From contig JBFMAG010000134.1 of the NCBI GenBank assembly GCA_040755895.1, forward strand, positions 1 to 38,544: DNA of 38,544 nucleotides. Direction: 5' to 3'. Shown here piece by piece: positions 1 through 38,544 of this stretch. The position numbers were made by a program, and so were the translations under genes. Under the pieces are notes generated by a model. The model did no database searches, was not told the origin of the DNA, and saw nothing but the letters and a program-made list of their open reading frames with translations. Source of the DNA: Actinomycetota bacterium. Lineage in GTDB: Bacteria > Actinomycetota > Aquicultoria > Subteraquimicrobiales > Subteraquimicrobiaceae. Within the stretch, counting starts at the first letter, position 1, and the number at the start of each line of letters is the position of its first letter.

Positions 1-101
1 GATTAAACCCAAAGGGGATATTAATGTGTATTAGCATCTCGGTTACTATGATCCACTCTTACTCGCCCCCCAACTTTAGTTATTTAAAAAGCTCCCAAAG
101 C

Positions 102-512
102 TCATCGACAGCGTTCCCGTCTTCTAAACCTACAACCTGAGCAAAACTCGGCTTTATCCTCAGGTTTTAAACAATAGGTTCCGAGTTCTTTCCAACAAGG
201 TTTTGATAGGTTTATGCGCTGACCTGACTCTTTAGGTCTGCCTCCAGAACAATATTTCCTCTGCCAGCAGGGGTACATCTGGATAAACCTTTTCACCCCA
301 GCCAGGTTAAGTCCATCTTTCTCGATTAGATTATGAACAAAACCTAAACGCTTAAGATCAAGGCTGGAATAGAGCCTTCGGTATCCCTGACGAGCGGGGT
401 GAATAATTCCATTTCGCTCCCAAATTCTCAAAGTCTCCGGATGAACTTTTAGCATTTCAGCCACAACGCCGATCGGGAATACGGGCTTATCTTCCTCAGG
501 AATCAATATCAT
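102..512 (-). CDS. MerR-family HTH transcriptional regulator with Cys-rich C-terminal tail
   Basis: 136-aa ORF. The N-terminus (FPIGVVAEMLKVHPETLRIWERNGII...RRLYS) is a typical MerR helix-turn-helix. The C-terminal half carries 7 Cys (PCWQRKYC, PCWKELGTYC, CSGC, RC). A GGAGGTG SD lies just upstream of the ATG at 512. Confidence 0.8.
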   Translation of the reverse strand: MILIPEEDKPVFPIGVVAEMLKVHPETLRIWERNGIIHPARQGYRRLYSSLDLKRLGFVHNLIEKDGLNLAGVKRFIQMYPCWQRKYCSGGRPKESGQRINLSKPCWKELGTYCLKPEDKAEFCSGCRFRRRERCR

Positions 513-871
513 ACACCTCCAATGACTCTTCCATTATAAAATTAAAATAATATTTGTAAATAACTTCAAGAATTTTTTTGAAAACTATTCGTTACTGAAA
601 GGATATCAAATATAGCTTGTGTGAGGGGATTTGAGGGAAAAGGATGCGGTCTTCTCCCAATCCTTATATCCCATCTCTAACTGGGCTATTTTAACGATGT
701 TTCCCAACCTGTTAATGAAATAAGATAGCCACTCTTAACGGTCGCTGTCATTTTAACCTTTAGTTAAAACCTTTCTCAATACCTCGCGGAGAGCACTTTT
801 AGTCCAATATTTCCATGGAGGAAACGGCTTTTCCATCGTTAAACTCCCCAAGTCATTTTCTCATAAAGGCA

Positions 872-1315
872 TCAAATATAGCCCTGGCAATCATATTGCA
901 ATGCCATAATCAAAGGAGATAACCCATTCTTATTGAATACTCCCCCGACAATCCTCCTCAAATCATTAAGACTGGTAGAATAAAAAAGATGGCTTTGGCA
1001 AACACAATCGCTAGAGCCGAAATTCGCAATGGAATTGAAGTATTTGCTCAAACCTTGAGCGATATTGCACTCTTTCCTCTCAGCAGTCTCGGCATAAATA
1101 ATCTCCACGAGTATAGCTTTAGCTACAAGATAATCGATATGCCAGCGAAGATTCTTCCGAGTTTTCCTATGGCGATCAATTCTCGCTTTCAAGCCACCCA
1201 GAGCTGAACCAATATATACATAATATCCGGATTTAAACTTCACCGGCCCAAGTTTGCCTATTTTAAATTCACCATCCCTGGGTAACTTCAACAGTAATCC
1301 GTAAACGCCTTTCAT
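872..1315 (-). CDS. DUF123 / GIY-YIG (Uri-superfamily) endonuclease-like protein
   Basis: 147-aa ORF. The pattern KSGYYVYIGSALGGLKARIDRHRK...LRWHIDYL matches my recollection of the DUF123 GIY-YIG-like family. Not searched. Confidence 0.6.
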   Translation of the reverse strand: MKGVYGLLLKLPRDGEFKIGKLGPVKFKSGYYVYIGSALGGLKARIDRHRKTRKNLRWHIDYLVAKAILVEIIYAETAERKECNIAQGLSKYFNSIANFGSSDCVCQSHLFYSTSLNDLRRIVGGVFNKNGLSPLIMALQYDCQGYI

Positions 1316-1448
1316 TTTAAATTATCTATAGGTGGTCATAAAAATCACTGGATATTTTAAGGGGTGGGCTGAAGAGGCTCTGAGCACGCCGTTAAGCAGA
1401 GCGAGCTCGAAGAGCTGCCGCAAATTATGACCCATGTACAAATTATCT

Positions 1449-2240
1449 CTAAAGTTGATCGGTGAAATCCTCTCTTCTAAACCAGATCTTTCTGGCACAC
1501 CTGTTGATGATGTCACGGGTTCCACCACCACTCTCCACAATGTCCATGAGCATATCGGCATCGAATATCTCGATTCCGCCCACCGCGGTCGCTCCCCTCC
1601 TGAAAAATGGTTCAGGAAGCATTGAAGAAGTGGGTCCGACCACCATCACTTCTTCTGAAATTTTAGCCCGCTGTAAGTAATCCTCTATTCCCCCATAGAC
1701 AAGTGCCGATCCCGTGATTATGACGGCGTGGGCACCCCTCACCGCGTCACCGACTTGAGCAGAGGTAAAATATCTAACATTTGGACATTTTAGTGCTTGT
1801 CTTTCGGGTAAGCAGCAGGTCTGCTCGTCAGGCAGGAAAGACTCTCGTTCAACTACTCTGATTTCCTGCGCACTTGCAAACCTCCTCACCAAAGGGGTAA
1901 AAAAACCAATCATCGTTATAGTCCTGCCCTGGATATCTATACACTCGGTGGGATCTCCACGCCTGTATTTTAATCGTTGGGGTATTATCAGCCAGGAGAG
2001 GGCATTTATGGTGGCAATTCCGATGGCTCGCTCCATTAAGTTACCACTCAGAGCCAGTTCAGCAAGGCAGAAGGCATCTTTCAACTCAATGGGTATCGAA
2101 TCCATCTTTGGTCTATATGCAACACCGGCTTTTTGTCCGAGTTTAACCGCAATATAGCGATCACCAGTAGAAATGCGATTTACCTCTGGAGGCTTAGGGA
2201 TCTGATCGTGTAATTGAGCCAGGAGTTCATCTAATATCAT
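1449..2240 (-). CDS. DUF364/DUF4213-type Rossmann-like protein (putative heavy-metal chelation domain)
   Basis: 263-aa ORF starting 5 nt after the feoB stop. It has a C-terminal Rossmann-like segment (HAVIITGSALVYGG). Family assignment is from memory of this architecture next to metal transporters. Stop codon is TAG. Confidence 0.55.
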   Translation of the reverse strand: MILDELLAQLHDQIPKPPEVNRISTGDRYIAVKLGQKAGVAYRPKMDSIPIELKDAFCLAELALSGNLMERAIGIATINALSWLIIPQRLKYRRGDPTECIDIQGRTITMIGFFTPLVRRFASAQEIRVVERESFLPDEQTCCLPERQALKCPNVRYFTSAQVGDAVRGAHAVIITGSALVYGGIEDYLQRAKISEEVMVVGPTSSMLPEPFFRRGATAVGGIEIFDADMLMDIVESGGGTRDIINRCARKIWFRREDFTDQL

Positions 2241-2245
2241 GGTAA

Positions 2246-3943
2246 TTATAGGATGAGATTGAGTAGGCTTCCCACCAGGATAGCACCAACTATCATTATC
2301 CCCGCGGATTTCATCATATCTTTTACTCCCAATTCTCTAAAGAGAACCGCAAAGGTAGCCACGCAGGGAAAGTACATGGTTAGTACCACGCTGGCAATGA
2401 TGAGTTGCTTCATGGTCAAGCCAAGGGGCAATAACATCCCCACCGCTACGTCTTTGCGGAGGAATCCAATGATCAAAGCGGCGGCGGTCTCTTTAGTAAG
2501 ACCCAAAAGTCCCACTATCACCGGTGAAGCTATTCTTCCGACAAAATCAATTACTCCCAAGGTGTACAGAACATTAGCAATAAATACCCCCAGCAGTACA
2601 TAGGGAACCCCTTCCCTCAAAAAATATTTTATTCGCATCCACAGCTTTTTTAAGAGAGCTCCCCAGTATGGAATTCGATAAGGCGGAATTTCTAAAAATA
2701 TTTCTGGGCTTTCCCCTTTAAGAAGTTTATCCAGTAAGGTACCGAGGATGACCCAGACTATAAAAAGAGTGACAAAAACTATTCCTAAACCCTGGGGTCC
2801 ATATTTACCCACCAATCCAACAACAACAGCCAACATAGCTGTGCAAGGAATACAAATTGCCGTTAACGTAGCAGCAATGAATCTTTGTCTCCTCGTTTCT
2901 AAAATTCTTGTGGCTAAAATTCCTGGAACATTACACCCCAAACCGAGCAACATGGGGATTATTGCAGAACCGTGTAACCCCAATCGATGCATAACATTGT
3001 CAATTAACACAGCCAAACGCGGGAGGTAACCGCAATCTTCCAAGAAGCTTAAAGTCAAATAAAAAGAGAATACGTAAGGCAAAACCATTGCAAAAGGAAC
3101 GAACAAGCCCGTGGTGAGGACCCCCATGGACTGAGTGTAGTCAATCTCCCCTTTTATTAAAGTTCCGATCAGGATGTCGTGCAGAAATCCAGGTCCTAGC
3201 AGCTGACTTATTTTCATAGCCAGTGGTGTATAGAGTTCAAATAGAGGCTCAAATACGTATCCGATTAATCCTTCACCGATGAATCTTGTGATTTGAAAAG
3301 CAAGATACATGACGAGTATGGAGAGAGGAATTCCCGTTACAGGCTTGATGCTCAAATCCCCGAGTTTTTCCAAAGGAGTGTGATGGCGATGGGTGACGCT
3401 TTGAACCTGTGCTATCATCTTTCCAATGTCTCCCCACTTTTCGTGGTCAGTACTTCTATAAACTGAAATCCTTGCATGTGGCAAGCGGGAGACTAGTTCC
3501 TTGATTCCTTCACCGGTGACAGCAACGGTGGGGACTACGGGTACCCCCAAAAGTTTCTCAAGCTTTTTTACATCGATCTTTATCCCTATGTGCTTAGCTT
3601 CATCCCAAAGATTAAGTGCCATGATTAAGGGCACCTTCTTCTCTATGAGTTGAAGCGTGAGGTACAAGTTCCTTTCTAAATTTGTAGCATCAACGACCTG
3701 GATAACCACATCTCCCTCATGCAACATCTCCACAGCTACTTCTTCCGCTTTTGAAACGGGTTCAAGAGTATACGTCCCCGGTACGTCTATGACCTCTGCC
3801 CTCTCCCCATTGAGCTTCATGGTGCCCTTGGTGAATTCCACTGTGGTACCGGGATAATTGGAGGCGATGACATCGGTTCCCGTTAACCTAGAAAAAATGA
3901 CACTTTTGCCAACGTTGGGGTTCCCCATGAGGAGTATCCTCAT
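2246..3943 (-). CDS. feoB: Ferrous iron transporter FeoB
   Basis: 565-aa ORF. The N-terminal G-domain has MRILLMGNPNVGKSVIFSRLTG (G1), DVPGTY (G3) and NLWD (G4). A polytopic membrane domain follows. There is a 4-nt ATGA overlap with feoA. Confidence 0.95.
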   Translation of the reverse strand: MRILLMGNPNVGKSVIFSRLTGTDVIASNYPGTTVEFTKGTMKLNGERAEVIDVPGTYTLEPVSKAEEVAVEMLHEGDVVIQVVDATNLERNLYLTLQLIEKKVPLIMALNLWDEAKHIGIKIDVKKLEKLLGVPVVPTVAVTGEGIKELVSRLPHARISVYRSTDHEKWGDIGKMIAQVQSVTHRHHTPLEKLGDLSIKPVTGIPLSILVMYLAFQITRFIGEGLIGYVFEPLFELYTPLAMKISQLLGPGFLHDILIGTLIKGEIDYTQSMGVLTTGLFVPFAMVLPYVFSFYLTLSFLEDCGYLPRLAVLIDNVMHRLGLHGSAIIPMLLGLGCNVPGILATRILETRRQRFIAATLTAICIPCTAMLAVVVGLVGKYGPQGLGIVFVTLFIVWVILGTLLDKLLKGESPEIFLEIPPYRIPYWGALLKKLWMRIKYFLREGVPYVLLGVFIANVLYTLGVIDFVGRIASPVIVGLLGLTKETAAALIIGFLRKDVAVGMLLPLGLTMKQLIIASVVLTMYFPCVATFAVLFRELGVKDMMKSAGIMIVGAILVGSLLNLIL

Positions 3944-4176
3944 TCCTCAATCTCCTCGACGAAGATTTTCATGGACATGCCCCTTCCCAAAGCAACTCGG
4001 GTACCATCAACCTCAACTACGATGGGTCCCCTCAAGGGCTCGGAGGCAACCTTTCGCACAATCTTTCCTACTCTCAAACCCAGAGCCGCTATTCTCCTCT
4101 GAAAACCGAATCCACCCATTATGCGTTTTATCTCCGCAGGTCTTTCAATTTCCAGTTCGTCCAAGGTTACCTCCAT
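3940..4176 (-). CDS. feoA: FeoA-domain protein
   Basis: 78-aa ORF with an SH3-like FeoA pattern (RRIAALGLRVGKIVRKV...GPIVVEVDGTRVALGRGMSMKIFV). It is translationally coupled to feoB. Confidence 0.85.
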   Translation of the reverse strand: MEVTLDELEIERPAEIKRIMGGFGFQRRIAALGLRVGKIVRKVASEPLRGPIVVEVDGTRVALGRGMSMKIFVEEIEE

Positions 4177-4242
4177 AATCTCACCTCGTAACCTCCTCTT
4201 CCTTCTTGAAATCCTTCGGATCCCCTACCGGTCTGTGAGACC

Positions 4243-4683
4243 TTAGATTTTCCGACATTTTGAACAATAACCATAGAATTCCAATTGGTGATCGATGATC
4301 TTAAACCCAAGCTTTCCGCTCAACTCCTTCTCAAGCTTGTCGACAGCTTCGAGCTTTGCCACAACTTGCTCATCAAATTCCTCGATACTTCCACATTTTA
4401 GACAAACCAAATGATGGTGATGCTCGGGGCTAATCTCATAATGTTGGTGCCCCTCACCAAAACCCAAACCATTGACGACTCCGAGCTTTTTCAGTAAATC
4501 TAGGGTGCGATAAACCGTAGCCAATCCAACTGGAGGGCATTCTCTATTTACCAAATGGTAAATTTCTTCAGCATCGAGATGCCCCTCAGCCAGACCTATG
4601 GCCTTTAGAATTCGAACCCTCTGTGGGGTGAGCTTAAATCCTTTCGATTTTAACTTCCTAAAATATTCATCTACTCTGTGCAT
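4243..4683 (-). CDS. fur: Fur-family metalloregulator
   Basis: 146-aa ORF. It has a winged-helix motif (LTPQRVRILKAI), an HHHxxC-x2-C motif (HHHLVCLKCG) and a C-terminal C-x2-C (CSKC). It lies upstream of feoAB. Confidence 0.9.
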   Translation of the reverse strand: MHRVDEYFRKLKSKGFKLTPQRVRILKAIGLAEGHLDAEEIYHLVNRECPPVGLATVYRTLDLLKKLGVVNGLGFGEGHQHYEISPEHHHHLVCLKCGSIEEFDEQVVAKLEAVDKLEKELSGKLGFKIIDHQLEFYGYCSKCRKI

Positions 4684-4692
4684 CGGCTAGGT

Positions 4693-4713
4693 AATTGAGA
4701 ATTATTCTCAATT
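4693..4713. promoter_or_regulatory. Fur-box-like perfect palindrome (10-1-10) overlapping the fur promoter
   Basis: AATTGAGAATTATTCTCAATT is its own reverse complement around the central nucleotide. The core TGAGAAT-T-ATTCTCA resembles the 7-1-7 Fur box TGATAATnATTATCA. It ends 9 nt upstream of the fur ATG. Confidence 0.6.
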
Positions 4714-4760
4714 AAATTTTTACCATGTGGGTAGCCAAATGTCAACCAAGTATATGTAGC

Positions 4761-4848
4761 GCGGGAGCTCGTCTCCCGCATTCTTTGGTCGGGGACCCGC
4801 CTACCTGCCTGTCAGCAGACACGGCCGGACGGCAGGTAAACCCCGACC
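4761..4848. repeat. GC-rich REP-like double hairpin in the fur/DUF5667 divergent intergenic region
   Basis: One hairpin is GCGGGAG-ctcgt-CTCCCGC (4761-4779). A long imperfect hairpin pairs GGTCGGGG (4787-4794) with CCCCGACC (4841-4848). Its inner arms are TACCTGCC (4802-4809) and GGCAGGTA (4831-4838). Confidence 0.45.
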
Positions 4849-4991
4849 CCACATCTATGCTTATCACCCTACTTATCACCGCGTAGGTGATAATGGGGTT
4901 ATAGAAAATTTGTGTTGCCCGTATCTAAAATAATCTTCTTACGTTTTTATAAACGGAACAAAAAAGATCGAAATGAAAGGAGGCGCTAAGA

Positions 4992-5678
4992 ATGAACGTC
5001 AAGAAAATAATCTCAACGCTCATTGTCGCCCTGCTCATTTTGTCAGCTGCAGCTCCAGCTATAGCAACTGAAGAAGAGCCAGAACCAGGACTGACTCCAG
5101 ATAGCCCCTTCTACTTCCTGAAGACCTGGGTTGAGAAGATTCAGCTTTTCTTCACCTTCTCACCCAAGGGCAAAGTGACTCTTCTAATGAAGTTCGCAGA
5201 AACGAGATTGGCTGAAGCTCAAGCTATGGTGAAGAGAGGTAAACCCGAAATAGCTGAAAAATGCGTGGATTGCTACGAGAAATGTCTGGAGAGAGCTGGG
5301 GAAGAAATTAAGAAAAAGGATAAAGTGGACAAAGACGTCTATGAAACAGTGGCCGAAGCCACATCAAAGCATACTGCAGTATTACAGGGACTCCCGGAGA
5401 AAGTATCCGAGCAAGCCCAAGATGCGATCGAGCATGCGATCGAAGTCTCCAGAAGGGGACACGACAGGGCTCTCGAGGCTCTAGAAAGGAAAGGACCTCC
5501 AGAAGAAAAAGGTAAATATCGGAAGGAATATCAACCAAAGGTTCGAGAAAACTATGAAAACAGGGAACGAACCAGACACGAGGAGGAGGAAAACGATCAC
5601 GAGGAGGAGGAAAACGAACTTCGCATCCGAGAAGAATACCAAAATAGAGAAAAACCCCAAAGTGACAAAGAAGACTAA
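4992..5678 (+). CDS. Secreted DUF5667-like protein with highly charged C-terminus
   Basis: 228-aa ORF and the only supported plus-strand gene. An AAAGGAGG SD lies 9 nt upstream. It has a signal peptide (MNVKKIISTLIVALLILSAAAPAIA). PDSPFYFLKTWVEKIQLFF is typical of DUF5667 as I recall it. The tail contains a HEEEEN repeat. Confidence 0.6.
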   Translation: MNVKKIISTLIVALLILSAAAPAIATEEEPEPGLTPDSPFYFLKTWVEKIQLFFTFSPKGKVTLLMKFAETRLAEAQAMVKRGKPEIAEKCVDCYEKCLERAGEEIKKKDKVDKDVYETVAEATSKHTAVLQGLPEKVSEQAQDAIEHAIEVSRRGHDRALEALERKGPPEEKGKYRKEYQPKVRENYENRERTRHEEEENDHEEEENELRIREEYQNREKPQSDKED

Positions 5679-5691
5679 TGGAAACCTCCAA

Positions 5692-7170
5692 TTAGACCCG
5701 AGGAGAAGGAAGAATAGTTGCAACAGAAACTATTCTTCCTTCATCCAACACCATTACTCTGTCACAGACCTTTGAGATCATCTCCGCATCATGAGATACT
5801 AAAACTATGGTTAAATCCTTCTTGAGTTCATTGAGCTTATCAACCAACATACGCATGTGGTATCCGTCCATGCCGCTGGTGGGCTCATCGAGGATCAGCA
5901 CTTCTGGTTTTCTCACAAGTGTTGAGGCTATTGTTACTCTTTGCTTCTGCCCCTCGCTCAAAGAATGAGGATGTCTATCCCTTAACTCCCAAAGACCCAT
6001 CATCTCAAGTGCATCTTTAACACGTTCTTTGATCCCTCTTTCGGGCAAATTCTGATATTTCAGTCCAAATGAAACCTCATTATATACGGTGTCCATGAAT
6101 AGTTGATGATCTGGATTCTGAAGGACCAATCCAACTTTCCTTGCCAACGTCGATACATCCACTTTGTGAGTATCGGTTCCGTCCACGATTACCTTCCCTC
6201 TCGTGGGTTTCAATAGACCAACGAAACACTTGACCAGCGTGGTCTTTCCAGAACCGTTTGAGCCCATTATTCCAATGGCTTCACCATCGTAAATCTCTGT
6301 ACTAACGTTCTCAATTGCAAATTCCTCTCCGTAGGAATAATGGAGATTCAGAACTTTAACTAAAGGATCTGCGGAATCACTCCGCTCGGAAAGGTTTGCC
6401 AGAGAAAACCCGGCTTTGGGACTACGAATACCGAATTTACGAACTTGATCCTTGAGCAAGATACTCGGCGAATCGATGAGCTTAATTTCCCCGGAATCCA
6501 TTATTATCACTTTATCTGCACATTTAATTGCATGATCTATTCTGTGTTCAATCAAAACTATCGTTTTCCCGCTTCTTTTCAAATCTTCTAGTACCTCAAA
6601 GAGCTCTTGAGTTCCTCTGGCATCCAAATTGGAAGTCGGTTCATCAAGGATTAAGATATCTGGGAACATCGAGAGATTCGCCGCAATCGCCACTCTCTGT
6701 TTTTGACCATCGGAGAGCTCAAAAACTGATTTCGATCTGGACTCTTTCATGCCCACACATTCAAGAGCCCAGTCCACCCTTCTTTCAAGGTCCTCTCTGG
6801 GTACTCCAAAGTTTTCTGGACCGAATGCCACTTCATTTTCAACTGTCAGAGTGAAAAGTTGAGATGTTGGATTCTGGAAAACCATGCCCACATGCCGAGC
6901 CAATTTCCAGATGGGATGTTTCCCAACCTCTTTTCCGTGAACCAGCACTCTGCCATTTATTTCCCCGCCAAAGAGATGTGGGATAAGCCCATTAATGCAC
7001 CTCACCAAGGTCGATTTCCCACAACCGCTTTTGCCAACAACTAAAACAAACTCTCCTCTTTCGATTTCCAGGTTAACATCCTTCAACGTGGGTTGATCGG
7101 AGTTAGGATAAGTGTATGTAAGATCCTCGATCACAATCACGGAATCCGTCACGGAATCAGCACTCTCCAC
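5692..7170 (-). CDS. ECF transporter ATPase, fused double ABC domain (EcfA-EcfA' / CbiO-like)
   Basis: 492-aa ORF. It has two Walker A motifs (GKSGCGKST, GSNGSGKTT), two ABC signatures (LSDGQKQRV, LSEGQKQRV) and two Walker B motifs (ILILDEPT, VLILDEPT). The start is GTG at 7170, or a GTGA stop/start overlap at 7152. Confidence 0.9.
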   Translation of the reverse strand: MESADSVTDSVIVIEDLTYTYPNSDQPTLKDVNLEIERGEFVLVVGKSGCGKSTLVRCINGLIPHLFGGEINGRVLVHGKEVGKHPIWKLARHVGMVFQNPTSQLFTLTVENEVAFGPENFGVPREDLERRVDWALECVGMKESRSKSVFELSDGQKQRVAIAANLSMFPDILILDEPTSNLDARGTQELFEVLEDLKRSGKTIVLIEHRIDHAIKCADKVIIMDSGEIKLIDSPSILLKDQVRKFGIRSPKAGFSLANLSERSDSADPLVKVLNLHYSYGEEFAIENVSTEIYDGEAIGIMGSNGSGKTTLVKCFVGLLKPTRGKVIVDGTDTHKVDVSTLARKVGLVLQNPDHQLFMDTVYNEVSFGLKYQNLPERGIKERVKDALEMMGLWELRDRHPHSLSEGQKQRVTIASTLVRKPEVLILDEPTSGMDGYHMRMLVDKLNELKKDLTIVLVSHDAEMISKVCDRVMVLDEGRIVSVATILPSPRV

Positions 7171-7892
7171 CGGTCAACGACTAAAAGTGCTATGGTTAAA
7201 ACCATCATCACAAGAAGGAAAACGTAATCATTTCTCCGAAATTTTATTTCCTTCAGCGTAGTTCTCTTATATGGAGCTCCAAATCCCCTTGTTTCCGTAG
7301 CCGCAGCCAGCTCATCAGATATTTTGATGGAGCGAATGGTTATTGGAATTATGATCCCTCTATAGTAACTTCCTGGCTGCTTTAGGATATCTCTCGCACA
7401 TAGTTTCAGCCCCTTCAGCCTCAATGAATCCAATATCGACGTAACTTCCTCCATAAGGGTGGGGACAAATCTTATGGTTGTAGTGAATATAAAAGTTATC
7501 GATGAAGGAACTTTCATTTTTTCCAGGGCTTTGGCTAAATCATTGGGTGAGGTGGTAAGGGCAAATAGCAATCCTGCACTGGTCATAGCGTACATCTTCA
7601 TACAAAATCTTCCTATGTAGGTCCAATCTTTGGTGAATATAAATCCAAAAATGGCAAGGATAACACCAATGAACCCAAATAATATCAGAAATCTTCTGGC
7701 CTCTTTAAATGTTTTGGAAAAATACAGACCGAATAGCAGAACAATAATTAGGATAATCAAGCACACGATGCTATCCACTACGAGACTGAGTATGGTGATT
7801 AAAAAGACCAAGCCCATTTTGGTTCTGGGATCCAATCCATGAATGGACGATTTCTTTGCCAAGAATCTCCCAAATTTGGATGTGGGTAGCAT
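7149..7892 (-). CDS. ECF transporter transmembrane (T) component, EcfT/CbiQ family
   Basis: I take the start at the ATG at 7892 (MLPTSKFGRFLAKKSSIHGLDPRTK...), 2 nt after the upstream stop. The protein is polytopic with the usual EcfT layout. The longer track ORF (to 8087) would overlap the S-component gene. Confidence 0.8.
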   Translation of the reverse strand: MLPTSKFGRFLAKKSSIHGLDPRTKMGLVFLITILSLVVDSIVCLIILIIVLLFGLYFSKTFKEARRFLILFGFIGVILAIFGFIFTKDWTYIGRFCMKMYAMTSAGLLFALTTSPNDLAKALEKMKVPSSITFIFTTTIRFVPTLMEEVTSILDSLRLKGLKLCARDILKQPGSYYRGIIIPITIRSIKISDELAAATETRGFGAPYKRTTLKEIKFRRNDYVFLLVMMVLTIALLVVDRWRVLIP

Positions 7893-7894
7893 CT

Positions 7895-8440
7895 TTATTG
7901 GATCACCCCAGCTTTTTTCAGCTCCCCTGATATGCTTGTTCCAATATACCCACCGGCGGCTCCCAAGATGGAGCAAACAGCAGAGATTGCAAGGATAACA
8001 AAAGGATTCATTATAGCTCTTGGAAAGCCGAAAAGTATCATCAAAATGAAAATGATCAAAGTTCCAGCAAAAACTTTGTTTGCACAAGCCAAGATGATCA
8101 ATTTCCTACTTGAGTAATCACCACGGAGGAGTTTCGTGATTATATCTCCGAATATCCCACCAATGGCCGATGAAGGGAATAAAATTGGCACAGCAGGGGA
8201 TATAAAACCATGGAAAAGCCCGGTTGTTATTCCGATGAGACTCAATGTTCCAACCTTTTTAACCTTAGCAAGTCCTATGGCGATCACGATGCTGCCAAAA
8301 AATCCCGCGGTCATTGATTTAAGACCGGGTGCACCTGGAGCGATTGCCGCTGCGGTCATATTCACCACCCAAACCACCACGATGGTCATCACACATATCA
8401 TGCCAATGAAGACAAGTTCTCTTCGGTCAAAATATTCCAT
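7895..8440 (-). CDS. Putative ECF substrate-binding (S) component, specificity unknown
   Basis: About 181 aa from the ATG at 8440, with AAAGGAGATG upstream. It has about 6 hydrophobic helices and sits directly upstream of EcfT/EcfAA'. It does not begin like CbiM/NikM. It may belong to the MptD/Trep_Strep-type S-component family, which I cannot verify. Confidence 0.5.
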   Translation of the reverse strand: MEYFDRRELVFIGMICVMTIVVVWVVNMTAAAIAPGAPGLKSMTAGFFGSIVIAIGLAKVKKVGTLSLIGITTGLFHGFISPAVPILFPSSAIGGIFGDIITKLLRGDYSSRKLIILACANKVFAGTLIIFILMILFGFPRAIMNPFVILAISAVCSILGAAGGYIGTSISGELKKAGVIQ

Positions 8441-8545
8441 GACATCATCTCCTTTCGGAAAAATAAAAGACCACAAAGATTCCCCGGTTTTCAAACCGAT
8501 TTTGAGACCTTCGTAGTCCCATTAGAAAAATTAATTTAGAACTGC

Positions 8546-11500
8546 TTATAGCTTCTCTTCTATCCAACCTTCGATTTCCAAGTATGCCCCCTTTAATTTC
8601 TCAATTTGTTCATCGGTGGCATCCCAGTAACCTCGCTTGTTCGCCTCAAGCAACCTGTTGACTATTTCTGCGGTGGCGAAGCGGTTATTTTCCGCCATTC
8701 GTTTTCGCATTTCCTCATCGAAGATATAGCGTTCAGCGATCCCACTCCATATCCAGTTGTCCACACGATTGGTGGTCGCCGCCAAGCCCAGTACATATTC
8801 CACTCTGTCCGCAATCTTCTGAGCACCGTGGAAGTCGTGTTTCAACATCCCATCGATCCACTTTGGATTGAGAAGTCTGGCTCTCACCCCTCTCTCAATG
8901 GCATCCTCCACATTCTCGGTTTTTATAATCTCTTTTGTGGTGTCGGAGATGAGCATCTCCGGTTTTTTGCCACTTGTGGTTTCAACTGCCTTGGACAGTC
9001 CTCCAAAGAACTCGTAGTAATGGTCGAGCTCTATTATCTCGTATTCATGCGTGTCTCTTACCTGGGAGACCAATTCCACCTTTGAGAGCATCGCCTTTAA
9101 AACCTTTTCCGCTTCAACAGCGTGAAGATTATAACCGTAAGCATGTTTCATGCTTGAGATGTACACCTTACCTATGGTCTTCTCCTCCTTCCAGTTCGAC
9201 GTCTCAATGAGATTGGTCACCCTTGTGGCATACTGGGCGGCGCTCGGTCCATAGATTCTAGCATTTGCCATTTTCTCCCTATGCTCAACTCCAGGCTCAA
9301 TCTCCTCTAGGATTTCCGTGGAGTGTTTCTTAACATAATTCATATTCTCGCTCTCATCTAAGGATGCAACCAGGTTGAAGGCCTCATCCAACAACTTGAT
9401 AACATTCGGGAATGTGTCTCTGAAGATGCCGCAGATGGTCACCAGGACATCTATTCGGGGACGACCCAGTTCCTCAAGGGGGATAACTTTTAATCTCTTA
9501 TCCCAAACTGAGCCAATTGGTCTCACGCCGATGTATCTCAGTATCTGACCGATTGTTTCGCCTCTGGTCTTCATGGTCTCAAAGCCCCAAAGGACTACCC
9601 CTACGCTCTCCGGATATCCGTGAATATGACGATACCGTTTAAGCGTATTTTCGGCTATCTCTGAGCCACGCTCATAAGCAGCATCGCTGGGGACCATCCG
9701 GGGATCGAATTGAAAGGTATTGCTACCCGTGGGAAGAACATCGGGGGTGCGTATGGGATCTCCCCCAATGTTTGGATAAGTATACCTCCCTTCCAAGGCG
9801 TGGATGAGACCTCCAAGCTCATCTCCCCTCCTATAGTCCTCGATGACTTTCAGCCCAAACTTCAAAGTTTTCTCAAGCTCAAAGGTTAGATCCTTCGATA
9901 CTTCAACCGACTTCAAAGCATCATTCAGCGATTCAAACAGTACCTTCCTCGCGAGATCTCTTGCCTTGGATTCGATATCCTCCAAAATTTGGGCATATGT
10001 CTTTCCCCCCAAAGACTCGCCAGGATTCTTCATCGCCCAATCATAATTTATACCTTGAGATTCAAGGAGTATCCGATGGAGTGATTTAATCTCCCCCCTA
10101 TCGTAACGAAGAATGAAGGTGAGGAACTCAACCAATCCATCGTCATCGTATTTTTCGCCCATTATATGCAAGCCCTTAGGGATAATGGATCGTTTAATCT
10201 CAAATATTTCACTGTGAATTTCCTCTATGGATTCGCTCCGGAAATTCAGTTCTTTGGTAACTTTGAGGATTTGCTCCTCGACCCTCTGAGCTCTGAGCGG
10301 ATCTTGAACCCTCGCCTCATTATATTCGGCGATCAAATCATCCAGTTTCGAAAGTTCATCGTAGAGACTGGAAGAGGTAAATGTGGGAGTCATGTGATTA
10401 ACGATGGTGGCGTAACTTCTCCTCTTGGCGATGGTTGCCTCCGAGGAGTTGGTAACCCAATAGATATAAATATGGGGCAGATTCCCAATCAAGTTATCGG
10501 GAAAGCATTCCCGGGAGAGCCCAATCTCTTTCCCAGCGGTGAATTCCAGAGTTCCGTGAGTACCCACGTGAACAACGGCATCAGCTTTGAATTCGTTCTC
10601 TAACCACTTATAGAAGGCAATATACTGGTGATGTGGTGCCAGAGCTTTATCGTGATACGCCTTCTCAGGATTCTCATGAACACCCCTGGATGGTTGAATG
10701 CCCACAAAGATATTTCCGAATTCGATGCCCGGGATGAGTAGCCTACCATTGTGGACCATCACATTTCCCGGGGGAGAACCCCAGTCACGGATCACCGATT
10801 CTTTGATGCTTTCGGGAAGCTCATCAAACCATTTGGAATACGTGGGGCGATCAATATTTATGAGATTGGCTATCAACTTTTTCTGAGCAATCCATTTGCC
10901 AGAGTTTACTACCGACTGCTCTAAAAATAGTTCATGTAAGGATTTTTCCGGCAAGTCACCCACACTATAACCTTCCTTTTTTAATCTCTGTAATATCCTT
11001 TTCATGCTTTCAAATACATCGAGATAAGCGGCACTGCCCAGATTGTCTTCACCCGGTGGATAATTGAATATGATGAAGGCAATCCTCTTATTGGAATTCC
11101 TTTTTCCGTGAAGCTTCACCCAATTCAAAACTCTTTGCGCCATTCTTTCAATGCGATCATCAATGGGCAGAATGGTCTTCACTCTGCCTTCGATATTCCG
11201 GTCGTATCCGACCTCAGCGAGACCACTCGATGGTATTGGCTCAATAATTCCATCGAGTTCAGGAAGGGTAACGGCGGTGACGACCTCCAGGGGGGATAGA
11301 CCGATCTCTGAAGCTTTCCACTTTTGAATCTCCCGCATGAGCATGGGTGTGCCGTCAAAGACGGGTACATCGAGGTTCTGCAGAGTATCTAAAGTGACCT
11401 GTGGATCTCCACCGAGAGGTCCTCCATTAAGTCTAAACCATCGAAAGCTGACCACGGCATCGACGATGGGTTTCCCATTCTTGTAGAAAAACTCCTTGAT

Positions 11501-12319
11501 ATCCTTGCAACCTTCCATGGAACTTGAAAAAGTTGGAATGATATTGGCGTAGGGTTTTAGCTTTTCCATGAGGGCCTTGATGCCCACATAGCACTCCTCA
11601 AGATGCATGCCTCCGAAAGAAAGCATTCCCACGGTATATGGTTTCTCGAGTTTATGATCCCGTAGATAAGCATCCAAGGTACCATAAAACTTTTGTTCAA
11701 AGGGATCGTAGATTCCCTCTTCGGGATACTCTATTGGAGGATTGAGTTTAACCTTGACCCTATTTTTTCCGTAATTTTTAACGATGAAAAGCAATAGGTT
11801 CTTTATATTCTCCGTTCCGCCATTGCTCCAGTATTTCATGGCAATTATCCAATTTCTGGCGTGCTTTAAGAAACCGAGGGGAAGAATTTTGCCCATCTTA
11901 TCGATCATGTTCGAGATTTTCTGAATCTTTTTATAATCAATGCCGGTGGTTTTCCTGCGTTGCATGATCTTATCCATGGAGAATGACCCCATCCTGGTGA
12001 GGCTCAATACGTACTCCGATCCTCCACAGAGCACGATCACGGTATTCTTTGTACTGGAGAGTGTCTCGGAAACAATCTTTGAGGGACGCCCTCCGCCCCT
12101 AATGTCGATGAGCACGATATCCGCGTTCTGTAGATTCTTCCCTAAGGTGCTATCCTCCACTAATTCTTCTTCAATCTCGTGCCAGTTGTATAGCCTCACT
12201 TTGATGATGTCCCCATATTCTTCCCTGATCTGTTGCAGGGCTTCGGATATCCACTTCGACATGGAAGTCGACGTAAGTATCGCCGTGATCCTTGTGGGCA
12301 CCAGTTCAGGCAATTTCAT
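8546..12319 (-). CDS. cobN: CobN-family class-I chelatase large subunit
   Basis: About 1257 aa from the ATG at 12319, with a GGGAGG SD (the track ORF begins 2 codons earlier at TTG). Size and blocks are typical of CobN/BchH: HHQYIAFYKWL, VHVGTHGTLEFTAGKE, GDPIRTPDVLPTGSN and RPRIDVLVTICGIFRD. Confidence 0.9.
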   Translation of the reverse strand: MKLPELVPTRITAILTSTSMSKWISEALQQIREEYGDIIKVRLYNWHEIEEELVEDSTLGKNLQNADIVLIDIRGGGRPSKIVSETLSSTKNTVIVLCGGSEYVLSLTRMGSFSMDKIMQRRKTTGIDYKKIQKISNMIDKMGKILPLGFLKHARNWIIAMKYWSNGGTENIKNLLLFIVKNYGKNRVKVKLNPPIEYPEEGIYDPFEQKFYGTLDAYLRDHKLEKPYTVGMLSFGGMHLEECYVGIKALMEKLKPYANIIPTFSSSMEGCKDIKEFFYKNGKPIVDAVVSFRWFRLNGGPLGGDPQVTLDTLQNLDVPVFDGTPMLMREIQKWKASEIGLSPLEVVTAVTLPELDGIIEPIPSSGLAEVGYDRNIEGRVKTILPIDDRIERMAQRVLNWVKLHGKRNSNKRIAFIIFNYPPGEDNLGSAAYLDVFESMKRILQRLKKEGYSVGDLPEKSLHELFLEQSVVNSGKWIAQKKLIANLINIDRPTYSKWFDELPESIKESVIRDWGSPPGNVMVHNGRLLIPGIEFGNIFVGIQPSRGVHENPEKAYHDKALAPHHQYIAFYKWLENEFKADAVVHVGTHGTLEFTAGKEIGLSRECFPDNLIGNLPHIYIYWVTNSSEATIAKRRSYATIVNHMTPTFTSSSLYDELSKLDDLIAEYNEARVQDPLRAQRVEEQILKVTKELNFRSESIEEIHSEIFEIKRSIIPKGLHIMGEKYDDDGLVEFLTFILRYDRGEIKSLHRILLESQGINYDWAMKNPGESLGGKTYAQILEDIESKARDLARKVLFESLNDALKSVEVSKDLTFELEKTLKFGLKVIEDYRRGDELGGLIHALEGRYTYPNIGGDPIRTPDVLPTGSNTFQFDPRMVPSDAAYERGSEIAENTLKRYRHIHGYPESVGVVLWGFETMKTRGETIGQILRYIGVRPIGSVWDKRLKVIPLEELGRPRIDVLVTICGIFRDTFPNVIKLLDEAFNLVASLDESENMNYVKKHSTEILEEIEPGVEHREKMANARIYGPSAAQYATRVTNLIETSNWKEEKTIGKVYISSMKHAYGYNLHAVEAEKVLKAMLSKVELVSQVRDTHEYEIIELDHYYEFFGGLSKAVETTSGKKPEMLISDTTKEIIKTENVEDAIERGVRARLLNPKWIDGMLKHDFHGAQKIADRVEYVLGLAATTNRVDNWIWSGIAERYIFDEEMRKRMAENNRFATAEIVNRLLEANKRGYWDATDEQIEKLKGAYLEIEGWIEEKL

Positions 12320-12357
12320 CACCAACCTCCCACGAAGTTCATGGTATTATCGCTTTC

Positions 12358-13458
12358 TCATCGAACATTTTTGCTAGCATCTGCAGATTGGTTGAAGTTG
12401 CGCGGATCAGGTGAGTGCTCGCCAATTAAGGTCCCTTCTAACCTCCCTTGATCTATGCCGAATTCTTCAAAGGGCTTGCGTCTCATCCGGTGAAGCAGAG
12501 CTAAATCGGCGCCTTCCCTCACGTCCTCCTCCGTGACTTGGGTGCGCCCGTGGAAAGCCGCGGTGGTCTTGGCAACTTTCATCATGGTGATATCTGCCCT
12601 GTGACCGTGAACCTTCATCTCAACGGCAATTTCGGCGATGAGTTTGAGCATCTCTTCCGAAATTTCCACTCCATCCAGAATCTTCTTGGCAGAGATGATC
12701 TTCTTTCTCAATTCCTCTTGAGCCCCCTCCCACTCAGAGGCAAAGGCTATGGGATCATCCTCATAACTGGAACGTCGCTTGACTACCTCTACCCTCAAAT
12801 CTGGGTCAGCGATTCCTTCAATTTTCACACACAGTCCAAAGCGATCCAGAAGCTGCGGTCTCAATTCTCCCTCCTCAGGGTTCATCGTTCCCACCAAGAT
12901 GAAGTGGGCTGGGTGGGAGTAGGATACACCCTCCCTTTCGACTGTATTCACTCCCATAGCCGCTGAATCCAGAAGGACATCGACGATGTGATCGTCGAGA
13001 AGATTGACCTCATCCACATAGAGTATTCCCCGATGAGCCTCAGCCAAAACTCCTGGCTCAAAGCGCTTCTCGCCTCGCTTTATAGCGTACTCTATATCAA
13101 GGGTGCCAACTACCCTATCCTCGGTGGCACTCACGGGCAGATCTATCACCCGCATCTTTCTGAGAATCGTCTCAAACTTTCCTCCGTGATTGAATCTCTC
13201 CAAACATCTTTCACACATCTCATTTTTATCACGCGGATTGCAACCGTAGGGACAATCCTTGACCACCTCAATTTCAGGAAGAAGATCAGCGAGGGCTCTT
13301 ACGGCGGTGGACTTTGCGGTGCCTTTCTCGCCACGTATCAGAACCCCGCCTATCTTGGGATTTATAGCGTTGAGGATCAGCGCCATTTTCATCTTCTCTT
13401 GACCAACGATCGCCGTAAATGGATAAATTACCTTCTCATAACAGGACATTATCCTCAC
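12358..13458 (-). CDS. ChlI/BchI-like AAA+ chelatase ATPase subunit
   Basis: 366-aa ORF. It has [21 protein letters not shown], a Walker A (GEKGTAKS), a Walker B ([10 protein letters not shown]) and [18 protein letters not shown]. There is a Cys4 insert (CPYGC...CERC). The start is GTG at 13458 or ATG at 13449. Confidence 0.9.
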
Positions 13459-13471
13459 CTTCTCCTTAAAG

Positions 13472-15472
13472 TTATTGGAGCATCTCTTTTATCACCTGTA
13501 CTATGCTTGAAGCTCTGAGATCCTCCAGTCTAAAGTATTGTCCACCCAGGGCTTGAGCCAACTCCTCAGCCAAACCAAAGTTTATGAATCCATTAGCTTC
13601 GGCGTCGATCACCAAACTTTTTACCCTCTCTTCGGTTCTAATCACCGAAGCCACTCTCAAAGCCTCGGTGAAGGGATCGTCCTCTCCGATGCTCACATTG
13701 GCTTTTCCATCGGTGATTACCACCAGCAGGGGTGAGATGTTTGGATCCTTTCGGAGGTGATTTTTTGCCACCTTATGAGCCAAAGCCAATCCACGGGAGA
13801 GAGGTGTCCTGCCACCCGTGGGTAGCTCTTCCAGCCTCTTTTGAGCTAACTCCACACTGCTGGTCGGAGGGAGCAAGATTTCAGCAGCGCTTTTTCTGAA
13901 AGTCACCATTCCCACCTTATCCCTTTTCTGATAGGCATCCAGTAGCAGGGATAAAATCGCCCCCTTGGCCTCGATCATTCTCCTGTTTGCACCCATGGAG
14001 CCACTGGCATCGACGACGAAGAGAAGGAAATTGCCTATCCTTTTTTCTCTGATCTTTTCCCGAATATCCTCCGTCTCAATGGCGATCGCCAGATCATTTC
14101 TCTTTCGTCTCAGCTGGTACGGTGCCGCCGCTCTCAAGGTAGCATCAAGAGCTATGTCGCCGCTCATTCTGACCTCGGTCGATTTAACATAGCGTCCCGA
14201 TTTTGATGCCGTCTTGGTGCGGCTCCTGCGTCCCGAGCCCCTCCGAAGGATTCCATCCCGTCCGTGCTCAATGCGGCGAACTGGGAATGGTTTTCCTACG
14301 GCGAATACAATTTCCTGGATGAGACGAGGGGAACCATCTTGGCTCTGGGGACGAGATGGTGGCTTCTTGTGCTCTCTCTGTTCCTTTTGTTCCTCTCTAT
14401 CCTCCTCTCTATCCTCCTCCCTCTCCTTCCGATTCTGCTCCTCACGATGAGGAGGCTCTGGTGGAGGTTGCTGCTTACGAAGTGGAGGAACCTCTCTCAT
14501 TCGATGGGGCAAAACCAACTCCGCCGCCTCGAAGATTTCTTCTTCCCCAACCTCATTTTGACTCTTTAGGGCGGCGATTGTCCGAGCGGTCATATCCATG
14601 ACGACATCGGCTCTGTGTCCAGCGACGCAATTTTCCAAACAGATGCGGGCTATGAGCTTAAGGGAATCGGAGGATATCATCACATCCTCTAATCTTTCTT
14701 GGGCGGCGAAGATTTGCTCCGTTAACCTCTTCTGCTCAGGTCTCCATTTCTCGATAAAGGCTTCTGGGTCCACATCATATTCCTCACGCCTCTTGATGAG
14801 CTCCACCCGTTGCTCTGGATCGCTTATCCCCTCGATCCTCACGCAGAGACCGAAGCGATCCAGAAGCTGCGGTCTCAATTCCCCCTCCTCGGGGTTCATC
14901 GTTCCCACCAGGATGAAGTGGGCGGGGTGGGAATAGGATACACCCTCCCTTTCGACTTCATTGATACCCATAGCCGCCGCGTCGAGTAGGACATCGACAA
15001 TGTGATCGTTAAGCAGGTTTACTTCGTCCACATAGATGATGCCTCTGTTTGCCAGAGCCAAGAGTCCGGGCTCAAAGCGCTTCCTGCCTTCCCTTATGGC
15101 GTATTCAAAGTCGATGCTTCCCACTACCCTATCCTCGGTGGCGCTCACCGGCAGTTCCACGACCCAAACTTTCCTCTTCCTGCTGGGCAAACTTTTGTCG
15201 AGAAAGATTCTTTCCTTACATTCGGGGCACACTTTGGAAAGATCATGTGGGTCACAGCTATAGGGACAGCCTTCGACGACTTCTATTTCGGGCAATAGAT
15301 CAGCGAGTCCCCGAACAGCGGTCGATTTGGCAGTTCCTTTATGACCTCTGATCAATACCCCGCCTATCTTGGGATTTATGGCGTTGAGGATCAGCGCCAT
15401 TTTCATCTTCTCTTGACCCACGATCGCCGTAAATGGATACACCGAGTCCCTAAAACAGCTCAAACCCTTCAC
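13472..15472 (-). CDS. ChlD/BchD-like chelatase subunit (AAA+ module, Pro/acidic linker, vWA domain)
   Basis: 666-aa ORF with a GTG start. The N-terminal 330 aa are paralogous to the ChlI-like gene and retain Walker A (GHKGTAKS). The linker reads [37 protein letters not shown]. The C-terminal vWA/MIDAS region reads [12 protein letters not shown]...[10 protein letters not shown]. Confidence 0.9.
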
Positions 15473-15553
15473 CTCTCATTTAGAAGTTGCATCTGCTATC
15501 CCTAACCTCACCAGCTAAGTCTGCCACATGAGCATTTTAAAGAATGGGTTCTT

Positions 15554-15713
15554 TGGTCAAAATAATTTTGTTTAGAAAATTTCTCAAACTTTCCGCTATG
15601 CTGGGGCAGGCAGAAGCCCCTCAAATCCCTGCCTGCCCGTGCAGCACCGCGGATCCAGAGGATATGAGGTGTCTGCCTGCACCCCACGGACTGGCAAGAC
15701 AAATAAAAAACCA
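15554..15713 (-). promoter_or_regulatory. Copy 1 of the duplicated promoter/leader module (upstream of the ChlD-ChlI-CobN-ECF operon)
   Basis: About 97% identical to 23424-23581 by eye (1 substitution, 3 small indels). On the minus strand it contains TTGAGA (15587-15582), a 17-nt spacer and TATTTT (15564-15559). It also has a perfect 10-bp GC dyad, GGGCAGGCAG (15604-15613) and CTGCCTGCCC (15629-15638), with a 15-nt spacer. Confidence 0.5.
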
Positions 15714-15753
15714 CGAAAACCCCACCTTCGACCAGGTCTAAAACCTTCGTGGT
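15704..15753 (-). terminator. Rho-independent terminator-like hairpin
   Basis: Minus strand: ACCACGAA...TTCGTGGT stem (8 bp, structured ~28-nt loop) followed by TTTTTTATTT. The homologous hairpin is at 23572-23623. Confidence 0.5.
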
Positions 15754-15811
15754 CTCAGTTACAAACATCATGTATAGCCTTATTTGCAAATCCTTATTCC
15801 CAAATCCAACT

Positions 15812-15864
15812 AAAAAAAGACCAAAAAGCTCCAACCTTCGGGTTAGAATAGACCTTCGTGGTCT
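15812..15864 (-). terminator. Rho-independent terminator-like hairpin (second, tandem)
   Basis: Minus strand: AAGACCA...TGGTCTT stem followed by TTTTTTT. The loop again contains CGAAGGT motifs. Confidence 0.45.
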
Positions 15865-15961
15865 TACTTCACTGTTTATATTCGACGGATATTTTAAATT
15901 TCCTTCTTAAAAATTGATATCTTTTGCTGTGTACTACTTATACAAATTTGTGGAATCCGGT

Positions 15962-16078
15962 TTACAACAGGCAGACATCTGTCCACTTACAGAGATGTTC
16001 CTTAAAAACTGCGGGAAATTGGGAAATGACCTCCCAAATTTTAGAGGCGGGTGTAACATTCGCGAATTTACCTGCCAT
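15962..16078 (-). pseudogene. Remnant copy of the last 38 codons of the ribokinase-like gene at 24060-24941
   Basis: Minus-strand translation is MAGKFANVTPASKIWEVISQFPAVFKEHLCKWTDVCLL*. The C-terminus of the 293-aa protein is MAGKFANVTPASKIWEVISQFPAVFKEYLCKWTGICLI*. There is no SD, and it starts 12 nt after the DUF2149-like stop. Confidence 0.6.
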
Positions 16079-16090
16079 GTCTACTTAAAT

Positions 16091-16426
16091 TTAAGGGCTG
16101 ACCAGGATTAGCTTGCCGGTCTTGGAATCTTTATATACTACTCCCATTTCCTCATATCCCTCACCGGTTCCTGATACCAGCGGTGGGGGAGTTTTAATTT
16201 CTTTCCCCTTCTCTATCTTGACTATCTTTTTAATTGCCTCCACCATTCTTCTTCTTTCTTCCAAAGAAGTATCTTTAAAAATCACATTCTGGAGATTCCA
16301 GGAGAGAACAAGCATTACAATTAAGCCACAAGCAAAGACCAGCATGGCATCTACCAGGTTAGCCACTCCCGACATAGGATTAATATCTTCTTCTAATCGG
16401 GGCAAAATCTTCCGCTTTCTTGCCAT
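16091..16426 (-). CDS. Small single-TM ExbD/TolR-like protein (DUF2149-like)
   Basis: 111-aa ORF with a GGAGGTG SD 9 nt upstream. The N-terminus (INPMSGVANLVDAMLVFACGLIVMLVL) resembles DUF2149 as I recall it. It overlaps the end of the MotA/ExbB-like gene by 47 nt. Confidence 0.6.
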   Translation of the reverse strand: MARKRKILPRLEEDINPMSGVANLVDAMLVFACGLIVMLVLSWNLQNVIFKDTSLEERRRMVEAIKKIVKIEKGKEIKTPPPLVSGTGEGYEEMGVVYKDSKTGKLILVSP

Positions 16427-17051
16427 TTTCCAACACCTCCAGTAAAGGATCTATCAAAGCTTCCAGGGTGCTTATGTGTTCTTCGTACCATCTTTTTCTA
16501 ATCTTAGAAATGGTATAGCCAATGCAACCTGCTGCCAATCCAACAATAGTAGTATCAAAAGCAATGATGACGGCTTGAGCCAAAGTGTGAACATCTCCTC
16601 TTCCCAATGCTGCAAGACCTGGACCCAAAGGAATTAGAGTTCCCATCAACCCCAAAGCAGGACCCCAGCGGGCAAGCATATCAGTCTTTTCAAGCGTTTG
16701 AGCTGCTTTGAGCTCTTCTTCCTCAATCAACTTTCGAGCCAAGGCATTTAGGGAATCATTGGTCAAATAGTTATGAGAGACTATTTTCTCCAGGATGTTT
16801 TTCTGATTTTGTGAAAGGGTGTTGGCAGAAATCGCTTCTCTTATCTCATTTGTGTTGTGCAGTTTCTTAATTATTTCTCCAATTTCTTCACTGCTTACTT
16901 TTGTTCTTTGTGAATATTCCGAAACTAGACTCCCTAACTCAATAACACCAAAAGTTATGCAGATAAGTAGCCCTATAATATCGGGGATGAGTAAGCTTTG
17001 TGAAATTAAATGTAAAGCCTTGCTTAAGAATTCACTTCCTGGAACAATCAT
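16380..17051 (-). CDS. MotA/TolQ/ExbB-family proton channel protein
   Basis: 223-aa ORF with a GGAGGAG SD. It has an N-terminal TM helix, a cytoplasmic helical region, and then the conserved channel segment ARWGPALGLMGTLIPLGPGLAAL...AFDTTIVGLAAG. Confidence 0.85.
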   Translation of the reverse strand: MIVPGSEFLSKALHLISQSLLIPDIIGLLICITFGVIELGSLVSEYSQRTKVSSEEIGEIIKKLHNTNEIREAISANTLSQNQKNILEKIVSHNYLTNDSLNALARKLIEEEELKAAQTLEKTDMLARWGPALGLMGTLIPLGPGLAALGRGDVHTLAQAVIIAFDTTIVGLAAGCIGYTISKIRKRWYEEHISTLEALIDPLLEVLENGKKAEDFAPIRRRY

Positions 17052-17101
17052 AAGAATCGCTCCTCCATTTCTTCAGAGTGACCCTGAGCATAGTCGAAGG
17101 G

Positions 17102-17803
17102 TCACCTCAATATACTTTTCTTTCTTGATTTATAAAAACCTAATACCCCCAGAAATATTACAAATACCACACCGGCTAGGGATGCTTTAATTGATGGGAT
17201 GGTCAAAGGGCTCATCTTAAACTTTTGTAAAGTTGGAATATTGGGCATGATTATAGCCGAAGCTAAAAAGTAAAAACCAACAAAAAGCATTAGGTTTCCT
17301 AAAAGAACAGGGTAGGGTTTCCTGGTCAATTTCACAATTCCTTCAGATAAAAGGTAAGTAGTAAGGATGGTTACTCCCAGGACAAGAGCGGTATACTTGC
17401 CTAAGATTGCTGAGGACACGCCAATAACCGGAGAGGCGAGACCAATTGTCAACAGAACCGAAGCATAACAACAGGGACAAGGAGCAGCAAGAGCCAGACA
17501 GCAAGTAGCTGCTTTATTTTTCCCGTGAACCTTCCACTCCCTGAGCGTATGGAGCCCGGCCCCAAATATAATTAGAGACATAATCATGAAGATAAGGTAA
17601 TTGTAGGTAGAAGCTAATTTATGAAGGAGATTTAAGTGCTTTGAGACCACAATTACCAGCCCCAACAAGGCTAGAGAATATATACACGTAATAAGAATAG
17701 CTATTCTCCTGGAAAGTCCGCTAAACCCCAGAGCAAGTCCTATTTTTATTCCAAAGATTATGGTGGCAGAGAGGATGCCTATCCTCCAAAGCATTGAAAT
17801 CAT
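17102..17803 (-). CDS. Polytopic membrane protein with intramembrane CC-x6-PCPCC motif (DUF2162-like predicted transporter)
   Basis: 233-aa ORF with about 6-7 hydrophobic helices. The motif is AATCCLALAAPCPCCYASV (17468-17503). A GAGGAGG SD is present. The DUF2162 assignment is from memory. Confidence 0.55.
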   Translation of the reverse strand: MISMLWRIGILSATIIFGIKIGLALGFSGLSRRIAILITCIYSLALLGLVIVVSKHLNLLHKLASTYNYLIFMIMSLIIFGAGLHTLREWKVHGKNKAATCCLALAAPCPCCYASVLLTIGLASPVIGVSSAILGKYTALVLGVTILTTYLLSEGIVKLTRKPYPVLLGNLMLFVGFYFLASAIIMPNIPTLQKFKMSPLTIPSIKASLAGVVFVIFLGVLGFYKSRKKSILR

Positions 17804-17812
17804 TGAGCTAGT

Positions 17813-20800
17813 CTACCTCCTCATAATCTTGGTCAAAAATGCCAGGATGCTTTCCTTAAAGTAACCCACGGACCCCAAGGCAACGAAGAGAAGAACACCA
17901 AAGATAGCAGCAAGGGGTATCCATCCCCTGCCAGCAGCGGGAGTTCCTACCCCAGCTTTCTTGACTTCATACGCTCTTTTTCTACCAGCGCTCGCTTCTG
18001 GTGAAGGCGTTTGGGCTTCACCTGGCGAGGGTGCTTCGGCTCGGGCAGGAGTTTCTCCTGCCAAAACAGATAGTGGGGCTTGAGCTGCATAAGTCCCGGG
18101 GGCTCTACCCGGTCTTGTCCCCGGCGAAGCTGATGGTTGCGCGGGCGTTTCGGAAGAAGTCTCCGCAACCAAAGGTTGCTCTACAATTCCCGGCGTTGAT
18201 GTTTCTGGAAGAGCTCCCGTGACGGGCAGTTGCTCTGGCTTTGGAAGTAAAGCCTCTAGCTGTTCCGGGGTGAGTATAGACTGTCCAGTAGCGGTCAAAA
18301 TAGCTTGGTGTAAAGTTAAAAGAAGATTTGAGTTAACAAAACTCGTTGCCCACTTCATCATAGCGATATTTCCACAACTACAGTCGCAGCAGCTTGGCCC
18401 GTGCTGAGCAATGAGACTCGCCCAGGTGTTAGCAATTTCTCTAAGAGTCGCTTCATCAGCTTGCCAGAATTCCTTTTGAGCAGCAGTGAGCAAAGTACCT
18501 GTGATACTGATCATGGCATAGGCATTGTTTCCTTGGGAGAGCCACTCGCTCACCCCGAGGTTGTATTTGTCTCTCACATAAACATCCGTTACCTCATTCC
18601 ACATCCAGTCTTGCACTAAGTTTGGATTTGTAACTTGCCACCCCCACAAATAAGCTACAAACTTATTGGATATGGTCCTGGCACCACTATAACCTTCACT
18701 CATCATTCCTTGAATCCACTCGGGATTGTAGTACCTTGTTCTCATCTCCCTAGTCATGAACTGCAACAATGAAGTAATTTCGGGATTCGCCGGATTGGCG
18801 TAGTAGAGGACATTCAGACTTGGCGCCGTTCCATTGACCATCTCGATAGCCATGGACAGTCCGCCGTAGTAATCATAATAGTCATCGTTGTCTAGTACGC
18901 CATAGAGATTAGTGCTCCTACTATGATAGGCAATGGTTACTCCCTGAAGTAAATCTTCAAATAAGTCTAGGTTAGTACTACCCCAACCGCGCTCGGTATA
19001 GGAATGGCTCATTCGGGTGAGATACACATCTGCCACTTGTTCTCGATTCTCCCAGGTCCACGATTGCTCTACCGCTTTGTGTACCCCAGCGCCGTAATCA
19101 CCCACGGGGGGAGCAAATATCCGTGTTATGGCCAGTTCTCCTGCATCGTTTGCTAAGATGCCTAGACCAATGAACTCATCGGCAAGTTCAATCCAGTGCT
19201 TGGCAATATAATTTTGCTCGATTGGGTCGGCTCCTTTGAAACCTGTGTATTTTGCATCTACTAAGGTTTTGAGTGTGTAGTCAAGACTATCTCTAAGATC
19301 CGGACGTGCTGCTACTATTGTGTTATAAGAAGCAGCCAGTGCAGCTCTGAAGGAACGATCCATGTTAATTAGAACCCTGGGAAATAGATCTCTGAATAGA
19401 CCACTTGTTGTGACCACCACGTCTATTCTTGGTCGCTCCGTTAGAGAAGAAAGCCCTTTAGAAGCTCTCATAGCATTAAGGTCAGATAAGAGCGTGCTCA
19501 GAGGAGTGGCTTTCATCTTATTTATCGCTCCAGCCGCAGTCCATGTTGGTTCTATACCCAATATCCTAAGGACAAAAGAGACCATAGTCCCGTCGTCCCT
19601 CGCTGTTTCAACACACCACACAACAGCCGCTATCTTCTCCGGTAGGCTCTCAAGTTGAGATAAAGCCATATCCGCGAGTTTCTTTCCAAGATTCCAGGCT
19701 ACTTTCGTTGGTAGAAGATTTTCTGAGATTCCATAAAAGTTTTTCCCTGTGGGTATTGCTCCCGGATTTCTTATTGGGTCGTTTCCAGTAGACGGAGTTA
19801 TATAACCGCCATTTAAGGCGTCGACAAGGGAGTTTAACTCTGAACTGAAGCTTGCTATTATTTTATCCGCGTAACCCTTTGCTTCATTTAGCTCCATTTG
19901 AAGTCGCGGATTAGAGGTTAAATCAGCTACAGTTTTTTGACCAGTTAATAACTGCAATACCCAATTTTGTGCCTGATTGTTCAACTTTTCTGCCTGGTCT
20001 AGGGTTAAATTATCAAAGTCCCAACCATTCTCCTGAGCTAAAAGCCTTTGCAAAGAAGGATTAGCAACTCCACCATCCGCCGAAACCATTGAAGTTGCCA
20101 GTAAGGCTATTTCTTCATCGGTCCATGATTTACCGAAGATATGCAAACCGTAAGGCATGAGGATCTGTTGTAGATTCATAAGGTATTCATGGAGTTTGTC
20201 TATGTCTTCATCTGTAATATTATTTGGATCTTCTATGCCCAAATCAGTACAGAGATTGAGCTCCCTTATCTTTTCTTTTATCTTGGTCTTATACTCTTCT
20301 TTCATGGGATTATCTGAAGGTGTTTTCTCGTAGTCATCGACGAGTCCTTTAAGCTCCACAAAACCTCCATAAAGGGTGGTTGTCTTAAGCGGCGGGGTTA
20401 GGTGATCTACTATAACCGCAAGACCTCTTCTCTTAGCTTGCAGCCCCTCCCCAACACCATCTACGATGTAGATGTACACTGAGGGGGTATCAGCTATCAT
20501 TATGTCCGAATAGTCAAAATCAGCCAGTGCGACTTGTTTTCTGGGAAGCCATTCGTAAGTAGCGTGCCTTCCCACATGTACTTGAGCATTAGCATCGAAC
20601 ACTTCATTTACCCAAGCATACCAAGCTAAATACTGATGAGGTGGTGGAACCACCGTACTGTGGTAGAACTTACTGGCATCTGCTTCCCATCCTCGCTGTG
20701 GCTCTGGACCTATGAAAATATTTCCGAAAAACATTCCAGGAATTACAATGTATTCTTTTCCATCTTTCTTAACTACCATCACATTTCCTGGGGGTTCTCC

Positions 20801-23116
20801 CCAGCCAGTAAGTCCTGGAATTGCCAGTGCTAAGAATGCGTTCTTTGCCTCGTAGAATGCATCCCAAGCATCTCCACCATCCATAATCCGTTTTAAGGTA
20901 GTGCTCATTTTATTTATCTGCTCAATGGCTTGCTGAGATTTTTCTGGATAAGTGTTGGCAAGATTTATCATCTCCTCGGTCCATTTTTCTATAGTCTTTA
21001 TGGCTGCAGCCTTTGCAGTTTCATCCGTTGTGCCATAAGTTGCCCCAAGTTTTACAATCTCCTCAATATATCCTACTGGTCCTTCCACAAGCTGCTTTTT
21101 TGCTATTGGGTCCAGATTTTCAAACCAGGCTATATACTCATCTGCATCCCAGAGAATCACATTGGGATTGTTTGCAAGTTCTTTAAGAATCCCTGGTGCC
21201 CAGTTGGCAATGTTGATTCCTCGTTCAATCATCATACTTACAAGTTCATCCACATTTTGCGGAATATTGCTTACGGTGTATCCCTCTTGCTTAAGCCTAT
21301 TAAGTATTTCTAGTATCGTGTCTGGAACCGCTAGATAGCTTGCCCCAATATTTTGTTTTCCCGGTGGGTAGTTGTAGTATACCAAGGCAATATTTTTATC
21401 TGCATTATCCATAATTCTTAATTGCACCCAGTTGTAGACCCTGTTTGCTAATCTCTCTATCCTCTCTGGAATTGCTTTGTAACGGACCAATTCAGCACCG
21501 GTTATCGGATCAATCCCTTTCTCCGTTGCACCCACAAATATAGGTTCCACTATTCCTTGAGTCTCGGGTATGGCAATTTGATAGTAAGTGTCGCTCCAGA
21601 GAAGTCCATCATCGGATGCTAACCATTCACCCTCGGTTCTTTTGGTTGAGGTCATTGCCCTGAAAACCGGCACGTTAATATTGGCTAAAAACTGATTTGT
21701 TTGGTCTACAAAGCCAGAGCCAAGTGAAAAGCAATAGAAGCTGATTAAAGCATCTATTCTGGATTTGTATTTGCCGGGGTTTCTCTCATACTCAGTAGTG
21801 GTAACTACGTGCCTAGGATTCTCAGGATCATAAGTGAAGAACTTCACCATCGCTGAATAGATATTTTGAGGTTGCGTTCCAATTGTCCCTGAATAAGCTC
21901 CAACTATGGGTATTACATTTACTCCTTTCTCTACAAGCTTGTCTATCATGGCTTGGAAGTGATCCATGTTGCCAGCGCGCATGGGAGAGGTCATCTCTAC
22001 AATGCCAACCGTGGGTTTTGAAGGATCAAGAGGATACTGAGCTAAATACTCATCCAAACTGGTAAAAATTTTTCCATCTCTGTAAAGCATTTCATTTGGC
22101 AGAGTTAAGGGTGGTGCTGGATCCCATACGGAGGGCCATATACCTCCATTAAGTTCGGTGTACTTTTTCAAAGCCCATTTAAATTGATTTTCATAGTTTA
22201 CTGTTCCACTTTGGGCAAAATATAACCCGACATCTATCCAATTACTGATCTGGGGATATTTTGTTTTATAGCCGTTTAGCCGCTCCGTGTTTGCATTTTT
22301 AAGATCATACAGAATTGTATTTTTCTTGCTCGTGTCACCAATCACGCTATCTGGAACTCCCTCAAAGAGGAGCCTTCCATCTATTTGGCATAACTTAGTC
22401 AATTCAAGGTAACTTTGTAGTACAAGGAATATTTTATTGGGCTTGTTTTTAGTAATATCTGGATTAGCATTTATGACGTTTTTGAAATTACTCAAGCCTG
22501 GCTCAAACATCCATTCGCAGATAACAATATCTGTATTTTTAATTAGACTTTTAAGCTCATCGGGACTTGTTTGACCAATTTGGGTGGTCGTGCGTATATC
22601 GAAATGTACCAACCAGGTTGACGGATCATCTGCTTTATAACCGAGTTGCGTTGGGTTTATGAGTCTCATGATGTTTTGTGCTGCATCATTAGTCATTTTT
22701 GTACTCGTGGAGGAGTGGATAATGAGAACTCTGGGGTCGACCAAATTGGTTTCAGGTTCATCTTCAGAAGATCCTTCAAGAGGAATGCTGCTTGCATCTT
22801 TGTTCTCTGTCATAAGCTCTTCGCCAGTTTCCGGTCCCTCAGGCCGCCGAGATTTTTCAGTATCATACTCGCTATCTTTAACCAAGTTTTTCTCATGCTT
22901 TGGATCGCCGCAAGAGGAGGAGTTTTGTGAGTGTCCTTCGCTTGCCTCGAGATCAGTAGGATTCGAGTTTTTATCAACTGCCTTGCTATTTGCGGATGCA
23001 GTAGCGGAACTTGCGTCTGTAGCTGATTCGCTCTCACTCACCAAATCCGAACTTGAGGGCAAATCTTGTGATTTGCAGTTTTGTATCTCCCCAGCAGTTT
23101 TATCTTCCTCACTCAT
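17813..23116 (-). CDS. Giant CobN-family protein with disordered N-terminal and membrane-anchored C-terminal extensions (HmuS-like)
   Basis: 1767-aa ORF. Blocks align with the CobN at 8546-12319: HQYLAWYAWV, VHVGRHATYEWLPRKQ, NDPIRNPGAIPTGKN and RPRIDVVVTTSGLFRD. The N-terminal ~130 aa are Ser/Asp/Glu-rich. The C-terminus has SCCDCSCGN, a Pro/Ala/Glu-rich linker and one TM helix (WIPLAAIFGVLLFVALGSVGYF). There is no SD before the ATG at 23116, which directly follows an in-frame TAG. Confidence 0.9.
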   Translation of the reverse strand: MSEEDKTAGEIQNCKSQDLPSSSDLVSESESATDASSATASANSKAVDKNSNPTDLEASEGHSQNSSSCGDPKHEKNLVKDSEYDTEKSRRPEGPETGEELMTENKDASSIPLEGSSEDEPETNLVDPRVLIIHSSTSTKMTNDAAQNIMRLINPTQLGYKADDPSTWLVHFDIRTTTQIGQTSPDELKSLIKNTDIVICEWMFEPGLSNFKNVINANPDITKNKPNKIFLVLQSYLELTKLCQIDGRLLFEGVPDSVIGDTSKKNTILYDLKNANTERLNGYKTKYPQISNWIDVGLYFAQSGTVNYENQFKWALKKYTELNGGIWPSVWDPAPPLTLPNEMLYRDGKIFTSLDEYLAQYPLDPSKPTVGIVEMTSPMRAGNMDHFQAMIDKLVEKGVNVIPIVGAYSGTIGTQPQNIYSAMVKFFTYDPENPRHVVTTTEYERNPGKYKSRIDALISFYCFSLGSGFVDQTNQFLANINVPVFRAMTSTKRTEGEWLASDDGLLWSDTYYQIAIPETQGIVEPIFVGATEKGIDPITGAELVRYKAIPERIERLANRVYNWVQLRIMDNADKNIALVYYNYPPGKQNIGASYLAVPDTILEILNRLKQEGYTVSNIPQNVDELVSMMIERGINIANWAPGILKELANNPNVILWDADEYIAWFENLDPIAKKQLVEGPVGYIEEIVKLGATYGTTDETAKAAAIKTIEKWTEEMINLANTYPEKSQQAIEQINKMSTTLKRIMDGGDAWDAFYEAKNAFLALAIPGLTGWGEPPGNVMVVKKDGKEYIVIPGMFFGNIFIGPEPQRGWEADASKFYHSTVVPPPHQYLAWYAWVNEVFDANAQVHVGRHATYEWLPRKQVALADFDYSDIMIADTPSVYIYIVDGVGEGLQAKRRGLAVIVDHLTPPLKTTTLYGGFVELKGLVDDYEKTPSDNPMKEEYKTKIKEKIRELNLCTDLGIEDPNNITDEDIDKLHEYLMNLQQILMPYGLHIFGKSWTDEEIALLATSMVSADGGVANPSLQRLLAQENGWDFDNLTLDQAEKLNNQAQNWVLQLLTGQKTVADLTSNPRLQMELNEAKGYADKIIASFSSELNSLVDALNGGYITPSTGNDPIRNPGAIPTGKNFYGISENLLPTKVAWNLGKKLADMALSQLESLPEKIAAVVWCVETARDDGTMVSFVLRILGIEPTWTAAGAINKMKATPLSTLLSDLNAMRASKGLSSLTERPRIDVVVTTSGLFRDLFPRVLINMDRSFRAALAASYNTIVAARPDLRDSLDYTLKTLVDAKYTGFKGADPIEQNYIAKHWIELADEFIGLGILANDAGELAITRIFAPPVGDYGAGVHKAVEQSWTWENREQVADVYLTRMSHSYTERGWGSTNLDLFEDLLQGVTIAYHSRSTNLYGVLDNDDYYDYYGGLSMAIEMVNGTAPSLNVLYYANPANPEITSLLQFMTREMRTRYYNPEWIQGMMSEGYSGARTISNKFVAYLWGWQVTNPNLVQDWMWNEVTDVYVRDKYNLGVSEWLSQGNNAYAMISITGTLLTAAQKEFWQADEATLREIANTWASLIAQHGPSCCDCSCGNIAMMKWATSFVNSNLLLTLHQAILTATGQSILTPEQLEALLPKPEQLPVTGALPETSTPGIVEQPLVAETSSETPAQPSASPGTRPGRAPGTYAAQAPLSVLAGETPARAEAPSPGEAQTPSPEASAGRKRAYEVKKAGVGTPAAGRGWIPLAAIFGVLLFVALGSVGYFKESILAFLTKIMRR

Positions 23117-23395
23117 CTATGCCTGATTAGATTCACTTGAAGATATACTCATTTCAGGAGTTGCTTCACCCGAGATAGTTTGATCTTGTGTCACCTGCTC
23201 GCCATTGCCTATCTGTCCGCCATTGGGCTCCCGTACGGGTGACAGACCCGCCATTGGGCTCCCGTACGGGTGACAGACGGCGGCTTCAGGCGCTGGCAGG
23301 CGGGCCTCTTCAGCTAACGCCTGACCGCAGAAAAGCAATCCCACCAAAAGAACTGCTGTTAGAAGAGAAAGTACCAATATTTTGTGCTTATTCAT
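23117..23395 (-). CDS. Small secreted protein, or the detached signal-peptide exon of the giant CobN-family ORF
   Basis: 92 aa from the ATG at 23395 (SD AGAGGATGGGG). It has a Sec signal (MNKHKILVLSLLTAVLLVGLLFCGQALA/EE). The Ser/Glu/Gln-rich tail ends at a TAG that abuts, in frame, the ATG of the 1767-aa ORF. Confidence 0.6.
   Translation of the reverse strand: MNKHKILVLSLLTAVLLVGLLFCGQALAEEARLPAPEAAVCHPYGSPMAGLSPVREPNGGQIGNGEQVTQDQTISGEATPEMSISSSESNQA
23217..23278. repeat. Perfect 31-bp tandem duplication inside the signal-peptide ORF
   Basis: CCGCCATTGGGCTCCCGTACGGGTGACAGAC occurs at 23217-23247 and again at 23248-23278. The two copies are translated in different frames (VCHPYGSPMAG, then LSPVREPNGG). 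Confidence 0.95.
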
Positions 23396-23423
23396 AATCA
23401 CCCCATCCTCTCTTAACGTAATT

Positions 23424-23581
23424 TGGTCAAAATAATTTTGTTTAGAAAATTTCTCAAACTTTCCGCTATGCTGGGGCAGGCAGAAGCCCCTTAAATCCCT
23501 GCCTGCCCGTAGCACCGCGGATCCAGAGGATATGAGGTGTCTGCCCTGCACCCCACGGACTGGCAAGACAAATAAAAACCA
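23424..23581 (-). promoter_or_regulatory. Copy 2 of the duplicated promoter/leader module (upstream of the CobN-giant/ExbB-like operon)
   Basis: It matches 15554-15713. On the minus strand it has TTGAGA (23457-23452), a 17-nt spacer and TATTTT (23434-23429). The GC dyad is GGGCAGGCAG (23474-23483) and CTGCCTGCCC (23499-23508). Confidence 0.5.
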
Positions 23582-23623
23582 CGAAAGCTCCGACCTTCGA
23601 GTCAGATCTAAAACCTTCGTGGT
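23572..23623 (-). terminator. Rho-independent terminator-like hairpin ending the YedF-YedE...His-rich operon
   Basis: Minus strand: ACCACGAA...TTCGTGGT stem followed by TTTTTATTT. Confidence 0.5.
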
Positions 23624-23851
23624 TCTAATTAGAGATATCTACCATTTAATTTATTTCAAACCGCAAAAACAAAAAACCACAAAAGTTATCTAGCTTCAGC
23701 TAGAACCCCCCCTCGTGATCTTTCTCTTTGTTATAAATTCGACATTATTTCGAAATATCCTTTTAAATCCCAAAAATTTTTTGCATATCCCTCCAATATC
23801 TGGGCTGTTTAAAATTTAAAACGTCCAGCATTCCTTTTACATACTCTTCAC

Positions 23852-24019
23852 TCAGTGTTCGTGCTCCTGAGGCTCTTTCTCATGCCTGGATAAATCCTCG
23901 TGCTTATGCTCATGGTTGTGGGTCACCTCTGGATGGGTGTGTTCATGGCTATGACCCATCCCCTCATGCTTGTGCTCGTGAAAATGAGTTACCTCCGTCT
24001 CGAAAATCCCCTCTCTCAT
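23852..24019 (-). CDS. His-rich 55-aa peptide (putative metal-binding)
   Basis: From the ATG at 24019: MREGIFETEVTHFHEHKHEGMGHSHEHTHPEVTHNHEHKHEDLSRHEKEPQEHEH, with 15 His in 55 aa. The longer track ORF (to 24196) overlaps the upstream gene and is not favoured. Confidence 0.55.
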   Translation of the reverse strand: MREGIFETEVTHFHEHKHEGMGHSHEHTHPEVTHNHEHKHEDLSRHEKEPQEHEH

Positions 24020-24059
24020 CCCTGCAAAATATCTCCGATACCCAAATAATGATATCCTT

Positions 24060-24941
24060 TTATATAAGGCAGATACCGGTCCACTTACAGAGATATTCCT
24101 TAAAAACTGCGGGGAATTGGGAAATGACTTCCCAAATTTTAGAGGCGGGTGTAACATTCGCAAATTTACCCGCCATGCGATTTGTTTTAGCTGCAATTAT
24201 TGCTGCTTCATGGGATTCAAGTTCTGCATGAACAAAGGCAGAGATCAAACCGGTGATCGTATCACCAGTGCCACCGATTGCCTCCATAGAAGGAATGTTG
24301 GGTTCATCAATGGTTGCCAAGATTTCCCCATGGTTTGCTATATAATCCTTTGGCCCTTTAACCAGCAGAGTTTTTGGCAAGTCGCCTCGATCAAAGGCGG
24401 CTTTAATTAACCCAGGAGCCTTGGCTATATCCGTTTCAAAAAGGTGATGTCTAATATATGCTGGATGCGTAGCATCCGGATCTGCTAAAAATGCCATCTC
24501 CCCGGCATCTGGAGTAAATACATCGAATCTGGACGATAAACCAGCGGCTTTAGCCGCATACATCGCACCTGCATCGGCGATGAGGATGGGTCTTTTAGCA
24601 CACTTCTTCACAGAGACCATGACCTTCTCAATCAAAGGTATAATGGGCAAGAAATAATGCAGCGCTAGAACTCTCGGGGCAATTTTAGGAATATCGTCGA
24701 TGAGATGCCTGAAGAGCATTTTACTTCCCCGACCGTCACCAATATCACCGGCTAGGATAACATAAGGAGCATCGATTCCTAAATAATCAGTGGTTATGGC
24801 TGCGGCGCTGACCATCGATGCTGTACCTTGAGTACAGGGAATTTCATGACCATCCACCAATAAATGGTCACCTTTGAGTTCTGCTTCCCCTTCAATAAAA
24901 AAATTCTCCTTAATGGGAACGGTTCCAGCGATTAGTAACAT
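24060..24941 (-). CDS. Ribokinase-superfamily protein, YjeF_C / NAD(P)HX-dehydratase-like
   Basis: 293-aa ORF. The C-terminal segment LLVKGPKDYI...MEAIGGTGDTITGLISAF resembles the GGxGDxLxG anion-hole motif of YjeF_C-type carbohydrate kinases. There is a 10-nt overlap with the upstream gene. Confidence 0.55.
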   Translation of the reverse strand: MLLIAGTVPIKENFFIEGEAELKGDHLLVDGHEIPCTQGTASMVSAAAITTDYLGIDAPYVILAGDIGDGRGSKMLFRHLIDDIPKIAPRVLALHYFLPIIPLIEKVMVSVKKCAKRPILIADAGAMYAAKAAGLSSRFDVFTPDAGEMAFLADPDATHPAYIRHHLFETDIAKAPGLIKAAFDRGDLPKTLLVKGPKDYIANHGEILATIDEPNIPSMEAIGGTGDTITGLISAFVHAELESHEAAIIAAKTNRMAGKFANVTPASKIWEVISQFPAVFKEYLCKWTGICLI

Positions 24942-25507
24942 CTCTCCCTCCTGAAAATACTCAATGATTCTTCATAAGCTCTATCCAGCATTAAAGCGCA
25001 CAATGTGTATCCAAGATCTCTTGGCCTAGGAGCTTTGGTGAGTTCTCTATCGATTAACTCAAGATGGAGATAGGGAACATCTGGGCAGCCTCCACCCGAA
25101 ATATTCAAAATAACACCACTCTGCTTGTCGAAGGTGATCTTCATATTGCCCGCTCTGACCATCACCCAGTTGTCAAACTGAGTTACCTTTATAATATCCA
25201 AGGGCTTTTGACTCTCTGCATTAAGTGGAATGATGTCTCCCAAGGTTTCAATCTCACTTTCGCGAAGTACCCGCTCGATCCCCATCCGCTCCACTGTAGC
25301 CACTTCGATTGCGAGATCGCATCCCTTTCGCAAAGCAGGTGGTGGAGCAACCAATTTGAAATTATAACCGCTCTTCTTGAGAACCTTCTCCGCCTTTAAT
25401 GCTTCCTGAACCGCTTTGAACAGGATTAAACCTCTTCCCCTTGAGGATGCACTTTTCTCCGGAGAAGGTCTCGATCTAGACCAAAATCCCATTATCCATC
25501 TCTCCAT
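24932..25507 (-). CDS. DUF3343-like (putative Se/S carrier) domain protein with extra C-terminal domain
   Basis: 191-aa ORF. LILFKAVQEALKAEKVLKKSGYNFKLVAPPPALRKGCDLAIEV fits the DUF3343 pattern as I recall it. The C-terminal part contains SGGGCPDVPY. Confidence 0.55.
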   Translation of the reverse strand: MERWIMGFWSRSRPSPEKSASSRGRGLILFKAVQEALKAEKVLKKSGYNFKLVAPPPALRKGCDLAIEVATVERMGIERVLRESEIETLGDIIPLNAESQKPLDIIKVTQFDNWVMVRAGNMKITFDKQSGVILNISGGGCPDVPYLHLELIDRELTKAPRPRDLGYTLCALMLDRAYEESLSIFRRERCY

Positions 25508-25650
25508 CCCTTTATAAAGGTTAACCGTACTTTGGCAAAATTTAAGTTTGTACAGTTAAAGTCTTGCTTGCATTTTGCATTTGCCACGGGGGATGCAGTA
25601 TTTATGCAGATAAAAACAGTTATCTACGAAATTTGCCAAACTAAAGGAGG

Positions 25651-26721
25651 TTAATATGTCTCTCTATTGAGCAACCCAATGGCACAAGCGATAATGAGCC
25701 CTAAAATCACGGCGATCTTGCCATAAATGGTTACGCCCTTGGGTGAGGCAGCAAGCATAAAATTATGAGAAATGGCTGCACCTATTATCATTCCCAATAC
25801 CGCGATAGCGGAATCGGTATTTCCGCCGCCCGCCAACACCAGCTGTCGCAAGGGGCAACCCCCAAGCAAAATGGAGCCCAAGCCCAACAACATCATTCCC
25901 AGGAAGTTCCATACGTGTTCGGGGTGAGCAATGGGTTGATCGACGAAGCCCAGATTGAATTTCCCGATGGCAAGATTGCCAATTAAAGTGACTATGAAGA
26001 TGGCAATGAACCCCTGTACTAGATAACTGTCGCCGATGAGTATTAAATCTCTAATGCCTCCAGCCAGACAGAGTCTTGCTCTCTGGGCAAGGAACCCTCC
26101 CAGCAACCCGGCGATGAGTGAGAGGATAATAATTGCATGTTGTGCTCCAGGACCCTCCTTGCTGAAGAAGATGGGACCTCCAGCTTCAGGATTAAATACC
26201 GGTTTAAATAGAAGTAATAACAGTAAGACTATCATTATTCCAGGAAGCATCCATCCATCCACTTTCCGTTGTTCCTGCGAACGCCCTAGGTTATAACCCA
26301 TCTTGAGGAAGACTACTCCCAGGGCAATGCCACAAATGAACCCAATGAGAGCAATTACGGCATTGATATCCCCACCCGCTAAGCGCAAGATCATGCGCAG
26401 AGGGCAACCCAGGAATACCAGAGCCCCGATCATGACGAACATACCTAATATAAAGCGAGTTGCCGGAGATGAACCACCCTCCGGGCGAAATTCCCCAAAG
26501 CAAAAAGCGGCACACAAGGCTCCCAATACTATACCGATTATCTCGGGACGCAGATATTGTACAACTGCTGCTCTATGCAATCCCAAGGCTCCCGCGATAT
26601 CCCTTTCAAAGCAAGCGATACAAAATCCCATATTAAGCGGATTACCAAAGACAACTAATATGACTGCAAAAATACCAACCACCAGACCTGCAGCCCAGAT
26701 CAATAAATTTTCTCTTTTCAT
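25651..26721 (-). CDS. yedE: YedE/YeeE-family membrane protein (putative selenium/sulfur compound transporter)
   Basis: 356-aa polytopic ORF. It has GNPLNMGFCIACFERDIAGALGLH and two GCPLR motifs (GCPLRMILRLAGGD, GCPLRQLVLAGGGN), which are characteristic of the family. Confidence 0.85.
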   Translation of the reverse strand: MKRENLLIWAAGLVVGIFAVILVVFGNPLNMGFCIACFERDIAGALGLHRAAVVQYLRPEIIGIVLGALCAAFCFGEFRPEGGSSPATRFILGMFVMIGALVFLGCPLRMILRLAGGDINAVIALIGFICGIALGVVFLKMGYNLGRSQEQRKVDGWMLPGIMIVLLLLLLFKPVFNPEAGGPIFFSKEGPGAQHAIIILSLIAGLLGGFLAQRARLCLAGGIRDLILIGDSYLVQGFIAIFIVTLIGNLAIGKFNLGFVDQPIAHPEHVWNFLGMMLLGLGSILLGGCPLRQLVLAGGGNTDSAIAVLGMIIGAAISHNFMLAASPKGVTIYGKIAVILGLIIACAIGLLNRETY

Positions 26722-26722
26722 A

Positions 26723-26944
26723 CTATGCCTCCTTTCTCTCGATTAAGAGACGAAACTCGTCTCCTTCCTGTTTTACGTTTACGGAGTAACCTTTGCTTCT
26801 CGCCAACCTACTGACATTCTCCATGGATACTGCACTGTCAATCAGCACGACGATTGCTTCATTTGGATTTTGCTCCAAGGCTTTTTTGGTCTTTACAACG
26901 GGCAGTGGGCAAGAAAGACCTCTGACATCAACCTCAATGGACAC
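26723..26944 (-). CDS. TusA/SirA-like sulfurtransferase (short YedF-like)
   Basis: 73-aa ORF. VDVRGLSCPLPVVKTKKAL is the TusA CPxP active-site motif. Its stop lies 1 nt before the yedE ATG. Confidence 0.85.
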   Translation of the reverse strand: MSIEVDVRGLSCPLPVVKTKKALEQNPNEAIVVLIDSAVSMENVSRLARSKGYSVNVKQEGDEFRLLIERKEA

Positions 26945-27128
26945 ATTATCACCTCCTCTATCTTGATATCTAAGACCGTCGTGAACCTTATCTTGAAGAA
27001 TTGAAACTATTAGAATTTCTTATTGATTTGAAGTAATAATAAATACTTATTAAATTAATAATCTTTTTAAATAATTCTACATGTGCTCGGTGAATCCTCC
27101 ATAAACCTAGAAGATTTTTCTGTGAGAT

Positions 27129-27165
27129 AAAAAAATCGCAAGGTCAAACCAATTCTGCCTTGCGA
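27129..27165 (-). terminator. Rho-independent terminator after the HExxH protein gene
   Basis: Minus strand: TCGCAAGG-(14-nt loop)-CCTTGCGA followed by TTTTTTT (plus-strand A-run 27129-27135). Confidence 0.65.
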
Positions 27166-27218
27166 GAGCAATTGGTACTGGATATTTTTAGACGCATAAA
27201 CAGACCAATCGGTTTGCT

Positions 27219-27908
27219 CTAATCATAGGGGAGATCTATCCCTATCCTTTGAAAATCCTTTCTAATAAGTTCAAAGGCTTCGGATTTATTCTTCTTCATC
27301 AAGCTCACCGCATAATCACAATCGGGGTTTGTCTCAGAGATTTCAACTAGCTTGTCTCCCACTTGGAACTTGAGCCCCCTCCTCACCTCCAGCCAAACCT
27401 TCGCCTGAGCTTGGTAGCATTGGTATTCCTGAGATACGGAATCATCCTCGAAGAATGAATCCAGTTGGACATGTTTGCCCTCATGAGCAATAATAGCTGC
27501 TAAAACCGTCGTTGGTGCCTCCCTATAGCTATTGCTGATAACTATGGTGCCAGTCGTAACGAAGGGTATGGCTGATCTATACTCCGCCGCGGCAAAAGCT
27601 ATCTTAGGTTTACCGAAAATTATCCTTATCTTCCTTTTTTGTATGATCTCTGCAATCTCCCTTCCCGTCCTACTTCCCTTCAAAGCATTGAAACTTTCCC
27701 TTAATTTTCCATCTTTGATGGTTTCTCTAACCCAGCGATAATCAAGGTCGGTAAGGAAAGAAGTGGAGTGGGAAACCGGATTTAAATTGGAGGAGATACC
27801 GATTTGAACCGAGGGTTTAGTGGCGATGCTTATGTGAATGGTTTTAAACCAGGGTGATTGAGTAATCAGTAAAACAATGACAACGAAGAGTGCTAATTTC
27901 TTTAACAT
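27219..27908 (-). CDS. Secreted hypothetical protein with HExxH motif (putative metallopeptidase-like)
   Basis: 229-aa ORF with a signal/anchor (MLKKLALFVVIVLLITQSPW) and AAIIAHEGKHVQLD (HExxH). The GGAGGAGG SD is embedded in a hairpin. Confidence 0.6.
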   Translation of the reverse strand: MLKKLALFVVIVLLITQSPWFKTIHISIATKPSVQIGISSNLNPVSHSTSFLTDLDYRWVRETIKDGKLRESFNALKGSRTGREIAEIIQKRKIRIIFGKPKIAFAAAEYRSAIPFVTTGTIVISNSYREAPTTVLAAIIAHEGKHVQLDSFFEDDSVSQEYQCYQAQAKVWLEVRRGLKFQVGDKLVEISETNPDCDYAVSLMKKNKSEAFELIRKDFQRIGIDLPYD

Positions 27909-27911
27909 CCA

Positions 27912-27966
27912 GCTTGTCCTCCTCCGGCTTTGCCCGGTCCCGCCGGACTACCGGAGATGGACAAGC
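27912..27966 (-). promoter_or_regulatory. SD-sequestering hairpin (putative expression platform of the riboswitch)
   Basis: Minus strand: GCTTGTCCATCTCCGG...CCGGAGGAGGACAAGC. The 3' arm contains the GGAGGAGG SD of the gene starting at 27908. No U-tract follows. Confidence 0.5.
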
Positions 27967-27994
27967 CCCTCTTTTTACCCCTTTTTATCCTGGT

Positions 27995-28074
27995 CAACTT
28001 CGGCAGCCCGGCTACCCCTTACGGGTCCGTGGCTTTGCGCCCCCCACTCTCGTGGGGTTTGCCTTTGTCGGTTG
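27995..28074 (-). promoter_or_regulatory. c-di-GMP-I (GEMM-I) riboswitch aptamer
   Basis: The minus-strand sequence is CAACCGACAAAGGCAAACC-CCAC-GAGA-GUGG-GGGGCGCAAAGCC-ACGGACCC-GUAA-GGGGUAGCCGGGCUGCC-GAAGUUG. It aligns by eye with the V. cholerae Vc2 aptamer (GGCAAACC...GAAA...GGGACGCAAAGCC). Both hairpins are GNRA-capped and P1 closes (GGCA/UGCC, CAAC/GUUG). Confidence 0.75.
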
Positions 28075-28266
28075 TCCACTATCTATATCGACAGGGTATG
28101 TCAAAGACCTTAGAGAAGTTAGTTGAGGCTAGGGTTACACCAGTTGGAGGTTAAGTTTCGAGGTTCGGGTTGAGCATTTATTCTCTCCAAAAGTATAGTA
28201 ATTTTTTCTCTCCAAAAGTATATCTAATTAGAGAGAAAATTTTGGTTCAAGGTTGTAGGTGGGAAG

Positions 28267-28292
28267 GAAGCTGGATGCTGAGAGCTGATAGC
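28267..28292. repeat. AGCTGATAGC-type short repeat at a gene 3' end
   Basis: GAAGCTGGATGCTGAGAGCTGATAGC lies just downstream of the stop at 28300. It is closely related to the reverse complement of 36611-36643 and to 36931-36961. Confidence 0.6.
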
Positions 28293-28299
28293 GGGACTC

Positions 28300-31200
28300 T
28301 TAGTAGGCATTGGTATACGAGATCCAAACTCCTATATCGTGGCAACCCACACCGGCACATGCGCTGTCCGTCACTATCCTTCCCCCACCGATGTAATGAT
28401 CATATCCGCGGTTGATCAAATGGGCCTGCTTCTTACCATGGCTTCCATGGCAATCCATACACGCTTGATGACCCGAAATTCTATGTCCCTGCCAGCGGCT
28501 CTTGGAGAGAAGGGGGTCGCCCACGGAATAGGACTCCTGAGCATGACATTGGAAGCAGAGACTTGTATCGATAGTTGTGTATGGTGCCCTCAAAATATGC
28601 TCATTCGCTGAACCTGCGAGACACTGGGCACCGGTTTGATTATTAGTGCCGTGACAATCGGTACAATAAACCAAACTGGCATCCGTCCAGGGAGCAACGA
28701 AAGCCAGGAGGTCAATGCCGGTATTCTTCCCCACACCTTCCACTGGATGATAGGATGGATTGGTCATATCAAATTCAAAGGCTTTATCCTTCTGCTCCGG
28801 GGGTAGGGTCGTATACGTGGAATGACACTTATAACATAGTTCGTACTGATTCACGATGGGATTTACCGGTACACCGTTGGTGTCTACCCCCCCAACGCCT
28901 TTAATCTTCCCGCTCGCCGCAGGAGCACTCGCCCCATCGGGGGTTGCCTTATGTGGATTATGACAGTCCACACATTCTGAATGGCGCTTGGAACTCACGG
29001 GATCATAAGCGAGATTGGAGAAATTCTCCGTATCCTGATGGATGCCCGTCACCGTGTCCACGGGATGCTTATATGCTTTGGTCAAAAGGGTATCGATATC
29101 GGGAGCTCCAATTGTTGGTCCCGTGGTGGGATTATGGCAAGCCAAACAGAGCCTTTCCTCCCCATAAACAGTCGAATTATCATAATTAAACGCATTCAAC
29201 CTTGCATTATTTGAGCCATGGGGATGATGGCAAGTTTTGCACGTAATGCCGGCAAGGGCATTGGTGGCCATACCCGCCGAAGTAAAGGCGGATTTATTCC
29301 ATCCGGGGAAGAAGGGCGAAAGCTCCAAAGATATCGTGGGATGAGAGATATTATGTGGAACCACGGTGGTCGAGTTGGTCACCGCCAGGGGTGGCGCACC
29401 ATTGTGGCACTTCAAACAGAAATCGATCATGCCTCCAGTCCAAAGATTCTTCGTATTATCGGGATCGGATATCATCGCACCAGCTACTGCCCGGGCGACA
29501 TGAGGTCCATGGCAACTTGTGCACTCGACTTTGGCACCAGTCTCAGAGATTATGTCATGGTGGGAAGGCAAACTGAATTGAGCCTGTATATCCCAATTGT
29601 TGAGGGTATTGGGGAGATTCGCGGAATTGTGGCAGGTGTAACAAAGTTCCTCCTCCAGCCCTCTGTTCAATCGGGGGAAGTCTGAGCCATGGTTTCGATG
29701 ACAATTAATGCACTTTATGAGCGTTCCCGATGGAGGATAACCTGTATTTACATCATGTGCAGCAATTCCCGTGAAGTTGGTGATATGATCTCCACCTAAG
29801 GCATAACCCAATCCCAAGTCCGAGGCACCATGGCAGGCTCCGCAGAAGTCATTTCCCTGGTAAATCTTATTGCCCGCGGGATCGGTCACTCGCAACAATC
29901 TTGGATAATAATTTCCAAGCGCGTCCTTATTTCCATGTGTATTGTGGCAATGCGAACATTCTAAAATGTGGCGAGGATCTTTAATGAATAAGAGATCCTT
30001 AATGGGATACCGCGATTCGCGCGGACTATCATAAGCATCTCTAATATTGGTGACATCTCCCATCCCATCATGGCAAGTAAGACAGAGCTCCGCCTCGATT
30101 TCACGAACCAAGTGATTATCGCCCACCGCCGTATGATTTCGATGACAGCAGGCACACATATCGGTATCTACGGTGTAATTCCTATGTGGAGTGGAGATCA
30201 CACCGGGATTATTGACGACCACGGTTACAGCATCGATGGTCACATTGTCCGCTTTATCCTTCGCTATTAACCTTATGGTATACGTTCCATTGGAAATTCC
30301 CAGCGTATATCCAGATTCGAGGGCATTGTCCAAGACGGGAGTGGTATGCACGGCTCCCAATAGCGTCCAGGTAGTGGGTGCGGAGGTAGCACCATATTCC
30401 AGCTTGTATTGACCAAAATTTTCATCTGTAGCTGTCCCATAAATGGTTATGATTCCACTAACCTCGCTATCGGTAACCGGTTGGCTGATGGAAGCCTGAG
30501 GAGGAGTGTTGTCCACAGTTACGCTTACCCCGGGTCCAGGGCTCTCAACATTGCCATAATTATCGATTGCCCTGGACCTGATGTTGTAAACACCGTCGGC
30601 GGGCAATGTCCAGCTAAAGCTCCAGATATCGGTGCCAGCTGCATCTTGCCAGGTATTTCCGCCATCCGTGGAAATCTGCACCTTTGCAATCCCCGAGCCG
30701 CCCAGATTATCCTGAGCCGTGCCGGTTATGTTATATGCGATGCCCTTAAGGTGTGAACCATCGGCTGGATCGGTGATTGTAGAGGTTGGAGCGATGCCAT
30801 CTGAAGGTAAGGAGTAGTCCACCACCAGTTTTGGTCTTAAAGTCGGATCGTCTGCGTAATCCGAGGAGTAGAATACCCCACCTTCGATGATACCAGTCTC
30901 ACCAGTGAGTAGAACTATTCCCTTATTGATCTCTCTGCCGGCGTGCCAATCGCTCACCAGCGTGGTGATATCCCAGCTCTTCCAAACATCCGCTGCATCC
31001 ATGAGCTGACGATCCAAAATCTCTTCAAAGCTCGGTTGGGTGTTCCAGGTAACTCCGTCCGCGGGAACGGCACCCGTGCCCTCCTTCCACTCGGAAGCCA
31101 CCTTGCGGACGTAGACATTCCCACCAAAGGCACTTTTAACATAGAGTTGCAAGCTCGCGGAGTTGATTATGCTTTTGGGTGGAATGGAGCTTAAGTCGAA

Positions 31201-32268
31201 TTGCAAAAAGCTTCTCGTCGTGGTCACTGTTCCAATCCAGGCATTTAACGTCGCGTCTGCGCCAAAATTGACATCGGGTTGAGTGCTATCAACATGGGCA
31301 TCCTTCCCCACGATGGGATCGGGCTGTATCACGACGGTGGGATCGATTATCACCGGGAATGTAGCGGTCTTCAACCAAGCGGGATCGACGGAGAGGGTCA
31401 GGAAGCTCTTGCCCTTTATCTTCTTCAAGGTTATGTTCACATTACTGATTCTCTCCTCAAAATCCTTGGCGAAGGGTGAAACGGTCCTACAATTGCCAAA
31501 GTCTAGCGACCCGCCCTTCAAAGGAGCAATGGACTTATTGGAGACGACTTCAAAGACAAAAGAATGAGGAGCCGAGCTCTCTTTAAGGATTATCTCCTCC
31601 TTAACATAAGTCGCTCCAACCTTGTACCGCAGATCGGTGGATTTAAATGCATTCTTATAGGTTATTCGGTTTTTGTAGACCTTCCCATGGACACGTTTTG
31701 CACCTTTGGGGATGAATTTGACTTCCGTTTTGTCGACCTTTAGCGTGAGACTTGGTGTAGTGGAACCGAAGGCAGCCCGAAATGGAAGATCAGTAACCTT
31801 CAAATTTTTAATGCTCGGGTTAAGCTCATGCCATCCGCCAACATCATCCCTGTAGTGAACTGGTGTGGCATAAATCACCGCGGTCATGGTGCCCTCGAGA
31901 TTTTTAAAGACCTTAGCGTATTGTGAGCGCAGTTGAACGAGTTCCCCAAAACTGTGTTCGGAAATCGAAGCCGCAGGTAATGCACACTTTATACACAATC
32001 CAAACATGAGGGAGCTTGTGGCAAAGGAGACAATTATGGCTAAATCCAGGACAATGGTGATAAAATCCCTTCTCTTGATCTTCAAAATCCATTTGCGCAT
32101 TCCCCGACGTATTCTTTCGAGACGCGCCAAGACCAACTCCGTGATCGTCAAATGTTGGTGGAGATTTCCAAGAGTGAGCGAGAAAGCGTTCGAAACAAAG
32201 CTGCATTTGACGGCATTGAAGGGATTATACATGCCTCTTCCCATTATTTTGTCCATTCTTAACTCCAT
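28300..32268 (-). CDS. Large extracytoplasmic DNRLRE-domain / Ig-like / multihaem c-type cytochrome fusion protein
   Basis: 1322-aa maximal ORF. The likely real start is the ATG at 32100 (MRKWILKIKRRDF plus a TM/signal anchor). The DNRLRE-like segment reads RSFLQFDLSSIPPKSIINSASLQLYV...WKEGTGA...GVTWNTQP. Two Ig-like repeats follow. The C-terminal ~650 aa carry 15 CxxCH motifs plus one CxxxxCH, many as CxxCHxxH. Confidence 0.8.
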   Translation of the reverse strand: MELRMDKIMGRGMYNPFNAVKCSFVSNAFSLTLGNLHQHLTITELVLARLERIRRGMRKWILKIKRRDFITIVLDLAIIVSFATSSLMFGLCIKCALPAASISEHSFGELVQLRSQYAKVFKNLEGTMTAVIYATPVHYRDDVGGWHELNPSIKNLKVTDLPFRAAFGSTTPSLTLKVDKTEVKFIPKGAKRVHGKVYKNRITYKNAFKSTDLRYKVGATYVKEEIILKESSAPHSFVFEVVSNKSIAPLKGGSLDFGNCRTVSPFAKDFEERISNVNITLKKIKGKSFLTLSVDPAWLKTATFPVIIDPTVVIQPDPIVGKDAHVDSTQPDVNFGADATLNAWIGTVTTTRSFLQFDLSSIPPKSIINSASLQLYVKSAFGGNVYVRKVASEWKEGTGAVPADGVTWNTQPSFEEILDRQLMDAADVWKSWDITTLVSDWHAGREINKGIVLLTGETGIIEGGVFYSSDYADDPTLRPKLVVDYSLPSDGIAPTSTITDPADGSHLKGIAYNITGTAQDNLGGSGIAKVQISTDGGNTWQDAAGTDIWSFSWTLPADGVYNIRSRAIDNYGNVESPGPGVSVTVDNTPPQASISQPVTDSEVSGIITIYGTATDENFGQYKLEYGATSAPTTWTLLGAVHTTPVLDNALESGYTLGISNGTYTIRLIAKDKADNVTIDAVTVVVNNPGVISTPHRNYTVDTDMCACCHRNHTAVGDNHLVREIEAELCLTCHDGMGDVTNIRDAYDSPRESRYPIKDLLFIKDPRHILECSHCHNTHGNKDALGNYYPRLLRVTDPAGNKIYQGNDFCGACHGASDLGLGYALGGDHITNFTGIAAHDVNTGYPPSGTLIKCINCHRNHGSDFPRLNRGLEEELCYTCHNSANLPNTLNNWDIQAQFSLPSHHDIISETGAKVECTSCHGPHVARAVAGAMISDPDNTKNLWTGGMIDFCLKCHNGAPPLAVTNSTTVVPHNISHPTISLELSPFFPGWNKSAFTSAGMATNALAGITCKTCHHPHGSNNARLNAFNYDNSTVYGEERLCLACHNPTTGPTIGAPDIDTLLTKAYKHPVDTVTGIHQDTENFSNLAYDPVSSKRHSECVDCHNPHKATPDGASAPAASGKIKGVGGVDTNGVPVNPIVNQYELCYKCHSTYTTLPPEQKDKAFEFDMTNPSYHPVEGVGKNTGIDLLAFVAPWTDASLVYCTDCHGTNNQTGAQCLAGSANEHILRAPYTTIDTSLCFQCHAQESYSVGDPLLSKSRWQGHRISGHQACMDCHGSHGKKQAHLINRGYDHYIGGGRIVTDSACAGVGCHDIGVWISYTNAY

Positions 32269-32452
32269 ATTTCCACTGGTATTTTACCTAATCAAAGTAT
32301 TTTTTAGACATTAACAGTATCTCTCTCGATCACCAGTTTTTCACACAGACTTTTAATCTCGTATTTTGGCTCCCACGGTTTAAGCCTATAGCAATGAAAA
32401 GCCGACCCCTCCTTTTCGGATTTTCGGAATCGGCTATGCTCCTGCATCTATT

Positions 32453-32472
32453 GCTATCAGCTGAAAGCTGAT
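32453..32472. repeat. AGCTGA(A/T)AGC-type short repeat / hairpin at a gene 3' end
   Basis: GCTATCAGCTGAAAGCTGAT contains the ATCAGC-TGAAA-GCTGAT hairpin. It lies immediately downstream of the stop at 32473. Confidence 0.5.
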
Positions 32473-33342
32473 CTAAAGAATGTACTTCGTGACGGCTACG
32501 ATATCTTCATAAAGCTCCTTGGGCTTGCCCGTGGCAGACATCATGTGAATTTCATAAACTATAACACCATCATACCAACTGAGTGTGGCGTAGGTTGTGG
32601 CATCCGTTCCAAAGTAAGCTGAATGACCGTGAATCGTGGCAGTTCTTGCATCCGAGGGAAACGCCTTTTTGCTCACCGAATCGGTGAATGCCTTAGCACT
32701 TTCTAAGCTTCCCCTGTTGTACACCGATATCAGCAACGATTCCACACGAGGATGATTTTTGGGTATATAACCACAGCAAGCATAATTATCACCTCTTGCT
32801 ATATTCCCCGTGGCAAATCCGGGGATATCCTTCGGCAGAAGGGCAGCGAGATCTACAGCGGGTGGAGTGGATACACCCGGGGTAGGTGGTATGCCTGGAC
32901 CTGGTGATGGACCTGGAGTGGTAGTACCAGGGCTCGGTGGTGCACCTGGAGTAGTGCCAGGGCTGGGAGGAGCACCAGAAACCGCCGCTTCGATCTGCTG
33001 CAACTGCGTTTTGACGCTCTCAAATTTTGGATCGAGCTTTGCCACCTTCTCCAAGAGCTTCTTCGCCTGAGATAGCTCTTTTCTTGCCAGCTGTTTCTGG
33101 GCTTTAGCATAAAGTTCCTCACATTTTTTATGTCTCTCACAAATGGATTTGACCGTTTTAACCTTAAATCTATTTGCCATCCACCTCGGTACCCTAATAG
33201 TCCTCGTGCTATCCTCAATCACGTGCCCATAGCGACAAAGGACCTTCTTCCCCACCTTCACGGGAGTTGTACCCGCATAAGCTACAACACCAAGAACCAA
33301 GATAATAATGACTGCAATGACTATCTTCCTTCTCAAACTCAT
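32473..33342 (-). CDS. Membrane-anchored hypothetical protein, paralog B
   Basis: 289-aa ORF with an N-terminal TM helix. It has a conserved Cys-containing module (VLCRYGHVIEDSTRTIRVPRW...ICERHKKCEELY), a coiled coil and a Pro-rich linker (APPSPGTTPG repeats). A C-terminal globular domain follows. It aligns along its length with 34823-35716 and has an ATGA overlap with the upstream gene. Confidence 0.7.
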   Translation of the reverse strand: MSLRRKIVIAVIIILVLGVVAYAGTTPVKVGKKVLCRYGHVIEDSTRTIRVPRWMANRFKVKTVKSICERHKKCEELYAKAQKQLARKELSQAKKLLEKVAKLDPKFESVKTQLQQIEAAVSGAPPSPGTTPGAPPSPGTTTPGPSPGPGIPPTPGVSTPPAVDLAALLPKDIPGFATGNIARGDNYACCGYIPKNHPRVESLLISVYNRGSLESAKAFTDSVSKKAFPSDARTATIHGHSAYFGTDATTYATLSWYDGVIVYEIHMMSATGKPKELYEDIVAVTKYIL

Positions 33343-34793
33343 GACCCTTGCCCCTTAATTTTTTTCTCGACAAACTTGGCATCAATGGCGGGATAGCCAG
33401 CCAGTTTCCCTTCCTCGATCAATCTCCCCGAATTAGATAAAATCCCCAAGGCATCTCCATTCAAAAGACTAACCATCTCCTTGACGCCATCTTCAGAAAA
33501 GGGATATAACTCATTGAGCCCCTTGCTTTTCATATTTTCCAATTCTTGACTCCGATAAAAATCCGATTTGAGGAAACTGGTGAGCAAATCGGTTGCTTGT
33601 TTATGATCGATAGGGGTGGAAATATCGAGATAGCATAAACTGAGATCCAAAGATATCTCCAGCCGCCCGCTCAGATATTCCTCTCCTATTTGTTCAATAA
33701 GATAAGGAAGACAGGCGAAAGTTAATAGACTCTTGCCCGCGGATAGCCACTTTAATTCGGCAACTGCCCCGAAAAACATCGCTCTTTCTGAATCCTCAAG
33801 AGCAGTCCATCCTTCGAGTTGATCGATGAAGATCACCACTTTCTCATAAAAAGCCAGAATGAGTTGCAACAGACCGGGGAGCGTCTCCCGATAGTCCACT
33901 ATCGATTGGAGCCTGGAATGTCCCTCGCTAAATCCCTCTTTGACGGCTAAGGTAATAGCTTCTTTAATTTGAGAGCCAAATTGAGTTTTTTCCAAGGCAC
34001 CCTCGATGAATTTAACCAGATTTTCCCTCATCTCCCTACGTTTCTTCTCCTCTTCAGTCTCCTCCTTAACCTCCTCCTCTTGCTCTTCCGCCTCGGGTTT
34101 TACCGCTTCCCCCTCTTCAGCCTCTTTCGCTTCTTCTACCCCTTCACGCTCTTCCCGTTTTCCCTCCTCAGCTTCCTCAACCTCCTCCGCCTCCTCTCCC
34201 TCTTCAACCTCCTCTTTCTTCTCAGCTTCTTTCTCCTCTTCCTCGATAAATAGGATCTGATCTAACGCTTGTCCCTCCGTCTCATTCATATCCTTGAGGA
34301 GCTTTGTGATATCCACATCCGGCAAAACCTCAGGGGCTTTGCCACTAGCCTGGAGTTTCTTTAGCTCTTCGTAAATGAAGGCATATACGCATCTCCGAAA
34401 ATGCATCTCGATGAACCGATCCATGATTATCTTAAAGATACCCTGAAGTGGATTTTCATAAATCAAGGGTAAGGGGATATAAACTGGGAATAGGCGTGGG
34501 GTTTTAGATTCAAAAATGGTGCGGAACAGACCACTCATGACCGAGATGTTATACTCCCCCGAAGCTTTTGCATCCTTTAAGATCCAAACGTTAGGAGCCT
34601 TTGGCTCTTTGACAAGAGTTTTTATCAAAGAAAGTACCTTGTTGGTCTCTTTTTTACATATCTCCTTCGTAAATAGGCTCCTTTTATCCTCGCCTTCTTC
34701 GATAACTTCAGGTGGGAAAGGATTCTTCCCCAAGAAATATTGGGGATACTCTACAGCTTCGACGGCTTCCCTTCTCTCAAAGAATTCCTCCAT
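33339..34793 (-). CDS. AAA/Orc-like protein with degenerate P-loop and large acidic insertion
   Basis: 484-aa ORF. The N-terminus (YFLGKNPF) and a Walker-B-like segment (VVIFIDQLEGW) fit an AAA/STAND-like fold. A GxxxxGK[ST] motif would be expected around WILKDAKASGEYNISV, but none is present. There is a ~90-aa Glu/Lys-rich insert. Confidence 0.5.
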   Translation of the reverse strand: MEEFFERREAVEAVEYPQYFLGKNPFPPEVIEEGEDKRSLFTKEICKKETNKVLSLIKTLVKEPKAPNVWILKDAKASGEYNISVMSGLFRTIFESKTPRLFPVYIPLPLIYENPLQGIFKIIMDRFIEMHFRRCVYAFIYEELKKLQASGKAPEVLPDVDITKLLKDMNETEGQALDQILFIEEEEKEAEKKEEVEEGEEAEEVEEAEEGKREEREGVEEAKEAEEGEAVKPEAEEQEEEVKEETEEEKKRREMRENLVKFIEGALEKTQFGSQIKEAITLAVKEGFSEGHSRLQSIVDYRETLPGLLQLILAFYEKVVIFIDQLEGWTALEDSERAMFFGAVAELKWLSAGKSLLTFACLPYLIEQIGEEYLSGRLEISLDLSLCYLDISTPIDHKQATDLLTSFLKSDFYRSQELENMKSKGLNELYPFSEDGVKEMVSLLNGDALGILSNSGRLIEEGKLAGYPAIDAKFVEKKIKGQGS

Positions 34794-34822
34794 TTTAGAT
34801 CAAGCCTCCACGCCTGGATTTA

Positions 34823-35716
34823 CTAGATTTTTTTGGATATGGCGACTATATCACCATAAACTTTCTTAGGATGCGTTGAGGAATATATTTCCACCGCAAA
34901 GATTAGACCGTCCCGACGCCAGGTAAGAACCGCGAATTGACGACCATCCGTGCCAAAGTAACAAGAACGACCATCCACGGTGACATCGCGGCTATCTGCG
35001 GGGTAGTACCATTTTATCTCCTTTTCCATTAGGGCTTCAGCGTCCTCCGGTCTCCCACCCTGCCGTACCATTATGGTGAGAAATTTCACCCTCGACTCGG
35101 TTTTTTGGGGCTTGAAAACCCTGTTCGCGGAGAGCACGTCCTCATGCTCAGAATAAAGGGTATACCCCTCAAGAGCCTTTGGTATGAGGGAAAGGAGTGG
35201 ACCGGTAAAAGCCTCACCCTCAGAGGGTGGCGGAGCGCCTGGGGGACTTGGTGCTGGCTCCGCACCGGGTTCAGTTCCAGGTTCAGTGCCTGGTCCAGTT
35301 CCTGGAGCCGGAGCTTCGCCTTCCTCCACAGCAATGGCTCTCTCTACCTTCTCCAATTTCTTCTGAGTATCCTTAAACTTTAGATCCAGACTCCGCACCT
35401 GGTCAAGCAATCTTCGACCCGCCTCAAGATCGCCCTTGCCTAAAGCCTCCAAGGCTTGCTTGTAAAGCTTCTCGCAGACTTTGTGCTTATCGCAAATCGC
35501 CTTAGCAATTTTTACTTTGTACCTTCCCGCCTTCCACCTGGGAACTTTGATGAGCTTGGTATTATCCTTGATTACATGTCCGTATCTGCATAAAAGCTTT
35601 GAACCGATTCTCACCTTGACCGGTTGGAAGGCAAAAGCCAAACCGGAGATTAAACCAGCTATAATCGCCAAAACAATTATGTATTTAACCCTACGTGTTA
35701 ATTTAATCCTTATCAT
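34823..35716 (-). CDS. Membrane-anchored hypothetical protein, paralog A
   Basis: About 297 aa from the ATG at 35716 (MIRIKLTRRVKYIIVLAIIAGL...); the track ORF starts 14 codons earlier without an SD. It has the same architecture as 32473-33342 (LLCRYGHVIKDNTKLIKVPRW...ICDKHKVCEKLY, Pro/Gly/Glu-rich linker, related C-terminal domain). Confidence 0.7.
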   Translation of the reverse strand: MIRIKLTRRVKYIIVLAIIAGLISGLAFAFQPVKVRIGSKLLCRYGHVIKDNTKLIKVPRWKAGRYKVKIAKAICDKHKVCEKLYKQALEALGKGDLEAGRRLLDQVRSLDLKFKDTQKKLEKVERAIAVEEGEAPAPGTGPGTEPGTEPGAEPAPSPPGAPPPSEGEAFTGPLLSLIPKALEGYTLYSEHEDVLSANRVFKPQKTESRVKFLTIMVRQGGRPEDAEALMEKEIKWYYPADSRDVTVDGRSCYFGTDGRQFAVLTWRRDGLIFAVEIYSSTHPKKVYGDIVAISKKI

Positions 35717-35818
35717 CCCGATCTCACTTTGAGCTACTAAGCTGTAAGGATTAAGCATTAAGCTTTTTGATTAAACCATTCTTGCGAGCCGACACATCGG
35801 GCGTGACAACCCAATGAA

Positions 35819-35904
35819 GTCATTGCGAGGCGAAGCCGTGACAATCCCAAGAAAGACCACTGTAACATGAGGATTGCTTCGGGATTTATGTCCCTCGCAA
35901 TGAC
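35819..35904. repeat. REP/MITE-like palindromic element (GTCATTGCGAGG family)
   Basis: The outer inverted repeat is GTCATTGCGAGG (35819-35830) and CCTCGCAATGAC (35893-35904). The inner part contains GGATTGCTTCGGG. It belongs to the same family as 37981-38096. Confidence 0.7.
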
Positions 35905-36067
35905 AAGCGAAAAAGGGACAGTTCTATTTTCGCACAAAACAATTTTTTGTAATCTTGAATCCTGAATCCTTAAGAATTAATTCGCCCTTCTACCTCGTGT
36001 TTCCTCCTAACTCCATTTAAGATTAACAGATTTTTAACACAATTGCAGCACCCGATGAGCTTCGAGC

Positions 36068-36607
36068 TTAAAGCTTGTGGCTTGGGGCTTCAGACTTGGA
36101 GCTTGTGCCCAGAGCAATATGCAGGGTCGAAATAAGAATGGAGAAAGCGACGAAGACGAGAGTGAAAATGGAGCCCAAAACTTGAGGAATATTTGCTATT
36201 TTATATTCCACCAAATAAACATAGGGTGAACCAATGGCGTGCTGAATTTCTGCAGGAATCGAAGGCAGCCATGAAAAAATCGACGTCCTTCCCGCAAGCC
36301 ACAGGCACAAAATGAGAAAGCCGCTGAAGACAGACCAGCTTAAGCACTCCAAGTGAGTAAACCCTTTTTGGAATCTCAAAGCAGTGACGGTATTCACCAC
36401 TCCCGCCAGGAGAAGCAGATAGCCTCCAACCGTTGCATAGGCGTAAGTCCAAAACCACCTTTGATAAAGTGCTCCGCTATCCAGATATCCCCTTATGAAG
36501 CTCGACTTCACAGTGAAGAACAAAGCAATTACAGCGAAAATCAGGCTCCCTATGGCAAAGAATATGAGACATGCACGCACCAGTCTTTCCATACTAAATC
36601 CCCACAT
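36068..36607 (-). CDS. Hypothetical polytopic membrane protein
   Basis: 179-aa ORF (alternative start MERLVRA at 36592) with about 5 hydrophobic helices. I recognise no family. Confidence 0.55.
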   Translation of the reverse strand: MWGFSMERLVRACLIFFAIGSLIFAVIALFFTVKSSFIRGYLDSGALYQRWFWTYAYATVGGYLLLLAGVVNTVTALRFQKGFTHLECLSWSVFSGFLILCLWLAGRTSIFSWLPSIPAEIQHAIGSPYVYLVEYKIANIPQVLGSIFTLVFVAFSILISTLHIALGTSSKSEAPSHKL

Positions 36608-36610
36608 ACT

Positions 36611-36643
36611 GGCTTCCAGCTATCAGCTTCCAGCATTCAGCTT
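36611..36643. repeat. AGCTGATAGC-type short repeat, inverted orientation
   Basis: The plus strand reads GGCTTCCAGCTATCAGCTTCCAGCATTCAGCTT. Its reverse complement (AAGCTGAATGCTGGAAGCTGATAGC...) closely matches 28267-28292. Confidence 0.6.
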
Positions 36644-36930
36644 ATTAAAATCTTTCTCGATGCAATGTAAAGAAATTGTACATATTCTTTATCCGATTCC
36701 CTTGCTGAACCCTCTGCGATGTTGGCAGGTACCGATACCGCCGCTCTTCTCATCTGAGAAGTTAATCCAAAGGTTTCACCTTAGGAAAATGCCTTGTTGC
36801 TCTATAAACTGTTATTGTAAGTTTATCCGCCAATTGCATGCTCTTAATTTAGTATAACCTCTGCCCATTACCCGCTCCTTTCCCATGTTGATGAGAATTA
36901 CCCTCGTTCGCATTCAAATCTTTACTAAAA

Positions 36931-36961
36931 AGCTGATAGCTGATAGCCGAGAGCTGATAGC
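36931..36961. repeat. AGCTGATAGC-type short tandem repeat at a gene 3' end
   Basis: AGCTGATAGCTGATAGCCGAGAGCTGATAGC lies immediately downstream of the glycosyltransferase stop (36966). Confidence 0.6.
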
Positions 36962-36965
36962 TTAT

Positions 36966-37940
36966 TTAGGTGAGGTTATAGGCGCGTTCCCACATCCAAA
37001 CATTCTTTTCTATGGTTCGCGTCTGGGCATATTCTCTAGCCTTCCGCCCTAATTTCAGACGTAAATCGGGATTCTCTATCAACCTCCGCAGGAATTTCAT
37101 CCAATCTTTAGGATTTTGAGCTAAAAAACCATTCTCGCCGTGGACAATGCTCTTCATATAAGGTATGACCTTGGATGCCACCACGGGGAGTTCAACCATG
37201 CCATATTCTATGAACTTAAGATCGCTTTTACAGCGGTTGAATTGAGTATCCACAAGAGGAGCGATTCCTATGTCGTATTTCGAAAGTAACTTTGCGTATT
37301 CCTCGAGCCTGACGGGTTTGAGAATTTTCATTCGCTCATGCTCTTTGAAGGGATACTCGCGCATCCCAACAACGTGTAATTCCACCTGGGGATAGTCATT
37401 CAATATCTGCTCTATTGTACCCCTCAAAATTTCGAGATCGCTCCAGTGATGGGCTCCTCCCGCCCACCCTATGATTACTTTGCCATCCTCTCGGGACTCG
37501 TGCTTCACCTGCCAGTACTCTGAGGGCAACATATTTGGGAGCACGACAACATTTTTATTGTATTGCCTTAGGAGCTCTGCCAAATAGGGTGTGGATGTCG
37601 TCACCAGCTGGCATGCTTTTAAAGCTGCCTCTACGGCTCGTAATTTTCTTGGATCGCTCCAGAAATTGTATGCGGGACTTGCTCTATCGATATGCCAGAG
37701 ATCATCATCCAACTCATAGACGGTTAATTTACCCAGGCTATTAGCATAATCGATGGCGCGCAAGGAGCTTGCGATGAACTGCCTTTGGAAGATGATTATG
37801 TCGAATTCTTTAACGCGATTTACCGTCAAGAAGTCATTGAGCACCACATGATGCCCGCGCTTCTTCAGCTCCACACCGGGCACGTGACAACGATACCAGG
37901 CGCATCCCCAAAATTCCGGAACTAGATAGAAAATACGCAT
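36966..37940 (-). CDS. GT-B fold glycosyltransferase (GT1/GT4-like)
   Basis: About 324 aa from the ATG at 37940 (MRIFYLVPEF..., AGGTGG SD 8 nt upstream). The C-terminal segment FIEYGMVELPVVASKV...ENGFL fits the sugar-donor-binding region. The track start at 37985 lies inside a REP-like repeat. Confidence 0.7.
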   Translation of the reverse strand: MRIFYLVPEFWGCAWYRCHVPGVELKKRGHHVVLNDFLTVNRVKEFDIIIFQRQFIASSLRAIDYANSLGKLTVYELDDDLWHIDRASPAYNFWSDPRKLRAVEAALKACQLVTTSTPYLAELLRQYNKNVVVLPNMLPSEYWQVKHESREDGKVIIGWAGGAHHWSDLEILRGTIEQILNDYPQVELHVVGMREYPFKEHERMKILKPVRLEEYAKLLSKYDIGIAPLVDTQFNRCKSDLKFIEYGMVELPVVASKVIPYMKSIVHGENGFLAQNPKDWMKFLRRLIENPDLRLKLGRKAREYAQTRTIEKNVWMWERAYNLT

Positions 37941-37980
37941 TTTAACCCACCTATTTCGGTTTTCGAAAAATGAACCCTTT

Positions 37981-38096
37981 GTCATTGCGAGGGACGTCAG
38001 TCCCGAAGCAATCTGACCCGAAGGTCATTCCGAGTGGAATCAAGAGATTGCTTCGTCGCTTCGCTCCTCGCAATGACGAGACTCAGTCGCAATGAC
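37981..38096. repeat. REP/MITE-like palindromic element (GTCATTGCGAGG family)
   Basis: The outer inverted repeat is GTCATTGCGAGG (37981-37992) and CCTCGCAATGAC (38066-38077). The inner inverted repeat is GAAGCAATC and GATTGCTTC. An extra half-site TCGCAATGAC lies at 38087-38096. Confidence 0.7.
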
Positions 38097-38127
38097 ACTC
38101 TACCGAAGGTCGCTCGTCGAACATCGC

Positions 38128-38544
38128 TCATCGTTTTACGGGTTTGCAGATTATCACCGTTCGCCACTTCGTGTATATCGTTGGCGACCATGTAGAAACG
38201 CAGGTTATCAAGGTGAGCTGTTCACGATGGGTATCTCTATAGAGCTTTGGGTTACTGATCTCCAGTTTTTTCTTCTCCTCCACTTTATACACGTATTTCT
38301 TGCCATTATAAAAGACGTAGACTTTGGCACCTTTTCTTAGCACATCGAGGAGGCTAAAGAAACTTTGCTTACCCCAGAGTCCGAACTCAGCGAGGTTATG
38401 TCCCTCGAGGATGCAATTTCCCTCCTCGCCGGGATAGGCGGTACCCGATATGTGTCCCACTCCTTGGGTCAGAGCTTTCGAGGTTATGCCTTCCACAATG
38501 GGGGCATCAACGAGCACCGAAGGGATAATGATTCGATTATCTTT
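38128..38544 (-). CDS. Sortase-family transpeptidase, 5'-truncated by the window edge
   Basis: The reading frame is open to the window end (...KDNRIIIPSVLVDAPIVEG...). It has GNCILEGH, the catalytic TLITC motif and a downstream Arg. The track start at 38517 is an internal GTG. Confidence 0.8.
   Translation of the reverse strand, partial: KDNRIIIPSVLVDAPIVEGITSKALTQGVGHISGTAYPGEEGNCILEGHNLAEFGLWGKQSFFSLLDVLRKGAKVYVFYNGKKYVYKVEEKKKLEISNPKLYRDTHREQLTLITCVSTWSPTIYTKWRTVIICKPVKR

What the first reader, a model, noticed from the sequence alone, without database searches (positions are those of the whole stretch)
5692..15472. ATP-dependent class-I chelatase (ChlD-like, ChlI-like, CobN) in one operon with a complete ECF importer of unassigned specificity
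Seen in the sequence: six co-directional genes are separated by gaps of 13, 32 and about 105 nt, then 2 nt, then an overlap. I saw no terminator between them. The S component does not resemble CbiM/NikM.

Established:
- CobN works with AAA+ partners.
- In genomes lacking cobST, chlID-type genes next to cobN are thought to substitute.
- ECF importers carry vitamins, corrinoids or Ni/Co.

Inference: the ECF module imports either the metal or the tetrapyrrole/corrinoid substrate of this chelatase. That would make it a salvage or remodelling unit rather than part of de novo synthesis. No other cob/cbi/hem biosynthetic genes are nearby.
Basis: partly seen in the sequence, partly recalled or inferred. 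Interest (0 to 1): 0.6.

Follow-up and report, generated by a model that had tools for sequence, protein, structure and literature searches.

The report
Chelatase operon with built-in tetrapyrrole importer
An uncultivated groundwater bacterium carries a strain-specific operon, shared with methanogens, that joins a chlorophyll-type ATP-driven metal chelatase to its own vitamin-style importer. It most likely takes up haem or a similar metal-ring compound to strip out the metal, which would give a large orphan enzyme family a testable job.

Summary
The six co-directional genes are real, at the stated coordinates and with the stated gaps. Two details need correcting:
- The large subunit is ChlH/BchH-type, not canonical CobN.
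- The 105-nt gap before the S gene holds a terminator-like hairpin.

The S component belongs to a rare subclade of the MptD/Trep_Strep family, which has no assigned substrate. Its link to the chelatase is strongly conserved:
- All 10 Methanobacteriales loci I inspected read ChlD–S–T–AA'–ChlH.
- S occurs in 15 of the 18 genomes that have this ChlH orthologue, and in 0 of the other 133.
- Three further gene orders occur on bacterial contigs.

Sister S components sit in anaerobic haem-utilisation loci (TonB receptor, ChuW/HutW, HutX, flavodoxin, then S–T–AA'). The host makes its own haem, cannot build corrin rings and has no chlorophyll pathway. Two genus mates lack the operon. Its leader is copied from the neighbouring HmuS-like operon, and it lies beside Fur and FeoB.

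Best reading (0.45): the ECF module imports a metallo-tetrapyrrole, with haem first and a nickel ring second. The ATP-driven chelatase complex then strips the metal. Substrate, metal and reaction direction are inferred, not shown. Earlier notes of this scan describe the same architecture on other DNA (e1-2521372, e1-1387243). I found no paper describing it.

The parts
13472..15472 (-). ChlD-like subunit: AAA+ module, acidic/Pro-rich linker and VWA domain with MIDAS
   Evidence: Pfam VWA_2, AAA_lid_2 and Mg_chelatase. TIGR02442 'putative cobaltochelatase' scores 842.6 bits against a cut-off of 779. Walker A GHKGTAKS, Walker [11 protein letters not shown] and MIDAS DASGS can be read.
12358..13458 (-). 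ChlI-like AAA+ subunit, a lineage-specific duplicate of the AAA+ half of the ChlD-like gene
   Evidence: It is 66% identical to ChlD residues 1-329 with no gaps. BchI-ChlI scores 450.8 bits, just under the 467 cut-off. The methanogen operons have no separate I gene.
8546..12325 (-). ChlH/BchH-type large (ring-binding) subunit; cytoplasmic; likely ATG start at 12319
   Evidence: PF02514 scores 1197 bits and DUF3479 is present. It passes the BchH model and fails the CobN model. PDB scores: ChlH 665 bits, CobN 506, HmuS 389. It keeps the HxGTHG motif, the Glu equivalent to ChlH E660, and the DHxxEFxGG motif.
8441..8545 (-). Spacer holding a terminator-like nested hairpin and U-tract of the same repeat family as the leader hairpins
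   Evidence: Fold energy -27.3 kcal/mol, with a long stem plus an inner hairpin, then UUUUAUUUUU. The motif is shared with positions 15743, 15852 and 23613.
7895..8440 (-). ECF S component (181 aa) of a rare MptD/Trep_Strep subclade
   Evidence: Pfam PF09605 scores 37.9 bits against GA 28.7. The AF2 model has pLDDT 94.4 and six helices. The best PDB fold match is the ECF S component 5edl, TM 0.71.
7149..7892 (-). ECF T component (247 aa)
   Evidence: PF02361 CbiQ scores 91.6 bits. The ATG lies 2 nt after the S stop codon, and two xRxxG-type coupling motifs are visible.
5692..7170 (-). Fused A-A' ECF ATPase (492 aa)
   Evidence: Two ABC_tran domains. TIGR04520 ECF_ATPase_1 scores 454 bits against a cut-off of 315. 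The gene overlaps the end of the T gene.
15552..16079 (-). 5' leader copied from the region upstream of the neighbouring HmuS-like operon
   Evidence: 15753-15552 is 94.6% identical over 205 nt to 23623-23422. 16079-15961 is 90.8% identical to 24177-24059.
16091..23395 (-). Context: HmuS-like exported giant with DUF2162, MotA/ExbB-like and DUF2149 genes (hmuSTUV-like), under the parent copy of the leader
   Evidence: Pfam. Best PDB match is the HmuS dechelatase 9d26. Genus mates that lack the ChlH-ECF operon still have this cluster.
1449..4683 (-). Context: Fur-family regulator, FeoB and DUF364/DUF4213 ('heavy-metal chelation')
   Evidence: Pfam. FeoB passes TIGR00437 (381.6 bits, cut-off 315.7). 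The regulator's best hit is Fur at 132.5 bits, below cut-off. The block is syntenic in genus mate G002.

Best explanation
The six genes form one import-and-process unit with two modules.
1. A dedicated group-I ECF importer (S, T and fused A-A'). Its S component belongs to a rare MptD/Trep_Strep subclade and carries a metallo-tetrapyrrole into the cytoplasm. Haem is the leading candidate and a nickel ring compound is the runner-up.
2. A complete AAA+-driven class-I chelatase of the ChlH/BchH type: ChlD-like, a duplicated ChlI-like subunit, and the large ring-binding subunit. This complex acts on the imported ring.

The most likely action is ATP-powered removal of the metal. That would be an oxygen-independent alternative to ring opening by ChuW/HutW, and a cytoplasmic counterpart of the exported HmuS dechelatase encoded next door.

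The operon is an accessory metal-scavenging cassette. It sits between Fur-FeoB and the hmuSTUV-like operon and is probably co-regulated with the latter through a duplicated leader.

Shown: gene content and families, conservation of the linkage, the contexts of the S clade, the pathways missing from the genome, and the leader duplication. Inferred: the substrate, the metal and the direction of the reaction.
For: 1. Linkage.
- All 10 Methanobacteriales loci inspected read ChlD-S-T-AA'-ChlH. Each protein is 34-49% identical to the window's.
- S occurs in 15 of 151 sampled genomes. All 15 are among the 18 that carry the full-length ChlH orthologue.
- The other 3 of those 18 have ChlD-ChlH adjacent with no ECF genes, so the ECF genes behave as a cassette inserted into the chelatase operon.
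- Bacterial contigs give three more gene orders: TonB receptor-ChlH-S-T, ChlH+ChlD divergent from S-T-AA', and ChlD-S-T-AA'-ChlH.

2. Substrate class.
- A 21-member S clade (FastTree SH-like support 90) holds the window's S together with S components that directly follow ChuW/HutW (489.6 and 500.3 bits, cut-off 400), HutX (186 bits, cut-off 110) and a flavodoxin, behind TonB-dependent receptors whose best or second-best NCBIfam match is the haem/haemoglobin type, below cut-off.
- No His, Cys or internal Met is invariant in the S clade, and S has no CbiM/NikM match.

3. The large subunit is porphyrin-type, with ChlH scoring above CobN and HmuS.

4. It is not biosynthetic. The genome is 97.8% complete. 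It has HemA, HemE and ferrochelatase, but no CbiC, no BchM and no ChuW/HutW over cut-off.

5. Context.
- Fur-like regulator and FeoB lie downstream and an HmuS-like operon lies upstream.
- The leader is a 94.6% copy of the HmuS-like operon's leader.
- The operon was not found in 2 genus mates or in 400 sampled genomes of the phylum.

6. Published precedents.
- HmuS is a haem dechelatase (PMC12583661).
- LhaSTA is a haem ECF importer (PMC7299338).
- In T. denticola, cobN and a chlD/I gene lie next to an iron-compound ABC importer (PMC12724145).
Against: - No experiment or transcript data bear on this operon.
- The active-site motifs are superfamily-wide and do not indicate direction or metal.
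- HmuS works without AAA+ partners and needs NADH and the membrane fraction (PMC12583661), so an ATP-driven reverse reaction has no precedent.
- The haem-linked S components are only 20-28% identical to the window's. They fall in the sister subclade on a FastTree tree with many unresolved forks.
- There are nickel signals. A NikR-type box (GTGTTAC-N13-GTAATAC) lies upstream of the TonB receptor-rSAM-S-T-AA' cluster on L002-L004, whose S (P0006) is 43% identical to the window's and in the same subclade.
- In M. marburgensis a CobN paralogue rises about 300-fold under nickel limitation, not iron limitation.
- The host makes its own haem. Methanobacteriales use no haem, so for them haem could only be a source of iron.
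- The internal hairpin may uncouple transcription of the two modules.
Confidence: 0.45

Rival explanations
1. Forward chelatase on a salvaged ring. The ECF imports a metal-free or wrongly metallated porphyrin or corrinoid precursor. ChlH-I-D then inserts a metal (Co, Ni, Fe, Mg or Zn) to make a usable cofactor.
For: All characterised AAA+-partnered class-I enzymes run forward. The ChlD-like protein passes the 'putative cobaltochelatase' model TIGR02442. The genome has CobS, a late corrinoid step, so it salvages corrinoids. One methanogen locus has CbiZ and an MtrA paralogue beside the operon.
Against: The genome already has a ferrochelatase and a haem pathway. It has no chlorophyll pathway and no corrin-ring pathway. 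Free-base rings are rare outside cells. Sister S components serve haem-degrading enzymes, not biosynthetic ones. No cobalamin riboswitch was found in the window or in 10 related loci.
Confidence: 0.2
2. Nickel-starvation device. The unit is induced when nickel is scarce. It imports a nickel-bearing macrocycle or metallophore (for example F430-like material) and frees the nickel. The mechanism is the same as in the best explanation but the metal differs.
For: A NikR-type box with one mismatch to the published consensus lies upstream of the TonB receptor-rSAM-S-T-AA' operon on L002-L004, whose S (P0006) is 43% identical to the window's and in the same subclade. In M. marburgensis, CobN1 rises about 300-fold and the transporter MTBMA_c10530, next to ChlD-like genes, about 40-fold under Ni limitation but not Fe limitation. 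The leader is shared with the HmuS-like operon. Unverified leads from earlier notes of this scan: e1-5628598, e1-2885686, e1-1387243.
Against: I could not identify the M. marburgensis orthologue of this ECF operon in the proteome tables. The window's flanking genes are Fur-like and FeoB, not nikR. No NikR-type box was found in the window's leader or in 21 other upstream regions. The repeated hairpin also follows a thioredoxin gene cluster elsewhere in the genome, so it may be an ordinary terminator.
Confidence: 0.18
3. The ECF imports the free metal ion (Ni2+, Co2+ or Fe2+) that the chelatase inserts.
For: ECF Ni/Co importers are often clustered with their consumers. The T and A components score on 'cobalt' models.
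Against: S has no CbiM/NikM match and no CbiN/NikN-type partner gene lies among the six genes. The clade has no invariant His, Cys or internal Met. Relatives sit behind TonB receptors and haem-degradation genes.
Confidence: 0.05
4. The two modules are neighbours only, with no shared function.
For: A terminator-like hairpin separates them. The closest ChlH homologue (59% identical) has no ECF genes in view.
Against: The cassette lies inside the chelatase operon in 10 of 10 methanogen loci. The co-occurrence pattern is 15 of 18 against 0 of 133.
Confidence: 0.03

Closest known systems
Mg-chelatase ChlH/ChlI/ChlD (BchHID)
   Same: Three-subunit AAA+-driven class-I architecture. The large subunit passes the BchH model, has the head domain, and is closest to Synechocystis ChlH (4zhj). 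The D subunit has the linker and a MIDAS-bearing VWA domain.
   Different: The host has no chlorophyll pathway (no BchM over cut-off) and is a non-phototrophic anaerobe. The I subunit is a recent copy of the D subunit's AAA+ half. An importer is built into the operon. The reaction may run in reverse.
HmuS haem dechelatase and the hmuSTUV module (B. thetaiotaomicron, P. gingivalis; PDB 9d26; PMC12583661)
   Same: Same superfamily. The proposed role is the same: taking the metal out of an acquired metalloporphyrin without oxygen. An HmuS-like operon lies next door under the same leader.
   Different: HmuS is exported or membrane-anchored, has no AAA+ partners and depends on NADH and the membrane fraction. 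The protein here is cytoplasmic, ChlH-like (only 389 bits to HmuS) and paired with ChlI/ChlD and an ECF importer.
LhaSTA, the haem-specific ECF importer of Staphylococcus lugdunensis (PMC7299338)
   Same: A dedicated S-T-A ECF system proposed or shown to import haem as a metal source. It is embedded in a metal-acquisition locus.
   Different: I could not test a sequence relationship because LhaS is not within reach of the tools. LhaSTA is paired with Isd haem-binding proteins, not with a chelatase.
ChuW/HutW-HutX anaerobic haem degradation loci (PMC10114669, PMC10404700)
   Same: Sister S-T-AA' cassettes sit directly after ChuW/HutW, HutX and a flavodoxin. The chelatase here occupies the position of the haem-processing enzyme.
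   Different: ChuW opens the ring by radical SAM chemistry. Here a chelatase-type complex would leave the ring intact. The window's genome has no ChuW/HutW.
CobN-CobS-CobT / CobN-ChlID cobaltochelatase (TIGR02257, TIGR02442)
   Same: Class-I chelatase. The D-like subunit passes TIGR02442.
   Different: The large subunit fails the CobN model. The genome has no CbiC, so it makes no corrin-ring substrate. No B12 riboswitch was found.

Membership tests
Mg-chelatase (BchH/ChlH with I and D) | Large subunit scores above the curated BchH cut-off and has the N-terminal head domain | tested here: met
   TIGR02025 scores 1029.6 bits against a cut-off of 829. DUF3479 is present.
Mg-chelatase (BchH/ChlH with I and D) | Acts in a (bacterio)chlorophyll pathway, so BchM/ChlM should be present | tested here: not met
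   No BchM-ChlM hit over cut-off in a 97.8%-complete genome; the best is 36 bits against a cut-off of 158.9.
Aerobic-type cobaltochelatase CobN | Large subunit scores above the CobN equivalog cut-off | tested here: not met
   TIGR02257 scores 739.9 bits against a cut-off of 822.05. All NF00464x CobN models are also far below their cut-offs.
Aerobic-type cobaltochelatase CobN | The genome makes the corrin-ring substrate (CbiC/CobH step) | tested here: not met
   No PF02570 match in the genome. Only the late gene CobS is present.
HmuS haem dechelatase | Closest characterised relative is HmuS, and the protein is exported or membrane-anchored with HmuTUV partners | tested here: not met
   HmuS scores 389 bits against 665 for ChlH. 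I saw no signal peptide or TM helix on reading the sequence, with no prediction tool run. The HmuTUV-like genes belong to the other paralogue.
HmuS haem dechelatase | Catalytic His of the HxG(T/A)HG motif | tested here: met
   HVGTHG is present. The motif is superfamily-wide, so it does not discriminate.
Group-I (dedicated) ECF transporter | S, T and A-A' genes adjacent, with an S-component fold | tested here: met
   AF2 model pLDDT 94.4. Foldseek best match is ECF S component 5edl, TM 0.71, followed by RibU and ThiT.
MptD/Trep_Strep S components (PF09605/TIGR02185) | Score above the curated thresholds | tested here: inconclusive
   Pfam scores 37.9 bits, above GA 28.7. NCBIfam scores 31.8 bits, below the 76.45 cut-off. 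Atlas neighbours are MptD clusters. This is a divergent member.
CbiMN/NikMN metal S components | CbiM fold family match with a CbiN/NikN partner | tested here: not met
   No CbiM-family hit for S in the Pfam scan, and no CbiN/NikN-type partner gene among the six genes.
CbrT cobalamin S component | Detectable sequence similarity to the solved ECF-CbrT | tested here: not met
   The S-clade profile searched against all PDB sequences gave only one spurious hit at E 0.17.
LhaS haem S component | Sequence or family relationship to LhaS | not testable with these tools
   The LhaS sequence is not in reach, and the paper names no family.

The most novel reading that the evidence does not exclude
ChlH-type class-I chelatases with their AAA+ motors run backwards in non-phototrophic anaerobes (methanogens, Asgard archaea, this actinobacterium). 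They would act as ATP-driven cytoplasmic dechelatases that recover iron or nickel from imported metallo-tetrapyrroles. The ECF cassette inserted between chlD and chlH would be their dedicated feeder. The whole unit would be a mobile import-and-strip module shared across domains.
Probability: 0.3. Interest if true: 0.8.

Novelty: new variant of a known kind. Interest (0 to 1): 0.62.

Why it matters
Hundreds of 'magnesium chelatase H' and 'CobN' genes in non-photosynthetic anaerobes have no known role: 934 homologues at E<1e-50, from Asgard archaea, ANME, methanogens, Bacillota and Thermodesulfobacteriota. The 2025 HmuS paper says explicitly that it is unclear what Archaea do with them (PMC12583661).

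An importer built into the operon, whose closest relatives serve haem-degrading enzymes, points to a concrete substrate class and to simple experiments. If the complex proves to be an ATP-driven dechelatase, it would be a new reaction mode for a textbook enzyme family. It would also be a new route by which methanogens and subsurface bacteria obtain iron or nickel where sulfide locks those metals away.

Tried and rejected
- Riboswitches. Rfam found no cobalamin, NiCo or other riboswitch in the window, in either leader at relaxed thresholds, or in 10 related loci.
- S-clade profile against PDB sequences: nothing usable.
- Tyr109 of S as a haem ligand. It is conserved in 16 of 21 clade members and replaced by Cys or His in two. 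Helix order and positive-inside charge place it in a cytoplasmic loop, so I dropped it.
- Active-site residues of the large subunit (E660 equivalent, HxGTHG, DHxxEF). All are conserved, but they are conserved across the whole superfamily, so they say nothing about metal or direction.
- Regulator boxes. Among 23 upstream regions scanned, the only clear hit was one NikR-type box, on L002. One 5-mismatch Fur-like match on L001 was disregarded.
- The repeated hairpin as a metal-specific switch. A fifth copy follows a thioredoxin gene cluster on contig C49, so it may be an ordinary terminator or repeat element.
- M. marburgensis nickel- and iron-limitation proteomes. I could not find the orthologue of this ECF operon in the tables, so they bear only on paralogues.
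- RNA-seq for operon continuity.
- The genome-contig scan with the S profile returned only 3 loci.
- No complex prediction was run.

Full report
**What is there.** On the minus strand of 5692-15472 lie six genes.
- ChlD-like protein (666 aa). It has an AAA+ module with intact Walker A and B, an acidic/Pro-rich linker, and a VWA domain with a DxSxS MIDAS. It passes TIGR02442.
- ChlI-like AAA+ protein (366 aa).
- Large subunit (1259 aa).
- ECF S component (181 aa from the ATG at 8440).
- T component (247 aa).
- Fused A-A' ATPase (492 aa).

**Two corrections to the observation.**
- The large subunit is ChlH/BchH-type rather than CobN. It passes the BchH equivalog (1029.6 bits, cut-off 829) and fails the CobN equivalog (739.9 bits, cut-off 822). 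It has the ChlH-type head domain DUF3479. It is closest to Synechocystis ChlH among solved structures: 665 bits, against 506 and 471 for CobN and 389 for HmuS.
- The 105-nt ChlH-S spacer is not featureless. It folds into a long nested hairpin followed by a U-tract. It carries the motif AC[C/T]ACGAAGGT, which also marks three hairpins in the two leaders: 4 hits in the window against 0.03 expected. The consensus scan found no other convincing minus-strand terminator within the operon.

**The S component.** It is a divergent member of Pfam Trep_Strep, the MptD family (37.9 bits against GA 28.7; below the NCBIfam cut-off). It has no CbiM/NikM match. A confident model (pLDDT 94.4) has six helices and matches solved ECF S components best (5edl, TM 0.71).

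The subfamily is rare. An exhaustive profile search of 1.84 billion representatives gave 118 hits at E<=1e-3 and only 4 at E<=1e-30.

**Is the linkage conserved? Yes, strongly.**
- In Methanobacteriales, S was found in 15 of 151 sampled genomes.
- All ten loci I pulled out read ChlD(ID-type)-S-T-AA'-ChlH. Every protein is 34-49% identical to its counterpart in the window.
- A full-length ChlH orthologue occurs in 18 of the 151 genomes. The 15 genomes with S are all among those 18, and none of the other 133 has S.
- The three exceptions have ChlD and ChlH adjacent with no ECF genes.

So the ECF genes behave as a cassette inserted into a ChlD-ChlH core. Kin are not independent, so I treat this as a pattern and not a statistic.

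Metagenomic contigs add more gene orders:
- the methanogen gene order ChlD-S-T-AA'-ChlH again, on two unassigned contigs and one Methanobacteriaceae MAG (L001, L005, L007)
- TonB receptor-ChlH-S-T
- ChlH+ChlD divergent from S-T-AA' (L016)

A genome of the same class (G018) has an unrelated ECF next to a CobN-like gene and a ChlD-like gene. That cluster has A-A' and T genes plus a 638-aa lipoprotein with a six-helix C-terminal domain.

**What does the S clade carry?** A FastTree of 106 family members puts the window's S in a 21-member clade (SH-like support 90) with two halves.
- Half A holds the window, the methanogens, and a TonB receptor-radical SAM-S-T-AA' cluster (L002-L004).
- Half B holds the TonB receptor-ChlH-linked member and several members in textbook anaerobic haem-utilisation loci.

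The half-B haem loci are:
- L015: FeoA genes, TonB receptor, ExbB-ExbD-TonB, ChuW/HutW (489.6 bits, cut-off 400), flavodoxin, S-T-A.
- L056: the same, plus HutX (186 bits, cut-off 110).
- L057: a HutW-like radical SAM enzyme and flavodoxins in a Bacteroidota-type locus.

ChuW/HutW releases iron from haem anaerobically, and a flavodoxin-family protein handles its product (PMC10114669, PMC10404700).

The S clade has no invariant His, Cys or internal Met, which argues against a bare metal ion as substrate. The same transporter clade is therefore paired with either ChuW/HutX or ChlH/ChlD. That is why I read the chelatase as the haem- or ring-processing enzyme.

**Why salvage and not biosynthesis.** The genome is 97.8% complete at 1.39 Mb. 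Earlier notes of this scan call it an uncultivated groundwater Actinomycetota; I did not test that.
- Present: HemA, HemE and a ferrochelatase.
- Absent over cut-off: CbiC, BchM and ChuW/HutW.
- The only two CobN-family genes in the genome are both in this window.

**History and regulation.**
- Two genus mates keep the neighbouring HmuS-like giant but lack ChlH and S. None of 400 sampled genomes of the phylum has S.
- In genus mate G002, the slot between Fur-FeoB and the DUF2149 gene holds a MacB-type ABC pair and a Mutator transposase instead.
- The operon's leader is a copy of the region upstream of the HmuS-like operon: 94.6% identity over 205 nt and 90.8% over 119 nt. The two operons are therefore probably co-regulated.
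- The ChlI gene is 66% identical, without gaps, to the AAA+ half of ChlD. The methanogen operons have only one ID-type gene, so the I/D pair here was re-created by a recent duplication.
- The closest large-subunit homologues (55-59% identical) come from Asgard archaea, ANME-1, Methanoliparia and several anaerobic bacterial phyla. There are 934 homologues at E<1e-50. The closest one has a ChlD-size neighbour but no ECF genes in view.

**Which metal?**
Iron is supported by:
- the haem-locus relatives of the S component
- the Fur-like regulator and FeoB next door
- the HmuS-like neighbour
- precedent: HmuS; B. fragilis needs FeoAB and CobN-like BtuS1/BtuS2 for haem iron (PMC6460266); and the T. 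denticola cobN-chlD/I-iron ABC cluster (PMC12724145)

Nickel is supported by:
- a NikR-type box with one mismatch to the published GTGTTAC-N13/14-GTAACAC consensus (PMC545781), upstream of the L002-L004 cluster, whose S is 43% identical to the window's
- M. marburgensis proteomics, where CobN1 rises about 300-fold and the transporter MTBMA_c10530 about 40-fold under Ni limitation but not Fe limitation
- several unverified earlier notes of this scan

I could not find this operon's orthologue in those proteome tables. No operator was recognisable in the window's leader. A corrinoid substrate is least likely: the large subunit is ChlH-type, no B12 riboswitch was found anywhere, and only one methanogen locus has CbiZ and an MtrA paralogue nearby.

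**Verdict.** The substrate is more likely the ring than the metal ion. The most economical mechanism is import of a metallo-tetrapyrrole followed by ATP-driven removal of its metal.

Substrate, metal and direction remain inferences. Overall confidence is 0.45, with haem-iron slightly ahead of nickel.

I found no paper in the held library that describes an ECF cassette inside a class-I chelatase operon. Earlier notes of this scan recorded the same gene order on other DNA (e1-2521372), and a related island (e1-1387243).

Noticed in passing
window 12358-13458 vs 13472-14460: The ChlI-like gene is a recent duplicate of the AAA+ half of the ChlD-like gene: 66% protein identity over 329 aa with no gaps. 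Both copies carry a four-Cys insertion (CPYxC...CxxC) between Walker A and Walker B.
   Followed up: partly
window 8507-8517, 15743-15753, 15852-15862, 23613-23623; genome contig C49 near 190: A family of nested hairpins followed by a U-tract, with the motif AC[C/T]ACGAAGGT. It has five structured copies in the 1.39-Mb genome. Four are in this window. The fifth lies between a thioredoxin gene cluster and the next gene.
   Followed up: partly
L030 (G018:C37) 4246-18249: In a genome of the same class: beta-propeller protein, a 638-aa lipoprotein with a six-helix C-terminal (S-like) domain, A-A', T, a CobN-like gene split by one TAA, an ABC-2 exporter pair, and a ChlD-like gene. This is a second, unrelated ECF-chelatase island.
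   Followed up: partly
L029 (G002:C33) 10315-13541: In the genus mate, the slot occupied here by the ChlH-ECF operon holds a MacB/FtsX-type ABC pair and a Mutator-family transposase. This marks a variable insertion site.
   Followed up: partly
L054 (G165:C1) 2555-19680: One Methanobacteriales genome flanks the ChlD-S-T-AA'-ChlH operon with CbiZ on one side. On the other side are an MtrA paralogue and a 2081-aa HmuS-like giant.
   Followed up: no
L046-L047 and L051-L053, L055 upstream of ChlD: In five to seven of the ten methanogen loci, depending on the gene, the operon is preceded by DUF763, response regulators (one with the methanogen output domain MetOD1) and PAS histidine kinases. A roughly 1200-aa PAS kinase follows ChlH in three loci.
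   Followed up: no
L002 1505-1531 (also L003, L004): A NikR-type inverted repeat, GTGTTAC-N13-GTAATAC, lies about 490 nt upstream of a TonB receptor-radical SAM (BioB/HmdB-like)-S-T-AA' operon.
   Followed up: partly
window 15508-15834: The 108-aa ORF inside the duplicated leader has no family match and overlaps the copied non-coding block. It is probably not a gene.
   Followed up: no
M. marburgensis proteome tables (PMC12350162 supplement): MTBMA_c09030, next to cobN2, rises about 80-fold under Fe limitation. cobN3 lies beside feoA and feoB2, which are Fe-limitation induced. Different chelatase paralogues seem tied to different metals.
   Followed up: no

Follow-up and report, generated by a model that had tools for sequence, protein, structure and literature searches.

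Two CobN-type operons with a shared upstream block

The window, as we call the whole analysed stretch of 38,544 nucleotides, is an entire 38.5-kb contig from a groundwater metagenome. It carries two CobN-type operons on the minus strand; all genes around the two copies of the upstream module considered here have this strand as their sense strand. Operon 1 (5692..15472), located downstream of copy A, is composed, according to Pfam, of six genes coding for ChlD-like and ChlI-like proteins, CobN, an ECF S component, CbiQ and a double ABC ATPase (ECF S/T/A). Operon 2 (16091..23398), downstream of copy B, contains four genes, for an exported CobN giant, DUF2162, MotA/ExbB and DUF2149, and is delimited by Pfam matches and by synteny in the related loci L125-L128; such a gene set is regarded in the literature as hmuSTUV-like. 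A Fur-family gene, feoAB and a MerR gene are found downstream in the window. The start of the ChlD-like gene is uncertain (15442-15472): the ORF list places it at a GTG at 15472, the 656-aa database protein begins at a GTG at 15442, and the best candidate is a TTG at 15463, 6 nt behind a strong GAGAGGTG.

A first-pass annotation of this DNA had reported that two non-coding intervals ahead of these operons are nearly identical, and the alignment bears this out: one substitution (G/A, in the loop of a GC-rich dyad) and three small indels (2-nt GC, 1-nt G and 1-nt in a T-run) separate them. Copy A of the module extends over 15552..15713 (minus strand; repeat families D4, D5 and D7, and alignment) and copy B over 23422..23581 (minus strand). 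Positions 15552-15640 match 23422-23510 at 99%, 15643-15677 match 23511-23545 at 100%, and 15676-15731 match 23545-23600 at 84%. In the scored segments, 143 of 144 module positions are identical between the copies versus 224 of 274 in the remaining duplicated block (Fisher p = 3e-9), an identity which, on these alignments, lies far beyond chance. In a Logan contig from the source sample, a copy-A flank has the extra G of copy B (C on the plus strand, window position 15675), and thus one of the three indels may reflect assembly or strain variation.

The interval originally delimited for copy A (15554-15713) stands as a repeat but not in its boundary. Indeed, the similarity runs past 15713 into a block of about 750 nt, and the 5' ~13 nt of the interval (15701-15713) correspond to the U-run and 3' arm of a hairpin, H2, lying outside the module proper. 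The repeated unit is this block, with indels, which comprises the 3' tail of a kinase gene, the hairpins H1 and H2, and the module. Its 5' end is a relic of the 3' tail of a Carb_kinase-like gene (15961..16079, minus strand; repeat D3, 119 nt, 91% identical to the parent at 24059-24177), where an insertion junction is visible by comparison with L125.

Hereafter, winA and winB designate the window's leader with copy A and copy B, respectively, and L-numbers designate the loci of relatives. Two syntenic loci, L125 and L126, were found through homologues of the CobN giant and have in common with the window the gene order TusA, Sulf_transp, Se/S carrier, Carb_kinase, His-rich peptide, CobN giant, DUF2162, ExbB and DUF2149. 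L125 is devoid of the chelatase/ECF operon, DUF2149 being directly followed by DUF5667-Fur-FeoAB, so that the segment of 10.4 kb bounded by the kinase-tail relic and the end of the ECF ATPase gene constitutes an insertion in this contig (window 5692-16079 versus L125 12096-12190, with both junctions readable in the alignment). In L126, transposase genes occupy the insertion site. Since the module occurs at the same place in L125 and L126, with 94-95% identity, the site of copy B is the ancestral position as judged from synteny. Read in this way, the chelatase/ECF operon came with, or gained, a copy of the upstream block of the neighbouring operon. The nearest homologues of the ChlD operon (62% aa identity) show other gene orders, no comparable upstream region and no Rfam match. 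The spacer between fur and DUF5667 (window ~4760-4870, minus strand) contains a GC-rich block of ~105 nt with nested hairpins (GGTCGGGG..ACCTGCC..GGCAGGT..CCCCGACC and GCGGGAG..CTCCCGC) that is missing in L125, suggesting that insertions of GC-rich palindromes take place in this lineage.

The module is conserved above neutral sites

The full module is present at the orthologous site, before the CobN giant, in the uncultured relatives L125 (137/144 identical positions) and L126 (138/144). In L127, only its first half is found, and in L147, where the CobN giant is 59% identical at the amino acid level, a diverged core, CAGACgtCTCATATtCTCTG...GGTGCT, is partially retained; the module is absent from L128, L130 and L133. 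An nhmmer profile of the first half recovered only six copies in five contigs among all the loci examined. A 23-mer of the core gave zero matches in a metagenome collection lacking the sample of L125, and L147 was the sole useful locus from a metagenome protein scan.

The most conserved element of the module is a 34-nt core with two CCUC tracts (GCAGACACCUCAUAUCCUCUGGAUCCGCGGUGCU; minus strand, 15643..15676 in copy A and 23511..23544 in copy B), identical at 34 of 34 positions in winA, winB, L125, L126 and L127, although synonymous sites are only ~50% identical. In the adjacent genes, identity at synonymous-type sites (four-fold or third positions) amounts to 56-87% in L125 and L126; in L127, four-fold sites reach 32-49% and third positions 32-61%. 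Set against a four-fold and third-position identity of 46-70% in the adjacent genes, the module stands out with binomial p-values of 1e-5 to 1e-27, and the core exceeds third-position identity with p <= 3e-8. These comparisons demonstrate, at the level of sequence, that the module is conserved well above neutral sites, under purifying selection.

The module sits in a larger duplicated block that includes a gene tail, and its similarity between the two sites could in principle be a functionless by-product of recent segmental duplication or gene conversion. The divergence pattern argues otherwise: the remaining block has dropped to 62-90% identity and the module is still at 99%, and the orthologous copies in four other contigs are conserved above the synonymous-site identity. 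The earlier annotation had itself proposed that an absence of copies before orthologous operons would undermine a function; such copies occur in L125, L126, L127 and L147. Being less diverged than its flanks and present at orthologous sites, the module defeats the explanation by recent duplication alone, to which we give almost no weight. The A/B identity and the orthologous copies together indicate a selected cis-element common to both operons, as had been supposed.

AYGAA-loop hairpins upstream of the module

Upstream of the module, each duplicated block carries two hairpins of a common type (H1 and H2), in which an arm of consensus RRCCAYGAAGG either closes a small AYGAA-loop hairpin or pairs with a distal arm ahead of a U-run; each also contains an inner stem-loop whose loop is of the CGAA type. 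Five copies lie on the minus strand of the window. H2A (15701..15754) has the 5' arm GACCACGAAGG, a competing small hairpin with an ACGAA loop, 11/11 arm pairs and a U-run, and H1A (15811..15863) is of the same type, with an inner stem that covaries among loci. In the block of copy B, H2B (23569..23624) is 91-93% identical in L125-L127, and H1B (23667..23720) is likewise an H-type hairpin. The fifth, H3 (8461..8518; GACUACGAAGG ... UCUUUGUGGUC followed by the U-run, with 11/11 arm pairs), lies within operon 1, in the interval separating cobN from the ECF S gene, and thus the ECF genes have a predicted attenuator of their own. The listed TTG start at 8494 overlaps H3; the likelier start is an ATG near 8452, preceded by AAAGGAG. 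All five hairpins show 9-11 of 11 arm pairs and a U-run, whereas the module itself lacks these AYGAA-loop features and does not belong to the family.

The H family extends to about nine loci besides the window. Twenty good instances, all on the sense strand and all with a U-run, precede CobN, ChlD, ECF-S, Opp-like and CobN-giant genes. Beyond the five window copies, they are found before DUF3842-ChlD and before CobN in L120, before ChlD and before CobN in L122, as a pair before an Opp/Nik-like permease in L123, and before CobN giants in L125-L128, L130, L133 and L147. Compensatory changes affect the inner stem as well as positions 1, 2 and 6 of the arm, and G-U pairs are formed in the sense strand only. 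Together with the U-runs, these features demonstrate, on comparative grounds, that the H hairpins are RNA-level elements. It is thus H1 and H2, overlooked by the first-pass annotation, and not the module, that form the widely conserved motif, of predicted regulatory role.

Several details of the relatives' leaders accompany these hairpins. In L120 (Desulfofundulus salinus), positions 5200-5320 contain an H hairpin; a GCCUGCCC-GG-GGCAGGC hairpin comes next, and ~200 nt rich in GC then lead up to DUF3842-ChlD; the 70-aa gene called over the H hairpin (5102-5314) is probably spurious. In L147, a CooT gene (9650-9838; Pfam E = 7e-17) lies between the leader, which carries H1, H2 and the core, and the CobN giant. 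CooT is a nickel-binding accessory protein of CO dehydrogenase, which gives the leader a nickel context.

The alternation of a small hairpin with an exclusive terminator in H1, H2 and H3 resembles that in leader attenuators governed by a bound factor or ligand, such as ANTAR targets (the EutV/NasR RNAs) and small terminator-embedded riboswitches (HMP-PP/thiS). Like the H hairpins, such elements are arranged in tandem in 5' leaders, but the module directly behind H2 has no counterpart there. ANTAR targets also consist of two hexaloop hairpins (A at position 1, G at position 4) overlapping the terminator, whereas the loops here are AYGAA pentaloops; the individual loops, ACGAA (5 nt), UCGAAG or CGAA, do not follow the ANTAR pattern, and Pfam scans of the larger ORFs of the window (~30 of 80 listed) gave no ANTAR domain.

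Promoters, folding and a proposed leader RNA

The AU-rich 3' part of the module (15559..15587 in copy A, 23429-23457 in copy B, minus strand) contains the pair TTGAGA-17-TATTTT, which had been taken for a promoter. The pair is indeed present in both copies, scoring 9/12 in winA and winB, and the same scan of all loci gave 9/12 with an 18-nt spacer in L126. As a conserved promoter, it is not supported: the internal pair of L125 is TTAAGA with a 15-nt spacer, so that spacers of 15, 17 and 18 nt occur and the original pair is missing from L125, and the same scan detected no module-internal pair in L127 and L147, both of which are devoid of the AU-rich part. Shuffled sequence also yields one 9/12 site per region. 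By these scans, the module contains no conserved promoter. On the other hand, scanning with the same criteria revealed a promoter-like site just upstream of H1 in winB, L125, L126 and L127; in winB it is TTGGGA-18-AATAAT (23744..23773, minus strand), a candidate start of the leader. The scan of copy A detected no promoter-like site besides the internal pair. L147 gave no sense-strand promoter-like match in the whole scanned region, including upstream of H1, and therefore supports only the lack of an internal promoter.

In L128, L130 and L133, the H hairpin ends 25-45 nt before the start codon, with ~38 nt from the hairpin to the ribosome-binding site in L130; in our reading, this leaves no space for a promoter after the hairpin, which would thus lie, along with whatever comes after it, within a transcribed 5' leader. 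Four diverged loci (L127 4680-4708, L130 ~2908-2915, L133 ~527-532 and L147 ~9283-9290) also have, 3-23 nt before their first H hairpin, a TAGAAT box resembling a -10 element (often TATAGAAT). From the position of these boxes, transcripts would begin at or just before the conserved AACCAYGAAGG.

The dyad lies between the core and the AU-rich part. The perfect 10-bp inverted repeat described earlier, GGGCAGGCAG-N15-CTGCCTGCCC, was found in both copies, and RNAfold extends it into a longer hairpin on the minus strand, at 15592..15653 in copy A (basal pairs UCCGC/GCGGA and GUGCUG/CAGCAU, apical part GGGCAGGCAG-N15-CUGCCUGCCC) and at 23462..23521 in copy B (also supported by pair counts). In the four full copies, 97% of the alignment cells of this hairpin are paired, with zero covariation. 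A hairpin closed by GUGCU/AGCA(Y) always follows the core, and its insert differs among loci: the window has the 39-nt GC dyad at this place, L127 an insert of 18 nt, and L147 one of 7 nt together with a 25-bp AT-rich hairpin. Since L127 and L147 carry unrelated hairpins at this place, the suggestion that the dyad is a conserved operator does not stand. The conserved promoter-like sites upstream of H1 and the variable body of the hairpin rather speak for a leader that is transcribed and has the dyad as an exchangeable stem. The dyad does not behave as an intrinsic terminator: CAGCAUAGCGGAAAG comes next, ~27 nt separate the dyad from the first U-run, and the terminator scan is silent. The bare pattern GGGCAGGCAG-N10-20-CTGCCTGCCC matched at least 119 stretches in a genome scan, mostly in GC-rich genomes and MAGs, and none of the matches listed has more than 19 nt in common with the module; the pattern is common in GC-rich genomes and uninformative.

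The GC dyad half could also be a passenger, namely a palindromic insertion of the REP/MITE type in an older leader whose functional parts would be the core and the H hairpins only, the dyad counting for regulation merely as a stable hairpin. Its absence from L127, L147, L128, L130 and L133 would fit, as would the other GC-rich hairpin block of ~105 nt in the fur-DUF5667 spacer (CCTGCC/GGCAGG arms, absent from L125) and the GCCTGCCC-GG-GGCAGGC hairpin that follows an H hairpin in Desulfofundulus salinus. We consider this explanation unlikely: the conservation of the dyad segment (94% identity in L125 and L126, 98% between copies A and B) exceeds the neutral level, terminal repeats are not seen, and the listed genome matches of the bare dyad (at least 119 in all) share nothing else with the module. 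Moreover, only two copies occur in the window, and contigs from the source sample show no excess depth or additional flanks.

Another conceivable function for the block, that of a separate small RNA or small protein, is very unlikely. Open frames span both copies (15508-15834 and 23117-23566) and the fold is stable, but the 1- and 2-nt indels between copies and relatives disrupt any frame, for which reason the module was rejected as coding sequence. A small RNA would in turn lack a terminator behind the dyad, the first U-run being 27 nt off, and a promoter of its own between H2 and the module.

Compared with shuffled sequences, the leader RNA is more stable in winB (z = -4.7), L125 (z = -3.5) and L147 (z = -3.6), and no more stable than the shuffles in L127 (z = +0.2); the opposite strand of the module folds about equally well. 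No covariation was found in the module: of 29 pairs modelled on the four full copies, 26 are invariant and three differ by mismatch only, and single changes in L125, L126 and L127 disrupt modelled pairs without compensation. Two alternative structures were discarded. The hairpin GUGGGGUG/CACCUCAU is broken by changes in L126 and L127, and the RNAalifold alternative pairing AGUCCGUGGG with UCCGCGGUGCU has two compensated pairs that rest on an uncertain alignment of L147.

A further possible partner of the core is the ribosome-binding region. In winB, the core can form 13 bp with AGAGGAUGGGGUG at the ribosome-binding site, with a duplex energy of -19.5 kcal/mol that is the best among 25 start regions of the window and is equalled by 11 of 2000 shuffled cores. 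The corresponding duplex reaches -23.0 kcal/mol in L126, but stays at the background of other genes in copy A (-11.5), L125 (-11.6), L127 (-8.0) and L147 (-4.4 to -9.9 kcal/mol), so that strong pairing is restricted to two of six copies (winB and L126). The UGGGGUG of the ribosome-binding region occurs a second time upstream, and RNAfold predicts a duplex between core and Shine-Dalgarno region for winB and L126 but a local one for winA and L125. In these models, the alternative pairings look like a translational switch. The CACCUC and AUCCUCU tracts of the core and the toggling UGGGGUG pairings are reminiscent of translational riboswitch platforms (anti-anti-SD/anti-SD/SD), from which the present element differs by the restriction of strong pairing to two of six copies and by having no identified aptamer or ligand.

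These observations can also be read at the DNA level, the main idea of the first-pass annotation, the AU-rich end of the module being a sigma-70-type promoter, the ~125 bp upstream of it (the core and perhaps the dyad) harbouring sites for a transcription factor common to both operons, and H1 and H2 acting only as insulators against transcription from upstream. The 9/12 hexamer pair of winA, winB and L126 would serve as this promoter, A/B identity stops 6-9 nt past TATTTT, at the start point expected for an internal-promoter transcript, and copy A has no other promoter-like site. In addition, an invariant 34-nt core without covariation has the look of a protein-binding site, and Fur-family and MerR genes are present within the window. 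Against this stand the 15-nt spacer and TTAAGA -35 of L125, the loss of the AU-rich part and the dyad in L127 and L147 though the core is kept, the chance expectation of one 9/12 site per region, and the distance of the core (about -88 to -123), which is large for a sigma-70 activator. We regard this reading as possible but doubtful; since copy A has no other promoter-like site, it is compatible with a leader RNA.

A sigma-54 promoter was rejected, no GG-N10-GC being visible on reading the sequence. The TGAGAAAtTTTCTAA at the -35 resembles a Fur-family operator (7-1-7 box) and, more specifically, the perfect palindrome TGAGAATtATTCTCA before the window's fur gene, but it matches that palindrome at 12/15 positions only, a score reached by 6 window matches versus 3.5 expected and not above chance, and the half-site spacing (3, 1 and 4 nt in winB, L125 and L126) is not kept. 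A PyrR-like box on the opposite strand is an imperfect resemblance with no Rfam match. In front of the Fur-family gene itself, a perfect 11-1-11 palindrome, TAATTGAGAAT-T-ATTCTCAATTA (window 4692-4714), directly follows a promoter, TTGACA-17-TAAAAT; being identical in L125, it is probably an autoregulatory box.

The conserved promoter-like sites upstream of H1 best fit the second option of the first-pass annotation, a structured RNA transcribed from an upstream start. We propose, with a probability of about 0.55, that the module is transcribed and makes up the structured 3' part of a leader of the composite attenuator type, with the dyad as an exchangeable hairpin. The operon of the exported CobN giant (HmuS-like) would possess a conserved 5' leader RNA, ~330 nt long, with the module as its downstream end. 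Transcription most likely begins at a promoter just upstream of H1, and RNA polymerase would then reach the tandem attenuators H1 and H2, each of which could fold into either the small AYGAA hairpin or a terminator with its U-run. Polymerases that pass both would transcribe the module, with its predicted order of GUCUUGCC/GGCAGAC hairpin, core, replaceable long hairpin (the GC dyad here) and AU-rich tract before the ribosome-binding site. The two CCUC tracts of the core are anti-Shine-Dalgarno-like, and the module probably tunes translation initiation or stability of the read-through transcripts, possibly by pairing of the core with the Shine-Dalgarno region or by binding of a factor to the core. 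In short, we infer that this structured portion of the leader comes into play behind the attenuators and most likely affects initiation of translation or stability of the transcript.

According to this model, the 10.4-kb insertion with the chelatase/ECF operon took along a copy of the whole leader block, so that both operons, as well as the ECF genes behind H3, would respond to one signal, probably the supply of nickel/cobalt or of a metallated tetrapyrrole. A bolder and rather improbable extension is that the core and the AYGAA-loop hairpins do the sensing in a riboregulator not described before, be it a riboswitch or the target of an RNA-binding protein, which reports on nickel/cobalt or metallo-tetrapyrrole status and gates the CobN-type (de)chelatase and uptake operons of anaerobic bacteria; in this case, the module would be a second, clade-specific domain for sensing or translation control. 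Many anaerobes and methanogens possess CobN-type "orphan" chelatases and HmuS-like exported giants, and the controlling signal is one of the few handles on their function. The same selected leader precedes both operons, and its hairpin/terminator motif is shared with CooT-linked and Opp/Nik-like genes; a whole chelatase/ECF operon would have been recruited into a regulon by the copying of a leader. This defines a concrete, testable candidate regulon and a small set of RNA elements.

Comparison with known RNA classes agrees with the initial impression that the block belongs to none of them: no Rfam family matches it or the leaders of the relatives, and a literature search found no paper describing the module or the leader. 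The cobalamin riboswitch is the usual regulator of CobN-type and BtuS-type operons. Members of its clan (RF00174) occupy, as here, the 5' leaders of CobN-family and ECF/transport operons, but the cobalamin core is indeed lacking, with no match to the clan and no B12 box. The search gave no match at the gathering score in the window and none at E <= 10 in the copy-A block (15400-16150); among the relatives, there was none at E <= 0.5 in L120, L125 and L147 and none at the gathering score in L120, L122 and L123. The NiCo riboswitch (czcD motif, RF02683) could have the nickel/cobalt context in common with the present element but controls efflux genes and folds into a four-way junction, whereas the element described here precedes uptake and chelatase genes; it has no match in the window or in the copy-A block. 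Elsewhere in the window, a c-di-GMP-I-GGC riboswitch (27998-28072, minus strand, 75 bits) lies upstream of a 229-aa ORF without Pfam match, and a second c-di-GMP-I-GGC riboswitch is found at 2281-2360 of L147.

Follow-up and report, generated by a model that had tools for sequence, protein, structure and literature searches.

Two open reading frames abut on the minus strand of the 38,544-nucleotide stretch of actinomycetotal DNA analyzed here (the window), which raises the question of whether they are two genes or one gene cut by a single amber codon and, in the latter case, how that codon is read. The upstream ORF (23395..23117, 92 codons plus TAG) encodes MNKHKILVLSLLTAVLLVGLLFCGQALA followed by EE..., and the giant ORF (23116..17813) encodes 1767 aa. 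An earlier note had taken the pair for one split gene and had listed four possible mechanisms: a recent nonsense mutation, a sequencing or assembly error, programmed read-through or termination-reinitiation, and pyrrolysine (Pyl) decoding. The features of the gene, in its own direction, are:

23396..23570, minus strand: structured, conserved 5' leader preceding the signal-peptide ORF (nucleotide identity, predicted fold)
23312..23395, minus strand: start codon, with a Sec-type signal peptide over codons 1-28 (MNKHKILVLSLLTAVLLVGLLFCGQALA; cleavage motif A-L-A; translation)
23195..23305, minus strand: in-frame 111-nt GC-rich insertion ARLPAPEAAVCHPYGSPMAGLSPVREPNGGQIGNGEQ, seen in the window only and absent from L002, L004 and L005 (DNA alignment)
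23120..23194, minus strand: conserved motif after the signal peptide, VTQDQTISGEATPEMSISSSES, then the first diverged linker codons, NQA (nucleotide alignment)
23117..23119, minus strand: amber codon TAG; the 1,860 codons of the frame between 23395 and 17816 contain no other stop (translation)
23114..23116, minus strand: ATG abutting the TAG, mechanical start of the 1767-aa ORF, without SD
22748..23113, minus strand: hypervariable acidic, Ser-rich disordered linker, giant ORF residues 2-123, up to the conserved NLVDPRVL
17924..22747, minus strand: class I chelatase (CobN/ChlH/HmuS-type) body (Pfam PF02514 CobN-Mg_chel, E 2.6e-292)
17858..17923, minus strand: C-terminal transmembrane helix WIPLAAIFGVLLFVALGSVGYF, a membrane anchor conserved in all homologues
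17813..17815, minus strand: the gene's own stop, TAG, after ...IMRR, where orthologues have ...IMRR or ...IMKR and end in TAA

The minus strand reads ...AAT CAG GCA TAG (23119-23117) ATG (23116-23114) AGT GAG GAA, confirming that the two ORFs share one frame with zero spacing between stop and start. The other two frames are crowded with stops across the junction and, being closed, rule out a frameshift as the cause of the split. The giant ORF does lack an SD, with GGAG, GAGG and AGGA absent from the 25 nt upstream of its ATG; the companion statement that nearly all other genes here have one was too strong: among the 28 further ORFs in the mechanical listing, a clear SD precedes about 15. The Ser/Glu/Gln-rich makeup that the earlier note saw on both sides of the junction is indeed common to the upstream tail (...GEATPEMSISSSESNQA) and the head of the giant ORF (MSEEDKTAGEIQNCKSQDLPSSSDLVSESES...). 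The adjoining ATG is a mild coincidence: by our own estimate from codon frequencies, a start codon would stand right after a random in-frame stop in roughly 2% (ATG only) to 5% (ATG, GTG or TTG) of cases.

In all 27 of the close homologues inspected, a single uninterrupted ORF runs from the signal peptide through the linker and CobN-like body to the membrane helix at the C-terminus, so the fused state is ancestral and the earlier note's reading, a gene cut in two by one amber codon, is supported; nowhere did the comparison turn up a consistent pair of genes with an SD before the second. These homologues include syntenic Actinomycetota relatives (class Aquicultoria; Ca. Subteraquimicrobium). 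Several of the proteins (P0002, P0003, P0005, P0009, P0027, P0028) and that of locus L002 (Ca. Subteraquimicrobium carltonvillense) start with MNKRKILVLSLLTAILLIGLLFCSQVWAEE VTQDQTISGEATPE.SISSSES... and continue into the CobN body. The 5' leader, signal peptide and VTQDQT...SISSSES motif are common to the syntenic loci L002, L004 and L005, which can be aligned through the junction. Opposite the TAG, relatives have either TCG (Ser), as in L004 and L005 by both protein and DNA alignments, or unrelated linker sequence. Recurrent splitting in the family was considered and rejected: P0012, P0017 and P0021, which apparently lack a signal peptide, have ATT at the start position and no in-frame stop, and are cases of mis-called starts. 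By this comparison the signal-peptide ORF and the CobN ORF are one ancestral gene.

The region around the amber mixes conserved and private sequence. The 5' leader contains an SD-like gagaggatgggg at about 23401-23412, before the upstream ORF; its nucleotide identity to L004 and L005 is 94-95%, versus 83% in the coding body, and its predicted fold has z = -4.68, while a search of it for an Rfam match or known riboswitch found none. Uninterrupted orthologues begin with the same signal peptide, whose hydrophobic segment covers residues 3-24. The insertion that follows, within the same 300 nt as the amber, holds a perfect 2 x 31-nt tandem repeat (23217-23278; TRF: period 31, 2.0 copies, 100% match) and is in frame only because the 31-nt unit is present twice; its first ~20 nt are similar to the orthologues' distal linker module ARLPSPEG, though the match is weak (E 0.016). 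Such a private in-frame insertion suggests that selection maintained the frame, starting at the signal peptide, until recently, and would fit an error or a tolerated stop as well. The motif at 23129-23194 is 91-94% identical in nucleotides to L005 and L004, and similarity then falls off sharply 9 nt before the TAG.

Beyond this point every orthologue has its own linker length and sequence. The window's linker (22748..23113) has a single open frame, that of the ORF, and about 64-68% nucleotide identity to L004 and L005 over the alignable part. Around the TAG the local DNA alignment is only ~50% identical, which makes a TCG to TAG change a plausible but unproven step. The linker has no conserved residue at the amber, hence no position that would require a special amino acid. 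Two linker-based origins of the stop were tried and not upheld. Foreign linker DNA bringing its own stop-start is not supported, the distal linker being homologous to that of relatives (DSEYDTEKSRRPEG..TGEE versus DSDSDTGTARLPSPEG..TGEE), and a BLAST search for a donor of the linker DNA found none; nor are the linker codons stop-prone, with stop-giving single substitutions at 4.4% in the linker versus 4.6% in the body. This version of the linker is private within the collections searched, where neither a further contig nor a further protein has it: an exact-pattern scan of metagenome contigs for the linker and junction, with NNN at the amber, gave 0 matches; a peptide-pattern scan with the linker gave 346 pattern matches, none confirmed; a protein search with the signal-peptide ORF, X and the linker gave nothing at E <= 10; and looking up the giant protein by its exact sequence returned no record.

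Apart from the amber, the gene shows no decay. The CobN body is still under purifying selection, as in relatives: its window-specific codon changes are 23 nonsynonymous versus 111 synonymous (N/S 0.21, with 0.23 for L004 and 0.28 for L005). The 15 other shared neighboring genes are full length. With a single stop in 1,860 codons, no frameshift and 15 intact neighbors, the lesion is isolated; and since the body has not decayed, its N/S being like that of relatives, the stop is young relative to the lineage and the lesion is probably recent.

Whether the product is exported or cytoplasmic depends on the amber, and the neighborhood bears on which is expected. Just downstream of the gene lie the three partner genes of its module (16091..17803), a trio that also follows the big CobN gene in L004, L005, L006 and L008:

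17102-17803, minus strand: DUF2162 gene (Pfam)
16380-17051, minus strand: MotA/ExbB-like gene (Pfam)
16091-16426, minus strand: DUF2149 gene (Pfam)

Among solved structures (PDB), the body best matches 9d26, the heme dechelatase HmuS (E 1.4e-115), with ChlH and CobN close behind (bit scores 390 versus 358 and 354). HmuS of B. thetaiotaomicron has a single TM helix at each end (PMC12583661), and the fused protein has exactly two hydrophobic segments, one N-terminal and one C-terminal. It thus resembles HmuS (B. thetaiotaomicron, P. gingivalis module) in its very large size, in its homology to class I chelatases and in the hydrophobic helix at either end; as the contig is written, the TAG cuts off the N-terminal helix, and this likeness holds for the fused reading and for all orthologues. 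Genes for a small membrane protein, a MotA/ExbB-type protein and DUF2149 follow downstream in the same order as in the Bacteroidota hmuS-T-U-V arrangement with its hmuT/U/V annotations (PMC11681262). The presence of feoAB and fur near the window's gene fits the published HmuS model, in which Feo takes up the released iron (PMC12583661). By analogy with HmuS, the architecture would need export, and the enzyme probably acts outside the cytoplasmic membrane together with its DUF2162, ExbB-like and DUF2149 partners.

The likeness has its limits. Unlike the Bacteroidota hmu systems, this one belongs to an uncultured Actinomycetota (Aquicultoria) relative and comes without the HmuY/HmuR outer-membrane parts; unlike HmuS, the window protein has a long disordered acidic linker after its signal peptide, and its gene is interrupted by the TAG. 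The heme ligands of HmuS are Met-79 and His-254. Its His-Gly-Arg heme-ligand motif would correspond to Gly-Ser-Gly in the window protein by a rough, ungapped extrapolation from the structure-match alignment, which suggests that the motif is not conserved.

For the reading of the codon itself, usage is informative. TAG ends 7 of 29 genes in the window, 4 of 19 in L004 and 5 of 22 in L005 (21-24%); as a frequent terminator that also ends this gene at its conserved C-terminus, it has not been reassigned genome-wide, and on this usage it is an ordinary stop in the lineage. Pyl genes, methylamine methyltransferases and tRNA(CUA) were sought in the 38.5-kb window, and none was found; a tRNA(CUA) scan of seven related loci (L001, L002, L004-L008) was likewise negative. 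A PylS profile made from the verified M. mazei and D. hafniense proteins gave 3,754 matches, of which the best 120 are all Methanosarcina- or Desulfitobacterium-like. The 130 nt after the UAG hold no PYLIS-like or read-through-stimulating RNA structure, folding no better than shuffles (z = -0.25), though a PYLIS-like structure is not obligatory for Pyl genes. The in-frame UAG is not conserved among orthologues.

The explanation we favor, with about even confidence, is a recent strain-specific nonsense substitution, present in this contig only, in the linker of one exported, C-terminally anchored HmuS-like chelatase gene that is now newly inactivated or crippled. The ancestral gene would encode an HmuS-like class I (de)chelatase that is exported and anchored in the membrane by its C-terminus, and one codon of its fast-evolving Ser/Glu linker would have become TAG here alone. 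TAG being an ordinary stop, the gene as written would yield a short secreted peptide; termination-reinitiation at the adjacent AUG would give at most some chelatase in addition, lacking the signal peptide and on the wrong side of the membrane. In its single in-frame stop, collinear in-frame pieces, intact orthologues and freedom from further lesions, the gene is like the nonsense-split genes and young pseudogenes of bacteria and MAGs; it is unlike the usual split genes in that a start codon abuts the stop and selection on the body is not yet relaxed. We infer that the gene is crippled or newly inactivated, not recoded. Among the four listed mechanisms we therefore favor the two ordinary ones, nonsense mutation and sequence error; pyrrolysine decoding is unlikely, programmed read-through finds no support, and termination-reinitiation is possible as a mere consequence of the stop.

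A sequencing, consensus or assembly artefact is a less probable but serious alternative to the nonsense substitution. The true codon would then be a sense codon (e.g. TCG, CAG, GAG or AAG, any of which a single base change would turn into TAG), or the TAG a minority allele, and the gene would be intact and its product exported. An otherwise perfect gene, with its long open frame and a body under selection as strong as in relatives, would be expected if so, as would the intact state of every homologue. The amber also lies in a low-complexity region with the perfect 31-nt-period repeat, where short-k assemblies are least reliable, and the window is apparently a single metagenomic contig, seen once (1 member, 1 contig). 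Against this, the absence of visible lesions in the 15 neighboring genes indicates that the contig is not generally error-prone, and consensus substitution errors are rare, a de Bruijn or overlap consensus requiring reads that bear the TAG.

More doubtful is a functional split, in which termination-reinitiation (70S rescanning) after a 92-codon leader ORF would make a chelatase without signal peptide, tail-anchored and facing the cytoplasm, perhaps working with an extra cytoplasmic CobN/ChlI/ChlD set that is peculiar to this window. An abutting stop and start without SD is a geometry that supports reinitiation in coupled bacterial genes, and the junction has it; the low chance estimated above for the ATG's position, the purifying selection on the body in this lineage, and an insertion at 5692-15472, in this window alone, that carries ChlD/ChlI/CobN and CbiQ/ABC genes, are further points in its favor. 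Coupled pairs, however, are two conserved genes, whereas relatives have a single gene here, with not one orthologue split; the upstream 'gene' amounts to no more than signal peptide and linker. That signal peptide is well preserved and in frame, which a mere coupling ORF would not need; the partner genes, like the analogy with HmuS, imply that the enzyme is extracytoplasmic; and a very recent stop explains the purifying selection equally well.

We give very little credence to a combined version, in which the amber is tolerated or exploited so that one mRNA gives both a cytoplasm-facing, tail-anchored chelatase by reinitiation and a little exported full-length enzyme by near-cognate or Pyl read-through. 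In favor of recoding, near-cognate read-through of UAG does occur at a low level in any bacterium, and the frame open on both sides, with fused orthologues, means that read-through would restore the ancestral product. Amber recoding as such, whether TAG is decoded as pyrrolysine or passed by programmed or suppressor-tRNA read-through to give the full-length exported protein, is hardly credible: an in-frame UAG within a long ORF open on either side is what the Pyl genes mtmB, mtbB and mttB have, but here the codon lies outside the catalytic site, neither TAG nor a conserved Lys/Pyl occupies this place of the hypervariable linker in any orthologue, TAG is a common genuine stop, no stable structure follows it, and the window has no decoding genes. 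PylRS genes have been reported from two Actinobacteria genomes (PMC9630628); genome-wide UAG-to-Pyl decoding has so far been reported only from archaea (bioRxiv 10.64898/2026.05.24.727570).

A nonsense-interrupted gene is an ordinary finding, and the amber adds nothing new on decoding unless it is real and read through. If the dual-product version were true, an uncultured lineage of Actinomycetota would be using the UAG-AUG junction to switch the topology of a class I chelatase. For annotation, the pair is best entered as a single disrupted gene, or corrected should reads disagree, instead of as a cytoplasmic CobN preceded by a small secreted peptide. The intact family is probably exported, consisting of signal peptide, disordered linker, HmuS/CobN-type body and C-terminal anchor, and is paired with ExbB-like, DUF2149 and DUF2162 proteins; it extends the recently characterized hmuSTUV-type architecture to deep-subsurface Actinomycetota and methanogens.

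The large CobN-like gene of the window is divided by a single amber codon:

23395-23117, minus strand, upstream ORF of 92 codons
23119-23117, minus strand, in-frame amber TAG
23116-23114, minus strand, ATG abutting the TAG with zero gap
23116-17813, minus strand, downstream ORF of 1767 aa, CobN/Mg-chelatase family (PF02514, E 2.6e-292)

The upstream ORF is preceded by an SD-like gagaggatgggg and its translation begins as a classic Sec signal peptide, MNKHKILVLSLLTAVLLVGLLFCGQALA|EE; the downstream ORF ends in a hydrophobic helix. Both share one frame through the junction (5' to 3', minus strand: TCA AGT GAA TCT AAT CAG GCA TAG ATG AGT GAG GAA GAT AAA), with the TAG as the sole stop in 1,860 codons; a frameshift is ruled out because the other two frames are crowded with stops. 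No SD precedes the ATG, as an earlier note had observed, but its statement that nearly all other genes here have one was too generous, the true share being slightly more than half of the mechanically listed ORFs. An antisense 155-aa ORF (22659-23126, plus strand) lies precisely opposite the acidic linker and stops shortly beyond the junction; it most likely reflects the GA-richness and low complexity of the coding strand and is not a gene.

With the N-terminus conceptually fused and used as protein query, 27 close homologues were found (51-83% identity). Six (P0002, P0003, P0005, P0009, P0027 and P0028) have the same signal peptide and post-signal motif, MNKRKILVLSLLTAILLIGLLFCSQVWAEE-VTQDQTISGEATPE.SISSSES, and reach the chelatase body without interruption. 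P0012, P0017 and P0021 were called without a signal peptide, but their DNA has one, in frame and stop-free; at the start position is an ATT after a strong GGAGGTGAAA SD, so gene callers began further downstream. With these apparent exceptions resolved, the gene is contiguous in 27/27 homologues and broken in the window alone, and the earlier inference of one gene split by a single amber holds. Four homologues of methanogen type have ATT where the ATG of the big exported CobN gene would be expected, 12 nt past the start of the GGAGGTGAAA SD and followed by an intact signal peptide; these proteins were truncated by gene callers because of it:

L009:1438-1440, ATT at start-codon position
L010:1842-1844, ATT at start-codon position
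L011:1887-1889, ATT at start-codon position
L011:8717-8719, ATT at start-codon position

Such recurrence points to initiation that is weak by design, or sensitive to IF3, in the exported CobN family.

The closest named relative by genome scan, Candidatus Subteraquimicrobium carltonvillense UBA2594 (Actinomycetota, class Ca. Aquicultoria; locus L002), has the gene uninterrupted. Synteny with the window is seen at two further loci, L004 and L005, which share a multiheme cytochrome, TusA/sulfur-transport genes, Se/S-carrier, carbohydrate-kinase-like gene and small His-rich protein, then the big CobN-like gene, DUF2162, MotA/ExbB and DUF2149, with Fur/FeoAB further on. Their DNA identity to the window is 94-95% in the 5' leader, 81-83% in the signal peptide and 91-94% in the VTQDQT...SISSSES motif; similarity is lost 9 nt before the TAG and regained at NLVDPRVL. 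The Ser/Glu/Asp-rich linker in between has a different length and sequence in each orthologue; homology can still be recognised in its distal part. In the DNA alignment the amber stands opposite TCG (Ser), which a single base change turns into TAG; this exact step is plausible but not proven, the local alignment being too diverged.

Upstream of the junction the window differs in a second way:

23195-23305, minus strand, GC-rich in-frame insertion of 111 nt, right after the signal-peptide cleavage site
23217-23278, minus strand, perfect 2 x 31-nt tandem repeat inside the insertion

The insertion is absent from L002, L004 and L005, and over its first ~20 nt it is similar to ARLPSPEG, a distal linker module of the relatives. 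The repeat unit contains the palindrome CCCGTACGGG; the reading frame differs between its two copies, and a single copy would shift the frame. Since 31 is a common assembler k-mer size, the copy number is perhaps uncertain.

In the chelatase body, codon changes private to one lineage were counted at sites identical in the other three of the set (window, L004, L005, L006). Nonsynonymous and synonymous changes number 23 and 111 in the window (N/S 0.21), 12 and 53 in L004 (0.23), and 15 and 54 in L005 (0.28); normal purifying selection has therefore acted on the gene for practically all of the time that this lineage has been independent. Another fifteen genes that the window shares with L004/L005 are aligned over their full length, so degradation or error is not a general property of the contig. 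Thus the stop is very recent, not real, or tolerated.

A recent, true nonsense mutation, which we consider about as probable as not, fits everything, except that the ATG next to the stop would then be a coincidence with a chance of 2-5%. A sequence or consensus error would fit equally well, and the region is of low complexity with a perfect repeat of 31-nt period. The contig looks clean elsewhere; we regard error as possible but distinctly less probable. A selected split through termination-reinitiation would account for the abutting ATG, but it conflicts with uniformly fused orthologues, a preserved signal peptide and an export-dependent architecture, and is rather improbable. Pyrrolysine decoding or programmed read-through is very improbable, with no positive evidence and three expected features absent when tested; these more exotic proposals of the earlier note thus go unsupported.

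TAG is a working stop in this lineage. It terminates 7/29 window ORFs, 4/19 called genes in L004 and 5/22 in L005; the giant ORF ends KIMRR-TAG where L005 has RIMRR-TAA and L004 KIMKR-TAA, at the same position, and TAG also closes the 229-aa gene (27219-27908) and its counterparts in L004 and L005. These TAG-ended ORFs and conserved termini exclude genome-wide UAG reassignment, described so far in archaea only (bioRxiv 10.64898/2026.05.24.727570). The 38.5-kb window has no pyl genes, methylamine methyltransferases or tRNA, and shuffled sequence folds just as well as the 130 nt following the UAG (z = -0.25). PylRS has been reported in only two Actinobacteria genomes (PMC9630628); among the matches listed in a PylS search, Methanosarcina and Desulfitobacterium predominate.

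The operon's 5' leader (23396-23640, especially 23470-23570, minus strand) is conserved at 94-95% against L004/L005, versus 83% for the coding body, and its 5' half is conserved also in the more distant L006. It folds stably (z = -4.68), has no Rfam match and could be a regulatory RNA or operator for this metal/tetrapyrrole operon. Elsewhere, upstream of the 229-aa gene and just downstream of a 1322-aa multiheme cytochrome gene, there is a c-di-GMP-I-GGC riboswitch aptamer (27998-28072, minus strand; 75 bits, E 3e-16). Relative to L004, the window has an extra block (5692-15472, minus strand) between DUF2149 and DUF5667/Fur/FeoAB, which makes up a full set for a class I chelatase together with an ECF-type transporter:

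13472-15472, minus strand, ChlD-like
12358-13458, minus strand, ChlI-like
8546-12325, minus strand, cytoplasmic-type CobN, 1259 aa
7149-8087, minus strand, CbiQ-like
5692-7170, minus strand, double ABC ATPase

At its edge, the 3' end of the carbohydrate-kinase-like gene (aa 256-294) recurs as a copy of ~130 nt (15950-16078, minus strand; 81-97% identity to L004/L005), probably a rearrangement scar.

Among solved structures the chelatase best matches HmuS, a heme de-chelatase from Bacteroides thetaiotaomicron (9d26, E 1.4e-115, 390 bits), just above ChlH (358 bits) and CobN (354 bits). HmuS is described with a single transmembrane helix at each terminus, and in the published model heme is brought into the periplasm and the freed iron imported via FeoB (PMC12583661); the fused protein likewise has exactly two hydrophobic segments, residues 3-24 and 1822-1845. 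The P. gingivalis operon runs hmuS (CobN-like), hmuT (hypothetical), hmuU (MotA/TolQ/ExbB), hmuV (DUF2149) (PMC11681262), the same layout as CobN-like, DUF2162, MotA/ExbB and DUF2149 in the window. We infer that the fused product acts outside the cytoplasm as a class I (de)chelatase tethered to the membrane, with an ExbB/ExbD-like motor as putative energy source. In more distant relatives, CooT-like nickel chaperone and nicotianamine-synthase-like genes flank the big exported CobN operon, hinting at a nickel or other metallophore connection, not necessarily heme:

L008:9788-9976, L008:17069-17665 and L011:614-1423, CooT-like or nicotianamine-synthase-like flanking genes

The protein family is interesting but already recognised, and what the window shows in one of its members is either an error or a single nonsense interruption of the ordinary kind. 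If the enzyme is extracytoplasmic, its signal peptide is essential, and a product started at the ATG would face the cytoplasm, cut off from its working site.

Follow-up and report, generated by a model that had tools for sequence, protein, structure and literature searches.

A conserved, undescribed four-gene set with a degenerate AAA+ protein beside giant secreted proteins in a groundwater actinobacterium

What is encoded by the genes that precede a 15-CxxCH cytochrome gene in a groundwater actinobacterium of the class Aquicultoria, and what might such a combination of proteins do at the surface of a Gram-positive-type (monoderm) cell? The window, that is the whole stretch of 38,544 nucleotides analysed here, is a sequence found in DNA metagenomes only. 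Upstream of the cytochrome gene, the minus strand encodes two paralogous membrane-anchored proteins (B and A) on either side of a third protein (mid), preceded by a polytopic membrane protein (Mem):

36068..36607, minus strand: Mem, membrane protein with about four transmembrane (TM) segments (179 aa; dN/dS 0.14)
34823..35716, minus strand: paralog B, upstream type, predicted N-in bitopic protein (297 aa from an internal ATG; pI 9.54; dN/dS 0.12)
33339..34793, minus strand: mid, predicted cytoplasmic pseudo-ATPase of the ORC/AAA_16/BrxD-type AAA+ group (484 aa; pI 4.64; dN/dS 0.20)
32473..33342, minus strand: paralog A, downstream type, predicted N-in bitopic protein (289 aa; pI 9.61; dN/dS 0.15)
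28300..32268, minus strand: giant secreted protein, candidate client, with signal/anchor, DNRLRE/CBM96, Big_7 and a 15-CxxCH multihaem module (Pfam/NCBIfam)

Composition and conservation of the gene set

ORF, sequence and model checks located each feature of the original prediction, including the 29-nt intergenic gap, the 4-nt ATGA overlap and, 204 nt further downstream on the same strand, the multihaem gene (1322 aa, 15 CxxCH). The longest ORF of B spans 34823..35758 (311 aa); orthologues support the 297-aa form. The trio had been described as a three-gene module, which holds for its members but not for its extent, as the fourth conserved gene, Mem, had been overlooked. Mem homologues are encoded next to or near the module in lineages L004 (39% identity, E=4e-31), L010 (E=2e-19) and L024 (E=9e-17), and in L023 the homologue is the C-terminal portion of a fusion with an EamA-type transporter (510 aa in total; E=4e-34). 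Mem has no match in Pfam or NCBIfam. Calculated against the closest relative, dN/dS is 0.12–0.20 across all genes, which, together with the same arrangement beside giant secreted proteins in ~14 lineages, indicates that the gene set is not a product of chance. No match to Pfam, NCBIfam, PADLOC, PHROG, PDB sequences or the literature names any component; the four-gene set is conserved yet undescribed, and its proteins fall outside described families, in agreement with the initial failure to recognise a known system.

Synteny was counted over 13 lineages with a P-loop-less mid and readable context. In all 13, one or more anchored PsbP-like partners are encoded no further than two genes from mid, and the module is followed by a gene for a giant secreted protein. 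Two partners are found in the window clade, L001, L004, L006, L010, L023 and L024, and L019, with one visible, makes eight. The original prediction had staked its reading on the trio occurring together elsewhere, and counted by neighbourhood it does so in many other lineages. Co-occurrence with DNRLRE-multihaem genes, put forward as a check, is not specific, since a multihaem cytochrome neighbours the module in only 5 of the 13, and the link is to giant secreted proteins generally. The other candidate clients are propeller, Ig, CWB2, PKD or CBM96 proteins. Because the giant neighbours of different lineages are not orthologous to each other, the module appears constant and its client variable. 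The 15-haem protein of the window contains no LPXTG and has no wall-sorting signal.

This neighbourhood might also reflect wall glycopolymer synthesis or surface glycosylation, in which Mem (sometimes EamA/DMT-fused) would move a small or lipid-linked substrate while A, B and mid would organise how the wall or the giant protein is modified, without docking the latter. Besides the EamA–Mem fusion of L023, there are EamA genes immediately upstream of the module (L010) or in its vicinity (L004); upstream of it in the window and in the window clade, a GT4 glycosyltransferase and a sortase are encoded; the envelope context extends to L019, where a Wzy_C/TPR protein sits between mid and a CBM96 protein; and L017 clients carry CWB2 wall-binding domains. 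However, the 38.5-kb window holds no EamA gene, glycosyltransferases beside the module are not conserved outside the window clade, and Mem, B, mid and A have no catalytic domain recognisable with Pfam or NCBIfam, which makes such a role improbable.

Mid and the loss of its ATPase motifs

Five features of mid can be placed on the sequence:

34716..34724, minus strand: NPF motif, residues 24–26, part of the family signature Y..(Y)GL..NPF
34542..34586, minus strand: degenerate P-loop, residues 70–84, WILKDAKASGEYNIS, from alignment with relatives
34008..34244, minus strand: acidic low-complexity insert, residues 184–262 (40 D/E and 15 K/R in 79 residues)
33807..33839, minus strand: Walker-B-like strand, residues 319–329, VVIFIDQLEGW, from the family alignment
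33447..33458, minus strand: lid motif GDAL, residues 446–449 (alignment columns G 55/91, D 45/91)

Mid itself falls below every Pfam and NCBIfam threshold, and a fold search with its AF2 model (pLDDT 51.5) gave no match. In BLASTP it nevertheless aligns over its full length with P0030, a relative that bears a Walker A motif (E=8e-40) and passes Pfam AAA_16 (40.8 bits; cut-off 32.6). This full-length homology identifies mid as a degenerate ORC/BrxD-type AAA+ protein, consistent with the P-loop-less AAA/Orc-like character first assigned to it. Two further Walker-A-bearing relatives, P0077 and P0114, pass Pfam BrxC_BrxD and AAA_22, the latter being the family that includes ExeA, and P0114 also passes the ORC-CDC6-like model.

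The family of mid is unnamed and comprises ~108 representative clusters, 91 full-length members of which provide the motif counts. The pattern [AG]xxxxGK[ST] is absent from mid, as predicted: its WILKDAKASGEYNIS occupies the same alignment columns as WVAGERGVGKTS, WLEGDIGVGKSS and VGPYGSGKTH in relatives, and GERGVGKT of P0030 stands exactly opposite KDAKASGE. The Walker A motif is missing in 84/91 members, and the position of its first Gly is occupied by K or R in 59/91 and by G in 7/91. The Walker-B-like DQLE was likewise found (VVIFIDQLE, residues 319–327); its Asp is conserved in 81/91 members and Trp329 is retained in 76/91, whereas the residue after the Asp is Q, R or G in 68/91 and Glu in only 5/91. 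GDAL occupies what is presumably the position of the ORC/Cdc6 'GDAR' sensor-2 motif, here minus the Arg. As judged from these alignments, mid lacks the Walker A Lys and the Walker B Glu, and apparently also the sensor-2 Arg, while landmarks of the AAA+ fold are retained. Among these, the NPF (KNPFP, residues 23–27) had been seen at once; N24, P25 and F26 are invariant in two alignments, and most family representatives have NPF. The poly-Glu/Lys insert, first placed at about 33969–34260, fits residues ~184–262 and has pLDDT <50 in the AF2 model; every close orthologue has an acidic insert at this site, and P0030 has none.

In strand order, helical insertion before Walker B and C-terminal lid, mid resembles BrxD/AAA_16/ORC1-Cdc6 proteins (PF10923, PF13191), from which it differs by the lack of Walker A and the Walker B Glu and, apparently, of the sensor-2 Arg. 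In contrast to ORC and BrxD, it also has no winged-helix DNA-binding domain, no BREX partner genes lie nearby, and it accompanies membrane and surface proteins rather than being linked to nucleic acids. Mid is therefore probably incapable of ATP hydrolysis; family-wide loss of the catalytic motifs would exclude an energising role and fits a scaffold.

The kinship with BrxD suggests another function, anti-phage defence or surface exclusion derived from BrxD-like ATPases, with the membrane proteins as surface sensors or effectors. P0114 and P0077 score 49 and 34 bits with Pfam BrxC_BrxD (cut-off 22.2), and P0030, the closest ATP-competent relative, is encoded in a compact operon that lacks membrane partners and includes a protein whose sequence reads as PD-(D/E)xK-like; toxin–antitoxin pairs occur near some module loci, and phage 'host cell surface-exposed lipoproteins' are among the BFVD fold matches of the A C-terminal domain (E=7e-4). 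Against this, the catalytic motifs of mid are lost, PADLOC matched no component, 50,697 phage and 72,556 plasmid records gave no match, and an effector such as a nuclease, a methylase or PglZ is not conserved next to the module. The conserved neighbours are NiFe hydrogenase, Mo-oxidoreductase and multihaem cytochromes, respiratory or surface functions and not defence islands, and defence is accordingly very improbable.

Domain architecture of A and B

The alignment of A with B (288 residues, 38% identity, E=5e-62) shows them to be paralogs, and both contain the motifs LCRYGHVI.D.T..I.VPRW...K.IC..HK.CE.LY and YFGTD...A.L.W noticed at the outset. In the paralog tree, the upstream-type clade that includes B has support of 97/94 and the other clade 92/96. 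The sequences thus point to an ancient duplication, both copies of which are kept under purifying selection. Their architecture, common to both down to the C-terminal domain with its weak PsbP-like matches, is described here for A:

33268..33333, minus strand: TM anchor, residues 4–25 (AF2 helix 4–23; hydropathy 7–25)
33118..33267, minus strand: basic, membrane-proximal Cys/His β-module, residues 26–75 (C36, H40, C68, H71; pI 10.7)
32977..33138, minus strand: predicted three-helix TPR-like unit, residues 69–122 (AF2 helices 69–86, 90–103, 110–122)
32863..32976, minus strand: Pro-rich flexible linker, residues 123–160 (pLDDT <50 at 124–158)
32476..32862, minus strand: C-terminal α/β domain, residues 161–289, possible PsbP/Mog1-like sandwich (pLDDT 89–97)

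The expected TM anchors comprise residues 7–25 in A and 12–30 in B. In distant homologues the anchor is preceded by a K/R-rich stretch and followed by an acidic one, and one of them carries a lipobox; this N-in charge bias and the lipobox place the ectodomains of A and B outside the membrane by homology. The cytoplasmic tails of 6–25 residues are too small for an anti-sigma domain, so that the anti-sigma-like character once suggested for both proteins is not supported. The β-module consists of four predicted strands, and C36, Y38, G39, D44, T46, P52, C68, H71 and E75 are invariant among 12 sequences; at the position of H40, some B-type orthologues have E. Where a coiled coil had been proposed, the AF2 model of A (pLDDT 82) predicts instead a compact three-helix unit, with weak, sub-threshold matches to TPR_2, BamD and FIVAR (Pfam/NCBIfam). 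The Pro-rich linker is indeed disordered in the model, and is of variable length and rich in G/S/T/P in orthologues.

Results of a Foldseek search of the PDB relate the C-terminal domain of A to PsbP/CyanoP (E=2.4e-3 to 7e-3, probability up to 0.99) and to Dip2269 (3v7b; probability 1.0, TMt 0.43), with further matches to TiME, Tsi3 and EagT6. The model thus weakly suggests a PsbP-like fold (E ~2e-3, TM-scores 0.29–0.45); there is no sequence-level match to Pfam PsbP or PsbP_2. The outer domains had been compared with LolA and DUF4367, which the fold matches do not bear out, the best being the sandwiches of PsbP/CyanoP, TiME (Rv2700), Dip2269 and DUF1795/Tsi3. Most proteins of these types act outside the cytoplasm as accessory or assembly factors of envelopes or membrane complexes; among the PDB matches are subunits of PSII and NDH as well as TiME, an envelope protein of mycobacteria. 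Docking or assembly outside the cytoplasm is a typical role of PsbP-type folds. Unlike in the PsbP/CyanoP, TiME, Dip2269 and DUF1795/Tsi3 families, the domain of A is carried on a TM anchor, a Cys/His module, helices and a Pro-rich stalk.

An exposed Cys/His module could alternatively serve transmembrane signalling, the ectodomains of A and B sensing an extracellular cue (redox, metal or surface-protein state) and mid, as a STAND/ORC-like switch, then regulating expression or activity of the neighbouring gene. The invariant Cys/His residues might form a redox or metal sensor, PknH-type sensor ectodomains are among the weak fold matches of the A C-terminal domain, and relatives of mid match models (AAA_16, nSTAND, ORC-type) of families in which signalling switches are common. 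However, mid stops at the AAA+ lid and has no output domain (HTH, kinase or GGDEF), its motif loss would preclude nucleotide cycling while STAND switches need nucleotide exchange, A and B have tails whose length hardly allows them to relay a signal alone, and in the examined loci the module has no conserved neighbour that is a sigma factor, a kinase or a response regulator. Signalling is hence an unlikely function.

A candidate envelope-spanning scaffold and its relation to known systems

An assembly module, one of the roles first considered, is still the best reading: we tentatively favour a nucleotide-independent scaffold of four proteins that would span the envelope and dock or assemble giant surface proteins, a role that is plausible though short of probable. 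In its favour are the synteny with anchored partners and giant secreted proteins, the recurrence of Mem, the retention of both duplicates, the lost catalytic motifs, the lack of an output domain in mid, the outward-facing ectodomains, the PsbP-type fold matches, and the envelope-related genes nearby (GT4 glycosyltransferase and sortase in the window, Wzy_C in L019). A and B would pair with each other, and mid, as a nucleotide-independent organiser at the cytoplasmic face, would bind Mem as well as A and B, the latter by their short conserved tails, giving a putative physical Mem/B/mid/A complex. A and B would project the Cys/His β-module, three helices, Pro-rich linker and PsbP-like binding domain through the wall, where the PsbP-like heads may dock, stabilise or position the neighbouring Sec-exported giant protein, here the 15-haem cytochrome. 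Because the tails are very short in this genome (6 residues in A), direct contact with mid is doubtful and perhaps wholly Mem-dependent. The clients share no common domain that would be an obvious target for a single docking head, which counts against docking. If so, the gene set may help to place giant proteins at the cell surface.

The closest known parallels resemble this putative scaffold in architecture only. ExeA/ExeB (GspA/GspB) are secretin-assembly factors of type II secretion in Aeromonas (PMC4098917, PMC9239104), in which a cytoplasmic AAA-type domain and a basic ~25–30 kDa bitopic N-in protein with a large extracytoplasmic domain form a complex that crosses the envelope and assists in bringing a large exported protein into place through the peptidoglycan (PMC4098917). 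Like ExeB, A and B are basic (pI 9.5–9.6) and bitopic. Mid, in contrast to ExeA, has neither a TM segment nor a peptidoglycan-binding domain, and its P-loop is lost, while ExeA depends on an ATPase domain; hhalign shows no similarity between mid and E. coli GspA. Unlike ExeAB, the module has two paralogous partners, a 4-TM protein and a PsbP-like C-terminal domain, in a monoderm host with no secretin gene seen nearby.

PilM–PilN–PilO of type IV pili and GspL/GspM are encoded by adjacent genes and form a trans-envelope scaffold that is no motor (PMC5805733). The module proteins have no sequence similarity to PilMNO, and no pilin, PilB/T ATPase or platform gene is present in the window. Mid is AAA+-derived and PilM actin-like, and the C-terminal domain is PsbP-like in A but ferredoxin-like in PilN and PilO. 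Both sets nonetheless combine a cytoplasmic nucleotide-fold protein with two similar bitopic proteins that have short N-tails and, as in PilN and PilO, a helical segment followed by a C-terminal α/β domain.

Gene layout and conservation of the module

The module comprises a small membrane protein (Mem) and a trio in which the gene of an AAA/Orc-like protein (mid) lies between those of two paralogous membrane-anchored proteins (B and A). It is followed on the same strand by the gene of a giant secreted protein, named here the client.

Genes of the module and its client in the window
36068–36607, minus strand: Mem, 179-aa open reading frame
34823–35758, minus strand: B, 297 aa from an internal ATG at 35716
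33339–34793, minus strand: mid, 484 aa
32473–33342, minus strand: A, 289 aa
28300–32268, minus strand: client cytochrome, 1322 aa, 204 nt after A

The three-gene arrangement described in the original prediction is confirmed in its order, in the 29-nt gap between B and mid, in the ATGA overlap at the mid/A junction and in the paralogy of A and B. A GGAGG sequence stands ~13 nt 5′ of the mid start codon, and dN/dS values of 0.12–0.20 against the nearest relative, calculated for all four module genes, indicate purifying selection. The 350-nt spacer between the Mem gene and B holds a palindromic element (35819–35904, minus strand; arms TCATTGCGAGG...CCTCGCAATGA) that may separate Mem from the B–mid–A transcript. 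The closest relatives of the window, with 88–92% protein identity, are a JGI metagenome contig and the MAG UBA2594, ‘Candidatus Subteraquimicrobium carltonvillense' (Actinomycetota, class Aquicultoria), and the window sequence was found only in groundwater and subsurface DNA metagenomes. The GT4 glycosyltransferase and sortase genes located upstream in the window fit a wall-bearing monoderm host.

The trio also occurs as a unit in other genomes. The order paralogue–mid–paralogue–giant protein is kept in the window clade and in lineages L001, L004, L006 and L023; contig ends truncate the loci of L007 and L013, in which mid, the downstream paralogue and the giant protein are visible, and the order in L010 is Mem–mid–paralogue–paralogue–giant protein. 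Distant mid homologues in L014, L015/16 and L017/18 (E=1e-13 to 1e-17 against the module-protein profile A1) have anchored PsbP-like partners detected by hhalign at 1e-11 to 1e-13, a further one in L024 (E=5.6e-19) likewise has an anchored PsbP-like partner, and the anchored partner in L019 is a lipoprotein. Searched with hmmsearch, all P-loop-less lineages with readable context (13/13) carry at least one anchored partner within two genes of mid. The module spreads from low-GC Aquicultoria to unrelated high-GC lineages; a neighbouring gene of one high-GC lineage clusters with a MAG labelled Sulfuricella, a label that may be a binning artefact. A mobile-element or phage origin is unsupported, no matches being found in phage or plasmid collections. 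One or two radical SAM genes, one of them with a B12-binding domain, lie divergently just upstream of the trio in L001 (207–1073, minus strand), L004 (4989–7140, minus strand) and L006 (477–1355, minus strand), and are not present in the window clade.

Mem, which has four transmembrane (TM) segments, has homologues encoded directly upstream of mid in L010 and L024 and nearby in L004. Directly upstream of the trio in L023, a 510-aa protein with ~14 TM segments (5003–6535) joins an N-terminal EamA/DMT transporter to a C-terminal Mem homologue. Its EamA domain is homologous to the products of EamA genes that lie immediately upstream in L010 (231–1193) and in the vicinity in L004 (1609–2559); the 38.5-kb window contains no EamA gene. 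This fusion, together with GT4, Wzy_C and sortase genes in the neighbourhood, makes a wall-glycopolymer or glycosylation role a serious alternative to the assembly role favoured below.

The middle protein and its relation to AAA+ ATPases

Like the other module proteins, mid gives nothing above threshold in Pfam, NCBIfam, PHROGs or PADLOC; it gives no AAA-type family at E≤0.1 in Pfam or NCBIfam, and PDB sequence and profile searches with mid, the module-protein profiles A1, A3 and A5 and the family member P0114 return low-complexity or P-loop noise only. A word-index search retrieved two relatives only, and an exhaustive profile search yielded 108 representative clusters, of which 33 have E-values below 1e-30. 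Nearly all open with Y..(Y)GL..NPF. Three members retrieved with the mid profile relate the family to known ATPases. P0030 aligns with mid over its full length (BLASTP E=8e-40) and passes Pfam AAA_16 (40.8 bits against a cut-off of 32.6 bits); P0114 and P0077 pass BrxC_BrxD and AAA_22, and P0114 additionally passes ORC-CDC6-like. With NCBIfam, the Walker-A-bearing relatives show only weak similarities to ORC1/Cdc6, BrxD and Sll1717.

The Walker A motif GxxxxGK[ST] is absent from mid, in which the aligned segment reads KDAKASGE versus GERGVGKT in relatives. In alignment A5, which includes mid and its Walker-A-bearing relatives, the P-loops WVAGERGVGKTS, WLEGDIGVGKSS and VGPYGSGKTH of the latter fall exactly on mid's WILKDAKASGEYN. 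Walker A is kept in only 7 of the 91 full-length members scanned. The Walker B of mid, VVIFIDQLE, has the Asp, which 81 of the 91 members keep, and a Gln at the catalytic Glu position, which is occupied by Gln, Arg or Gly in 68 members and by Glu in only five; 76 members retain a Trp five positions later. The C-terminal lid motif of the family, YPF..GV......GD..., presumably recalls the ORC/Cdc6 lid with its ‘GDAR' sensor 2, minus the Arg. Ahead of the helix entering Walker B, mid carries an insert of ~80 residues (40 Asp/Glu and 15 Lys/Arg) that is absent from P0030. Two plus-strand open reading frames of 84 and 94 aa across this acidic insert (33969–34260) are not genes and are Leu/Ser/Phe-rich mirrors of the GAA/GAG-rich coding strand. 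The protein has a pI of 4.6 and neither a signal peptide nor a convincing TM segment, its sole hydrophobic window being the Walker B strand. An AF2 model from a five-sequence alignment is poor (pLDDT 51.5), with only the alternation of strands and helices usable, and a Foldseek search with it is meaningless (best E=3.5).

Judged from its sequence, mid is a cytoplasmic AAA+-derived pseudo-ATPase, related by descent to AAA_16, AAA_22, BrxC_BrxD and ORC-like ATPases. The original description of a P-loop-less AAA/Orc-like protein is thus upheld by both homology to Walker-A-bearing relatives and motif loss, and the family, with ~108 representative clusters, provides a clear pseudoenzyme case. Despite this homology, mid fails the defining motifs and thresholds of these ATPases. 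It has no match to BREX BrxD (NF033438), for which the equivalog cut-off is at least 350 bits and its relatives reach only 13–34 bits, and the BREX partners pglZ, pglX and brxC were not found among the scanned window ORFs, which gave no PADLOC match. That the module is a defence system, as this ancestry might recall, is unlikely, with no PADLOC, phage or plasmid matches and conserved neighbours that are respiratory and surface genes. The mid family seems to descend from ORC/BrxD-type ATPases that were taken over for a role in the envelope.

The only Walker-A-bearing relative examined for context, P0030 in L021, has no anchored partner. Its gene closes a tight three-gene operon (6138–9305), none of whose products has a TM segment. 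The other two products are a protein of 204 aa, in which a YEIDV...ECK motif is PD-(D/E)xK-like, and a cytoplasmic protein of 411 aa that belongs to no known family. This operon is a possible nucleic-acid-directed or defence system and may represent the ancestral context of the mid family.

Membrane-anchored paralogues A and B

A and B align along their whole length (38% identity, E=5e-62) and contain the motifs quoted in the original prediction. Both are basic (pI 9.6 and 9.5, respectively), with a single N-terminal TM segment. With 12 homologues, AF2 gave a good model of A (pLDDT 82), which predicts five regions.

Regions of A in the AF2 model
residues 4–23: TM helix
residues 25–66: four-stranded module
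residues 69–122: three helices
residues 124–158: Pro-rich linker, disordered
residues 165–289: alpha/beta domain

Residues C36, C68 and H71 are invariant and position 40 is His or Glu, a pattern that could form a Cys2-His-(His/Glu) metal site or a disulfide within a module of pI 10.7. Results of a Foldseek search of the PDB for the C-terminal domain of A include PsbP/CyanoP, Dip2269, TiME, Tsi3 and EagT6 (E=2e-3 to 5e-2, probability ≤1.0, TMt ≤0.45), the E-values and TM-scores being modest because the whole multi-domain model was the query. Within this set, PsbP/CyanoP matches have E=2.4e-3 to 7e-3 with probabilities of 0.69–0.99, and Dip2269 has a probability of 1.0 with a TMt of 0.43; phage ‘surface-exposed lipoproteins' were also matched in the fold search. 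Neither A nor B matches Pfam PsbP or PsbP_2 at E≤0.1, and the modelled domain can be described as a weak match of PsbP/Mog1 type. For the LolA/DUF4367-like outer domains originally envisaged, Pfam gave no match, and the 50 best PDB fold matches include no LolA-type entry. NCBI labels an orthologue of A ‘FIVAR domain-containing protein'; this label was set aside, its basis being a helical match of 16 bits, below the 29-bit cut-off.

In distant A/B homologues that do not contain the Cys module, the N-flank is rich in K/R and the C-flank is acidic, and one homologue has a lipobox; by homology, the topology of A and B is N-in with the C-terminal part outside. A cytoplasmic position of the basic Cys/His module, considered for its high positive charge, is ruled out by the N-in topology or lipobox of these distant homologues. 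The topology also bears on the anti-sigma-like reading of the original prediction. Membrane anti-sigma factors have a cytoplasmic N-terminal domain of ~60–90 aa before the TM segment, for example with the ZAS motif HxxxCxxC. In contrast, only 6 residues (A) or ~11–25 residues (B and its orthologues) precede the TM segment here, and the Cys/His motif follows it, outside; cytoplasmic tails of 6–25 residues exclude an anti-sigma domain. No ECF sigma factor gene was seen among the genes called beside the module in the loci examined. A signalling module is less likely than an assembly one, as mid carries no output domain and is unable to cycle nucleotide.

In a maximum-likelihood tree with lineages pooled, the upstream (B) type forms a clade (97/94) and the downstream (A) type a group (92/96). 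This split across lineages indicates that the duplication is old and that both copies have been kept, the pattern expected of a heterodimer.

Giant secreted neighbours and the putative role of the module

The gene after the module is always large, with a signal peptide or anchor, and is not orthologous across lineages. Orthology among the clients was considered and ruled out, Ig-type domains being their only common features; one sub-group (L001, L004, L006, L007, L010, L013 and L024) has a common propeller-like N-terminal region. The window client (1322 aa) contains a DNRLRE/CBM96 domain, a Big_7 domain and 15 CxxCH motifs, the window-clade client being a multihaem DNRLRE fusion, and the clients of L015 and L023 are 11–13-haem FG-GAP/PKD cytochromes. 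Elsewhere, the clients combine a propeller with Y_Y_Y/Big_13/DUF5719, carry CARDB/CWB2, or are fn3, PKD, CBM96 or Big_5 proteins. No LPXTG motif was found in the window client or in any complete client protein. Multihaem neighbours occur in 5 of the 13 P-loop-less lineages; a smaller cytochrome adjoins mid in L014 and L017, and the module is flanked by NiFe hydrogenase genes in L015–L018 and by a Mo-oxidoreductase gene in L023. With their multihaem cytochromes, NiFe hydrogenase and Mo-oxidoreductase, the surroundings of the module in five lineages look like extracellular-electron-transfer clusters.

Two of these loci have high GC content (64–67%; L015/L016 2977–12379 and L017/L018 3016–13803) and encode NiFe-hydrogenase small and large subunits and a 6-haem cytochrome on one side of the mid homologue. 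The giant secreted protein encoded on the opposite side is either an FG-GAP cytochrome with 13 haems or a CARDB/CWB2 protein of 1454 aa, and the whole looks like an extracellular hydrogenase–cytochrome cluster. The N-terminal ~320 residues and the CBM96/DNRLRE region of the window client are homologous to a haem-free 607-aa CBM96 lipoprotein encoded in L019 (6073–7896), two genes downstream of mid. By this homology, the multihaem part of the window client seems to have been added later to a surface protein associated with the module.

The module thus combines a catalytically dead cytoplasmic AAA+ protein with a small polytopic membrane protein and two paralogous basic bitopic proteins that have stalk-like linkers and docking-type heads. 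Given its constant place beside a variable giant exported protein, this set is most naturally read as a scaffold that would serve that protein structurally or in its assembly. The nearest architectural analogues are ExeAB/GspAB and PilM–PilN–PilO, and membership in either is excluded. In ExeAB/GspAB, an AAA ATPase and a basic 25-kDa bitopic protein help the secretin through peptidoglycan (PMC4098917; PMC9239104). The partner ExeB/GspB, basic and bitopic with a large extracytoplasmic domain, is matched by A and B, whereas ExeA/GspA is anchored by a TM segment of its own and binds peptidoglycan through a periplasmic domain, and mid has neither feature (no PG_binding Pfam match); secretin and Gsp genes are absent from the window and from the related loci. 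We take ExeA-type ATPases to begin with ‘Y..FFGL..PF', like the ‘Y..YGL..NPF' of the mid family. Specific ExeA homology is not claimed, as E. coli K-12 GspA has no such ExeA-type motif and no profile similarity to mid (hhalign probability 0.1%). PilM–PilN–PilO is a known envelope scaffold (PMC5805733). Its PilM is actin-like whereas mid is AAA+-derived, the C-terminal domains of PilN and PilO are ferredoxin-like whereas that of A is of PsbP type, and the window contains no pilus genes.

The placement of giant proteins past the thick wall of Gram-positive-type cells is poorly understood, and we know of no dedicated machinery that places large multihaem cytochromes or other giant proteins beyond it. 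The module is a concrete candidate for such positioning machinery in monoderms. A much bolder proposal, which we regard as improbable, is that it represents the missing envelope apparatus by which monoderms display giant redox proteins outside the peptidoglycan. Wall-spanning heterodimeric stalks with PsbP-like heads, organized by an AAA+ protein exapted from BrxD/ORC-like ATPases with loss of catalysis, would then position multihaem cytochromes for extracellular electron transfer: the 15-haem DNRLRE fusion here, and 11–13-haem FG-GAP cytochromes beside NiFe hydrogenase or Mo-oxidoreductase elsewhere. If so, the module would be a functional counterpart of diderm porin–cytochrome scaffolds.

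None of the four module families has a Pfam or NCBIfam model, and the literature on DNRLRE with cytochromes and on Gram-positive multihaem clusters yielded nothing on them. The module appears to be new, no paper or family model having been found that describes it. Should the docking model prove wrong, the four families would still deserve family definitions, and their synteny gives testable partners.

Just downstream of the cytochrome gene, a c-di-GMP-I-GGC riboswitch aptamer (27998–28072, minus strand; RF03167, score 75.1 bits with a gathering score of 59, E=3e-16) precedes a gene for a 229-aa protein (27219–27908). In the close relative L002, an inserted RHH/PIN toxin–antitoxin pair separates the cytochrome gene from the orthologue of this 229-aa gene.
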